Notes: a model not told the origin generated them from the sequence alone. A DNA stretch of 47,340 bases from Patescibacteria group bacterium (GCA_023485445.1 JAMCZT010000032.1:1-47340); one strand, 5' to 3'. Shown: positions 1 to 47,340, counted from the first letter of the stretch. Numbers and translations: made by a program.

Positions 1-128
1 ACAAGACTCTTTCAGTCTTTGTTAATTTAGTATGTTTGCTCAAAATATTCACCTCCTAACTAGTTCAGGAAGTGAATTTTACTCTTAATTATTTATCTAG
101 GGGGTTGCAATCGTTTTTAGAACTCGTG
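1..128 (-). mobile_element. IS30-family element, 5' end (terminal inverted repeat and transposase start), truncated by the window edge
   Basis: Minus strand: SD AGGAGGTGA (49-57), then TTG at 43 giving MSKHTKLTKTERVL, which resembles IS30 N-termini. Segment 102-128 matches the reverse complement of 47214-47240 at 19/27 positions. Confidence 0.7.
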
Positions 129-165
129 AAAAAAAGAATTTGAATTTTTCTGATATACTTTATCT

Positions 166-870
166 ATGAACTCTTTAGACTCTTCAAAAAAGGTAAACAT
201 TGCTATAACCGGCGCAAAGGGAACGATCGGAAGTATTCTACAGGAAGGCCTGACCGATTTTGATATTACTCCTCTTGATTTACCTGATGTCGACGTAGGA
301 AATCTTGACCAAATGGTAAAGGTCTTGGCAGGACAATCCGCCGTAATTCATCTTGCCTGGAATTATGGAGCAGAAGACTTAAGTAGCGGCCAGATCAATC
401 CCGATAATTACCTCATGACCTGTTCTGTTTACGAATCCGCCCGAAGAGCTAAAGTGAAACGAGTGATCATGGCAAGCTCGGTCCACGCCCATCGTTATTC
501 AAATTTAAAAGAAGGGGAACTGCTTTCAACCGATCAGGTTCCACTTCCGGATAGCCTTTACGGAGCAAGCAAAGTTTTCGTGGAGGCCTTGGGAAGATAT
601 TATGCTAAAAATGGGCTAGAGGTAATCTGTCTTCGCTTCGGAAGAGTGCGAAAAAACGACGACCCAGGAATCGATGAACCTCAGGAAAGAATTGTTTGGC
701 TGAGTAAAAGTGACGCTCGCGGCTTGATAAGAAAATGCCTAACGATAAAGGAAGTCCCAAATAGTTTCGCTCTCGTTAACGCTGTTTCAGATAATACTGA
801 TCGGGTCCATGACGTCTCAAACCCTTTCGGCTGGGTTCCCCGGGACAATTACAAAAATACCTTTCGCTAA
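166..870 (+). CDS. NAD-dependent epimerase/dehydratase (uronate dehydrogenase-like extended SDR)
   Basis: TGAKGTIG Rossmann motif, VIHLA, ASS and YGASK (YxxxK) catalytic motif. Confidence 0.85.
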   Translation: MNSLDSSKKVNIAITGAKGTIGSILQEGLTDFDITPLDLPDVDVGNLDQMVKVLAGQSAVIHLAWNYGAEDLSSGQINPDNYLMTCSVYESARRAKVKRVIMASSVHAHRYSNLKEGELLSTDQVPLPDSLYGASKVFVEALGRYYAKNGLEVICLRFGRVRKNDDPGIDEPQERIVWLSKSDARGLIRKCLTIKEVPNSFALVNAVSDNTDRVHDVSNPFGWVPRDNYKNTFR

Positions 871-915
871 GTACTATTTGCGTCCATCCAAAACAACAGC
901 TAAAATATCCATAGA

Positions 916-1773
916 ATGAAACTACCGCAATTTTCTAAAAAAGAACCAAAACCTTATTGGTACGTCGACGCGAAATGGATTTTCGGTCTCTTGCTCATCG
1001 TATCTCTAAGTATTTTGTCCTTTATTTATGGTTTGTATAAGTTAACTGAAGAAAATCCAGCCGTTGAGCTCTCAACCATTCTTATGGCTTCGGCTTTTAG
1101 TCCGAATGGATTAGATGACACCGGCGACCTCAAAGAATTTAAATCAAAAATTGCTACTCAAGCTGGAGAGGTAATCTACCCCTTAGCAAACATTAAAAAC
1201 GTCTCCATAAACAAGAGCGACCTTGAAAAATACCCTCCCCAGGAGCTTCGGCTAAAACTTTTTCGCCAAATTTCCGAGCCTCTGTATTTCGAAGGGGCGG
1301 AAGGATTTGCAAAGAAACTAACGGATGATCCAAACCAACAGAAAAAGTTTGCAAACGATGCCTTCTTAGTCTCAATTTTTTCCCGAACTTTCCATCAAAA
1401 TCTACAAAATATTTTATTTATCAGCGCGATAATAAACCTGTTTTTCGTGATTGCTTTTGTTTTCTTTAGTTTTGGTTTTGGAAAAATAGGTAATCTCGGA
1501 TGGGTAATGCTTATAGTCGGCCTGCCAGGAACTTTTTTGTCGTCAATTTTAAATACGCCGACGTTACAAGTAAATACTTCAGAAGGAGCGCTAGGCGGAA
1601 GCCAACTTAAAATGATTGCCCCATTTATCTCAAACATCCCTACGTCGGCCATAAAAATATTACTATCTGGTTACCAAATAGCGGCAACAGGGGGCGCCTT
1701 ATTAATAATTTTTGCAATAATCGGAAAGTCCGCCTGGAAAATCAAAGTTAGAAGACAAAAGCTTTCTCAGTAA
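916..1773 (+). CDS. hypothetical multi-pass membrane protein
   Basis: 285-aa ORF with about 4 hydrophobic segments. TTGCGT-17-TAAAAT promoter at 878-906. Confidence 0.75.
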   Translation: MKLPQFSKKEPKPYWYVDAKWIFGLLLIVSLSILSFIYGLYKLTEENPAVELSTILMASAFSPNGLDDTGDLKEFKSKIATQAGEVIYPLANIKNVSINKSDLEKYPPQELRLKLFRQISEPLYFEGAEGFAKKLTDDPNQQKKFANDAFLVSIFSRTFHQNLQNILFISAIINLFFVIAFVFFSFGFGKIGNLGWVMLIVGLPGTFLSSILNTPTLQVNTSEGALGGSQLKMIAPFISNIPTSAIKILLSGYQIAATGGALLIIFAIIGKSAWKIKVRRQKLSQ

Positions 1774-1847
1774 AAACCAGGTTAGTATCTAAAGAAAACA
1801 AAAATAAGATAAATTGCTATCCTTATCTTAAGCGTTATCAAAAATTA

Positions 1848-2612
1848 TCAAGGCTTAGTTAATCGCGACGCCACCCTTTTACTTTCTAAAAAGATGTCAT
1901 TAAGGGGAATGTTAAGTTCGGCGATAAACTTTCCCAAGACCATTTTTTTAAGGGAAGGGGATAAATGTTTTATCATCTTCGGAATAATTTCTTCATGGCC
2001 GCCGATGATGATAAAATTAATTCCATCTTTTTTTGCAAAATCATTCACTGCTTGGGCAATAAAATTTAAATGTTGGTGAAGATGCTCCTCAATGTGGCGA
2101 AAGATCTTGTCGTCTCGTCCGTAGTCAACCTTCTTAGCTTTAACTCGTTGAGGAACTTCCCCCTCGAAGACATCTTTATGTTCCTCGATTCTGCCGAGGT
2201 TGACCGTAAAAAGCCTTGCCTTCTGACGATCAACCATCAAAACTAAATATTTTTTATGCTCCTTTATGGTCTCTTCTATAGGATCGATAAAAGGAGAGCC
2301 GGAAATAGAAAAAATCGGTGGGAGGTAAAATTCGAAGGAAAGAACTTCCCACAACCCATCGCCAGCGGTAAAAAAGACAAAGCTTCGGTTACCCCGAGTG
2401 TCAAGGGAATCTTCTAAATATGTTTCAATTTTTTGGAGATCGTCGTGAAACATTCTTTGTTCTTTCGCGGTTAAGTTTTTGTGGATTAGAGAACGAAAAA
2501 GAGAAGAAAGGGCGCGGGTAGTGGGAGATTTTTTGCCCTCATCGGCAAGGTATACCGAGAGGATGGGAAAATGGCTATTCTTATATTTTTTTAGTTTTTT
2601 TAACATCTGCAT
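1848..2612 (-). CDS. bacterial archaeo-eukaryotic release factor-like (baeRF / host-attachment-like) protein
   Basis: ILSVYL N-terminus, YLVLMVDRQKARLF and IIIGGHEE are typical of aeRF1/pelota-like domains 1-2. No GGQ is visible. Confidence 0.7.
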   Translation of the reverse strand: MQMLKKLKKYKNSHFPILSVYLADEGKKSPTTRALSSLFRSLIHKNLTAKEQRMFHDDLQKIETYLEDSLDTRGNRSFVFFTAGDGLWEVLSFEFYLPPIFSISGSPFIDPIEETIKEHKKYLVLMVDRQKARLFTVNLGRIEEHKDVFEGEVPQRVKAKKVDYGRDDKIFRHIEEHLHQHLNFIAQAVNDFAKKDGINFIIIGGHEEIIPKMIKHLSPSLKKMVLGKFIAELNIPLNDIFLESKRVASRLTKP

Positions 2613-2614
2613 TT

Positions 2615-3046
2615 TTAAATACCTAGCTTCCGGATCGTCTTTTGGTCAAAGTATTCGCTATCACTTCCGAAGTGCTCTCCTTTATACGTGTCAAGTTCCC
2701 TAGTTAACCTCTTAAAACCAACCTCGAGGGCTTCATCCACCGTTTTACCATCAAAGTGGGCCACGATTGGCTTTTTAGGTAACTGTAGCCGCATCGTCCC
2801 ATCGTAATAAACAGGGCTGCTAGATTTGGGGGTTACCGAAACAATATTGACTTCTGGATCCACGGAAACATTTTCCAAAATATGATCGAGCCGCCTTTTT
2901 TTGTGTTTCCGAATAATGATTTCCAGCAAAGGAAGGTCAATCGCCATATCTGATAAAAAGCGGGAAAGACGTTTTAGTTTCCGATCAAGGTAACGTAAGG
3001 AGGAATCCGAAAGTTGAAATTTTTTGGTGGAAATTAAATATTCCAT
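2615..3046 (-). CDS. HPF/RaiA-like ribosome-associated protein
   Basis: ISTKKFQLSDSSLRYLDRKLKRL and DGKTVDEALEVGFKRLTRELDTYK follow the HPF/RaiA pattern. Confidence 0.7.
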   Translation of the reverse strand: MEYLISTKKFQLSDSSLRYLDRKLKRLSRFLSDMAIDLPLLEIIIRKHKKRRLDHILENVSVDPEVNIVSVTPKSSSPVYYDGTMRLQLPKKPIVAHFDGKTVDEALEVGFKRLTRELDTYKGEHFGSDSEYFDQKTIRKLGI

Positions 3047-3191
3047 AACACCCTTTTATCGATTTTTCACGATTTGTGCAACAGGCTGTGGCGTCGTTGG
3101 TCGAACTGCTTTTCAAACTAAGGAGCTTTTACCTCCCCCTTTCTTGACTTCGACTCACACCTGAAGTTAGATTTCTTAAGCGAGGTAAGTC

Positions 3192-3977
3192 ATGAGACCC
3201 ATTTGGTCAGGATCGATCAGTTTTGGCTTGGTTAATATTCCAGTAAAACTCTTCTCGGCGGTGCACGAAAGGGAAATAAATTTTGATTTACTTCATAAAA
3301 AAGACCTTTCCCCCATCCGTTACGCTCGGGTTTGCGAAACAGAAGACAAAGAGATTGATTTTCATGACCTCGTCCGCGGATACGAGTACGCCAAAGGAAA
3401 TTACGTCGTGGTTGAGCTAGAAGAAATTAAAAAAGCCGACGTAGCCAAAACCCAGACCATCAGCATCGTTGACTTTTCTCCTGAAAAAGACATCGATTCC
3501 ATTTATTTTGAAAAACCTTACTTCATCGCTCCCGATAAAGGATCAGAGAAAGCTTATGCCCTTTTAAGGGAGTCCTTAACGAAAAGGAGCAAGGTCGCGA
3601 TCGCCAAATTTGTCTTAAGGACACGGGAACATCTTGGGGCGATAAAAGCCGATAATAACGTCTTGGTCTTTGAACAAATGCGCTTTTCTGAGGATTTGAG
3701 AAATCCAGCAGAACTAAACCTCCCAACCGCTAGTCTGGTTTCCGAAAAGGAACTGGATATGGCTTACCAATTAATCGACCGCTTAACCGAAAAATTTAAC
3801 CCTGAGAAATACAAAGACACTTACACAGCGGAACTAGAGCAACTTCTCGCAGAAAAAGTAGCGGGGAAGGCGCCAAAAGTAACAGGCAAAGTTCCCGAGC
3901 CAACACCATCCAAAGACCTTATGGAGGCTTTAAAGGCCAGCTTAGAAAAAGAAGTTCGGCCAGCGGCCCAAGCCTAA
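3192..3977 (+). CDS. ku: Ku protein (NHEJ DNA-end binding)
   Basis: MRPIWSGSISFGLVNIPVKLF N-terminus, YFEKPYFIAP, DLMEALKASL C-terminus. SD GAGGT. Confidence 0.97.
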   Translation: MRPIWSGSISFGLVNIPVKLFSAVHEREINFDLLHKKDLSPIRYARVCETEDKEIDFHDLVRGYEYAKGNYVVVELEEIKKADVAKTQTISIVDFSPEKDIDSIYFEKPYFIAPDKGSEKAYALLRESLTKRSKVAIAKFVLRTREHLGAIKADNNVLVFEQMRFSEDLRNPAELNLPTASLVSEKELDMAYQLIDRLTEKFNPEKYKDTYTAELEQLLAEKVAGKAPKVTGKVPEPTPSKDLMEALKASLEKEVRPAAQA

Positions 3978-3985
3978 AAAACACC

Positions 3986-5440
3986 ATGGGTTTAGAAACC
4001 TACCAAAAAAAGAGAAAATTTAATGCTACACCCGAACCAAAGGGAGAAATAGCAAAAAGGCGTGAGTCCCGCTTTGTCGTCCAAAAACATGCCGCCACTC
4101 ATCTCCACTATGACTTCCGATTAGAGTCAGGCGGAGTCCTAAAAAGCTGGGCAGTCCCGAAAGGTCCTCCCTTGGACCCAAAAGATAAACGGTTAGCCGT
4201 CATGGTTGAAGACCACCCCATCGAGTATCAAAAATTTGAAGGGGTTATCCCAGAGGGAAATTATGGGGCAGGGACGGTCGAAATCTGGGATAAGGGTCAT
4301 TATTTCACGCTAAACGTCAACAAAGAAAGACAGGAAAAAACCGTCGAAGAAGGTTTGAAGCAAGGGCACTTAGACCTTATCCTGGAAGGTGAAAAACTAA
4401 AAGGCGAATACACCCTGGTCAAAACGAAACTAAGCGAGAAAAGTTGGCTTTTGATAAAGAAAGAAGATCCTTACCTGGCAGTAGAAATGCCAAAGCAGGT
4501 GAAACCAATGCTCGCTACCCTAGTGGGAGAACCTTTCGACAAGGATAGCTGGCTCTTTGAGATGAAAATAGACGGGTATCGAGCAATTGCCGAAGTAAAC
4601 GGGGCAGAAGTGAATTTGTATTCCCGAAATTTTAACTCCTTTAACAATCAGTACCCCCAGATCGTCGACTCTTTGAGAAATCTGGGAAAGGTAGCGGTTC
4701 TCGACGGGGAAATCGCAGTCGTCGATAACGAAGGCAAACCTTCTTTCCAGCTTTTGCAAAATTATCCACGAGAACAGACAGGAAATCTAATTTATTTTAT
4801 TTTTGATTTGCTTTACCTCAACAAGCGTGATCTGCAAGCCCTCCCTTTGACGGAAAGGAAAAATATCTTAAGGCAAAACTTGCCCCCAAGCCCTTTTTTA
4901 AAGTTTACCGATCACATTGAAAAAAACGGAACAGCTTTTTTTAACGCCGCCAAAGAAAAGGGTCTTGAAGGGATCATGGCAAAAGATGGAAAAAGCCCGT
5001 ACCGCCAAGGAAAAAGGACTAAAGAATGGCTAAAAATAAAAACTACCCGTGTGCAAGAAGCCGTCATTGGCGGATTTACTCAACCTAAAGGGAAACGGGG
5101 TTACTTTGGGGCTTTGATTTTAGGGGTTTACGAAGGGAATAATCTGGTTTACGTCGGGCACACTGGAAGCGGGTTTGAGGAAAAAAGCCTGGAAGAGACT
5201 TTTGAAAAGTTAAAAAGGAAAATCTCTCCTGTCTCTCCCTTCAAAAATCCCCCTAAACCCAATGCTCCCGTTACTTGGCTTAGACCAGAAATGGCTTGCG
5301 AAGTAAAATATCAGGAATGGACGAAAGACGGGCACCTGAGGATGCCTATCTTTTTAAGAATGCGCGAGGATAAGCCCCCGAAAGAAATCGGCCGGGAAAA
5401 AATTTTGTCGACGAAAGAAATTTTAAAGGGGAAAAAGTGA
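3986..5440 (+). CDS. ligD: LigD 3'-phosphoesterase plus ATP-dependent ligase domains
   Basis: FVVQKHAATHLHYDFRLE (PE domain), EMKIDGYR (KxDG adenylation motif), EGIMAK, WLKIK. Confidence 0.95.
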   Translation: MGLETYQKKRKFNATPEPKGEIAKRRESRFVVQKHAATHLHYDFRLESGGVLKSWAVPKGPPLDPKDKRLAVMVEDHPIEYQKFEGVIPEGNYGAGTVEIWDKGHYFTLNVNKERQEKTVEEGLKQGHLDLILEGEKLKGEYTLVKTKLSEKSWLLIKKEDPYLAVEMPKQVKPMLATLVGEPFDKDSWLFEMKIDGYRAIAEVNGAEVNLYSRNFNSFNNQYPQIVDSLRNLGKVAVLDGEIAVVDNEGKPSFQLLQNYPREQTGNLIYFIFDLLYLNKRDLQALPLTERKNILRQNLPPSPFLKFTDHIEKNGTAFFNAAKEKGLEGIMAKDGKSPYRQGKRTKEWLKIKTTRVQEAVIGGFTQPKGKRGYFGALILGVYEGNNLVYVGHTGSGFEEKSLEETFEKLKRKISPVSPFKNPPKPNAPVTWLRPEMACEVKYQEWTKDGHLRMPIFLRMREDKPPKEIGREKILSTKEILKGKK

Positions 5441-6372
5441 TCCAGTCTACCCGGGAAAAATCAACGATCGTCATAATTGATAACAAAGAAGTAAAGCTAA
5501 CAAACCTGGATAAGATTTTTTGGCAAAAAGAAGGGTACACTAAGAGAGATTTAATCGAATATTACCAAAGGATCTCCCCTTTCATCCTTCCCTACTTGGC
5601 CGATCGTCCCGAATCTTTGCATCGCTTCCCAAACGGGGTACGAGGAAAAGGTTTTTTCCAAAAAAATGTTGAATCTCCTCCGCCTTACGTCAAAACGGTA
5701 AAAATTCCCGCAGAAACGGAAAACCGGGTGATTAATTACATCGTTTGCCAGGATCTCGCAACCTTAGTTTACCTCGCAAATTTAGGCTGCATCGAACTTA
5801 ATCCTTGGCTTTCCCGAACCGTCAGCCAACATAGTCCAGATTACTGCGTCTTGGATCTTGATCCAGTCGAAATTGGTTTTGGGGCGGTAGTTCAGACTGC
5901 TTTGGTCATTCACCACCTATTAGAAAAGGCCAGTATTTCCCACTACGTCAAGACTTCTGGAGCGACCGGTTTACATATCTACATTCCTTTAAAAAGCGGC
6001 TACACCTATGAGCAATCCCGCCTTTTTGCCCAAACCATCGCTTCAATAGTCCACCAGAAAACCTCCTCTTTCACTTCATTAGAAAGGCTTCCAGAAAAAA
6101 GGGTGAGTAAAGTCTACCTGGATTATTTGCAAAATGTCTTGGGAAAAACCCTCTCAGCCCCTTACTGCCTTCGACCTAGAGACAGAGCGCCTGTCTCAAC
6201 GCCCCTACTTTGGGAAGAAATAAACGGAAAGTTAGATCCCCCTGATTTTAACATCAAGACCATTTTTAAAAGATTAGGAAAAATAGGCGACATTTGGAAA
6301 CCGCTGCGACAAGAAGGAGTCGACCTAAAGGTGGCACTAGACCGTCTGCAAAAAGTTTCCCAAAAATTTTGA
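5437..6372 (+). CDS. stand-alone LigD polymerase (AEP primase-like) domain
   Basis: LTNLDKIFW, RFPNG, FFQKN, DLDP, KTSGATGLH, YLDYLQN, VSTPLLWEE. GTG start overlaps the ligase stop. Confidence 0.93.
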   Translation: MIQSTREKSTIVIIDNKEVKLTNLDKIFWQKEGYTKRDLIEYYQRISPFILPYLADRPESLHRFPNGVRGKGFFQKNVESPPPYVKTVKIPAETENRVINYIVCQDLATLVYLANLGCIELNPWLSRTVSQHSPDYCVLDLDPVEIGFGAVVQTALVIHHLLEKASISHYVKTSGATGLHIYIPLKSGYTYEQSRLFAQTIASIVHQKTSSFTSLERLPEKRVSKVYLDYLQNVLGKTLSAPYCLRPRDRAPVSTPLLWEEINGKLDPPDFNIKTIFKRLGKIGDIWKPLRQEGVDLKVALDRLQKVSQKF

Positions 6373-6462
6373 GGTTTGAGGTGGAGTCGATGGAAAAATT
6401 TTCTATTAAAGATTGCTCCCTTAGCAATAAAGTCATCTGTGCCTGTCGCAAAGAAGACGTAA

Positions 6463-7890
6463 TCAAGAAAGTTTAACAAGTGCCTCTTCCAATCTTTCGA
6501 CCGTCATTTCTTTGCCAAGAACTAGCATCGTCTCAAAAAGTGGTGGGGTGGCAGTTCTTCCGGTTAAGGCAACACGGATGGTCATGAAGAGCTCTCCCGG
6601 TTTCCATTTCAACTCTTCGGCTAACCCTCGGCAAGCTTTCTCCAAGTCTTCATGTTTCCAAGCAGATTTTTTGATCACTTCCAACACGCGTTCCAACGCT
6701 TCCCGTGTCTCGCCACCCTTTCTATCTTTCTGCAGTAAAAGCTTTTTATCATAATCAATCTCATATTTAAAGAAAAAATCCGTCAAAGGAATGAAATCTT
6801 TGAGGGTAACCATCCGGTCTTGAACCAACGGGATGACTTTCTTTACCAATTCAGAATCATAGTCGGACGGAATAAAAGGCTGCAAACGTTTAGAAAGTTC
6901 CTCTGGATCAAGTTTGCGGATGTACTGGCCGTTGAACCAATTTAGCTTATCCATGTCAAAAATCGCCGGATTTTTCTGTATTCGCTCAAGGCTAAATTCT
7001 TTGATCAATTCTTCTTTTGTAAATAGATCACGGTTTTCTTTGGGCGACCAGCCTAGCAAAGCTAGAAAGTTGATCAGAGCCTCCGGCAAGTAACCTTTAT
7101 CCCGATACTCAGTCAGAGAAGTCGCCCCATGGCGCTTGCTGAGTTTAGACCGGTCAGAACCGAGAATCAGGGGAGCATGCGCATAGTATGGAGTTTTCCA
7201 TCCCATCGCTTGGTAAATCAAAATATGTTTTGGGGTTGAGGAAAGCCATTCTTCGCCCCGGATAACGTAGTTTACTTCCATCGCGTGGTCATCGACAACC
7301 ACGGCTAAGTGGTATGTGGGGTAACCGTCGGACTTAAGGAGCACCTGGTCGTCAATCTCTGAGTTTTGGAAGGTTACTTTACCGCGGACGATATCATCGA
7401 AACTCGTCTCACCTTTTTCGGGAACTTTAAGACGAATCACCGCCATTTCCTTTTTGGACAAGCGTGCTTGGCATTCTTCAGGGGAGAGATCACGGCAATG
7501 CTGGTCATAACGAGGAGCTTCACCTTTTTCCGCCTGGGCTTTTCTAACTTCTTCTAACCGCTTTGGTGAACAAAAGCAGTAATAGGCTTTCCCCAACTCA
7601 ACCAGCTTCACGGCCATTTTTTGATAGAGCTCCAGCCTTTCCGATTGAATATATGGCCCAAACGGGCCGCCTACTCCCGGCCCCTCATCCCACTCTAAAC
7701 CGAGCCATTTGAGACCTTCAATAATTTTTTCTTTACTCCCCGGCACTTCGCGGCTTTTATCAGTATCTTCGATGCGCAAGATAAATTTCCCATTTTCATG
7801 CCGGGCAAAAAGGTACTCGAATATTGTCGTCCGGATGTTCCCGATGTGAGGCTCCCCAGTCGGCGAAGGAGCAAATCTAGTCCTAACCAT
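6463..7890 (-). CDS. gltX: glutamate--tRNA ligase
   Basis: MVRTRFAPSPTG, HIGN, KLSKR. Start reassigned to ATG 7890, which lies 7 nt downstream of an extended -10 (TGCTAAAAT). Confidence 0.97.
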   Translation of the reverse strand: MVRTRFAPSPTGEPHIGNIRTTIFEYLFARHENGKFILRIEDTDKSREVPGSKEKIIEGLKWLGLEWDEGPGVGGPFGPYIQSERLELYQKMAVKLVELGKAYYCFCSPKRLEEVRKAQAEKGEAPRYDQHCRDLSPEECQARLSKKEMAVIRLKVPEKGETSFDDIVRGKVTFQNSEIDDQVLLKSDGYPTYHLAVVVDDHAMEVNYVIRGEEWLSSTPKHILIYQAMGWKTPYYAHAPLILGSDRSKLSKRHGATSLTEYRDKGYLPEALINFLALLGWSPKENRDLFTKEELIKEFSLERIQKNPAIFDMDKLNWFNGQYIRKLDPEELSKRLQPFIPSDYDSELVKKVIPLVQDRMVTLKDFIPLTDFFFKYEIDYDKKLLLQKDRKGGETREALERVLEVIKKSAWKHEDLEKACRGLAEELKWKPGELFMTIRVALTGRTATPPLFETMLVLGKEMTVERLEEALVKLS

Positions 7891-7948
7891 ACCTTGAATT
7901 TTAGCACAGCTAAATGTTATACTCAACCATGTAAGAGGAACCTGTCCT

Positions 7949-9037
7949 ATGACATTATCTGAAGTTGCCGAGTCTTGCCGCAAGTTTATCCGTTGGGGAA
8001 TCGTTGGCATCATTGCGCTATTTATCCTGATTTCTCTCTGGAACGCAGCTTATAATTACTGGCAAGCAACTCATCCAAAACCTCCACCAAAACCAACCGT
8101 CGCGTTCGGAAAATTACCAGTTCTTTCGACCCCGCCGTCTTTGGTTAATCTCACTAACCTAAAGTTAACTTTGGAAACGATCAACGGAAAGACCCCGGAA
8201 GTCCCGACAATCTTGCCGGTTTACGTCATGCCGCATCCTCAACCAAACTTGCTAAATGATGAAAATGCCAAGAAAGTTGCCTTAGCTTTTGGTTTCAAAA
8301 ATGATCCGACGGTAAACTCAAAAACCGAATACCTTTGGAACGACCCAAACTTGCCGAATCAAAGTTTTAAAATTAACCCTTTAAATGGGAATTTTGAATA
8401 CCGTTACGATTACGTTAACGATCCATCTGTCTTGAACAAGCCACTTTCGATCAAGAAAGAGGACGCCATTAATTTAGCCAGAGGCTTTGTAGGCAGTCAC
8501 GTGTCTTTGCCGGATGACCTATCGGGCGCTTCTTCCTCCGTTGAATTTCTAAAAATCACGCAGGGCGCGGAAGAAGTCGTTGATTCGCCTTCTGATGGCA
8601 ACGCCATCAGGGTCAACCTTTCTCGAAAAGATCTCGAATTCCGTGATAAAAAATACCCTCTCATTACCCCAAGCCCGAAAGTCTCTTTAGTAAGAGTACT
8701 TATCTCACCCAGCGAAGATAAAAGAGTTCTAACCGTTAATTACGTTTACTGGCCAATCGAAATTCAAAACAGCTCCACATACCCGATAAAAACTGCAGAG
8801 CAAGCCTGGGGAGAAATCCAAAACGGTTTTGGGACGTTAGTCTACTTGGAAAGACCAAACCTAGTCAGTGCTGGTATCCAAAATATCTCCCTTGCTTACT
8901 ATGATGACGAGCAACCCCAAAATTTTCTCCAGCCGATTTATGTTTTTTCTGGAATCGGTTACACCAAAGACGGTCTTCGTTCCTCTTTCATCATTTATTT
9001 ACCAGCGGTAACTGGAGAATATATAGTTAAGCAGTGA
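7949..9037 (+). CDS. hypothetical membrane-anchored exported protein
   Basis: 362-aa ORF with an N-terminal TM segment and a Pro-rich linker. C-terminal LQPIYVF motif. Confidence 0.75.
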   Translation: MTLSEVAESCRKFIRWGIVGIIALFILISLWNAAYNYWQATHPKPPPKPTVAFGKLPVLSTPPSLVNLTNLKLTLETINGKTPEVPTILPVYVMPHPQPNLLNDENAKKVALAFGFKNDPTVNSKTEYLWNDPNLPNQSFKINPLNGNFEYRYDYVNDPSVLNKPLSIKKEDAINLARGFVGSHVSLPDDLSGASSSVEFLKITQGAEEVVDSPSDGNAIRVNLSRKDLEFRDKKYPLITPSPKVSLVRVLISPSEDKRVLTVNYVYWPIEIQNSSTYPIKTAEQAWGEIQNGFGTLVYLERPNLVSAGIQNISLAYYDDEQPQNFLQPIYVFSGIGYTKDGLRSSFIIYLPAVTGEYIVKQ

Positions 9038-10000
9038 GGAAGTTTCTCCGAACCGATCGGAGGAATTTAAGAGAACGCTCACTACCCGATGCTTATCTTT
9101 CGTTGCGGAAGCCACCAGGCATTGACCTGCTTCTTGGGTCCAACCGGTTTTTACTCCGTCTATCCAATCTTGCCCAAGCAGACTATTTGTGCTTTCTAAG
9201 TCGTGCCAATAAACCTTGTCCACACTGCTAATGTTAATCCGCTTGGTCTTAATAATCTTGTTAAAAAAAGGGTTTTTTAAAGCGTAAGCAGTCAAATAAG
9301 AAAAATCTCTTGCCGTAGTGAAATGGTTTTTCTCAGGCAAGCCAGAAGAATTTACAAAGTGAGTATTTTTCATATTCAATTCTTCGGCTTTTTTATTCAT
9401 AGAGTAAATAAATTGTTCATATCCACTTGGATAGCTTGCGGCTAAAACATAAGCGGCGTCATTACCAGATTTAACTAGCAAACCGTAGAGAAGGTTTTCG
9501 ACGCTTATCCTCTCACCCTCTACTAACCCCATTAGACTGCCTTCAGTCTGCAAGTTAGAAACCGTCAAGACATCAGTTAACTTGTACGCCTCTAAAGCTA
9601 CCACCGCCGTCATTATTTTTGTCGTCGAGGCTGGGGCTAAAGGAGTATCCAGATTTTTCTGGAAAAGCACTTTGGCCGAGTCAAGGTCAAGGACTAGGGC
9701 AGAAGTAGCGGTCAGCTCAGGTGGTGAACTTTTCACAGTCATGACTGGATAAACCGCGGGAGAAGGCACGGAAAAAGGAAGCGCCTTGACTAATGGTTCT
9801 TTAAGAATTAACTTTTCAGATTCGTAAGGGTTGTTGACAGGGTTCATCGAAAAGAAAATAAAAACAATTGCGGAGGTAAAAACGAACAAAACGGTTGTTT
9901 TTCTTTTACTGAATAGCTTACGAGAGAGGCGGTCTGCCCAACTTTTAAGGTAGGACGTCAAAGTTGAGAGGTATCCTTTAGCTTCATTTCTTTCCATCAT
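8999..10000 (-). CDS. D-alanyl-D-alanine carboxypeptidase (peptidase S11)
   Basis: All three PBP motifs are present: STTK (SxxK), SGN (SxN) and KTG. N-terminal TM anchor. Confidence 0.93.
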   Translation of the reverse strand: MMERNEAKGYLSTLTSYLKSWADRLSRKLFSKRKTTVLFVFTSAIVFIFFSMNPVNNPYESEKLILKEPLVKALPFSVPSPAVYPVMTVKSSPPELTATSALVLDLDSAKVLFQKNLDTPLAPASTTKIMTAVVALEAYKLTDVLTVSNLQTEGSLMGLVEGERISVENLLYGLLVKSGNDAAYVLAASYPSGYEQFIYSMNKKAEELNMKNTHFVNSSGLPEKNHFTTARDFSYLTAYALKNPFFNKIIKTKRINISSVDKVYWHDLESTNSLLGQDWIDGVKTGWTQEAGQCLVASATKDKHRVVSVLLNSSDRFGETSSLLNYIFSSYRW

Positions 10001-11280
10001 CTTTGAATTTCGCTAAGGAGATGTCAATGCGGGTAACGTCCCTGGGGAAAAGGGCAGCCTCGCGGATATTGTCGGCCCCGATTATTTTCGCTGTCAGCCT
10101 TTCCAACCCGATGGCTAATCCCCCTTCCGCCGGCATGCCGTATTTAAAGGCTTGGAGATAAAAACTAAAATTTTCCGGCTTTATGCTTCTTTTTTTCATG
10201 CTTTCCACTAATTGGTCATAATCGTTAATGCGTTGCCCGCCAGTGGTTATCTCAACTCCTCGGAAAAGCAAGTCAAAACTTTTTGTGTATCCTGGGTCGG
10301 ATTCGTCAGGCATAGTGTAAAGCGGCCTGTGCTCAACTGGCTGATGGGTCACGAAAACAAACTCGCTACCAGATTTAACTAGCAAACCGTAGAGAAGGTT
10401 TTCGACGCTTATCCTCTCACCCTCTACTAACCCCATTAGACTGCCTTCAGTCTGCAAGTTAGAAACCGTCAAGACATCAGTTAACTTGTACGCCTCTAAA
10501 GCTACCACCGCCGTCATTATTTTTGTCGTCGAGGCTGGGGCTAAAGGAGTATCCAGATTTTTCTGGAAAAGCACTTTGGCCGAGTCAAGGTCAAGGACTA
10601 GGGCAGAAGTAGCGGTCAGCTCAGGTGGTGAACTTTTCACAGTCATGACTGGATAAACCGCGGGAGAAGGCACGGAAAAAGGAAGCGCCTTGACTAATGG
10701 TTCTTTAAGAATTAACTTTTCAGATTCGTAAGGGTTGTTGACAGGGTTCATCGAAAAGAAAATAAAAACAATTGCGGAGGTAAAAACGAACAAAACGGTT
10801 GTTTTTCTTTTACTGAATAGCTTACGAGAGAGGCGGTCTGCCCAACTTTTAAGGTAGGACGTCAAAGTTGAGAGGTATCCTTTAGCTTCATTTCTTTCCA
10901 TCATCTTTGAATTTCGCTAAGGAGATGTCAATGCGGGTAACGTCCCTGGGGAAAAGGGCAGCCTCGCGGATATTGTCGGCCCCGATTATTTTCGCTGTCA
11001 GCCTTTCCAACCCGATGGCTAATCCCCCTTCCGCCGGCATGCCGTATTTAAAGGCTTGGAGATAAAAACTAAAATTTTCCGGCTTTATGCTTCTTTTTTT
11101 CATGCTTTCCACTAATTGGTCATAATCGTTAATGCGTTGCCCGCCAGTGGTTATCTCAACTCCTCGGAAAAGCAAGTCAAAACTTTTTGTGTATCCTGGG
11201 TCGGATTCGTCAGGCATAGTGTAAAGCGGCCTGTGCTCAACTGGCTGATGGGTCACGAAAACAAACTCGCTACCAGATTT
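9463..11280. repeat. 904-bp tandem duplication with 10-bp junction microhomology
   Basis: 9463-10366 is repeated at 10367-11270. TACCAGATTT occurs at 9463, 10367 and 11271. Confidence 0.95.
9984..10904 (-). CDS. chimeric ORF: carboxypeptidase N-terminal half fused to AspRS C-terminal part (product of the duplication)
   Basis: Identical to the carboxypeptidase up to LLVKSG, then identical to AspRS from SEFVFVTHQP to the stop. Confidence 0.6.
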   Translation of the reverse strand: MMERNEAKGYLSTLTSYLKSWADRLSRKLFSKRKTTVLFVFTSAIVFIFFSMNPVNNPYESEKLILKEPLVKALPFSVPSPAVYPVMTVKSSPPELTATSALVLDLDSAKVLFQKNLDTPLAPASTTKIMTAVVALEAYKLTDVLTVSNLQTEGSLMGLVEGERISVENLLYGLLVKSGSEFVFVTHQPVEHRPLYTMPDESDPGYTKSFDLLFRGVEITTGGQRINDYDQLVESMKKRSIKPENFSFYLQAFKYGMPAEGGLAIGLERLTAKIIGADNIREAALFPRDVTRIDISLAKFKDDGKK

Positions 11281-12246
11281 CTCCGCCACATAGGCGGAGA
11301 AATCCCGCTCATCCTGAGGGGAAAGATCTGGCTCGTGCAAGACTTTCCGGCCAAATTCCTTTTCGATTATCTTTTGGGCCTCCCTTAACTTAAAACTAGG
11401 AATTTCCTTCACTTCCGGCAGTTTAACTCCTAGAAAACCAACTTCCGTTTTTGCCGCTTGTGCCAAATATGGAAAAAGGTACTTCAAAAAATCAACTTCC
11501 AAAGCCATTACGTCCGTGTGGTCTTTTATAAAACCAAATTCGAAATCTAAACTGGTGTATTCGTTTAGGTGACGAGTCGTGTTGTGTTCTTCAGCGCGGT
11601 AAACCTCGCCAATAGTAAAAACTCTCTCGTAAACCCCGACCATAATTTGCTTATAAAATTGGGGGCTTTGGGCGAGAAACGCTTTACGGGAAAAATAGTC
11701 AACGCGAAAAACATTTGCCCCACCTTCCGTGGCTTCGGCGGTAATTTTTGGGACAAAAACTTCCGTAAATCCACGTTCGGCCAAAAAGTCACGAAAAGCA
11801 CGGACAATTTCTGCCTCGATCCTAAAAATGGCCCTGTTCTTAGCGTGGCGCAGAGTCAAGGGGCGATAGTCTAGAGCCGTGTCGAGGTTAATCTCCAGGT
11901 CTTTGGCACCAAAGTCAAAAGGCAAAGTTTCCGCGTCACTAATTAATTCAACTTTCTTGGCTTCGACTTCCACCGTTCCGGTAGGCAAATCTGGATTTTC
12001 CGATCCCTTCGGCCGAGCATTCACAGTACCAACCAAAGAAATCACATCTTGTAAACTCAAGGTTGAGGCAACCTCATGAGCTTCCGTCGAAACCTTCGGG
12101 TTCACCACTACTTGCACTGTCCCCGAGTAATCGCGAACATCAAGAAAAATCAATTTCCCATGATCCCGCCGGCTCTCGACCCAACCCTTAAGAAGCACCT
12201 CTTGTCCAACTTTTTCAATTGTCTCAATAATTAAGTTTCGTTCCAT
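10888..12246 (-). CDS. aspS: aspartate--tRNA ligase, short archaeal-type (probably non-discriminating)
   Basis: OB-fold RDHGKLIFLDVRD, LAQSPQFYKQ, YRAE (motif 2), GLERL (motif 3). No bacterial GAD insertion. Start reassigned to MERN. Confidence 0.93.
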   Translation of the reverse strand: MERNLIIETIEKVGQEVLLKGWVESRRDHGKLIFLDVRDYSGTVQVVVNPKVSTEAHEVASTLSLQDVISLVGTVNARPKGSENPDLPTGTVEVEAKKVELISDAETLPFDFGAKDLEINLDTALDYRPLTLRHAKNRAIFRIEAEIVRAFRDFLAERGFTEVFVPKITAEATEGGANVFRVDYFSRKAFLAQSPQFYKQIMVGVYERVFTIGEVYRAEEHNTTRHLNEYTSLDFEFGFIKDHTDVMALEVDFLKYLFPYLAQAAKTEVGFLGVKLPEVKEIPSFKLREAQKIIEKEFGRKVLHEPDLSPQDERDFSAYVAEKSGSEFVFVTHQPVEHRPLYTMPDESDPGYTKSFDLLFRGVEITTGGQRINDYDQLVESMKKRSIKPENFSFYLQAFKYGMPAEGGLAIGLERLTAKIIGADNIREAALFPRDVTRIDISLAKFKDDGKK

Positions 12247-12257
12247 ACTTACGGAAT

Positions 12258-12333
12258 GTATCAAGTATAAAGTATTTAGTATTAAGTATGAGAAAAAAAG
12301 TTTTATTCATTATACTTAATACTTGATACTTAA
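12258..12333. repeat. inverted arrays of a 7-bp unit (AGTATnA / TnATACT) in the aspS leader
   Basis: GTATCAAGTATAAAGTATTTAGTATTAAGTAT (12258-12289) faces ATACTTAATACTTGATACTTAA (12312-12333). Confidence 0.75.
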
Positions 12334-12343
12334 TTCTATTGTC

Positions 12344-12373
12344 ATTATCCGACAAATAGCCCCCAGGCGTCAA
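12344..12373 (-). promoter_or_regulatory. putative sigma70 promoter of aspS
   Basis: TTGACG-18 bp-GATAAT on the minus strand. Confidence 0.5.
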
Positions 12374-12433
12374 ATGGAAAATGTAAGGGTTACTCCGAGC
12401 GCCATTGCAAGCGATAGATGGAGGCAAGATGTG

Positions 12434-13546
12434 TTAGTTACTTTCTTGAAGAGATGTGATAAGGGAGCTAAAAATACTTTGATAGTTTTCGTTCGTTTTT
12501 TGTTTCAGAAATAAGCAATAGAGGTTATTTCCTTTTTCAATATAAACAACCTGCCAATACTTTCCGACATCACTCGGGTTACTTTTTTCATTCATCACCC
12601 CCGTTACTCTAGTTGCTGTTCCGAATGGAGTATTTAGTGTATCCTGAGTAGTGTTTGTCAAATATCCCTTATCATTTGTAATTATTTGGGTAGTTGTAAA
12701 CCCATTTGATTCCAAACGATGTACGTAAACGTTAATTTCACTCTCCCACTTATTAGGACTAAACCGAGCTTGTCCAAAATCAGCTCCAGTATCTGTTTCT
12801 GTCTTTATTTCCCAAGTTGAAGGGTATTTGATTGTGTACCCAATAGCAGGAGATAAATTTGTACTCTTATAAGTATATGTTTTCCAATCAGCAGTTGAAT
12901 CGGTTTGACTTTGGTCGGTGAATTTGAAGGTGGAGAGGATTTGGTTAAATATGGCCATATCACTATCTACAGTAGCATAGACGCTTAGAGTTTTTTTACC
13001 AACATTTAATGGTAGATCAAGCCTGATTGTACATTTAGGAGCACACTGATTAGTTCGGTAATAGTGCCCTTTAACACCACTTATAGTCATCTCTTTATAC
13101 TCTGTAATGAGATCAATCCCATTTTGGTTTTGATTACTAGTTGGAGATGTGCTGAAAGGTCGGGTTAAAACTTCAATACCCATAACTGGAACTTTTGATT
13201 GATCAATAGTGTTATTTTCAAAGCTACCTTCAAAGCTACCAATATTAGGAGGATAGAATTTCGTTGAGATAGTATTTTCAACATAAGTCCAATCCTTGGG
13301 ATATTTGACAGAGTAGCCATAAAGATTATTTGTATATGTTTTCCAATTTGCTGTAGCACTCGGAGAAGCTGAAGAAGTGCTGGTTTTGGAAGTGGGAACG
13401 CTAGTGTTATCGGTTGATTTGGGAGTGATTGAAGCTTGATAGTAGGTACCAGCAAAAAAGGCAATAAAAGGAAGGGTGATGAAAACAATCCCGGCGAGGA
13501 TTTTGGAAGTGTTAGTAACAGTTGTTAATTCTTTCGGCAGTTCCAT
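12434..13546 (-). CDS. membrane-anchored variable PsbP-like protein, paralog 1 (2 domains)
   Basis: MELPKELTTVT + TM + Ser/Thr linker + two WKTY..YP..W domains joined by QILSTFKFTD. TTGACA-17-GATAAT lies 7 nt before ATG 13546. Confidence 0.8.
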   Translation of the reverse strand: MELPKELTTVTNTSKILAGIVFITLPFIAFFAGTYYQASITPKSTDNTSVPTSKTSTSSASPSATANWKTYTNNLYGYSVKYPKDWTYVENTISTKFYPPNIGSFEGSFENNTIDQSKVPVMGIEVLTRPFSTSPTSNQNQNGIDLITEYKEMTISGVKGHYYRTNQCAPKCTIRLDLPLNVGKKTLSVYATVDSDMAIFNQILSTFKFTDQSQTDSTADWKTYTYKSTNLSPAIGYTIKYPSTWEIKTETDTGADFGQARFSPNKWESEINVYVHRLESNGFTTTQIITNDKGYLTNTTQDTLNTPFGTATRVTGVMNEKSNPSDVGKYWQVVYIEKGNNLYCLFLKQKTNENYQSIFSSLITSLQESN

Positions 13547-13587
13547 TGAAATCATTATCTTTCTCTAGGAATCGATTGTCAAGTAGG

Positions 13588-14657
13588 TGTCCTGGATCAA
13601 TACTTTTGAGACAACCCTCCTTTTAGGTAACACTGATAAGGTGATAAATATCTAAGCGATTGATGCGGTCTAACATTATTGTACCAGTTAACCCAAGTAT
13701 TTAGTTTTTCTTGAAACTCTTCCGGGTACAGTAGATAATCTTCCCGTTTCAAACAGAAACTCATCTTGAATTGTCCAATTAAACCTTTCGACATAACCGG
13801 TGGTTTTAGGATGTCTTGGGTAATTCCAGAGGGGAGTTAACTTAGCTTCTTTTACTGCCTCTCCAAAGAAAGATTCAAACTCACTCCCGTTATCAGTCTG
13901 AATAGTGTGAACTTTGTACCAGGCCGTCTGAATAATCTCTTCTAAGAATTTAGCCGCACGAAGGCTTTTTAAAGACGGGACGATCTTTAACCAAGCTTGT
14001 TTGGAGACAATGTCGACCGCGGTTAAGAAGTAGTAATACTTCTCCAGGTAGTAGAACTTAACTCCGTCTAGTTGAATATATCCGGATACCTGATCTTTTG
14101 AGTTAGGACACAATCTGACTCTTTGTTTGTTTCCGTTCTGTTTTACTCTTTTTCCAGTCGGCTTACCAGCGAAGAAGTAATGTTTTCGCTTAATTAACCT
14201 ACCAATAGAGGCAGACGAAGAGGAAGCATCAGTTAAGGACAACGTAGCGCATAAAGCTTTAACAAATCCTTCAATTTTCATCTTACCCATTCTGGGATGA
14301 TCTTCTCTGAGTTGTTTTACCAGCTTAACTACGGCTGGATCTTCTTCTGGAACTCTGAAGGTATGAGGTCTCGTACTTTTTGGAATCAAGGAATTTAACT
14401 TCTTCCCAGACTTCTCGAAAATCTTCTTCCAGCGATACAGAGTTGGCCGGGAAAGCTTCGGAAAGGCTAATTTTATGCCTCCCAACCACCCTCATAGAAG
14501 ATGTTTAGGATGTGGAGTCTAAATTGGGCTTTGTCTGAAGTATCAAACCTAAGACTACGATATACAGTATTAGAATACTTTCGTCTACGATAAGTTATCT
14601 TGTTAAAATCGGCTGGCAATTTACTTTAATTGTCTCAAATGTGTTTGATCTTTTTCA
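13588..14657 (-). mobile_element. decayed IS481/IS3-superfamily insertion sequence, about 1070 bp
   Basis: Imperfect terminal inverted repeats TG-N5-GATCAA..TTTGAGACAA at 13588-13614 and 14630-14657. Encloses a DDE transposase. No target duplication seen. Confidence 0.8.
13597..14619 (-). pseudogene. integrase-core (rve) transposase with two frameshifts
   Basis: TTG 14619 gives MPADFNK..EGGW, frameshift near 14485, then TLYRW / IQLD / IQTDNGSEF / YVERFNWTIQDEF, frameshift near 13750, then WYNNVRPHQSL. Confidence 0.85.
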
Positions 14658-14993
14658 GCATCTCTAGTCAACTCTTTCATCCGTTTCTTGAGTCGCGGTA
14701 AATCCTCTTTAATCGTTTTCCAGAGGATTTCCAAGTCCACCCCGAAATACTCATGAAGAACTTTATTTCTCATACTGATCATTTCTTTCCAAGGGGCATC
14801 CGGATGGCTTAATTTAAACTCGGACGATATTTCTCGCCGCCTCCCCGATTATTTCCAAATTTCGAATCACCGCGTCAATGGTCTTGGCATCAGTGTAGAA
14901 ATCGTCTTGGGAAAGATCTTTCGTAAATTGCTTAATTTTCTTCAGGGAAATTAAAATGTCGTCTAAGTAGAGGTCGGCCGTTCTTTTAGACAT
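14621..14993 (-). pseudogene. HepT/DUF86 HEPN ribonuclease toxin, frameshifted
   Basis: Not in the ORF track. MSKRTADLYLDDIL..IRNLEIIGEAARNI, frameshift near 14830, then PWKEMISMRNKVLHEYFGVDLEILW (RX4H). The last codons run into the IS end. Confidence 0.88.
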
Positions 14994-15291
14994 AAACCGT
15001 TTCTTTCAAAACGTTATCTTTGATCCTTTGTTTAATGGCTTTTTTGGTCACTAAATCAACCTTGCGGCCGAGAATTTTACTCAAGGACTCCTCCAGCTCC
15101 ACAAATTTAAAAAAACCAATCGGCTCGGAAAAATCCACTAAAATATCCACATCACTTCCAGCGACGTTTTCATTTCTGGCTACCGAACCAAAAACCCCGA
15201 TTTGCTTAACATGATAATCTTTTCGGAGCTGCTCTCTATGGCTATCAATTTTACTTTTGACTTGATCTAAAGTTCCGACTGCTTTTTTCAT
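14986..15291 (-). CDS. minimal nucleotidyltransferase (MNT/MntA-type antitoxin)
   Basis: GVFGSVARNE..SDVDILV and GRKVDLV. Overlaps the HepT start. Start reassigned to MKKAV. Confidence 0.92.
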   Translation of the reverse strand: MKKAVGTLDQVKSKIDSHREQLRKDYHVKQIGVFGSVARNENVAGSDVDILVDFSEPIGFFKFVELEESLSKILGRKVDLVTKKAIKQRIKDNVLKETVYV

Positions 15292-15378
15292 AGCCAAATG
15301 ATAACACAAAACAAACAAAAATTCATCAGGGAATCGTGGAGAAAAAAATTATTTAGTGAATTGGAAGGTGGAAAGGAT
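15282..15378 (-). repeat. duplicated module, copy 1: ILSTFxFT-stop + leaderless promoter + ATG AAA AAA
   Basis: Near-identical to 17432-17524. Contains extended -10 TGTTATCAT 6 nt before the ATG. Confidence 0.85.
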
Positions 15379-16464
15379 TTGATTAAATACTGTCTCACCC
15401 TCTCGGACTTTTGAACCATCAACAGGAGTATCAAGCGCTATGCTATATACTAACTCCTCATCTTTAGAAAAGAATGACACGCCATAAGTATTTTCTGCTC
15501 CTGCTCGTGGAAGAACTTTTACTGCTTGCTGACTACCAACATTAAGAGTGTCTCTATCATACGAAGATCCCCCAAGTTCTTTGAGGCTAGCATAGGGCTT
15601 CTTTGTTTGATCATTATAATTTTTTTGCTCTCTTATCGAAAGCTTGTATACACTTTGTTCATCTTGAAAAACTTCAGTGCCGTGAAAGTTGGAAGAATGC
15701 TCAACTTGTTTCCATGTAGAAGGCAGTTTTATCTGGTAACTTTCATACCCTAAAGATGAGTCTGAGGTAATCTTATACGTTTTCCAGTTAGCAGTTGAAT
15801 CAGTTTGACTTTGATCGGTGAATTTGAAGGTGGAGAGGATTTGGTCAAAAATGTCCTTTGAAGTTTTAGAGGAGTAAATAATTTCTATTTCGTAAGTCTT
15901 TGCGTTGTTTAAAACTTTGGCGATTGTTCCAGTAAACGCTGGATTCCCTTTCTCTTGGAAATCCCATTCGATACCCGATTTGCCGTCGACTGTAATGCTT
16001 TTTACAGATAGCACCTCTTTATCCGTTACAGTATCTGAACCCTTAATCACCTGACCTACGGATCGTGTAGGCAAAGTGGAAACAGAACTTGTGCTAATAA
16101 AGATTTTCGCCCCACTCGTTGCCTGTTCTTCTAATTTATTCTTATCGTCTTGCCTAAAATCAGCACTTTCAATACTCACTGACCCATTTAAATTGTCCGC
16201 TACACTCCAGCTGTTAGGGTATTTTAAAGTAAATCCCAGAGTAGAATTTGAATATGTCTTCCAATTCGCAGTTGCGCTCGTAGTCGCAGAAGAAGTGCTG
16301 GTTTTGGGGGTTGAAACAACGGTGCTATCGGTAGACTTAGTTGCAATAGAAGCTTGGTAGGTGGCACCAATAAAGAAAGCGGCGAATGGTAAACTCACGA
16401 AAACAATCGCGGCGAGGATTTTAGAGGTGGTAGTAACAGTCGTTAGCTCTTTTGGCAGTTCCAT
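15349..16464 (-). CDS. membrane-anchored variable PsbP-like protein, paralog 2 (2 domains)
   Basis: Same N-terminus. QILSTFKFTD linker. Ends QILSTFQFTK. Confidence 0.8.
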   Translation of the reverse strand: MELPKELTTVTTTSKILAAIVFVSLPFAAFFIGATYQASIATKSTDSTVVSTPKTSTSSATTSATANWKTYSNSTLGFTLKYPNSWSVADNLNGSVSIESADFRQDDKNKLEEQATSGAKIFISTSSVSTLPTRSVGQVIKGSDTVTDKEVLSVKSITVDGKSGIEWDFQEKGNPAFTGTIAKVLNNAKTYEIEIIYSSKTSKDIFDQILSTFKFTDQSQTDSTANWKTYKITSDSSLGYESYQIKLPSTWKQVEHSSNFHGTEVFQDEQSVYKLSIREQKNYNDQTKKPYASLKELGGSSYDRDTLNVGSQQAVKVLPRAGAENTYGVSFFSKDEELVYSIALDTPVDGSKVREGETVFNQILSTFQFTK

Positions 16465-16525
16465 TAAAATTATTAACTCACTTTTCTACATTTTCGTCAA
16501 GAAAATACCCAAATTATAGGGTATG

Positions 16526-16554
16526 TTGACAAATTACGCCTTTTAGAGTAGTAT
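16526..16554 (+). promoter_or_regulatory. near-consensus sigma70 promoter pointing antisense into the DUF3800 gene
   Basis: TTGACA (16526-16531), 17 bp, TAGTAT (16549-16554). Confidence 0.7.
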
Positions 16555-16559
16555 TAGAA

Positions 16560-17228
16560 TTAAGAAACTTGCTTCGGATGGGTGCTTGCACCGGTTCGGG
16601 CAAGTTTTTTATTTTGAAAAACTCTTCTTTTTACTTCCTTCCAGTTCAGTCTCTTTTCTCTAATTATCCTTTCCCGAATTATTTCATAAAATATAAAGTT
16701 CTTTTTTGTTTCTTTAGCCAGAACAGCTCCTGCGACCATATCGGCAACATTAATCAACCTGTTCTTCGCACTATCAACATGAGAGATAACAAGTGATTTG
16801 TGAAGAAGTTGTGGTAAAAAACGATTAAATTCTTCCGTTTCGGAAACTCTAGAAAAATGTCGATCTAGAATTATTTCGCAAGGGTCTGAATAAAAGCTAA
16901 AAACATCATTAAGGAGTAGCCAGCAAAGAAAGGCAAAATTTTCTGGAGTATCGGGAATCTTCTTCCCCGCTTTTTCAACGATTAAAACGAAAATATCAAG
17001 CCCTTCTTCCACCACTTTTTGTAGAAATAACCTTTTCGTCTTCTCGCCCGCGGAGTAAAATTTGATCTCTTTGCTAAGATCTTTTAGTTTGCCTTTCCTT
17101 CTTAGAAATTTGATTATCCCCTCAATCTTTTTCGCGTCTTCGGTTCCAGCCGCCGCGACAATAACCACTTCGTCCCTTGGGTCCGGTAAAGTTCCCGATT
17201 CGTCAATAAAAATACTAATTCTTTTCAT
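16560..17228 (-). CDS. DUF3800-family protein
   Basis: N-terminal IFIDESG, EIKF, ILD and C-terminal VDS..INVADMVAG. Confidence 0.8.
   Translation of the reverse strand: MKRISIFIDESGTLPDPRDEVVIVAAAGTEDAKKIEGIIKFLRRKGKLKDLSKEIKFYSAGEKTKRLFLQKVVEEGLDIFVLIVEKAGKKIPDTPENFAFLCWLLLNDVFSFYSDPCEIILDRHFSRVSETEEFNRFLPQLLHKSLVISHVDSAKNRLINVADMVAGAVLAKETKKNFIFYEIIRERIIREKRLNWKEVKRRVFQNKKLARTGASTHPKQVS
16561..16615 (+). ncRNA. putative ~50-nt hairpin small RNA antisense to the DUF3800 3' end
   Basis: Starts just after the promoter. Long stem with three G-U pairs, G(CUUG)C tetraloop, ends in a U-tract. Confidence 0.55.
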
Positions 17229-17243
17229 AAATTACCAAAGGAA

Positions 17244-17441
17244 TCAAGATTGAGGAAATTGAAAAGGTTGTAACTGAGTGCCCTCTTGGTAAAGTCCCAT
17301 GGCCTCTTGTAAATTTTTCAAAGCCTCTTCGTAGGTTTTACCAAAACTAGAAACACCCACGTTAAGACACTGAGCTATAAAATATTTGCCCTCTTTCCAA
17401 ACAACATTAGTAAAAACCTGATCTTCAGATACTTTTTTCAT
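17244..17441 (-). CDS. HicB-like antitoxin (short, no HicA neighbour)
   Basis: VVWKEGKYFIAQCLNVGVSSFGKTYEEALKNLQEAMGLY. Start reassigned to MKKVS. Confidence 0.8.
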   Translation of the reverse strand: MKKVSEDQVFTNVVWKEGKYFIAQCLNVGVSSFGKTYEEALKNLQEAMGLYQEGTQLQPFQFPQS

Positions 17442-17524
17442 AGCTAGATGATAACACAAAACAGACAAAAATTCATCAGGGATCGTAAGAGAAATTATTC
17501 GGTGAATTTGAAGGTGGGGAGGAT
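17432..17524 (-). repeat. duplicated module, copy 2, with an orphan ILPTFKFTE-stop remnant
   Basis: Near-identical to 15282-15378. The motif part (17495-17524) lies downstream of the stop at 17538. Confidence 0.85.
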
Positions 17525-17537
17525 GTTGCCCCTTACG

Positions 17538-19054
17538 TTATTTAACGCATTTACTAAAATCAAGGGAGTTATTTACCTTTATACTCTTTAACAAATTACT
17601 AAATTCTTGGCTATCCTTTCCTCGATTATTCCAACTGATTATTAAGGCATAATTGCCAATAGAAACTACGACTCCTGATCCAGAACCTGAGTCACCTAAT
17701 GGTCCCGCTTCTATAATTAAACTATTTTTATCCTGAATTAGAACTTCCTCAAAACGATAGTAGTAACCATCCTCTATCCCATAAAGCTGCCGTCGAGAGC
17801 CTCCATTGTAGGTGACTACTTTAGCCTTGAGAATCCCTCCTACATCATTACCAAAAACTATGGCACACTCTCCATTACTTAGCTGTTCGCCAAGTTTATC
17901 AGCATTATAGAACGCCTTAGGATGTTGGAACGAGTACCCGACAGACGAAACAAATGTCTCCCAACTATCAACTTTTCCATAATCTATTTTTCTAGCCGAG
18001 AAAGAAACAGATTCAAAGTCTAACTGGCTTCGGTCGGTGAATTTGAAGGTAGAAAGGATTCGGGTAAGCATTGTTTCGGCAGAATTAGCGTTTTTGGACA
18101 AAAATGCCATTTGAATGTTGTTAAAGTATGCAAGATCCTTAACATCAATAGGATTTATAATAACTAGTATCGATTCATTTTTATAGGTTAACTTCCGATA
18201 ACTGAAGTGCTTTCCTCCAAAATTTACGACTTTTTCCTCCTCCTTTTCCGGGGGATCTAAACCCCTACCCCATCTTCGATAGAAAGTTTATACCCTTCCA
18301 TAAAAGACAACCTGATCTGCACAGGGAATGAGTCGTCTAGGATCCCGTTAGAAGGATATTTAAACGAATAATTTTTTTGAGTGTTTGTATACGTTTTCCA
18401 GTTAGTGGTTGAGTTGGTTTGACTTTGGTAGGAAAAGTCGAAAGTAGAAAGAATCTGACCAACGGTTTTTTGATACCCTCGATTATTCCCATCACGGACA
18501 TTTTCAGTAATCCTTATAAACAGTTCTTCTGCATAAGGTAAAAATATGTACTTTGTGGTCACTTCGCTAGCAACAGTGTAAGTATAACCTGAATATCTTC
18601 CCACTTTTGTTTCAGTTAAAGGCTTGTCTAGACCAAAAATTTTACCTTGACCGTTACTAATTTCTTCTTCAATAAACTCTCTTAACGTCTTTGAATTTAA
18701 TTTTTCGATCAAAAAAGTTAGGCGATATCCAGGCTTCATCTCTACACCATCCGAAGAATTAGGTTCTGCGTAACTTACAATAACTTCCCCGTTTTCTAGC
18801 TCATGTAGATCAGCGTCTGAAGGGTAATTAAATGTGAATTTATTTCTTACTTTATATGTTTTCCAATTAACCGTAGCCGAAGAGGTACTGGTTTTGGGAG
18901 TCGAAACAACATTTGTATCGGTTGATTTAGGTGTCACTGAGGCTTGGTAAGTGGTGCCAGCAAAGACAGCGATAACGGGAAGTGTTACGAAAACAATCGC
19001 GGCAAGAATCTTTGAAGTTCTAGTAACAGTGATTAATTCTTTCGGCAGTGTCAT
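17538..19054 (-). pseudogene. variable PsbP-like protein, paralog 3 (3 domains), split by one frameshift
   Basis: ORFs 18257-19054 and 17538-18110 are joined by an open frame (GLDPPEKEEEK..NNIQMAF). Adding one G in the G4 run at 18262-18265 restores a 505-aa ORF. Confidence 0.8.
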
Positions 19055-19057
19055 AGC

Positions 19058-20164
19058 TCACTTCGAAACCTCAACTGAGGATAAAACTTTTTGCATATCC
19101 TCAGTACTTATGTATTGGGAACCAGTGACATAAAATGGCAAGCTATTTTGCACCCCCATATAGTAAGAAGAATTATTAAATGCAGACAGCCCTTGCGGCC
19201 AACCGGAAACCTTTAGGTAACTTTTACCATTGCTAAAACTAATCTCTTCGAATATTAAGTTGGAAAAGTCCCAGCTTGAATACATCGAACTTAAGTTCTT
19301 CTTTAACCATTCTCTTCTTGATTCTCCTTTATACGCATACTGAAAATCTCGATATAGGTAAATGGAAGCAACAGTTTTTGCGCTGGAGCCCTTACCATTC
19401 AGTAAATCAACGCCTTCTGATGAATTTGAGGCTAATTGTCTCTCCTTCACGGTAAACTCTTTCGGATACCTTAGCTTAAAATTAGTACCTTCAACTACTT
19501 TGTTGAAGGTACTCCAACTATTGGGAATGCTAACCTCGGTTTGATTCTGGTCGGTGAATTTGAAGGTGGAGAGGATCTGATTAAAAAATGTGAGGTCATC
19601 TCCACCCGGAGTATATAAGGAATAAACATCTTCTCCGTACTGAACAAAGGCAATCGCTGCCTTTTTCTCGCTAGGATAAATTGCTAGACCAGATATGATT
19701 GTAAAATTTAAACCACTAATCGATACAGCGTTATCTTCTTCTATTGTCATATAGATATTATTAGCATCTTTTTGTTTTTGGTTAGTAATTGTTGTATTGG
19801 GAACAAATGAAAGATTATAAGATAACGGGGTATCTATCGACCCTCCTGGATCTTCTGGAGCAAAGGCAATCGATTTAGACCCATTTTTTCCTTTCTGTTC
19901 CTGTTGAAAGTACCAAGAAGAAGGAGTTTTAAACAACAGTTTTTCAAGTGTGGTGGTTTTCCAATTCGCTGTCGCACTCGGAGAAGCTGAAGAAGTGCTG
20001 GTTTTGGAAGTGGAAACGCTAGTGTTATCGGTTGATTTGGGAGTGATTGAAGCTTGATAGTAGGTACCAGCAAAAAAGGCAATAAAAGGAAGGGTGATGA
20101 AAACAATCCCGGCGAGGATTTTGGAAGTGTTAGTAACGGTCGTTAGCTCTTTTGGCAATTTCAT
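19058..20164 (-). CDS. membrane-anchored variable PsbP-like protein, paralog 4
   Basis: MKLPKELTTVT N-terminus nearly identical to paralog 1. QILSTFKFTD linker. Confidence 0.8.
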   Translation of the reverse strand: MKLPKELTTVTNTSKILAGIVFITLPFIAFFAGTYYQASITPKSTDNTSVSTSKTSTSSASPSATANWKTTTLEKLLFKTPSSWYFQQEQKGKNGSKSIAFAPEDPGGSIDTPLSYNLSFVPNTTITNQKQKDANNIYMTIEEDNAVSISGLNFTIISGLAIYPSEKKAAIAFVQYGEDVYSLYTPGGDDLTFFNQILSTFKFTDQNQTEVSIPNSWSTFNKVVEGTNFKLRYPKEFTVKERQLASNSSEGVDLLNGKGSSAKTVASIYLYRDFQYAYKGESRREWLKKNLSSMYSSWDFSNLIFEEISFSNGKSYLKVSGWPQGLSAFNNSSYYMGVQNSLPFYVTGSQYISTEDMQKVLSSVEVSK

Positions 20165-20169
20165 ATTTT

Positions 20170-21303
20170 TTATTTTGTAACTTCAATTGTAGACAATACC
20201 CTTAATAAATCTTCGTTGCTTAGAGCCTTACCATTCGTTACAAAGAAAGATATCCCATTTTGTATACCTAAGTAAAAAGCCTTACCCTTAAACATTTCGT
20301 TTGGCCAGTTTGTTATTTTTAGATAACTTTTTCCATTATCGAAAACAATTTCATCAAATATTAAATTAGAAAGATCAACGTCGGTATAATACTTTCCTAA
20401 AACTTCTTTAAACCAAACTCGCCTAGAACCTGTATTATATTCAGTAAAAGTGCTGGCAAAAAATTTAGAATTTGAGTTTATATCAGCTGTGTCCAGGCTA
20501 CCCTCTTTACCCACATATATGTCCCCTGAGGATGGATCATTATCACTTATCCCATATCTCGAAGGGTACTTAAACTTGAAATACGCGTCGCCGAAGAACT
20601 TATTGTAAGTTTTCCAATCAGAAGGAATCGTCATGCTAATTTTGTTCTGGGAAGAAGTATTCTCATCGGTTTGGGTTTGATCAGTGAATTTGAAGGTGGA
20701 AAGGATTTGGTCAAGCTGTTGTTGGGTCACAACATCTTTAAGTCCAAAATATTCAATCGCGACAAGTTGGTCCTGAAAAGTAATAAAGTAGGAATCATAA
20801 AGTGAAGTATCAGAACCTTGCAACGATGCGTCAGTTTTGTATTGAGTCAAGTTTCCAGTGTACCCACCTACAGTAACATTCTTTTCTAAAACTCGCTTAG
20901 TCCCTTCAACACCATGCCCATATCTGAAATCGGCACTCTTTGTAGCAGCATAAACGAAAAGATTAGATTTTTTATCAGAAGAAGAGAATTCTAAGTTGAG
21001 CATGTTATTAGCACTGGATGACGAACCTAAAACTAAAGTAGTTGGATACTTAAATGACAGTCCGTAGGTTGAATTTGAGTAAGTTCTCCAGTCAGCCGTT
21101 GCTGAAGAGGTGCTAACAGTATTCGCGGAGGAAGTACTAGTCTTAGGAGTGGAAACGACGTTTGTATCCGTTGATTTGAGAGTCACTGAAGCTTGATAGT
21201 AATTACCAGCAAAAAAAGCGATAAAGGGAAGGCTCACGAAGACAATCGCCGCGAGGGTCTTAGAAGTAGCGGTAATGGTAGTTAATTCTTTAGGCAGTTC
21301 CAT
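20170..21303 (-). CDS. membrane-anchored variable PsbP-like protein, paralog 5
   Basis: Same N-terminus and linker. Second domain is homologous to that of paralog 4. TTGACA-18-TATATT lies 7 nt before the ATG. Confidence 0.8.
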   Translation of the reverse strand: MELPKELTTITATSKTLAAIVFVSLPFIAFFAGNYYQASVTLKSTDTNVVSTPKTSTSSANTVSTSSATADWRTYSNSTYGLSFKYPTTLVLGSSSSANNMLNLEFSSSDKKSNLFVYAATKSADFRYGHGVEGTKRVLEKNVTVGGYTGNLTQYKTDASLQGSDTSLYDSYFITFQDQLVAIEYFGLKDVVTQQQLDQILSTFKFTDQTQTDENTSSQNKISMTIPSDWKTYNKFFGDAYFKFKYPSRYGISDNDPSSGDIYVGKEGSLDTADINSNSKFFASTFTEYNTGSRRVWFKEVLGKYYTDVDLSNLIFDEIVFDNGKSYLKITNWPNEMFKGKAFYLGIQNGISFFVTNGKALSNEDLLRVLSTIEVTK

Positions 21304-21350
21304 TAAAATTAATATACCTCTAGTAAATATTGCCTGTCAAGCTTTCACTA

Positions 21351-21395
21351 CGTCATTCTGGCAATCAGTCAGAAGACTGAGCGTCCAGAATGACG
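21351..21395. repeat. REP-like palindrome, possibly a terminator after recJ
   Basis: CGTCATTCTGG..TCAGTC-AGAA-GACTGA..CCAGAATGACG: 11-bp outer stem and 6-bp inner stem. Confidence 0.65.
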
Positions 21396-21402
21396 GTAAA
21401 CG

Positions 21403-23055
21403 TTAGTTATGAGCCAGTTTAAGATCTTTGACCTTCAATTGCAGCTTCTTGTTTCCATTCCAATTATCCTCTTCCAACACAAAGGCCACGTCGACCTTCA
21501 TTCCCGGACGGAGCTTCAATTTCCACTCGCCTAGCCCGAAACCAATCGCTTCATATACCCCTTGTCTTTTCCAGGCCCCCATCACCTCGGCGCCGAGCCG
21601 CAGTTTCAAGTGCTTTCCATCACTGCCCACCGTTCGAAAATCTTTGACTTCGAAACCTCGACCCAGAAAAATCGGCTCGGGATTGCCCATCCCAAAAGGC
21701 TCAAATTGGCGTAGTTGGCGAATTGTTTCAAAACTAATCTGATCGGGAGTCACTTCCGCTTCCACTTTCAACAGCGGTGTCAGATCCTCGTCCTTCAATT
21801 TATCTTCCGCCCAAGACACCAATCTCTTTTCAAACTCCGCTAAATTTTTTGTTTCAAGGGTAAAACCGGCCGCCTGAGGATGACCACCGTGACTGACTAA
21901 AATATCGCTGCAACTACAAATCGCGTCAATGATGTTAAAACCACCGATCGATCGGGCGGAACCTTTGCTCAACTCCTCACCGCGACTGACGGCTAAAACT
22001 GGTCTGCCAAGCTCATCGGCCAGCCGCCCGGCCACCAAACCGATTACCCCCTGCTGCCAGCCTTCGTGAGACAAAACTAAGATTTTTTTCCCCTTTTCCG
22101 CGTCCGCATAAATCGTTCGGGCGTGATCTATAGTTTCCAAAGTCAATCGCTGTCGCTGCGCGTTAGTTTCCCCTAGTCTTTGGGCCAAATTCTCCGCTCG
22201 CTCTTTGCGAGTAGTTAAGAGCAGCCGTAAGGAATCCATGGCGTGCTCCATTCTCCCCATCGCATTAAGCCGAGGGGCCAGCATAAAACCAATTTCGTAT
22301 GTCCCCAGACTCCCTACTTTTACCCCAGCTTCTACCATCATCGCCTGCAGACCAAAACGGGTCGTTTGATTAAGTTGTTTCAAACCGTGCTTGACCAAAC
22401 TCCGATTTTTTCCTAAAAGAGGTACCATATCCGCGACTGTGCCTAAAGCCACCAAGTCTAACGCTTCAACCGGAATGATTTGGCCAAACTCTTTAAAAAT
22501 AGCCGTCGAGAGCTCGTAGGCGACACCTACACCAGCGAGATCAGTCGTGTGAAGGATCGCCAAAGCCTCTGGCAAATCCTCTTGCCGGTGGTGGTGATCC
22601 GTCACGATCACTTCGATCCCTAGAGAATTGGCCAGCGCTACTTCGGAGACCGCGTTGATGCCGCAGTCAACGGTGATAATCAACTTCACCCTCTTTTCAG
22701 CAATCTCCTTAATTGCTCCTTCCGAAAGGCCGTAGCCTTCTTTTTCCCGGTGGGGAATATAAGGAGTCACTTTGGCCCCAAATTTATTTAAGGTTTCCCA
22801 GAGCAGCGCCGTCGAAGTCACTCCGTCCACGTCAAAGTCGCCGTAAACCACGATTGGCTCTTTGCCTTCAACCGCTTGGCGAATCCTTTTGATCGCTTTT
22901 TTTAATTGGTCTTTCGAAATTAAGGGCTGTGGATCTAAGGAGGGATTGAAAAACTTATTCTTTTCTACTTCGTCTGTAATCTGGCGATTGTACAGAAGCT
23001 GCTCAATTAGGTCCTCTTTTACCCTCGGCGCAACCACCCAACGTTTTTCTTTCAT
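21403..23055 (-). CDS. recJ: single-stranded-DNA exonuclease RecJ
   Basis: YGDFDVDG, TVDCG, TDHH, GTVAD, GSARS, GGH, EPFGMGNPEP. Confidence 0.97.
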   Translation of the reverse strand: MKEKRWVVAPRVKEDLIEQLLYNRQITDEVEKNKFFNPSLDPQPLISKDQLKKAIKRIRQAVEGKEPIVVYGDFDVDGVTSTALLWETLNKFGAKVTPYIPHREKEGYGLSEGAIKEIAEKRVKLIITVDCGINAVSEVALANSLGIEVIVTDHHHRQEDLPEALAILHTTDLAGVGVAYELSTAIFKEFGQIIPVEALDLVALGTVADMVPLLGKNRSLVKHGLKQLNQTTRFGLQAMMVEAGVKVGSLGTYEIGFMLAPRLNAMGRMEHAMDSLRLLLTTRKERAENLAQRLGETNAQRQRLTLETIDHARTIYADAEKGKKILVLSHEGWQQGVIGLVAGRLADELGRPVLAVSRGEELSKGSARSIGGFNIIDAICSCSDILVSHGGHPQAAGFTLETKNLAEFEKRLVSWAEDKLKDEDLTPLLKVEAEVTPDQISFETIRQLRQFEPFGMGNPEPIFLGRGFEVKDFRTVGSDGKHLKLRLGAEVMGAWKRQGVYEAIGFGLGEWKLKLRPGMKVDVAFVLEEDNWNGNKKLQLKVKDLKLAHN

Positions 23056-23064
23056 GTCAACTTT

Positions 23065-24009
23065 TCACTTTGCAATTTTTAGTTCTTTCCGATCCTGCCA
23101 CTCCTGCCAAAGAACTAACAAAGGCGAGGCGTTAAAGATTGAGGAATATGTACCAGAAAGAATTCCCACCAATAACGCCACTACGAACCAACGGATCGTT
23201 GTTCCCCCAAAAAGGATCAAAGCCACCAAAACAAAAACTACCGTCAGGGAGGTATTTAGCGACCGGCCGATGGTCTGGAGGATGGAGTGGTTAACAGTTT
23301 CGGCAAAGGTCGAGTAAACCCGCCTTTTGAGGTTTTCCCTTATCCGGTCAAAAACAACGATCGTGTCATGAACGGAAAACCCGATGACGGTCAGCAGAGC
23401 GGTTACAAATAAAGAATCCACTTCCACCTTATAGAAATGACCAAGCAAGGAAAAAACCCCCACCACGACTAGAACGTCATGAATTAACGCCAGAATGGCG
23501 CAAATACCAAAACGCCAACTGGAAGCTGGCTTTGGCACCTCACGAAAGGCAAAGGCAATATAAATAACGATCATGATCGAAGCAAAGACGATAGATAAGA
23601 TGGCGTTGCGAAGCAGTTCACCTCCGATGGTCGGGCCAACCGTTTCCAGTCGCAGCTGTTCGACCTTGCCAAACTTTTCTTCTAAGGACTTCTTAAGTTT
23701 ATCAGATTGAGCCGTTTCCAATGGGCGGGTGCGCAAAGTATAGACCTGATCCCCTGAGCGTTGAATAATAGAGACTTCCAGGCCATCTTTTTTAACCGCG
23801 TCCCGGATCTGTTGGTTTTCTTTCGCTGTCATATCTGAACTGATGTTCACTCCAGAGGAGGCTTTTTCTAGTTTCAACTCCAGCAAAGTTCCCCCGGTGA
23901 AATCTATCCCCGCGTTAAGTCCCCAGGACGCTAGGGAAAAAATCCCCGGTATAATCAAAATAGCGGACAGAAAAAAATAAATCCATTTCTTGCCAACAAC
24001 ATCTAGCAT
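23065..24009 (-). CDS. secF: protein translocase subunit SecF
   Basis: GIDFTGGT, VGPTIG, DTIVVFDRIRE, GTYSSIF. Confidence 0.97.
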   Translation of the reverse strand: MLDVVGKKWIYFFLSAILIIPGIFSLASWGLNAGIDFTGGTLLELKLEKASSGVNISSDMTAKENQQIRDAVKKDGLEVSIIQRSGDQVYTLRTRPLETAQSDKLKKSLEEKFGKVEQLRLETVGPTIGGELLRNAILSIVFASIMIVIYIAFAFREVPKPASSWRFGICAILALIHDVLVVVGVFSLLGHFYKVEVDSLFVTALLTVIGFSVHDTIVVFDRIRENLKRRVYSTFAETVNHSILQTIGRSLNTSLTVVFVLVALILFGGTTIRWFVVALLVGILSGTYSSIFNASPLLVLWQEWQDRKELKIAK

Positions 24010-24012
24010 AAA

Positions 24013-24330
24013 TTACCTCAGTTCTCTAATATCATCTAAGACCTGGTCAGTTAACTTGGTTACAACCAGATCAATTTTATCCTCAATATTATTAACCTTT
24101 AACCTCAAAAATTCAACTACCTCGACTTCATTCGTCTTTGTTATCTTTTCCAAAAAGATCACCTTGTCCTCTTCTGCCAACTCCTCCATAATCGCGTCTA
24201 TTATCCGGCTGTTGTAAGTGTTTTCTAAGACTTGCCAAAGCTGCCTGCATTCTTCTTCCTCTAAATCAAGTAACTCCAGCTCGTTTTGGATCATCTGCGC
24301 CTGGACAAATCGCTGATATAAATTGATCAT
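24013..24330 (-). CDS. hypothetical acidic helical protein
   Basis: 105-aa ORF tightly packed between its neighbours (ATGA overlap with the upstream gene). Confidence 0.7.
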   Translation of the reverse strand: MINLYQRFVQAQMIQNELELLDLEEEECRQLWQVLENTYNSRIIDAIMEELAEEDKVIFLEKITKTNEVEVVEFLRLKVNNIEDKIDLVVTKLTDQVLDDIRELR

Positions 24331-25304
24331 TTTTCCTCCCCATTAATCGGTCCTAGAGGAACCTTGTTTTCCGGATCATCAACAAAGAATAAAATCACTT
24401 TTCCCTTCCTCGGCCCACCCCCCAAATCTAAAAATTCCATCCCCTCTGGAGAGGCCCCAAAACTTTTCCCTGTCCATTCTGCTGGGCCGCTATCGCCTAA
24501 GGCCCCCACGACCCCCTGACCGGTTTCGGGATTGATCATGATCATTTTCCGAAACTTAAACCACTCATACATTTCCCGATAGTTATCTTTCCATCCAGGA
24601 GCAAGAAAAGTCTGGGCCACCAAGTACCAGCGTTCCCGATCCCGAGCATCCTTCGTCAAACCGAAATGGCCTTCAGAAAAATATCCCCATGCACCTAGAT
24701 GAGGGGCAATTCCCGACTGCCCATACATTAACCAGTCTTGGGCATTTTCTGCGTGCTGTGTCAGAGTATCCCCAGGAAAACGATAAAGATGCTGCTCTGC
24801 CCCCACAAAACCATAATCCGTATTAAGCTTCTTACCCTCCAACTCTTGAACCGCCTTTATCCCAGTCATTTCCTCGATTGCCTGGCTTGCTTGGCCGGCC
24901 TGCGTTCTTGTCAAAGGCTGGGGTTTTTCTGGCAAGATTTTCTTTAACTTTTCGGAAAGCTCGATCCCCTTGTCTAATTTTGCCTCAATCTTATCGACGA
25001 TAACCCCCGGAGTAGCCTCATTAACCATCGCCGGTTTTGGTTGCGGCAATTCTCTGGCTTTTCCTGTTCCAGGGGAAAGCAAAAGCATTCCGGTGATCGC
25101 AGAAGCAGTTGCCGTCTGGGCGGCCGTCGAGGTCAAGTCATCGACCGACTTGCCTTTCTTTTCCAACCATTTCAAGCTTTCCTGGTGCTTTGACTTCAAA
25201 TCTTCAACCACTGCTTCATGCCGTTTAAGTAACTTCCGATGCAGCTTATGAAAAGTCGAGGATTTTGCCTTTGACGTTTTTTTTAACTTAAAAAAGTTCT
25301 TCAT
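24327..25304 (-). CDS. hypothetical protein with a C-terminal RlpA-like (DPBB) region
   Basis: MINPETGQGVVGALGDSGP..GKSFGAS resembles the RlpA pattern VtN.nGrsvvvrinDRGP..gRiiDLS. The domain call is by eye. Confidence 0.55.
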   Translation of the reverse strand: MKNFFKLKKTSKAKSSTFHKLHRKLLKRHEAVVEDLKSKHQESLKWLEKKGKSVDDLTSTAAQTATASAITGMLLLSPGTGKARELPQPKPAMVNEATPGVIVDKIEAKLDKGIELSEKLKKILPEKPQPLTRTQAGQASQAIEEMTGIKAVQELEGKKLNTDYGFVGAEQHLYRFPGDTLTQHAENAQDWLMYGQSGIAPHLGAWGYFSEGHFGLTKDARDRERWYLVAQTFLAPGWKDNYREMYEWFKFRKMIMINPETGQGVVGALGDSGPAEWTGKSFGASPEGMEFLDLGGGPRKGKVILFFVDDPENKVPLGPINGEEK

Positions 25305-25319
25305 GGGAGTCTTTTGATT

Positions 25320-26642
25320 TTATTTCTTGTAAATTAATCTTAAAAAGTTCTTCGTAACCACGATTGCGCTAAACATCGAAACTAGTATCCCAACCGCTAG
25401 AGTCAAAGCAAAGTTACGGACAATTCCCGTTCCAAATCCGTAAAGGATTCCACAAGTGATAAGCGAGGAGACATTCGAATCTCGAATCGAGCTCCAAGCC
25501 CTCGCAAACCCAATCTCCATGGCAATTTTCTTCTGTTTCCCGGCGCGGAGTTCCTCCCTCATTCGCTCAAAGATCAAAATATTCGCATCCACAGCCATTC
25601 CGATGGAAAGAATAAATCCGGCGATTCCCGCGAGGGTCAAGGTAACCGGGATAAGTTTAAACAACGCCAAAGCGAGAAGAGAATAAATTATCAAAGCCCC
25701 TGCCGCCAAAATCCCAGGGAGGTGATAGTAAACAATCATAAAAACAATGACGATTGCCAAACCAATAACGCCGGCGAAAAGGCTCTTGTTGACGGATTCC
25801 TGGCCGAGAGTCGCCCCAACCGTTCTCTCTTCAGCGATTTTCACTGGGACGGGCAAAGCCCCAGCATTTAGTTGGATCGATAGTTCTTTAGCTTGATCAA
25901 CCGTAAAGTTACCCGAAATAACCCCCTCACCGCCGGTAATCGGCTCCCGTACCGTCGGCCAAGTCACAGCTTGGTCATCTAGGAAAATCACCAATGGTTT
26001 CCCCACTAACCTTTTGGTAATGTCTGCAAATTTTGAACCGCCCTCTGGTGTCATTTTGAACGAGACCACCGGCTCGGCATTTTGACTGTTAAAGTCGGCA
26101 TTGGCACTCTTTAAGTCTTTGCCGGTCAAACCAGTTTCTTTGGTGTTGTCTAAAGTGGGGACTTCTTGGGCTGAAGGTGTCACTTCTTTGAACTCTCTAA
26201 ATTCAAGCAGCGCGGTCTTACCAACTAAATCTTTTGCTTGGTTAATATCCTTGACCCCAGGAAGCTCGGCAATAATCCGGTAATCATTTCCAGACTTGGA
26301 GGTCTGAACTAATGGTTCGGAAACTCCATAAAGGTTTACCCGACGGTCAATAACGTCTCTGGCAGATTCTAAGGCCTTATCACGATCTTCGGAAGCGATA
26401 TCTTTCATGTCTGCCTGCAGGACTAACCGCGTGCCACCTTGTAAATCTAGCCCTTCCTTGATGTTGAGCTCTTTTCGAATTTTCATACCCAAAAAGTCAA
26501 CGTCGATATCTGGACCAGCAATCACGGTATCTATATGAAGTGATCCTAAGTTAATTTTTACTGGAACTTTGGGCCAATCAACAACTAGGGCAATCATCGT
26601 CATGATCACGATCCCCCAAAGTGCAAATCGTTTATTCTTCAT
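25320..26642 (-). CDS. secD: protein translocase subunit SecD
   Basis: GLDLQGG, GVSEP, VGATLG, GMAVDANILIFERMREE. Confidence 0.97.
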   Translation of the reverse strand: MKNKRFALWGIVIMTMIALVVDWPKVPVKINLGSLHIDTVIAGPDIDVDFLGMKIRKELNIKEGLDLQGGTRLVLQADMKDIASEDRDKALESARDVIDRRVNLYGVSEPLVQTSKSGNDYRIIAELPGVKDINQAKDLVGKTALLEFREFKEVTPSAQEVPTLDNTKETGLTGKDLKSANADFNSQNAEPVVSFKMTPEGGSKFADITKRLVGKPLVIFLDDQAVTWPTVREPITGGEGVISGNFTVDQAKELSIQLNAGALPVPVKIAEERTVGATLGQESVNKSLFAGVIGLAIVIVFMIVYYHLPGILAAGALIIYSLLALALFKLIPVTLTLAGIAGFILSIGMAVDANILIFERMREELRAGKQKKIAMEIGFARAWSSIRDSNVSSLITCGILYGFGTGIVRNFALTLAVGILVSMFSAIVVTKNFLRLIYKK

Positions 26643-26690
26643 CTTAAATATTATGCGACAAATTTTACTAGGAAGTCAAATGGGGTATTT

Positions 26691-27620
26691 TTAAGGAAGA
26701 TTGGAAAGAATTTCCTCCTTGCCTATGACCGCAGACCCGATCACTTTATCCGCCCCACCGTAGTAAACGTAGTACTGATCATTCAACTCAACTGCTCCGC
26801 AGGTGAAAACGACATTTGGGGTTAAACCTTCTTTTTCGTAAGTTTCAACTGGCTCAAGAATCGGTTCCGGTCCTTGATAGAGAACCTTAGTTGGATCATT
26901 TAAATCCAGCAGCAGTACTCCCAAGCGATAAATATGTTGTTTATCCACCCCATGATAAAACAAAAGCCAACCCTTTTCGGTTTTGATCGGAGGTGCCCCG
27001 GCACCTACTCGTTCACTGTCCCAAAAACCTTCTTTAGGGTCAACCAAAATCTGTTCATCTTGCCAATTTTTTAAATCAGTTGAAAAAGTAAGATACATGT
27101 GGGGATAAATCCGGTGGAGCAAAGCAAAACGGCCGTTAATTTTTTCTGGAAATAAAGTGACATCTTTAGTATCAACGTCTAAAATAATCCCCTTCCGTTC
27201 AAAAGTCTGAAAATCTTTAGTCGTAATTAAAGAAGGACGAACTCGCCAAGGAGCAGGGTGGTTAAGCGATGGGGCAAATTTTTGTTGCCGATAAGTAATC
27301 GCTTCATAAACTGAAGCGGCAGTGTAGGTAATGTAGTATGTATCTTCTATCTGAACAATCCTCGGATCTTCTACTCCCAACCGCTCATATTGATTAGTTA
27401 ACTCAGCTTCGAAGATCGGATCTTCAAATCTCTCAAAAGTAAATCCATCCACGCTTTTTGCCAACCCAAACCGGGAAAGACCATCTCCTCCGATCGCTCG
27501 ATACAATAAAACCACCTTTCCCTGAAAAATAATCGCTCCGGGGTTAAAAGTGGCCTGAATTTCCCACCAATTGGCGGTTGGTTTTAGAATTGGATTATCA
27601 TTGAGACGATTAAGTTGCAT
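26691..27620 (-). CDS. GH130-like glycosidase/phosphorylase
   Basis: NPIL, FNPGA, GVEDPR, LFPEKING, PNVVFTCG, YYGGAD. Start at 27620 or 27623. Confidence 0.9.
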   Translation of the reverse strand: MQLNRLNDNPILKPTANWWEIQATFNPGAIIFQGKVVLLYRAIGGDGLSRFGLAKSVDGFTFERFEDPIFEAELTNQYERLGVEDPRIVQIEDTYYITYTAASVYEAITYRQQKFAPSLNHPAPWRVRPSLITTKDFQTFERKGIILDVDTKDVTLFPEKINGRFALLHRIYPHMYLTFSTDLKNWQDEQILVDPKEGFWDSERVGAGAPPIKTEKGWLLFYHGVDKQHIYRLGVLLLDLNDPTKVLYQGPEPILEPVETYEKEGLTPNVVFTCGAVELNDQYYVYYGGADKVIGSAVIGKEEILSNLP

Positions 27621-27738
27621 CATCCCAATTCTTTCAAAACAAACTCTCTTAGTCAAGTACTTAAAATGGCACTTATCCCTGACCTCATGTAATATTTACG
27701 CTACATTTATTGCACTCATTCTAGACGTGAAGTTATTT

Positions 27739-28446
27739 TTACTCGCTAAAAGTTACCGTTTGAAGAACTTGATTTGCTTTCTTTACGTTATTTGCCATAT
27801 CAGAAGAAGAAATCTCATCAATAGACACTTCATATACAGTATTTTTTACAGGAATATAATATACAGCGAAAGGCGTCTCTCCTTGTCCGGTTACCTTTAA
27901 AGCTGGTAAACCATTAATAGTTGTTGTGCCTGCAGGAGTACCTACAGATGACGCTTTCAAATTCTTATTCCACCAATCCTCAATAGGAGTTTTTCCGTCA
28001 TACATATAGGTAGCTATTTCCAAACGAACGCTATGATCTACACTTCGAGGATATTCACTTAATAACTTAATTTTCTTGTATTGAGTATCTTCAAACACAC
28101 TCCATTCGGATGGATATTTTAAAGTAACTCCATAAGCAAGATTCGAATATATTTTCCAATTAGTAGTTTCATCAAAAGCAGTCGCTGGAGATCTTGCAGG
28201 GGTACCTGGAACTTCTTCACTACTTTTAGTTGGTGCTGTGTTTTGAGCTACAGTAGAAGGCAACGTTTGTTCCGACTTATTGTTTTTGAGAGTTCCAAAA
28301 TAATATGCCCCAGTCCCTATAATTAAGGTAAGAAGTATTACACCAAGTATTGGAAGAAGATAACCTTTTTGTTTTGGAGAAACAATTTGATTGTTTGGAT
28401 TATCTACCCTGGGATTATTCTCTAATGTGTTATTCTCTGGTTTCAT
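27739..28446 (-). CDS. single-domain PsbP-like membrane-anchored protein
   Basis: TM segment, linker, NWKIYSNLAYGVTLKYPSEW and NQVLQTVTF. The N-terminus differs from the array paralogs. Confidence 0.75.
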   Translation of the reverse strand: MKPENNTLENNPRVDNPNNQIVSPKQKGYLLPILGVILLTLIIGTGAYYFGTLKNNKSEQTLPSTVAQNTAPTKSSEEVPGTPARSPATAFDETTNWKIYSNLAYGVTLKYPSEWSVFEDTQYKKIKLLSEYPRSVDHSVRLEIATYMYDGKTPIEDWWNKNLKASSVGTPAGTTTINGLPALKVTGQGETPFAVYYIPVKNTVYEVSIDEISSSDMANNVKKANQVLQTVTFSE

Positions 28447-28527
28447 AATTTTATTATTTTTTATTCATGTCTTACATGACGTTGGTATGCCCTTAAACTT
28501 TTAACCAACTAGACAAAAGGTTTTAAT

Positions 28528-29103
28528 TTATTTTAGAAGATCTTCTTCATCCCCAAGCAGCATTACCCGGCTTTTACTCAAAATGCCTAAGACAAAGGGA
28601 TCGTTACGGCGCTTGCGAAAATTAAACTCCTCTTCCGTCATCACCGTGTAGTTAATTTCTCGCCCAACCTTGTTCTCGGCGCTTCGCACGATCGCCGAAA
28701 GCTGGGGAAGAACCACGTTTCCAACAACCAAAAGATCTACATCTTGACTGCTCAATGATTTTCCCTTTACGAAAGCCCCAGAAATCATCGCATACTTGAT
28801 TTTGCCGAGTTTCATCTTTTCTTTAATGATGCTGCCGCCCAATCCAGTACTCTTGCTCACCAACCTTACAAGGTCATCGTAGTAAAGATAATCTTTCCGA
28901 AAGCCATAATACTTTCGGTTGGCTCTCGTTTCTGACTCCACCATGCCTAACTTTTCCATCCTGGCAAGTTCGGCCCGGACGGCATTAATTTCCTCCCCCA
29001 CTAATCTAACCAATTCCCGGACATAATAAATTTTCCCCGCTGGGAAAAGAAAAGTTTGTAAAAGCTTCACCCTAGTTTTTGATAAAAACAAATCAGTCAA
29101 CAT
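28528..29103 (-). CDS. winged-HTH plus nucleotidyltransferase-like protein
   Basis: SKTRVKLL..YVRELVR..INAVRAEL (HTH) and SGAF..DVDLLVVG..GREINYTV (NTase-like). Confidence 0.75.
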   Translation of the reverse strand: MLTDLFLSKTRVKLLQTFLFPAGKIYYVRELVRLVGEEINAVRAELARMEKLGMVESETRANRKYYGFRKDYLYYDDLVRLVSKSTGLGGSIIKEKMKLGKIKYAMISGAFVKGKSLSSQDVDLLVVGNVVLPQLSAIVRSAENKVGREINYTVMTEEEFNFRKRRNDPFVLGILSKSRVMLLGDEEDLLK

Positions 29104-29154
29104 AAATGCCTCCGAATTTTAAGGCAGATAAAATTATTTAAAATTTAACTAGAC

Positions 29155-30312
29155 TTAACTACTGTATTCGATCTTCGCGCCTTTCAGCCCTCCCGCCGAA
29201 GACGGGATAACCTCGATCCAAATCTGGCCACGGTTAAGTTCTATCTCCTGGCCAGCTTGATCGTAAAACTTTGTTCTTTCTTCCCGGGAAGGCTTTTTCC
29301 AAGTTCCTTCCACGACCGTTCCGTCACGGAAGATCTTCGCGTCTCCAGAACCTACCGTTTCCATACTCAAACGACCGTAACTATCGTAAGAACTAGCCTT
29401 TACTGACTCGACCACGATATTTTTAGCGCTAAATTGCTCATCGTTTACCTTATCCTTGTAAGCAACTTTTCCGTTTTCACGGAGATAAATGTTCTTCTCT
29501 GGATCATATTTCCAGGTAACGTTGTAGGCATCGGCGCTGCCAAAATCAATGTTTATGGTTCCGGCAGTTTTTGCCGAATCAGTAGAGTCGTTCTTAAACT
29601 TCCAACTGTCAAAGCTAGGCAAAACGTTGTAGCCTCTCTTCTCGGCCGCTTCCCAAAGCTTGTCTGTGCTAGAGTAGCCGTTATGAGGAGCTGCCCGATC
29701 TGCAACCCGCCAATAGGTCGGCGCTCCAAGGAAAAATTGGTCTAAATCCTTCAAACTATACCTCTTGATCAAATCCATTGCCTCCGGACTGCCGCCCCAG
29801 TGGGCATAGCCAGCCCCGTATTCCGATAACCAGTCAAGGTAGTAAGCGCGAGCGCTTCTCACCGGCCCCACTTCTGTACTGCTGGCTAAGAAAATCGCCA
29901 TAAAACGGGTAATTCCACCCTCCGCCAAAGCCTCATAAACTACCTCCGCCTTTGACAAGCCTGATTGCGGCCTTGCGTCGACATGATTTTCAATCATTAT
30001 GGCTAAAGGAACCCTTGTTTTCCAGTTATTAACCTCACTTTTTGCGTAAAGGACTCCGTTGATCGGGTCAGGAGTATCCTTGGGTTCGTTTGGGGAAACA
30101 ACCATTGATTTTGAAGATTTAGTGGAAGAATTGCCCACCGGGGAAACGATCGTGTTTGATTGGTTAAAAGCATTCACCGCTAACGCCAAAACTCCCCCCG
30201 TTCCTAATAAAACGGCGACTAGAGTAAGTAAAGCCAAACCTCTTTTCCAGCCCGGCATCCCATCCATCTTTGCCTTCAAGGAGTTTAACTTTCCAATTAA
30301 TTTCTGGAACAT
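29155..30312 (-). CDS. DUF3048 / YerB-like exported protein
   Basis: PLAIMIENH..ARPQSGL..VYEALAEGGITRF, GPVRSAR, APHN. Confidence 0.9.
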   Translation of the reverse strand: MFQKLIGKLNSLKAKMDGMPGWKRGLALLTLVAVLLGTGGVLALAVNAFNQSNTIVSPVGNSSTKSSKSMVVSPNEPKDTPDPINGVLYAKSEVNNWKTRVPLAIMIENHVDARPQSGLSKAEVVYEALAEGGITRFMAIFLASSTEVGPVRSARAYYLDWLSEYGAGYAHWGGSPEAMDLIKRYSLKDLDQFFLGAPTYWRVADRAAPHNGYSSTDKLWEAAEKRGYNVLPSFDSWKFKNDSTDSAKTAGTINIDFGSADAYNVTWKYDPEKNIYLRENGKVAYKDKVNDEQFSAKNIVVESVKASSYDSYGRLSMETVGSGDAKIFRDGTVVEGTWKKPSREERTKFYDQAGQEIELNRGQIWIEVIPSSAGGLKGAKIEYSS

Positions 30313-30324
30313 AAATCCTCCTGT

Positions 30325-30792
30325 CTAACCCTTACTTTTAACGGCCACTTCGATCGCTTCTTTTTCTTCTTCCGAAAACTGGTATTTCGCTTCTTTTGCC
30401 CTTACCACTGGCTTAGCGTAAATCCGCGTGCTTTCCCGGCTATGTAAGGCGCTCACTACAATCCCGTTCCCGTCCTTATCCAAAAATGCTAAAGAAAAGC
30501 TTTGGTCCCCACCCACTTCTTTATAGGGGTTAAATCTAACCAAACCAAACTTCTGAATAAAAGCCGGCAATTGCAGGTCAAAGCTATCGCAACGTTTAAC
30601 CAATTCCTGGACCTTTTGGGAAACCAAGCCTAAATTCTCGAGATGCTGTTCGAGAACTTTTTTAAAATCCCCACTGCTAACCCCTTTAGTCAATTTTCGA
30701 TAATGGGAGTATTGCTTCCAGAAAAGGAAGGTTAAGATGAGCAGCCAGAAAAAAGCCAAGCTAGAGAAAATTAATTGCAGTTCTGCCCTCAT
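30325..30792 (-). CDS. DUF4446-family protein
   Basis: QKFGLVRFNPYKEVGGDQSFSLAFLD..NG..SRE..RIYAKP. Confidence 0.85.
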   Translation of the reverse strand: MRAELQLIFSSLAFFWLLILTFLFWKQYSHYRKLTKGVSSGDFKKVLEQHLENLGLVSQKVQELVKRCDSFDLQLPAFIQKFGLVRFNPYKEVGGDQSFSLAFLDKDGNGIVVSALHSRESTRIYAKPVVRAKEAKYQFSEEEKEAIEVAVKSKG

Positions 30793-30922
30793 TGAGTATA
30801 TCCTTTACTCGATATAATAGCACCTCCTGTCAAGAAACGCAAGTTACCATCCACCTCCCCAAGTCGCAAACATTTGACAAATCTGATCCGAACCTATTAG
30901 TATATATGTTGAGGTAGATCTT

Positions 30923-31273
30923 ATGGGTAAACATAAAACAAAACAGCAAAAAATTCTCACAGAACTCCGTCAACTTAAGAAGCAAGTCGGGCAGCAGATG
31001 TCGGTTGAGTCGGAAGAAACTATTCGAGCAACGGTGCTGCATCCGGCGGAAGAAAAGACAACGGAACGAAAAATCACAACCTTCAAGATCGCACCCAATC
31101 AAGCTAGCTCATCTTCAATCGAAACTATTGCTTACAATTATTCATATGTTTATTCTGATTTAAAAAAAATAACTCTCTTAGCCTCTCTTGCAATCGGTTT
31201 TGAAGTTGTGCTAAGCTTGATTATATCTCAAGGGTATGATAAGTTGATTTTAAAGTTTTTTAGATTAAGTTAA
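30923..31273 (+). CDS. hypothetical protein with C-terminal TM segment
   Basis: 116-aa ORF with SD GAGGT. YVYSDLKK precedes a hydrophobic helix. Confidence 0.7.
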   Translation: MGKHKTKQQKILTELRQLKKQVGQQMSVESEETIRATVLHPAEEKTTERKITTFKIAPNQASSSSIETIAYNYSYVYSDLKKITLLASLAIGFEVVLSLIISQGYDKLILKFFRLS

Positions 31274-31347
31274 CGAAAAATATGATCCAACCAAAGTAAG
31301 ATGTTTTTCAACGTCTTTCCGAGGGCATTGAAAGGGGGTGACAATAC

Positions 31348-31488
31348 ATGGCTTCTATGTATTGTGTGAAGTGCCGAGCTAAGCAAGAAGTCTCCAATCC
31401 TGAAAAAATCACCATGAAAAATGGTAAAGGAGCTTTGCGAGCCTCTTGTCCATCTTGCGGAACCAAGATGTTCCGAATTGGTGGTTAG
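31348..31488 (+). CDS. 46-aa zinc-ribbon protein (DUF5679-like)
   Basis: Not in the ORF track. MASMYCVKCRAKQEVSNPEKITMKNGKGALRASCPSCGTKMFRIGG has two CxxC motifs. Strong SD AAAGGGGGTGA. Confidence 0.88.
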   Translation: MASMYCVKCRAKQEVSNPEKITMKNGKGALRASCPSCGTKMFRIGG

Positions 31489-31559
31489 TTTTACTAATCT
31501 AGACTAGTCTAGATGTCGCTCCGGCGCAGCCGGAGGAAGACATATTAGCTAAAATCAAC

Positions 31560-31591
31560 AAGAAAAACCCCCGAGCGGGGGTTTTTCTTTT
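31560..31591. terminator. bidirectional intrinsic terminator
   Basis: AAGAAAAACCCCCG-AG-CGGGGGTTTTTCTTTT between convergent genes. Confidence 0.88.
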
Positions 31592-31604
31592 GGAATTCCT
31601 TATC

Positions 31605-32090
31605 CTATTTGAGCTCTTCTTTAGTTAAGAATTTAAAGACGAAGCCGATCAAAATCAACTCAATCAAGAACATGATAACGTTAACAGAAGAAGTTGAAGG
31701 GCTTGTCCAACCAGCAGCGAAATAGAAGTTTAAATTCATTAAAGCCCCTCCAACCAGAGCCGCTAGCAAGACCCAAAAATAAGCTCTCGCGTAACCACCT
31801 AAGCTGGTAAAGAGAAGCAAGAGACCTCCGCCAAGTAAGGCAATTCCGACCAAAAGCTCCCCATACATCGTGAGGTTTGCAAATAATTCTTTGTTGGGAA
31901 TAGCAGAAGACTTGAGAAAGTCAACATACCAGCCGTTCGGATTTTTAGCCGCCGTAAAAGCCGCCAGAGTTTTTCCGATAGTAGAGGCAAAAGTCCCGGA
32001 ATGGATTTTTTCCCAACCGCTTTGCAACCATTCATACCCGATCACCATCTGGATAAGCACTAACCAATCGAAATTTATTCGGCCTTTCAT
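31605..32090 (-). CDS. DoxX/DoxD-like membrane protein
   Basis: GYEWLQSGWEK, WYVDFL, GELLVGIAL, MNLNF. SD AAGGAGGTGA before ATG 32090. Confidence 0.8.
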   Translation of the reverse strand: MKGRINFDWLVLIQMVIGYEWLQSGWEKIHSGTFASTIGKTLAAFTAAKNPNGWYVDFLKSSAIPNKELFANLTMYGELLVGIALLGGGLLLLFTSLGGYARAYFWVLLAALVGGALMNLNFYFAAGWTSPSTSSVNVIMFLIELILIGFVFKFLTKEELK

Positions 32091-32153
32091 TTTTGTCACC
32101 TCCTTTTTGTAAAAATTAAAGTCCTAGTAACCGTTTACTTCTTATTGTTAATT

Positions 32154-33677
32154 TTAGGTTTCTTTTGCTCGATATTGGAGAGCTTCAGCCACATGAACGG
32201 AAGAAAGGTTTTCTTCCCCCGCCAAATCAGCAATCGTTCTGGCGATCTTTAAAACCCGATAATAACTGCGCGCTGATAAATGCATTTGGGTAATGGCCGC
32301 ACGCAAAATTTGAAGGGACTCTGGATCCAAAGAGCAGAATTCTTTCACTTCTTTCGAACCCATTTCCGCATTGCAAGTCAAGCCTACCTTTGCTAACCGC
32401 TTTGTTTGGATACTGCGAGCCTCTTGCACCCTCTTCCGGACGGTCCTTGAGTCCTCCACCCCTTGATTTGGTTGGTCAGTTAGCTTTTCAACCTTCACGG
32501 CCGGCACTTCCACGTGTAAATCTATTCTATCAAGAATCGGTCCAGAAATCCTCTTTTGGTAACGGATAATTTGGGACGGATTGCATAGGCATTCCTTATC
32601 ACGGTCACCTAAAAAACCGCAAGGACATGGGTTGGCGGCAGCCACTAACGTAAACATTGTCGGGAAGCTCACTGTCCCTTGAGCACGGCTAACGGTGACA
32701 AAACCATCTTCAAGAGGTTGCCGGAGCGCCTCTAAAATCGAACGGGGAAATTCGGGAAACTCGTCCAAGAAAAGTACCCCTCGATGAGCCAAAGAAATCT
32801 CTCCTGGTTTTGGATGGCTCCCGCCGCCAATTAATCCCACGCTACTAGTAGTGTGATGGGGAGAACGGAAAGGCCTTTTTTTGATAATCGGCTCTTCTGT
32901 AGGAAGCTGACCAACCACGGAGTATATCTTGCTCACCTCCAAGGCTTCTTCAAAAGTAAAATCTGGCAAAATCGAGGCGAGAGTCCTGGCCAACAAAGTT
33001 TTTCCCGCCCCCGGCGGTCCTTTCAAGAGAATATTGTGTCCCCCGGCCGCGCAAATTTCCAAAGCACGTTTCGCGTGTTCTTGTCCCTGAACGTCTTTCA
33101 TGTCAAATTCCGGTTCACTCGAATTCGAAAAATCAAAGCTAACTAGCGGCTGGGGAACGATCAAATTGCTTTGGTTTAAATGATAAAAAAGTTGGGATAA
33201 ATTTTCTACTGGGTAAATTTCCACGCCCTCGATGATTGCCGCTTCTTTGGCGTTTATGGCCGGAAGAAAAACACGGCGGTAGCCTTCTTCCTTGGCTAAA
33301 ATAATTAAAGGCAGGACTCCGTTCGTATGGCGGAGAGAACCATCCAGGGAAAGTTCTCCCAAGACTAAGGATTGCGAAAGATCCCCTTCTAGCTGTCCTG
33401 AGGCCATCATCAACCCTAATGCAATAGGTAAATCGTAAGCGGGACCTTCTTTAGGTAAATCAGCGGGAGCAAGGTTAACGGTAATTCTTTTGGGAGGAAA
33501 ATCAGCGCCTGAATTACGGAGGGCGGAACGAACTCTTTCTTTGGCTTCTTCAACCGCCTTATCGGGCAACCCAACAATCGTAAAAGAAGGCAGCCCTTGA
33601 GAGGCGATATCAACTTCCACTTCGATCGGAACAGAAGTCAAGCCAACCACTGCTCCAGAAATTACTTTTGCAAGCAT
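32154..33677 (-). CDS. comM: ComM/YifB Mg-chelatase-like AAA+ ATPase
   Basis: VGLPD, VNLAPADLPKEG, GPPGAGKT, RSPHHT, LFLDEFPEF, ANPCPCG. Confidence 0.95.
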   Translation of the reverse strand: MLAKVISGAVVGLTSVPIEVEVDIASQGLPSFTIVGLPDKAVEEAKERVRSALRNSGADFPPKRITVNLAPADLPKEGPAYDLPIALGLMMASGQLEGDLSQSLVLGELSLDGSLRHTNGVLPLIILAKEEGYRRVFLPAINAKEAAIIEGVEIYPVENLSQLFYHLNQSNLIVPQPLVSFDFSNSSEPEFDMKDVQGQEHAKRALEICAAGGHNILLKGPPGAGKTLLARTLASILPDFTFEEALEVSKIYSVVGQLPTEEPIIKKRPFRSPHHTTSSVGLIGGGSHPKPGEISLAHRGVLFLDEFPEFPRSILEALRQPLEDGFVTVSRAQGTVSFPTMFTLVAAANPCPCGFLGDRDKECLCNPSQIIRYQKRISGPILDRIDLHVEVPAVKVEKLTDQPNQGVEDSRTVRKRVQEARSIQTKRLAKVGLTCNAEMGSKEVKEFCSLDPESLQILRAAITQMHLSARSYYRVLKIARTIADLAGEENLSSVHVAEALQYRAKET

Positions 33678-33788
33678 AGACAGTCACTCATTGATTTTAA
33701 TTATCAACTAAACGAGTTATAACTGTCAATCTTCTCTTTGGTTTAAGATTTCTGTCTGAATAATTTTTCTTAGATACTACCGAAAGTT

Positions 33789-34817
33789 TTAATATTTATA
33801 TTCTTCTAAAACTTTAACCATGTCATGGTTGTAAAAAATACCAGGCCGGAGACGGTGAAGATAAAACAATTTTTCGTTGGAATGGTAAGTTCCTGGAATG
33901 GTTGAAACGGCCGCCGTGTAACCTGATTCTTTGACCAAGTTTAGCGTTTCACTATTGTAGGTCCCAAAAGGATAAGCAAAGGTTTTTACTTTTATCCCAA
34001 ATTTATTCTCCAGCCTTTGTTTACTTTCAAAAATTTCCCTCTTCGCCACGGAGTCTGGAGCGTTTCTCAAGTCAATATGATCTAAAGTGTGCGACCCAAT
34101 CTCAACTAAACCACTCGCGATTAGTTCCCTAATCTGGCTAGCGGATAAGTAACCAGGACGATCAATAAAATTATAGATCACGTATAAAGTAGCTTTCGTT
34201 TGATATCTCTTTAGTAAAGGAAAAACATCAGCGTAAAAGTCTTCATACCCGTCATCAAAAGACAAAATCACTCCTTTAGGCGAAAAGAGCATCCGATCAT
34301 TTATAATTTCCGGGACTTCCCGAACAAAATAAGTCTGGTATCCATTTTCCTTTAAATTCTTTAATTCATTCTCAAAAATAGCTGGCGGAATATTTAATTT
34401 TTGCCGCAGAGTATCTGAAGAGTTCAAAATATTTTCGACATAATGGTACATAATAATTGGCAATTTTCGTGAAATTTTCTGATTATTTTTTTCTGGGGCG
34501 GCAACCACAGCTTCCTTCGTGGCTTCTTTGACTAATCTTGAAGTTGACGCGCTAGGAGAAGAACTGGGAGCAAGATCCGAAGCGAGGGGAGTTCTTTTCT
34601 GGCCAACCTTTTGTTCTTGTTTCCTAAGCAAAAATAAACAGCTAAAAACGATAATGGAAAAAATCAGAAAAAAACCGATGAAAAAAAGAAATAATTTTTT
34701 GTTATTTTTAATGAATTTATCTACTGAAAACTTATCTTTTAGCGAACGGTTTAACTTTAAGGTGTTAATTTTCTTTGACTTCTTATTTACTTTGTTTTTA
34801 ACTAAATCTTTAATCAT
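33789..34817 (-). CDS. polysaccharide deacetylase (CE4), membrane-anchored
   Basis: PIIMYH, SFDDGY, GSHTLDH, FAYPFG. Confidence 0.92.
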   Translation of the reverse strand: MIKDLVKNKVNKKSKKINTLKLNRSLKDKFSVDKFIKNNKKLFLFFIGFFLIFSIIVFSCLFLLRKQEQKVGQKRTPLASDLAPSSSPSASTSRLVKEATKEAVVAAPEKNNQKISRKLPIIMYHYVENILNSSDTLRQKLNIPPAIFENELKNLKENGYQTYFVREVPEIINDRMLFSPKGVILSFDDGYEDFYADVFPLLKRYQTKATLYVIYNFIDRPGYLSASQIRELIASGLVEIGSHTLDHIDLRNAPDSVAKREIFESKQRLENKFGIKVKTFAYPFGTYNSETLNLVKESGYTAAVSTIPGTYHSNEKLFYLHRLRPGIFYNHDMVKVLEEYKY

Positions 34818-34962
34818 TACTTTTTATCTCTACTTAATTGTACCTTAGGTTGAACAAGATTTAAATGACAAGTTCGGAGAACGTAAAATACTTGACATTA
34901 TTATTGATATATAATATTATATTATTGTATAATATTTTAAACTTCTAAAGCAAGGTCTTTTT

Positions 34963-35997
34963 ATGAAAATCGCCCAGCTCTCCCCGATGATTGAGCGGGT
35001 TCCTCCAAAAAAATACGGCGGAACAGAAAGAGTCGTCAGCGTGCTGACGGAAGAACTCGTGAGAAGAGGGCATGAAGTTACTCTTTTTGCTTCCGGCGAC
35101 TCTGTTACCACGGCAAACCTGGAATCAGTTTACCCTAAACCTCTTCGCGAGGCCAAAATTAATGAATTCCAAATCTTTCAACTATTAAACGCCGGAGCGG
35201 GCTTTGAAAAAAGCAATGAATTTGACTTGGTTCATAGCCACCTAGATTACTACGGCCTCCCTTTTGGCCACATTTCGAAGGTTCCCGTCTTAACTACCCT
35301 GCACGGCTCCTTTAACCTCGAAAACCGTTACATTTATTCTGCCTATGCTGACCTAAATTATGTTTCGATCTCCAATGCCCAACGAAAACCTTTACCTATC
35401 CTTAATTATGTCGCTACCATTCACCACGGAATTGACGTGGGTAGCTTCCCTTTTTCTGAAGAAAAAGACGAATACCTCCTCTTTGTCGGCCGCATTTCAC
35501 CAGAAAAAGGAGTCCATTTTGCGATCGACGCGGCAAAATATTTACATAAAAATCTAATTATCGCCGCCAAACTCGATCCCCACCAAAAAAACGATGTCCG
35601 CTACTTTGAAGAGATGATCGAGCCTCAACTCGGTGGAGAGCAAGTCAAATGGGTCGGCGAGATCGATACAGAAGAAAGAAATCGCCTGATGAGCCGAGCC
35701 TGTTGTCTTCTTCACCCCATCGGATGGAGGGAACCCTTTGGTCTAGTTATGATCGAAGCGATGGCCTGCGGAACACCAGTTATCGCCTTTAACCGTGGGT
35801 CCGTCCCAGAGGTTCTTGAACATGGGAAAACGGGATATATCGTTGAGGACTTGGAAGAAATGGTTTCCGTTTATGAAAACATCAGCCAGATTCCTCCGAC
35901 TACCTGTCGTGATCACGTCGAAAAAAACTTTAGTGTCAGTAAAATGGTTGATCAGTACGAAAAAATTTATGAGGAATTGGTTAGTAAAAAGAAATAA
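34963..35997 (+). CDS. glycosyltransferase family 4
   Basis: VPPKKYGGTE, GRISPEKG, EPFGLVMIEAMACGTPV. Confidence 0.93.
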   Translation: MKIAQLSPMIERVPPKKYGGTERVVSVLTEELVRRGHEVTLFASGDSVTTANLESVYPKPLREAKINEFQIFQLLNAGAGFEKSNEFDLVHSHLDYYGLPFGHISKVPVLTTLHGSFNLENRYIYSAYADLNYVSISNAQRKPLPILNYVATIHHGIDVGSFPFSEEKDEYLLFVGRISPEKGVHFAIDAAKYLHKNLIIAAKLDPHQKNDVRYFEEMIEPQLGGEQVKWVGEIDTEERNRLMSRACCLLHPIGWREPFGLVMIEAMACGTPVIAFNRGSVPEVLEHGKTGYIVEDLEEMVSVYENISQIPPTTCRDHVEKNFSVSKMVDQYEKIYEELVSKKK

Positions 35998-36003
35998 ATT
36001 GTC

Positions 36004-36385
36004 CAAGGGTAGTTCGTAAGCCAGATTCTGTTTTTCCTTCCTTGCAATAAAGCTTAGAAGAATAGACGATCATCTATCTAGGTATGACAAGTAAATGAGC
36101 ACACCTTCCATCGATCCTTTAAGTCGACGAATGCCCTCGTCTTTGGTACTCGGCGAGCCGCCTGATAACGTACCATTCGGAGGTTGCAGCAGGGAGGATT
36201 GCCTCCCCCATAGCTTTACGCGACGGGGGACCCTTGCGGGCGTTTCACCCGAGCTTTACCTCGGTTCGTCACTGTTGCTCTTACTAGGCCTTTTCGGCTC
36301 CTCACCTTACGGTGGGCACCCTGCTCTGCGCTGTCTGGACTTTCCTCTCTACATTTTCTGAAGAGTGATCATCCGACTACCCTTG
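36004..36385 (-). ncRNA. rnpB: RNase P RNA
   Basis: Minus strand GAGGAAAGTCC near the 5' end and ACAGAATCTGGCTTA near the 3' end. P1 helix CAAGGGTAGT/ACTACCCTTG. Confidence 0.95.
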
Positions 36386-36394
36386 AACGGCCTA

Positions 36395-36423
36395 ATTATA
36401 CCACAAGTTAGCCTCAAATTCAA
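36395..36423 (-). promoter_or_regulatory. sigma70 promoter of rnpB
   Basis: TTGAAT-17-TATAAT with an extended TG. Confidence 0.8.
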
Positions 36424-36463
36424 CTGTTCGGATTCCAATGAGAACTCATGAAAAATCGAAGAA

Positions 36464-37504
36464 TTATTTTGTCTTTTCTAAAGCAAAAAGGATTGCTACC
36501 CTCGCTGTCGCCACTATAGGGACAGCTAAAACAAAACCAACTGGTCCCGCTAGGTGCCCGCCAGCTAAGGTAGAAAAAAGGACGACCAAGGGATGCAGCT
36601 CCGTGACTCGACTTAAAACTTGGGGGATAACAAAGTAATCCTCAAACTGCCTAAACAAGACATAACCAAGGATTACGAGGGAGGCAGACGTAACGGGATC
36701 AAAGCCAAAACGACTCGTCCCGGTCAAAAAGGCCGTGGCGGTTACCAAAGTTGTCGCGACGATCGGACCGAAGTAAGGAATAAGCTCTAAGAAACCAGTC
36801 ACGATCGCTAAAACTAAGGCAAATTTTATCCCTAAAAAGGTCAAGAAAATGAAAGAAATCGTGGTCATAATCAAAACCAAGAGGACTTGTCCACGCAGGT
36901 AACTCCCTAAGACTCGATTAATCCTCCTGAGCAGTTCTTCCCAAGATTCTTTTTGTTTCTCTGAAAGGTACTTTTCGATGAAAGTAAACAACTTCCTTCC
37001 ATCCTTGAGAAAATAGAAAGTCGCAATTAAAAAGATCAACACGGCAATTAACTTATTGGCCGCGCCACTGAAGAAGGGCCAAAGATTATTTTGTAAATTA
37101 TCAGCTTCCTTCCTTAGGGTATTCGTACTTTCCACAACAACCATTTTTAAACCGAACTTTTGTCCTCCAACCTCCCAATGGGGAAGCGAATCGAGTTGAC
37201 CGGCGTCGAAAATGTTTGTTTCTTTCGTCTCGGAAATTAATTGGTTCGTTTCCTTTAAAAGCACCCCACTAATATAGATAAAAGTCGTCAAAGTCACCCC
37301 AATCACCGCAAGGTAAATAAGCAAGACGGAAATGACCCTTGGCAGATGGGTTTTAGAAGATAAAAAATCAACCACGGGGTTGAAAATGTAAGCAAAAATA
37401 GCCGCTAAAATGAAGGGAACAACGATCGACCTTTCCAAGAAAAGGAAAAATAAAATAATTAGTGCGGTTCCTAAAAGAATAGTGTTTTTAGTAGAACTAA
37501 ACAT
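36464..37504 (-). CDS. AI-2E family transporter
   Basis: PFILAAIFAYIFNP, YLRGQ, IPYFGP, LHPLVVL, LAVP. Confidence 0.92.
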   Translation of the reverse strand: MFSSTKNTILLGTALIILFFLFLERSIVVPFILAAIFAYIFNPVVDFLSSKTHLPRVISVLLIYLAVIGVTLTTFIYISGVLLKETNQLISETKETNIFDAGQLDSLPHWEVGGQKFGLKMVVVESTNTLRKEADNLQNNLWPFFSGAANKLIAVLIFLIATFYFLKDGRKLFTFIEKYLSEKQKESWEELLRRINRVLGSYLRGQVLLVLIMTTISFIFLTFLGIKFALVLAIVTGFLELIPYFGPIVATTLVTATAFLTGTSRFGFDPVTSASLVILGYVLFRQFEDYFVIPQVLSRVTELHPLVVLFSTLAGGHLAGPVGFVLAVPIVATARVAILFALEKTK

Positions 37505-37519
37505 ATCCTCGATTGTAAG

Positions 37520-38482
37520 CTATCCTAAATTTTGCGCCTCACAACTCTCCACCGTATTGTACCATTCTTTCACCAAACTTTCCACTTCTTTCCTAAAGTC
37601 TGCTTCCGTAATGTCAAACCAAAAAATACGGCTGTCTTTTTTAAACCAGGTCAATTGCCGGCGAATGTAGCCGTGGGTGTCAAATTTCGTGCGCTGTATC
37701 GCGTCTTTCAAGCTTAACTTCTTCTGTAAATACATGGCTACTTGTCGGTAACCAATCCCACTCATCGCGGGTAGCCCAGGTTTGTATTTTTTCAAAAGAT
37801 CTTTAACCTCTTCGATAAACCCTTCTTTAAACCACTGCTCAATTCGTCTATCGGCTCTTTCATAAAGAATTTCTCGAGGGGCGACTAAGCCAATCACTAA
37901 AGAATCAAAGTCAGCTTTAAATTTTTCCTGCAAGGTAGAAATTGGTTGCCCGGTTAAGTAGTATACTTCCAAGGCACGGATAATCCGGCGAGGGTTCTTC
38001 TGATCTATACGAAAAGCAGTCTCAGGATCAACTCTTTCTAATTCCGCGACTAAATGAGCTAAAGGCTTACGCTCTAACTTTTCCCTAAGTTTCAAATCGG
38101 GAGGAACTTTAGGAATTTTTAATCCTTCGGTCACAGCTTGAACATAAAGCCCTGTACCACCCACTAGAATCGGTAGTTTTCCCCGAGATTGGATATCTTC
38201 AATAGCTTGATACGCTAATTGCTGATAATCGGCCACACTAAATGTCTCGTCAGGCTTAATTACGTTATAAAGATGTATCTGTACGCCTCGAACAATCCAC
38301 TTCCCCTTTTCTTTTATCACTTTTTTATCCGCGACTTCTTTTCCTGTTCCGATGTCCATGCCTTGATAAATCTGTCTACTATCGGCCGAAACTATTTCCC
38401 CGCTAAATTTTTTCGCTAATTTTATAGCGAGATCGGTCTTACCAGTCGCCGTTGGGCCGACAATAACGAGAAGTTTGATCAT
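37520..38482 (-). CDS. miaA: tRNA dimethylallyltransferase
   Basis: GPTATGKT, SADSRQIY, GGTGLY, RRQLTWF. Start reassigned to MIKLL. Confidence 0.96.
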   Translation of the reverse strand: MIKLLVIVGPTATGKTDLAIKLAKKFSGEIVSADSRQIYQGMDIGTGKEVADKKVIKEKGKWIVRGVQIHLYNVIKPDETFSVADYQQLAYQAIEDIQSRGKLPILVGGTGLYVQAVTEGLKIPKVPPDLKLREKLERKPLAHLVAELERVDPETAFRIDQKNPRRIIRALEVYYLTGQPISTLQEKFKADFDSLVIGLVAPREILYERADRRIEQWFKEGFIEEVKDLLKKYKPGLPAMSGIGYRQVAMYLQKKLSLKDAIQRTKFDTHGYIRRQLTWFKKDSRIFWFDITEADFRKEVESLVKEWYNTVESCEAQNLG

Positions 38483-38486
38483 ATAA

Positions 38487-39584
38487 TTAATCCTCTTTGG
38501 ACTTCTGCCTGGATTTATTAACCAAGTCATCCAACACGTGAAACCTTCGCTTTTTTTCTTCTTTCGAAACGTCGTCTTTGAAAAATTTTGCCGCCGCCGT
38601 TCCCGGTCGGGGAGAGTACCTTCCAATGTAAGCTACTTTGAATCCAATTTCCTTAAAGGTTTGGACAGTATTTTCAAACTGTTCTTTCGTCTCCCCCGGA
38701 AAGCCGACGATTACATCAGTGCCAAACTCAACGTTGGGAATTTTTGCCCTGATTTTTTTAACCAGGTCTTTATACTGGGCCACTGTGTACTTTCGATTCA
38801 TTCTGGCTAAGATGACGTCATTCCCGGATTGAATCGGCAAATGGATGTAACGATCAAGTTTTTTCTCTCTAGCAATCAAGTCAATTAATTGTTCAGAAAA
38901 ATCTTGCGGATTTGAAGTTAAAAAGTGAACTTTTTCAAGTCCCGAGACTTTACAAACGGCTTCTAGTAAGTCGGCAAAGTTAGTCTTGGAACCGTTTCCT
39001 TTTTGATTTTGATCCGGAATCTCAAAATCCTTTCCGTAACTGTTAACATTTTGGCCGAGTAAGGTTACTTCTTTATAACCAATCCTGGCCAACTGTTCTA
39101 CTTCCTTTAAAATATCTTCGAAAGGCCGAGACACTTCCCGCCCTTTGGAATAAGGGACGACGCAGTAAGTGCAAAAGTTATTACAACCAATTGAAATGGG
39201 AACCCAAGCGTGTTTTTTATCAGCACGGACGGAAGGGTAATCAAAACCTACCTCCTCAAGAGATAGAAATTCATCCACCCAGGGCATCTTTTTCTTCAAA
39301 TCCTTGAGCTGTTTTCCGCTTTTGTCATTTAAAGCCCGTCCGGCAACACAGCCGGTCAAGACCACTTTAAAGTTTTTATTTTTATCTTTCTGCTTGACTT
39401 TTTTTCCCAAGCCATAAACTCGATCTTCCGCGGACTGGCGGACGGAGCAAGTGTTGATAACGAAAATATCAGCCTCAGCAAGGGATCTTGCCTCCGAATA
39501 TCCCCGAGCTTCGTAAGCGCCAGCGATCCTTTCGGAGTCAGCAAGATTCATTTGGCAACCAAAAGTTTGGATAAAGTATTTCAT
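38487..39584 (-). CDS. miaB: tRNA methylthiotransferase MiaB-like, no TRAM domain
   Basis: TFGCQMN, NTCSVR, TGC, CNNFCTYC (radical SAM motif), GQNVNSY, IVGFPGET, YSPRPGT. Confidence 0.9.
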   Translation of the reverse strand: MKYFIQTFGCQMNLADSERIAGAYEARGYSEARSLAEADIFVINTCSVRQSAEDRVYGLGKKVKQKDKNKNFKVVLTGCVAGRALNDKSGKQLKDLKKKMPWVDEFLSLEEVGFDYPSVRADKKHAWVPISIGCNNFCTYCVVPYSKGREVSRPFEDILKEVEQLARIGYKEVTLLGQNVNSYGKDFEIPDQNQKGNGSKTNFADLLEAVCKVSGLEKVHFLTSNPQDFSEQLIDLIAREKKLDRYIHLPIQSGNDVILARMNRKYTVAQYKDLVKKIRAKIPNVEFGTDVIVGFPGETKEQFENTVQTFKEIGFKVAYIGRYSPRPGTAAAKFFKDDVSKEEKKRRFHVLDDLVNKSRQKSKED

Positions 39585-39689
39585 CGAAAGTGATTTTAAC
39601 ATAAATTGAGGCTAAATCATAGGGAGAAAAGAAAGGGTCGCCTTGTCATTTCTTTTTCTAAAACGACTTTTGCGACCCAAAAAGTCTTA

Positions 39690-39911
39690 TCAATCCCAAC
39701 TAAGCAAAGCCATTCCGGCGGAGAAACAAAGAAGAGCCGTTAATCTGTATGCAAGGCGTACGTTGATAAAATCCTTTCCCCCCAGTCTTATTGTCCATGA
39801 AGCTAGGTAATGAAAGATACTCACCAAAGCTTCGGCAACAGAATCAAAAATTGTCAAAAACAAAATCCAGGCATAGAATTCGATCTTCTTTCGAAATGAT
39901 TTCTCTACCAC
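39690..39911 (-). CDS. small hypothetical membrane protein
   Basis: 73-aa hydrophobic ORF, GTG start preceded by AGGAG. Confidence 0.5.
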   Translation of the reverse strand: MVEKSFRKKIEFYAWILFLTIFDSVAEALVSIFHYLASWTIRLGGKDFINVRLAYRLTALLCFSAGMALLSWD

Positions 39912-40140
39912 TTCTTACTCCTTTAAAAGAGCAATTCCAACCTCTCGTTTGTCCCCTTTATACCAAACTTTCATGGTCAAAATCAATACTACCTTCCAAC
40001 AAGCTTGATCTTTTTCTTTTTTAAAAAATCGTCTATAATTTTATTAACGTCCAAAGAAGGAGGTGAGCATTAAGATTTAGTTCTCAAGATAATCTGTTGT
40101 AGGTAACCAAAATTCCAGTGGTGGTAAGAAGGGAGAAGTA

Positions 40141-40350
40141 ATGCTAAATCTTAACGGTTTGGATCGGTTTGGAGGACTTCCTATTGGCACAGTTTTTTCC
40201 CTACCGGGCCGGCAAGAAGAGACCCTCCAAAAAAGCGACCGATACTATGCCCGACCTGTCCGACGAACCAGAAATCAGTGGGAGATAATCGGGGATCAAA
40301 AAGGGGGATTTTTCGATACTGATCCAGTAATAGTTCTAGATAACCGTTAA
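40141..40350 (+). CDS. small hypothetical protein
   Basis: 69-aa ORF with purine-rich SD (AAGGGAG). No recognisable motif. Confidence 0.4.
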   Translation: MLNLNGLDRFGGLPIGTVFSLPGRQEETLQKSDRYYARPVRRTRNQWEIIGDQKGGFFDTDPVIVLDNR

Positions 40351-40422
40351 AGCATCCCTGCACCCTTGTGATAATTGCAGACAAAGCAATTCGCAAGGGT
40401 GTTTTTGCTGAAAATCTTGAAA

Positions 40423-40797
40423 TTAAGTTAAGTGGTGGATAAAAATAATCAAACCCACGGCAAGGGAACTAACTGCCGCAACCAAGACGGCTCCGGCCGC
40501 ACAATCCTTTGCCGCTTTAGACAACGGATGAAAATCAGGAGAAACTAGGTCAATTGTATTTTCAATCGAGGTGTTAATCAATTCTGTCGTTAAGACAAAA
40601 CTGATCACTAGTATTAAAGCCAACCACTCACTAGTCGTAATCCTGAAAAATATTCCAGCAAATACGGCAAGGAAACTCGCTATTAGTTGGAGTTGAAATC
40701 TTGGCTCATCCCGCAAACCCTCCATAATTCCGGCAAAAGCGTGTTTAAAGCTGATCGCGTGTTTCTTCGGATGATGGTTATTTAGATGGCTAAGCAT
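40423..40797 (-). CDS. dgkA: diacylglycerol/undecaprenol kinase
   Basis: SFKHAFAG, ELINTSIE, AKDCAAGAVL. Confidence 0.92.
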   Translation of the reverse strand: MLSHLNNHHPKKHAISFKHAFAGIMEGLRDEPRFQLQLIASFLAVFAGIFFRITTSEWLALILVISFVLTTELINTSIENTIDLVSPDFHPLSKAAKDCAAGAVLVAAVSSLAVGLIIFIHHLT

Positions 40798-40827
40798 AAC
40801 ATTTATCTCAAATATTTAAGAGTTAGC

Positions 40828-41100
40828 CTAGCGAACACCCTTCTTCAAAACTTTAGAAGCGATAAAACCAATCGCTTTCATCGAAGGGAGTTGTAAAGGC
40901 TGACCGGTTTTAGGATTTCTACCCATCCTACTACGTCGACTTCGAACAACAAAAGTGCCAAATCCGGAAATGACTACCTTATCCCCTTTATTCAAAGCCT
41001 TCTCAACGTTTTCAAAAGTCGCCTCAACAGCTTCTTTGGCTGCCTTCTTAGTCAGGTTAGCTTCTTTCGCAACCCTTTCGATCAAGTCTACTTTTAACAT
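40828..41100 (-). CDS. hup: HU DNA-binding protein
   Basis: ISGFGTF, GRNPKTG. Confidence 0.95.
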   Translation of the reverse strand: MLKVDLIERVAKEANLTKKAAKEAVEATFENVEKALNKGDKVVISGFGTFVVRSRRSRMGRNPKTGQPLQLPSMKAIGFIASKVLKKGVR

Positions 41101-41115
41101 AAGTTCACCCCCTTT

Positions 41116-41907
41116 TTATTCCAAAATTTTATCGATTCTTTTGATCGATTTAGCCATTCCCTTTTTATCCGTTTCAACAAAAACGGAAGAAAATATCTTC
41201 GGGCCCGTCTCGACCCATTCAAATTTCTGAGGATAGGGGTATTTGTGAGCTTTGATAATCGTTTCCGGGTCTACCCCTAAAACCGAGTGCTGAGCTCCCG
41301 TCATTCCCACATCGCTCACATAAGCCGTTCCTTTAGGAAGAATCCAGGTGTCGGAAGTCGGAATGTGGGTGTGAGTCCCCGCAACTAGAGTAACCCGTCC
41401 ATCGAGATACCAACCCATGGCCATTTTTTCTGAAGTCGCTTCAGCATGAAAATCAACGATGATCGCCGCAAATTTTTCCTTAGCGCATTGGTCTGCGATA
41501 ATTTCATCTATCGTCCGGAAAGGGTCTTCTGTCGGATCGGGGATCCAAAGCCGGCCTAAAAGGTTAACTACTAAAACTTTTTCTTTTCCACTCACTGTCG
41601 CGATAGTAAAGCCAAAACCGGCCACGTCGCCGGGGTAATTTGCCGGCCGGATAATCGTCGGGTCGTTTTCTAAAAGAGGGTACGTTTCTTCTCGAAACCA
41701 AATATGGTTACCAGAGGTCATAATGTCCACCCCGTAACCGCGGATCTCGTCAATTGCCTGAGGAGTCGCCCCCTTACCATGGGAAAGGTTCTCCACGTTA
41801 GCGATCACCAAATCAACTTTTTCTTCCTCAACGAGACTGGGAAGAATTTCGCTGACGGCTTTTCGACCGAGTTTAGCAACAATGTCGCCGATGAATAATA
41901 TACGCAT
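41116..41907 (-). CDS. ymdB: YmdB-family metallophosphoesterase
   Basis: LFIGDIV, NVEN, GNH, RPANYP, DFHAEATSEK, GTHTH. Sits next to rny. Confidence 0.93.
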   Translation of the reverse strand: MRILFIGDIVAKLGRKAVSEILPSLVEEEKVDLVIANVENLSHGKGATPQAIDEIRGYGVDIMTSGNHIWFREETYPLLENDPTIIRPANYPGDVAGFGFTIATVSGKEKVLVVNLLGRLWIPDPTEDPFRTIDEIIADQCAKEKFAAIIVDFHAEATSEKMAMGWYLDGRVTLVAGTHTHIPTSDTWILPKGTAYVSDVGMTGAQHSVLGVDPETIIKAHKYPYPQKFEWVETGPKIFSSVFVETDKKGMAKSIKRIDKILE

Positions 41908-41959
41908 GAAAGTTTTCCAAACGCTTTGCTTGCCAAATTAAAAGAACTATAACTTTTAA

Positions 41960-43486
41960 CTACTTAGCCACGTCCACTGCTCGTGTCTCTCGAACTACGG
42001 TCACTTTAACCTGTCCTGGATAGGTTACGGTATCATGGATCTTTTCGGCAATATCATGGGCTAACTTCATCATCTCCCCGTCGCCAATTTCCGCAGGAAC
42101 AACCAAAACCCTAACTTCACGTCCAGCTTGAATAGCAAAGCATTTTTCCACTCCAGGGAAAGAGTTAGCCACGTTTTCCAGTTCCGTCACCCGTTTTAAG
42201 TATTCTTCCAAAGATTCCCTTCGCGCCCCTGGCCTGGCTCCGGAAATCGCATCAGCCACCGCAACAATCGCCGCTTCTAGCGAGGATTGGTTGTCATCGT
42301 GCTGTGAGCCAATCCCTTCGATAATCTCCTTAGATAAACCATTTCGCTTGGCAATATCCGCCCCGACTTCCGCGTGTGGACCTTCAACTTCCGCCGTGAC
42401 AGCCTTACCGATATCGTGAAGTAAAGCAACCTGCTTTACCAAAGTCATGTTTCCACCCACTTGGCTAGCAATTGATTTAGCCAAATTAACTACCTCTAAA
42501 GTATGTTGGAGCATATTTTGGCCGTAACTGGTCCGATATTTGAAACGGCCTAAAAGGTCGATCACTTCACGAGGTAAATGGGGCACGCCAGATTTGTAAG
42601 CAACATCCTCACCGGCCTCATGCATCAGCTTTTCGACATCTTTGCGGGTTTTCTCGACAACTTCTTCGATTCTTCCCGGCTGGATTCGGCCATCAACAAT
42701 AAGCCTCTCCAAGGTCACTTTCGCCACTTCCCGTCGAACTGGGTCAAAACAAGAAAGCCGGATCACTCCAGGAGTTTCGTCCATGTCAAAATCAACCCCA
42801 GTTGCCGCTTCTAAGGCGCGGATGTTCCGACCTTCCCGGCCGATAATCCTGCCCTTCATGTCCTCGTCAGGAAGACGGACGGTCGAAGTCGTAAACTCTG
42901 GGACGTAATCAGTCGCGGAGGACTGCATAGCGTGAACCAAAATCTCTCGAACTTTCTTGTCCGCTTCATCCTTGGCCTCTTCTTGGGATTCCTTAATCTT
43001 GCGGCCAATTTCTTCTTTTAGCTTCACCTCAGCCGCTTCCATAATCAAGTTCTTAGCTTCTTCGCGGGTCAATCCTGCCACCCGTTCCAATTTCGCAATC
43101 TGTTCTTGTTTTATCTTTTCTAAATCCTCTGATTTCTTCGCCAATTCTTCGTTTTTTGTCACAAGTTGCTTTTCCCGCTCTTCTAATGCCCCTATCTTTC
43201 TCTCCAATGACTCTTCTTTTTGACTAATTCTTTGTTCCAACTGCAAAACTTCCCGCCTAGTAGCACGGGCTTCTTCTTCAGCCGCCTTTTTTATCCGGTA
43301 AGCTTCATCTTTAGCTTCAACAACGATTTCCTTCGCTCGGGCGGAGGCTTCCGCTTCAGTAGCTTTGGACGGAAGGGGAGTAGGAGTGGTTTTTAAAGTC
43401 TGTTTCTTAGTCCAATAATATGTCGCACCTGCACCAGCTCCTAAAGCAACTAAGGACGCTGCTGCCACAATTAAATATATCAACAT
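41960..43486 (-). CDS. rny: ribonuclease Y
   Basis: TM, coiled coil, KH domain (KGRIIGREGRNIR), HD domain (LLHDIGK), ADAISGARPGAR. Confidence 0.97.
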   Translation of the reverse strand: MLIYLIVAAASLVALGAGAGATYYWTKKQTLKTTPTPLPSKATEAEASARAKEIVVEAKDEAYRIKKAAEEEARATRREVLQLEQRISQKEESLERKIGALEEREKQLVTKNEELAKKSEDLEKIKQEQIAKLERVAGLTREEAKNLIMEAAEVKLKEEIGRKIKESQEEAKDEADKKVREILVHAMQSSATDYVPEFTTSTVRLPDEDMKGRIIGREGRNIRALEAATGVDFDMDETPGVIRLSCFDPVRREVAKVTLERLIVDGRIQPGRIEEVVEKTRKDVEKLMHEAGEDVAYKSGVPHLPREVIDLLGRFKYRTSYGQNMLQHTLEVVNLAKSIASQVGGNMTLVKQVALLHDIGKAVTAEVEGPHAEVGADIAKRNGLSKEIIEGIGSQHDDNQSSLEAAIVAVADAISGARPGARRESLEEYLKRVTELENVANSFPGVEKCFAIQAGREVRVLVVPAEIGDGEMMKLAHDIAEKIHDTVTYPGQVKVTVVRETRAVDVAK

Positions 43487-43570
43487 TAAAGTCCATCTCT
43501 GTTCTAAGCTAGGGGCAAAATTTAAAAATACTGGAAAATCAAGCTAATTCGTTGCCCTAGTGGTTTTATT

Positions 43571-44251
43571 CTACCTTTTTTTCAAAAGGATGTCAACGAC
43601 AGGGGCGATCACGTCCCAGTCATATCCCCGGCGCATTAAGAACTGGCCTAATTTTTTCCGGAACTCCTCTTTTTCTAAATTTCGGTAAAGGGAAAGCTTT
43701 TTCTCGCCGGCTTTCAAAGCGGATTCTTCCGGAGATCCTGTGGCTTCTTCCTGACTTTCTCTTTCTTTGGCTACTTGGTCAATAATCTCTCTGCTTACTC
43801 CTTTTTGACGTAGTTCCATTTTCAATAATCGGAAACCACGTGGGTTAAACCGAAGACGCTGCTCGACCCACCATTTTGCAAAGTCGAAATCATCAACCTG
43901 GCCATATTTTTTAAGCTGATTAATCACTTTCTCCACTGAATTCTGGTAAGCGGCTTTTTCAGTTTCTGTTTTTAAGTCTTTAAGTTTTCCTTTACGCAAA
44001 AACTGATCCCGAACCTCTTTTTCAGTTCGAGGACGATAGGATAAAAAATGGAGAGCTTTGTCCATCAATCGACTAACCTGGTCTTTTTCCACTAGCTCTT
44101 TAACCTGGACTCCAGTCAAAACCTGGCCTATTTTAAGCTTCTCCTCAAATTTTTGCTCTAAAGAAATCCCAAAGGCAAACTGACCATCTAAAAAGACACT
44201 GACCCTTTTGGAATCCTTTTTCTGCTTTTCAATGGCTGTAATCTCGTTCAC
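43571..44251 (-). CDS. recX: regulatory protein RecX
   Basis: [27 protein letters not shown]. Directly downstream of recA. Confidence 0.92.
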
Positions 44252-45288
44252 TCTTCTTTATTGCCGCCCTCGTCCACCCCAACCGCAACCATCGGCGCGC
44301 CTTCTTTAACCGCGTCCCGAATTTTCTTTTCTATTTCCACCGCTACCTTCGGGTTTTCTTCAAGATAAACTTTAGCACCTTCACGGCCTTGAGCAATCTT
44401 TTCGTCCCCGTAACTAAACCAAGCCCCGCTCTTTTGGATAATCCCTACTTCGGCCGCGATATCTAAGATGTTACCGACTTTCGAGATCCCTTTGTCAAAC
44501 ATGATATCAAATTCCGCCACCCGAAATGGGGGAGCGACTTTATTTTTTACAACCTTGACCCGCACGCGACTGCCGGTAAAATCCCCACCGTCTTTAACAT
44601 TATCCACCTTCCGCACATCTAACCTGACGGAAGAATAAAATTTTAAAGCCCTCCCTCCTGGAGTCGTCTCAGGATTGCCAAACATAACCCCCACTTTTTC
44701 CCGCAGTTGGTTAATAAAAATCACCAGCGTGTTTGACCGGTTAATCGAAGAAGTTAACTTCCGAAGGGCTTGGGACATCAGCCTAGCCTGAATCCCCACA
44801 AAAGCATCGCCCATTTCCCCTTCAACTTCGGCTCGCGGCACCAAAGCCGCCACAGAGTCCACGACCACCACGTCCAGCGCCCCCGAGCGAACCAAGGTCT
44901 CGACGATCTCAAGGGCTTGTTCTCCGGTATCTGGTTGGGAAACTAAAAGATCTTTAATATTCACTCCCAGGGCTTGAGCACGAAGAGGGTCTAGCGCGTG
45001 CTCAGCATCGACAAAGGCCGCCGCCCCACCTTTTCGTTGGGCTTCAGCAATCACGTGAAGGGCCAAAGTGGTCTTACCGCTTCCCTCAGGCCCAAAAACT
45101 TCCACCACCCTTCCTCGCGGAAGTCCACCTACTCCCAAGGCCAAATCTAACGCCAGTGCCCCGGTCGAGATCACGTCTACTGACATCTTTTCCCCAGCGT
45201 CACCTAATTTCATGATCGAGCCTTTCCCAAACTGCTTTTCGATTTGGGACATCGCGACTTGAATTGCTTGAAGTTTCTGGTCGTCCAT
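44248..45288 (-). CDS. recA: recombinase RecA
   Basis: [38 protein letters not shown]. Confidence 0.99.
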
Positions 45289-45575
45289 AAACCCTCCATC
45301 AAAATTTATCTAAGTATCTTTTTAAACTACTCTCAAACTTCCAAACTGTTTCAATTCTAAAGCTTTTATGCTAAAATATCAAACAATAATATCGGCTTAA
45401 ATTCGGACGATAGGGGAGGGGACAATAAGTTAAAAGTGGCAAATTTCAAAGTTATAGTTCAAAGTTTAAGCTTTTTAATAATTATTTAAAATATTGTGCG
45501 ACATGATAGAGAAGTGGAACTTAAAAATACACTTATTTCGGATTTAGACTTTCGAGTTTAAAATTTAATTTGTAA

Positions 45576-45652
45576 CGGGGTGTAGCTCAGTTGGTTAGAG
45601 CACTAGGCTGGGGGTCTAGTGGCCGGAGGTTCGAGTCCTCTCACCCCGACCA
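45576..45652 (+). tRNA. tRNA-Pro(GGG)
   Basis: Acceptor stem CGGGGTG/CACCCCG, anticodon arm CTAGG-CTGGGGG-TCTAG, GTTCGA T-loop, encoded CCA. Confidence 0.97.
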
Positions 45653-45674
45653 AATTTTCAATTAAATCATATTT

Positions 45675-46217
45675 ATGATAATTAAAGTCACTTACTTTGT
45701 TCACGGTACCACTACGGATAATGAGCAGAAAATTTCTTCTGGTTGGTCAGATGTTAACCTTTCAGATTTGGGAATCCAGCAATCAATCGATCTTAAAGAC
45801 CAGGTAAAAAACAAAAAGTTTGACGTCGTTTTTTGCTCTGATTTAAAAAGAGCTATGACCTCCGCTCAATTAACTTTTGAAGGAACTGCCGCGATTATTC
45901 CCGATCCTCGGCTGAGAGAATGTAACTACGGCAGGTTTAATGGTCAACCCTCTTCGATCGTTGAGCCAATGCAGGAGAAACATATCCGCGAAAGATTTCC
46001 CGAAGGTGAAAGCTACGAAGACGTTAAAAACCGAATCGCCGACTTTCTGGAATTTTTAAAGAAAAACTATCAGGGAAAATCTATCGCGATTGTCGCTCAC
46101 AAAGCACCCCAGCTAGCTTTGGATATACTGCTTAAAAATAAGACATGGGAGCAAGCGTTTGCACAGGATTGGCGAAAAACAAAATCCTGGCAGCCTGGTT
46201 GGGATTATCAACTCTAG
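45675..46217 (+). CDS. histidine phosphatase (phosphoglycerate mutase family)
   Basis: FVHGTT (RHG variant), SDLKRA, RLRECNYG, GES, VAH. Confidence 0.88.
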   Translation: MIIKVTYFVHGTTTDNEQKISSGWSDVNLSDLGIQQSIDLKDQVKNKKFDVVFCSDLKRAMTSAQLTFEGTAAIIPDPRLRECNYGRFNGQPSSIVEPMQEKHIRERFPEGESYEDVKNRIADFLEFLKKNYQGKSIAIVAHKAPQLALDILLKNKTWEQAFAQDWRKTKSWQPGWDYQL

Positions 46218-46341
46218 GTAAATACAAATTTTCTTTAAGAACCTTTTATCTCAATTAAGACTTAAGGCCTTTAGTGGATGTTGGTCATGAAAGAGAAGCC
46301 GCCGGAATTTTTTCAAAAATCCCCAAGCGGCTATTATCGTC

Positions 46342-47042
46342 TTATGAGTCTAACCGAAAAACTCTATTCTTATCACTCCCCTCTGGCTTGCCTTTAAAAT
46401 CCGTAACCAGCGCCCCCGGCTTCGCGAGCAATCAGGTTGCCGGGCAAAAAGTCATAAAGTTCGTTGCCGTCGTCGATCAAGGCCTCCATTTTTCCGGCGG
46501 CAACCAGGCACATATCCAAAGAAGGCGTCCAATTTTCCGTCACTCGCGTCACTCCTAAGTTAAACAACTTTTTGATCACTTCGCTTTTATATTCTCGACA
46601 GTAGTCGTAACCGCAAACGTAGGTAACTGTCGCTCGTTTGATATCACCTTCCTGGTTGACCTGCAAGCGTCGTTTACCTAAAAAAGCCCCAACCTTTTTC
46701 CGCAAAGTAAATTCGATCAAGAATCGGATTGCCCACCACTCCGGCAATCACCTCCTCACCTTTCAGCAAAGCAAGATTGATTGAAAAATAAGGCAGACCG
46801 AGAACAAAGGTAAATTCCGATTTTTTATCCAGAAAACCTGCCTCTTCAGAAAGAAGATTATAATCAGGAAAGTTCTGAATGAGAACGTGAAGAATTTTTT
46901 CTTCGGATTCAAGATCAGCTTTGGTGCGAAAGTTGAAAACATGGGTCTTTTCTTCCACCGCCAAGCTCTCGCCGAAATATTTTTTCAACACTTCCCCACC
47001 GCTCTCCACGGCGGCGATCATTGTTTTTAAAACTAAATCCAC
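46342..47042 (-). pseudogene. inositol monophosphatase (SuhB-like) pseudogene
   Basis: TKADLESE and SEE are present but the DPLDGT motif is absent. Frameshifts near 46690 and in the G5 run near 46415 (REAG/ALVTDFKG). Confidence 0.85.
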
Positions 47043-47138
47043 TACCAAACTCCTCTTCCACATAATTAGTTTAGCGATCAATCTAATCTAAACAAACATA
47101 GTCTAAAAAATCAATACTTTCCAATCCCTAGCCTATAG

Positions 47139-47202
47139 TTGAATTTTACGTTTATTTTTGGTATAATTGCCCAAAATAAACGAGCGAAAGGAGAGCAAAA
47201 TG
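47139..47202 (+). promoter_or_regulatory. promoter, SD and ATG of a gene apparently interrupted by IS30
   Basis: TTGAAT-17-TATAAT (47139-47167), AAAGGAG, ATG at 47200. The IS end starts about 14 bp later. Confidence 0.65.
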
Positions 47203-47213
47203 GAATCAATTCA

Positions 47214-47340
47214 CCCGTATTCTAGGAACGAACGCAACTCCTAGAGCAAATTAAGGTGCTCATTAAATACTTCCTGAGCTGTCTTGTATTGTAATATTTT
47301 CCTGGGCCTGTTGTTAAGCTCCCAAATTACATCCTCCAGC
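47214..47340 (-). mobile_element. IS30-family element, 3' end (transposase C-terminus and terminal inverted repeat), truncated by the window edge
   Basis: Minus frame 47339-47241 gives LEDVIWELNNRPRKILQYKTAQEVFNEHLNLL*, carrying the IS30 LNxRPRK signature. The IR follows at 47214-47240. Confidence 0.85.

Follow-up and report, generated by a model that had tools for sequence, protein, structure and literature searches.

Gene content of the recJ-aspS interval

Between recJ and aspS of an uncultured Patescibacteria group bacterium (0.9-Mb genome; 899,269 b) lies a 9.1-kb array of five genes of one family. The window analysed is a stretch of 47,340 nucleotides of this genome, and all positions are counted from its first letter. 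The five genes are on the minus strand and share the start MxLPKELxTVT, a hydrophobic helix (residues 16-34) and a Ser/Thr-rich stretch. The array and its flanks are as follows:

10888..12264, minus strand: aspS, flanking gene (Pfam)
12434..13546, minus strand: gene A, with anchor, S/T stalk and two PsbP-like domains (ORF; PF18933 44.3 bits)
13597..14619, minus strand: remnant of an IS transposase, rve integrase core and HTH in several frames (Pfam rve, rve_3, HTH_32)
14814-14993 and 14621-14782, minus strand: HepT-like HEPN RNase in two pieces (PF01934)
14986-15318, minus strand: MntA-like nucleotidyltransferase (PF01909, 68 bits)
15349..16464, minus strand: gene B, with anchor, stalk and two PsbP-like domains, ending in ILSTFQFTK and a stop (PF18933, PF01789)
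16560-17228, minus strand: inserted gene with DUF3800 (Pfam)
17244-17468, minus strand: inserted gene with DUF7387 (Pfam)
17495..19054, minus strand: gene D/C, a former three-domain member, now broken (frame translations, DNA)
19058..20164, minus strand: gene E, with two domains (ORF; its start lies 5 nt past the gene F stop)
20170..21303, minus strand: gene F, with two domains (ORF; PF18933 21.5 bits)
21403..23055, minus strand: recJ, flanking gene (Pfam)

Gene D/C carries at least two frameshifts. Its pieces are ORF 18257-19054, ORF 17538-18110, the frame of which stays open upstream to about 18269, and the tail ILPTFKFTE followed by a stop (to 17495). These pieces belong to one broken gene, and the array thus consists of five genes. 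The five co-oriented paralogues of the original prediction are there with their common N-terminus, except that one of the five has decayed. Decay is also seen in the inserted toxin-antitoxin and IS genes. Positions 1-45 and 83-119 of the PF01934 profile fall on separate ORFs. Pieces 92-93% alike to the IS remnant are located at the beginning of contig C26.

Gene F is likely the first gene of an F-E-D/C operon. Promoter-like sites matching at 11/12 positions precede gene F (21340-21311) and gene A (13582-13554; an alternative start of this ORF is at 13555), while such sites overall are no more numerous than in shuffled sequences.

recJ and aspS are adjacent in four of five relatives (G001, G003, G006, G009), with a spacing of 285-584 nt; in the fifth, G002, they are on different contigs. 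Conservation extends to the promoter region of aspS, where 39 nt are 87% alike to the intergenic DNA of G001. We take the array to be a lineage-specific island with a defined insertion site between the two genes. The contig that bears it also carries recA, recX and comM in addition to recJ.

Protein family, fold and boundary motif

The family is best described by PF18933 (PsbP_2, 'PsbP-like protein'), whose curated cut-off is 27 bits for the whole-protein score. Three of the six ORFs are above it, namely A, B (31.3 bits) and D (39.8 bits), F is below it, and neither E nor the C piece is matched by PF18933 in the Pfam scan; E and the D/C tail are too divergent for a Pfam match. Gene B also scores 26.3 bits with PF01789, above the cut-off of that family. 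The NCBIfam equivalog for photosystem PsbP (PSII_PsbP, NF040946) gives 12-18 bits against a cut-off of 60. Homologues at E<=0.001 amount to 1319 proteins, the named ones being from Levybacteria, Gottesmanbacteria, Roizmanbacteria and Microgenomates.

The AlphaFold2 model of B, the sole member modelled, has a mean pLDDT of 79, with both domains mostly above 85. Foldseek with this model finds 34 PDB matches at E<=0.001, of which the best is cyanobacterial PsbP 2xb3 (E 9e-7, TM by target 0.61); Mog1, Tsi3 and the Mycobacterium tuberculosis proteins Apa and MTC28 are also matched. B shares with the proteins of the PsbP/Mog1 fold (2xb3, 2lnj, plant PsbP, Mog1p, Apa, MTC28, Tsi3) an alpha/beta fold that is closed by a C-terminal helix, and these proteins, as proposed for those of the array, are extracytoplasmic non-enzymatic modules. 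However, the photosystem context of PsbP is absent at the array locus, and, unlike PsbP, the array proteins carry two or three domains in a row behind a membrane anchor and S/T stalk, and are encoded as tandem paralogues. Judging from the fold, we suggest that the domains are most likely non-enzymatic binding modules outside the cell.

Each domain starts with (A)NWKTY and ends with F(N/D)QILSTFKFT. In the model of B the end motif falls in helices 200-212 and 353-366 and a short strand, and we conclude from the model that it is the C-terminal helix and strand closing each PsbP-fold domain. The domains on either side of the motif had been described as unrelated; they are in fact distant homologues of one fold, with 20-37% identity where alignable. 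A_D1 and B_D1 share 28% (E 3e-10) and E_D2 and F_D2 37% (E 2e-35), and the similarity between the first domains of A and E is not significant (E 0.25).

The family is modular, and its domains occupy differing positions among homologues. The B_D2 type (50-68% identity) is found as the sole, first or last domain of other homologues, and the same holds for the B_D1 type. The B_D2 type is also patchy: it occurs in 7/400 genomes of the class and 0/20 of the same order, and its identity to the copies in other families is 58-59%, compared with just 45-49% for RecJ.

The domain ends also share DNA. The 14-mer GTGAATTTGAAGGT occurs exactly at 12918 (12918..12931, plus strand, with its coding sense on the minus strand), 15818, 17502, 18037, 19554 and 20684, and with one mismatch at 15356, as reported before. 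These seven matches, all in the same orientation, compare with 0.04 expected, and seven are reached in 0/100 shuffles. In the whole genome only one additional match with at most one mismatch is found (C41:31961), outside any family member. On the minus strand the 14-mer reads ACC TTC AAA TTC AC, encoding TFKFT within the end motif. The identity of these codons at the domain boundaries holds for six of eight motif copies; it fails in gene D (ACT TTC GAC TTT TC) and in the terminal copy of B, which has CAA instead of AAA.

The idea that the motif is a linker peculiar to the array was considered and rejected, since this peptide motif is class-wide and forms the final helix and strand of a domain. 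Searched in a sample of 400 other genomes of the class (Microgenomatia), the back-translated ILSTFKFT pattern gives 85 matches, spread over 57 genomes, and the reversed control 0. By hand count, 12 of these 85 copies are equivalent to the exact 14-mer. A search of 60 relatives for the 14-mer itself gives four matches, all of which encode ILSTFKFT. In the arrays of three other genomes (G211, G132, G056) DNA similarity is confined to the same short islands.

Synonymous identity and conversion patches in the conserved blocks

The codons of the motif (TTC, ACC, CTC, TCC) are rare in this genome, hence codon bias does not explain the 14-mer, and on this point the original prediction holds. In the ribosomal-protein operon TTC makes up 12% and CTC 4%. 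Outside the motif, the values for the array are 28% for TTC, 9% for CTC, 12% for TCC and 22% for ACC. GC3 and C3 are elevated in the conserved blocks, and C takes the third position at a frequency of 0.49 in the linkers versus 0.15 in the domains. Mean per-column synonymous identity is higher in the linker (0.64) than in the N-terminal block (0.51; one-sided Mann-Whitney p 0.0125). Pairwise, it is 0.69 and 0.51, with saturation expectations of 0.41 and 0.35, respectively. For TFKFT itself the mean pairwise codon identity is 0.79; the N-terminal block reaches 0.80 in its best 5-codon run, and the synonymous conservation of TFKFT within the genome is not exceptional.

The same rare C-ending codons are favoured at the motif throughout the class. 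Among the 85 matches, counted by hand, Leu is CTC in 57, CTT in 26 and otherwise encoded in 2, Ser is TCC in 60 and Ile is ATC in 47. There are other usages as well: the 12 copies of the G211 array keep the peptide with mixed codons, and many genomes have TTT AAA TTT at this position. A gene of G001, which is another genus, has a linker matching that of gene A at 29/30 nt; thus, conversion inside the array alone cannot explain the whole pattern.

Longer stretches of near identity link pairs of array genes:

13338..13520 and 19956-20138: conversion patch A-E, 179/183 identical with a 123-nt perfect run
12874..12956 and 15774-15856: linker patch A-B, 90% over 83 nt with a 31-nt perfect run
15282..15378 and 17432-17524: shared 97-nt block, 84.5%

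The A-E patch has diverged DNA on either side: the 26 nt on the start-codon side agree at only 20/26, and the similarity stops at the NWKT codons. Other N-terminal pairs have 69-77% identity. The core of the A-B patch is the match of 12891-12945 to 15791-15845, which we reproduce at 53/55, while the N-termini of A and B are 75% identical. The 97-nt block comprises a gene 3' end with the terminal motif, a spacer and the opening codons (..LCYHLAMKK) of a small gene, which is a different one at each of the two sites. The conversion patches end at the edges of the conserved blocks. From the sequences, short-patch conversion has clearly acted inside these blocks, in the A-E and A-B patches, and these patches together with the variable domain positions indicate that recombination in conserved blocks happens.

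Origin of the array and of the shared 14-mer

We suggest that the locus is a tandem array from a very large Microgenomatia (CPR) family, that the identity of the 14-mer is layered, and that RecA-type recombination without programmed switching has shaped the array. We regard this as the probable explanation. In each protein a short N-terminus in the cytoplasm (MxLPKELTTVT) would be followed by a single membrane helix, a Ser/Thr-rich stalk and, outside the cell, two or three PsbP-fold domains. The identity of the 14-mer would have three causes: very strong peptide constraint throughout the class, a class-wide preference for otherwise rare C-ending codons at the motif and, within the array, short-patch gene conversion among paralogues. 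Conversion would be able to begin and finish solely in two conserved blocks, namely the N-terminal block and the domain boundary. On an evolutionary time scale, these homologous blocks would permit gain, loss and re-ordering of domains, with the process being ordinary RecA-type recombination between paralogues.

A mosaic of this kind could also be produced by an assembler that fused strains or paralogues at the repeated blocks. The contigs of run X1, the probable source, break exactly at such blocks (12916-12944, 13385/13490, 15816-15844, 20003/20108), several of them leaving the window there, with uneven depths from 88 to 399; a perfect 914-nt tandem repeat elsewhere on the contig has the length of one X1 contig. 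Evidence against this comes from runs X4, X6 and X7 of two other studies. Their contigs bridge the A linker (X4, 12743-13519), the D/C junction (X4, 18041-18741), the F linker (X6, 20439-20982) and the junction of the E N-terminus and D1 (X7, 19781-20137), each with 0 differences, and their depth is even over the array and flanks (2-8). We therefore consider an artefact highly improbable. No alternative junctions appear in the contigs of the four runs, although contigs drop rare variants and alternative junctions of low frequency may exist.

The original prediction took the boundary for a recombination handle, kept as DNA by selection, through which ectodomains are swapped among copies or via natural transformation. 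Recombination in the conserved blocks and the modularity of the family speak for it, as do the recurrence of rare motif codons class-wide and between genera, the halt of the conversion patches at block edges, the patchy B_D2 type with its high identity relative to RecJ, and the presence of recA, recX, recJ and comM on the same contig. GC-biased gene conversion is known in bacteria, and the raised GC3 and C3 would fit such conversion at a hot spot. However, the motif is structural and class-wide, TFKFT is no more codon-conserved than the N-terminal block, other arrays hold the peptide with mixed codons, and exact equivalents of the 14-mer are a minority elsewhere. Efficient RecA recombination usually needs roughly 25 nt of identity, more than the 14 nt of the motif. 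The junctions are the same in contigs from the two other studies, and the array contains decaying genes. A selected handle is thus unlikely. We give equally little weight to its wider form, in which the motif block is a recurrent recombination site, its codons are the footprint of GC-biased conversion or of selection for DNA identity, and CPR arrays exchange PsbP-fold modules within genomes and, by natural transformation, between lineages.

Selection on translation or mRNA, e.g. a rare-codon cluster slowing the ribosome at domain completion, would require no recombination. It agrees with the run of rare C-ending codons at every domain end, here and class-wide, including terminal copies with no domain after them. 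On the other hand, no consensus RNA structure is found in six aligned linkers (0 pairs), many genomes have TTT AAA TTT there, C-ending codons, which G34 tRNAs read with full pairing, are as a rule not slow, and the A-E and A-B patches, which reach beyond the motif, are left unexplained. We find this somewhat less likely still than a selected handle.

The array was also proposed to be a cassette array. Cassette antigenic variation (Neisseria pilE/pilS, Borrelia vlsE, Mycoplasma genitalium MgPa) uses a single expression site and promoterless truncated donor cassettes. Conserved DNA blocks that bracket variable segments and short non-reciprocal conversion patches are common to these systems and the array. 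However, the array has neither a single expression site nor truncated donors, and its contigs, as said, contain no alternative junctions. Silent cassettes are absent, as each copy forms a whole gene that has a start codon, anchor and stalk of its own. Shufflons and multiple-inversion systems (Rci; Mycoplasma vsa/HvsR) rely on inverted crossover sites and a dedicated tyrosine or serine recombinase. The array resembles them in the short conserved DNA word at the borders of variable protein segments, but all its repeats are direct (7/7 copies on the same strand), thus crossing-over would delete DNA rather than switch domains. No tyrosine or serine recombinase is found in or beside the array: a Pfam scan of the array and 34 other ORFs of the contig reveals only the broken rve transposase nearby. 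The original statement that a local recombinase is lacking overlooks this frameshifted IS enzyme (13597-14485), which is, however, not of the shufflon type.

Concerted evolution occurs in bacterial paralogue families (see PMC13061034), for example M. tuberculosis PE/PPE and the Helicobacter bab genes. In such families ordinary homologous recombination patches paralogues in conserved segments and produces mosaics. The array shares this patching with them, while the protein family, the position of the patches at a domain boundary and the CPR host differ. In the array the conserved word sits between two domains of one gene.

Variable surface-protein loci of this type are fairly common, and no special machinery for shuffling is at work here. 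Among the surface proteins of the ultra-small CPR bacteria, those with an anchor and PsbP-fold domains rank with the most expanded and variable. The recJ-aspS locus is a clear example of an island whose insertion site is defined, and it dates two conversion patches relative to the older divergence of the paralogues. On the model, the apparent conserved DNA handle is primarily a structural element of the PsbP fold. The class-wide rare codons at the motif are the one feature possibly worth a codon-model study; if they do mark recombination, this would explain how surfaces diversify with very small genomes.

Layout of the recJ-aspS array

The surface-protein array lies between recJ and aspS and is composed of minus-strand genes and gene pieces (A to F) with PsbP-like domains.

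21403-23055, recJ, flank of the array
20170-21303, minus strand, gene F
19058-20164, minus strand, gene E
18257-19054, minus strand, gene D
17538-18110, minus strand, piece C
15349-16464, minus strand, gene B
12434-13546, minus strand, gene A
10888-12264, aspS, flank of the array
inserted between paralogues, rve (IS) transposase, frameshifted
inserted between paralogues, MntA-like nucleotidyltransferase with a split HepT
inserted between paralogues, DUF3800
inserted between paralogues, DUF7387

Gene D, piece C and the short tail ILPTFKFTE* (17495) make up one three-domain gene with at least two frameshifts; its D/C part (18041-18741) is matched without differences by a contig from another study (public sequencing run X4). 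F, E and D are spaced by 3-5 nt. Promoter-like sites (11/12) are present upstream of F and of A, the total of such sites being no higher than in shuffles. A 97-nt block, 84.5% identical between 15282-15378 and 17432-17524, covers a surface gene's terminal motif together with the spacer and the opening codons of two unrelated small genes, those of the MntA-like nucleotidyltransferase and DUF7387, both of which start ..LCYHLAMKK. It looks as if different small genes were set behind one common 3' end and promoter.

Other features of the contig, C10 of the source genome, which the window spans in full, are noted here. A perfect tandem direct repeat of 914 nt (9463-10376 = 10367-11280, 100% identity) yields a chimeric ORF at 9984-10904, in which the start of a D-Ala-D-Ala carboxypeptidase is fused to the C-terminal ~135 residues of AspS. 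Since one contig of the probable source run (X1) is also 914 nt long, the repeat may be an assembly artefact with no real duplication behind it. The segment 3192-6372 carries the full NHEJ set, with Ku, a LigD primase-polymerase and a LigD-type ligase bearing a phosphoesterase domain side by side, in a CPR-type genome of 0.9 Mb. A bacterial aeRF1-like gene is located at 1848-2612.

The boundary motif and its codons

Each protein begins with MxLPKELTTVT, followed by a single hydrophobic helix (residues 16-34) and an S/T-rich stretch. The domains start with (A)NWKTY and close with the linker F(N/D)QILSTFKFT, within which TFKFT is encoded by the 14-mer GTGAATTTGAAGGT. The 14-mer occurs exactly at 12918, 15818, 17502, 18037, 19554 and 20684 and with one mismatch at 15356, as given in the original prediction; against these seven matches 0.04 are expected, and 0/100 shuffles gave seven. 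Beyond the array, a search of the whole source genome (0.9 Mb, 43 contigs, 42% G+C) with up to one mismatch finds it once more, on contig C41. We rejected this one-mismatch copy as a relative of the motif; it is an unrelated chance match.

The identity of the motif codons exceeds codon bias, which had been named as the explanation that would undo the original prediction: TTC makes up 25% of Phe, ACC 28% of Thr and CTC 9% of Leu codons genome-wide, and in the array without the motif the shares are TTC 28%, CTC 9%, TCC 12%, ACC 22% and ATC 23%. Optimal codons do not account for it either, as the motif codons are even rarer in the ribosomal-protein operon (TTC 12%, CTC 4%). Within the array genes, the codon identity of the motif is not exceptional. 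At identical residues, pairwise codon identity reaches 0.69 in the linker (saturation expectation 0.41) and 0.51 in the N-terminal block without the A-E pair (saturation expectation 0.35); counted per column, the linker stands at 0.64 and the block at 0.51 (one-sided Mann-Whitney p 0.0125), and the TFKFT run reaches 0.79 versus 0.80 for a 5-codon run of the N-terminal block.

The codon choice extends across the class. Searching 400 other genomes of the class with a back-translated ILSTFKFT pattern found 85 matches, spread over 57 of them; the reversed control found none. Counted by hand over these matches, Leu is CTC in 57, CTT in 26, CTA in 1 and TTG in 1; Ser is TCC in 60, TCT in 13, TCG in 9 and TCA in 3; Ile is ATC in 47, ATT in 34 and ATA in 4; the exact word ACC TTC AAA TTC is found in 12/85. 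A count by script on the loci analysed points the same way, 14/21 motif copies carrying CTC versus 11% in the background, with 12/21 of the copies coming from one array. Third-position C amounts to 0.49 in linkers, 0.27 in the N-terminal block, 0.15 in domains and 0.21 genome-wide, and a linker of G001, a genome of the same family, agrees with that of gene A at 29/30 nt. Either GC-biased conversion, at a site of recurrent recombination, or selection acting on the codons as such may underlie this class-wide preference for rare C-ending codons. RNAalifold gave 0 pairs for six aligned 89-nt linkers, hence no conserved RNA structure in them. The Thr codon of NWKTY shows a second site-specific codon preference, being ACG or ACA in 19/21 copies in loci of other genomes versus 44% in the background, with most copies from one array.

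Gene conversion and the question of programmed shuffling

Genes A and E share a patch (13338-13520 versus 19956-20138) that is identical at 179/183 positions and includes a 123-nt perfect run. On its start-codon side identity falls to 20/26 over 26 nt, and on the other the similarity ends at the NWKT codons, the first domains of A and E having no significant similarity. The remaining N-terminal pairs are 69-77% identical in nucleotides and 67-74% to the G001 orthologue; for proteins, the figures are 74-79% within the genome and 65-69% to the orthologue. The divergence within the genome is thus about that to G001; the paralogues are old and the A-E patch is recent, a combination that marks gene conversion. 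We rejected strong concerted evolution of all N-termini, because identity within the genome only slightly exceeds that to the orthologue and A-E is the sole recent pair. A and B have a patch in common in their linkers, which covers 83 nt at 90% identity and includes a 31-nt perfect run, while their N-termini are only 75% identical; the 53/55 match of 12891-12945 with 15791-15845 given in the original prediction is correct.

These patches support the original prediction in part, in that recombination took place within conserved blocks; a programmed system for swapping domains is not supported. All array copies are complete genes, and the motif copies are all direct repeats, so crossing-over between them would delete DNA. 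Profile scans of the array and contig ORFs detected no tyrosine or serine recombinase. In runs X4, X6 and X7, from two studies besides the probable source, the array depth is even with the flanks, and difference-free contigs run across the A linker and the D/C junction in X4, across the F linker in X6 and, in X7, across the point where the N-terminus of E meets its domain. Contigs of public runs revealed no alternative junctions at the 14-mer in the parts covered, where rare variants may escape contigs. One X1 contig of depth 3.4 connects 20626 with 13328 via 26 intervening letters of other sequence, and single contigs diverge from the window at conserved blocks; most simply, the diverging contigs are other family members. 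Over 10500-23500 the X1 contig depth changes in steps, from 88 towards recJ to 250-399 within the array and 137-205 towards aspS, and is even in three other runs, which suggests a mixture of strains sharing the array in the source sample.

Over longer times, domain types take different positions in different proteins. The type of B_D2, the second domain of B, occurs elsewhere (50-68% identity) as the sole, first or last domain, and that of the first domain, B_D1, shows the same positional variety. The B_D2 type is patchy, being present in 7/400 genomes of the class and 0/20 of the same order, and yet reaches 58-59% identity in two other families whose RecJ shows 45-49%. A protein with the B domain types in reverse order, suggested by single-linkage domain clustering, was dropped after direct BLAST did not confirm it.

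Origin, spread and likely role of the family

Comparison of the aspS-recJ interval across relatives, as had been proposed, showed recJ and aspS adjacent and 285-584 nt apart in G001 and in G003, G006 and G009 of the same order; in G002 the two genes lie on separate contigs. The aspS promoter region of the source genome resembles the intergenic DNA of G001. This adjacency and the conserved promoter region point to an array of 9.1 kb that was inserted or locally expanded within the source lineage. G001 has five genes with the N-terminal module, spread over four other contigs; D has its orthologue among them, 45% identical in the first domain. This orthologue (L013, G001:C12 4071-5210) is probably a pseudogene, as read from two in-frame stops, a TGA that falls precisely on the Trp codon of NWKTY and a TAG downstream of it. 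On the window itself, 6 kb off beyond secDF, another PsbP_2-like gene (27739-28446) encodes a single domain with a Pfam score of 23.1 bits, below the cut-off, and an N-terminus resembling that of B.

The locus belongs to a known kind. At E<=0.001, 1319 proteins match B; those few that carry a name belong to Levybacteria, Gottesmanbacteria, Roizmanbacteria, Microgenomates and Paceibacterota. The N-terminal anchor module is present in 52/400 genomes, among them G086, which is unpublished and on which this spread does not hinge. Arrays of the same kind occur in G211 (at least 12 genes), G132 and G056, with DNA similarity limited to islands of 28-300 nt (the N-terminal block and two boundary motifs). 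In the literature, the peptide 'ILSTFKF' was not found in papers (supplements lay outside the search), 'PsbP-like' together with 'Candidate Phyla Radiation' returned nothing, 'PF18933' returned nothing related, judged from the listing, and among the matches listed for 'PsbP' with 'Patescibacteria' none was, by title, on the family of the array.

The domains had been described as mostly unrelated; they are instead distant homologues, 20-37% identical where alignable. A, B and D exceed the cut-off of PF18933 (PsbP_2), F falls below it, and E and C give no match; none of 8 proteins scanned exceeds any NCBIfam cut-off, and the sole match in a sequence-profile search of the PDB is 2xb3 (E 0.55). 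For B, an AlphaFold2 model (38-sequence alignment, mean pLDDT 79) has two alpha/beta domains and places the motif in the C-terminal helix (200-212, 353-366) and a short strand. A Foldseek search with this model returns 34 PDB matches (E<=0.001); cyanobacterial and plant PsbP rank first, and Mog1p, M. tuberculosis Apa and MTC28, and Tsi3 come after them. PsbP-like clusters also make up the ESM Atlas neighbours. Judging from the predicted fold and topology, we suggest that the array domains are likely surface-exposed binding modules.
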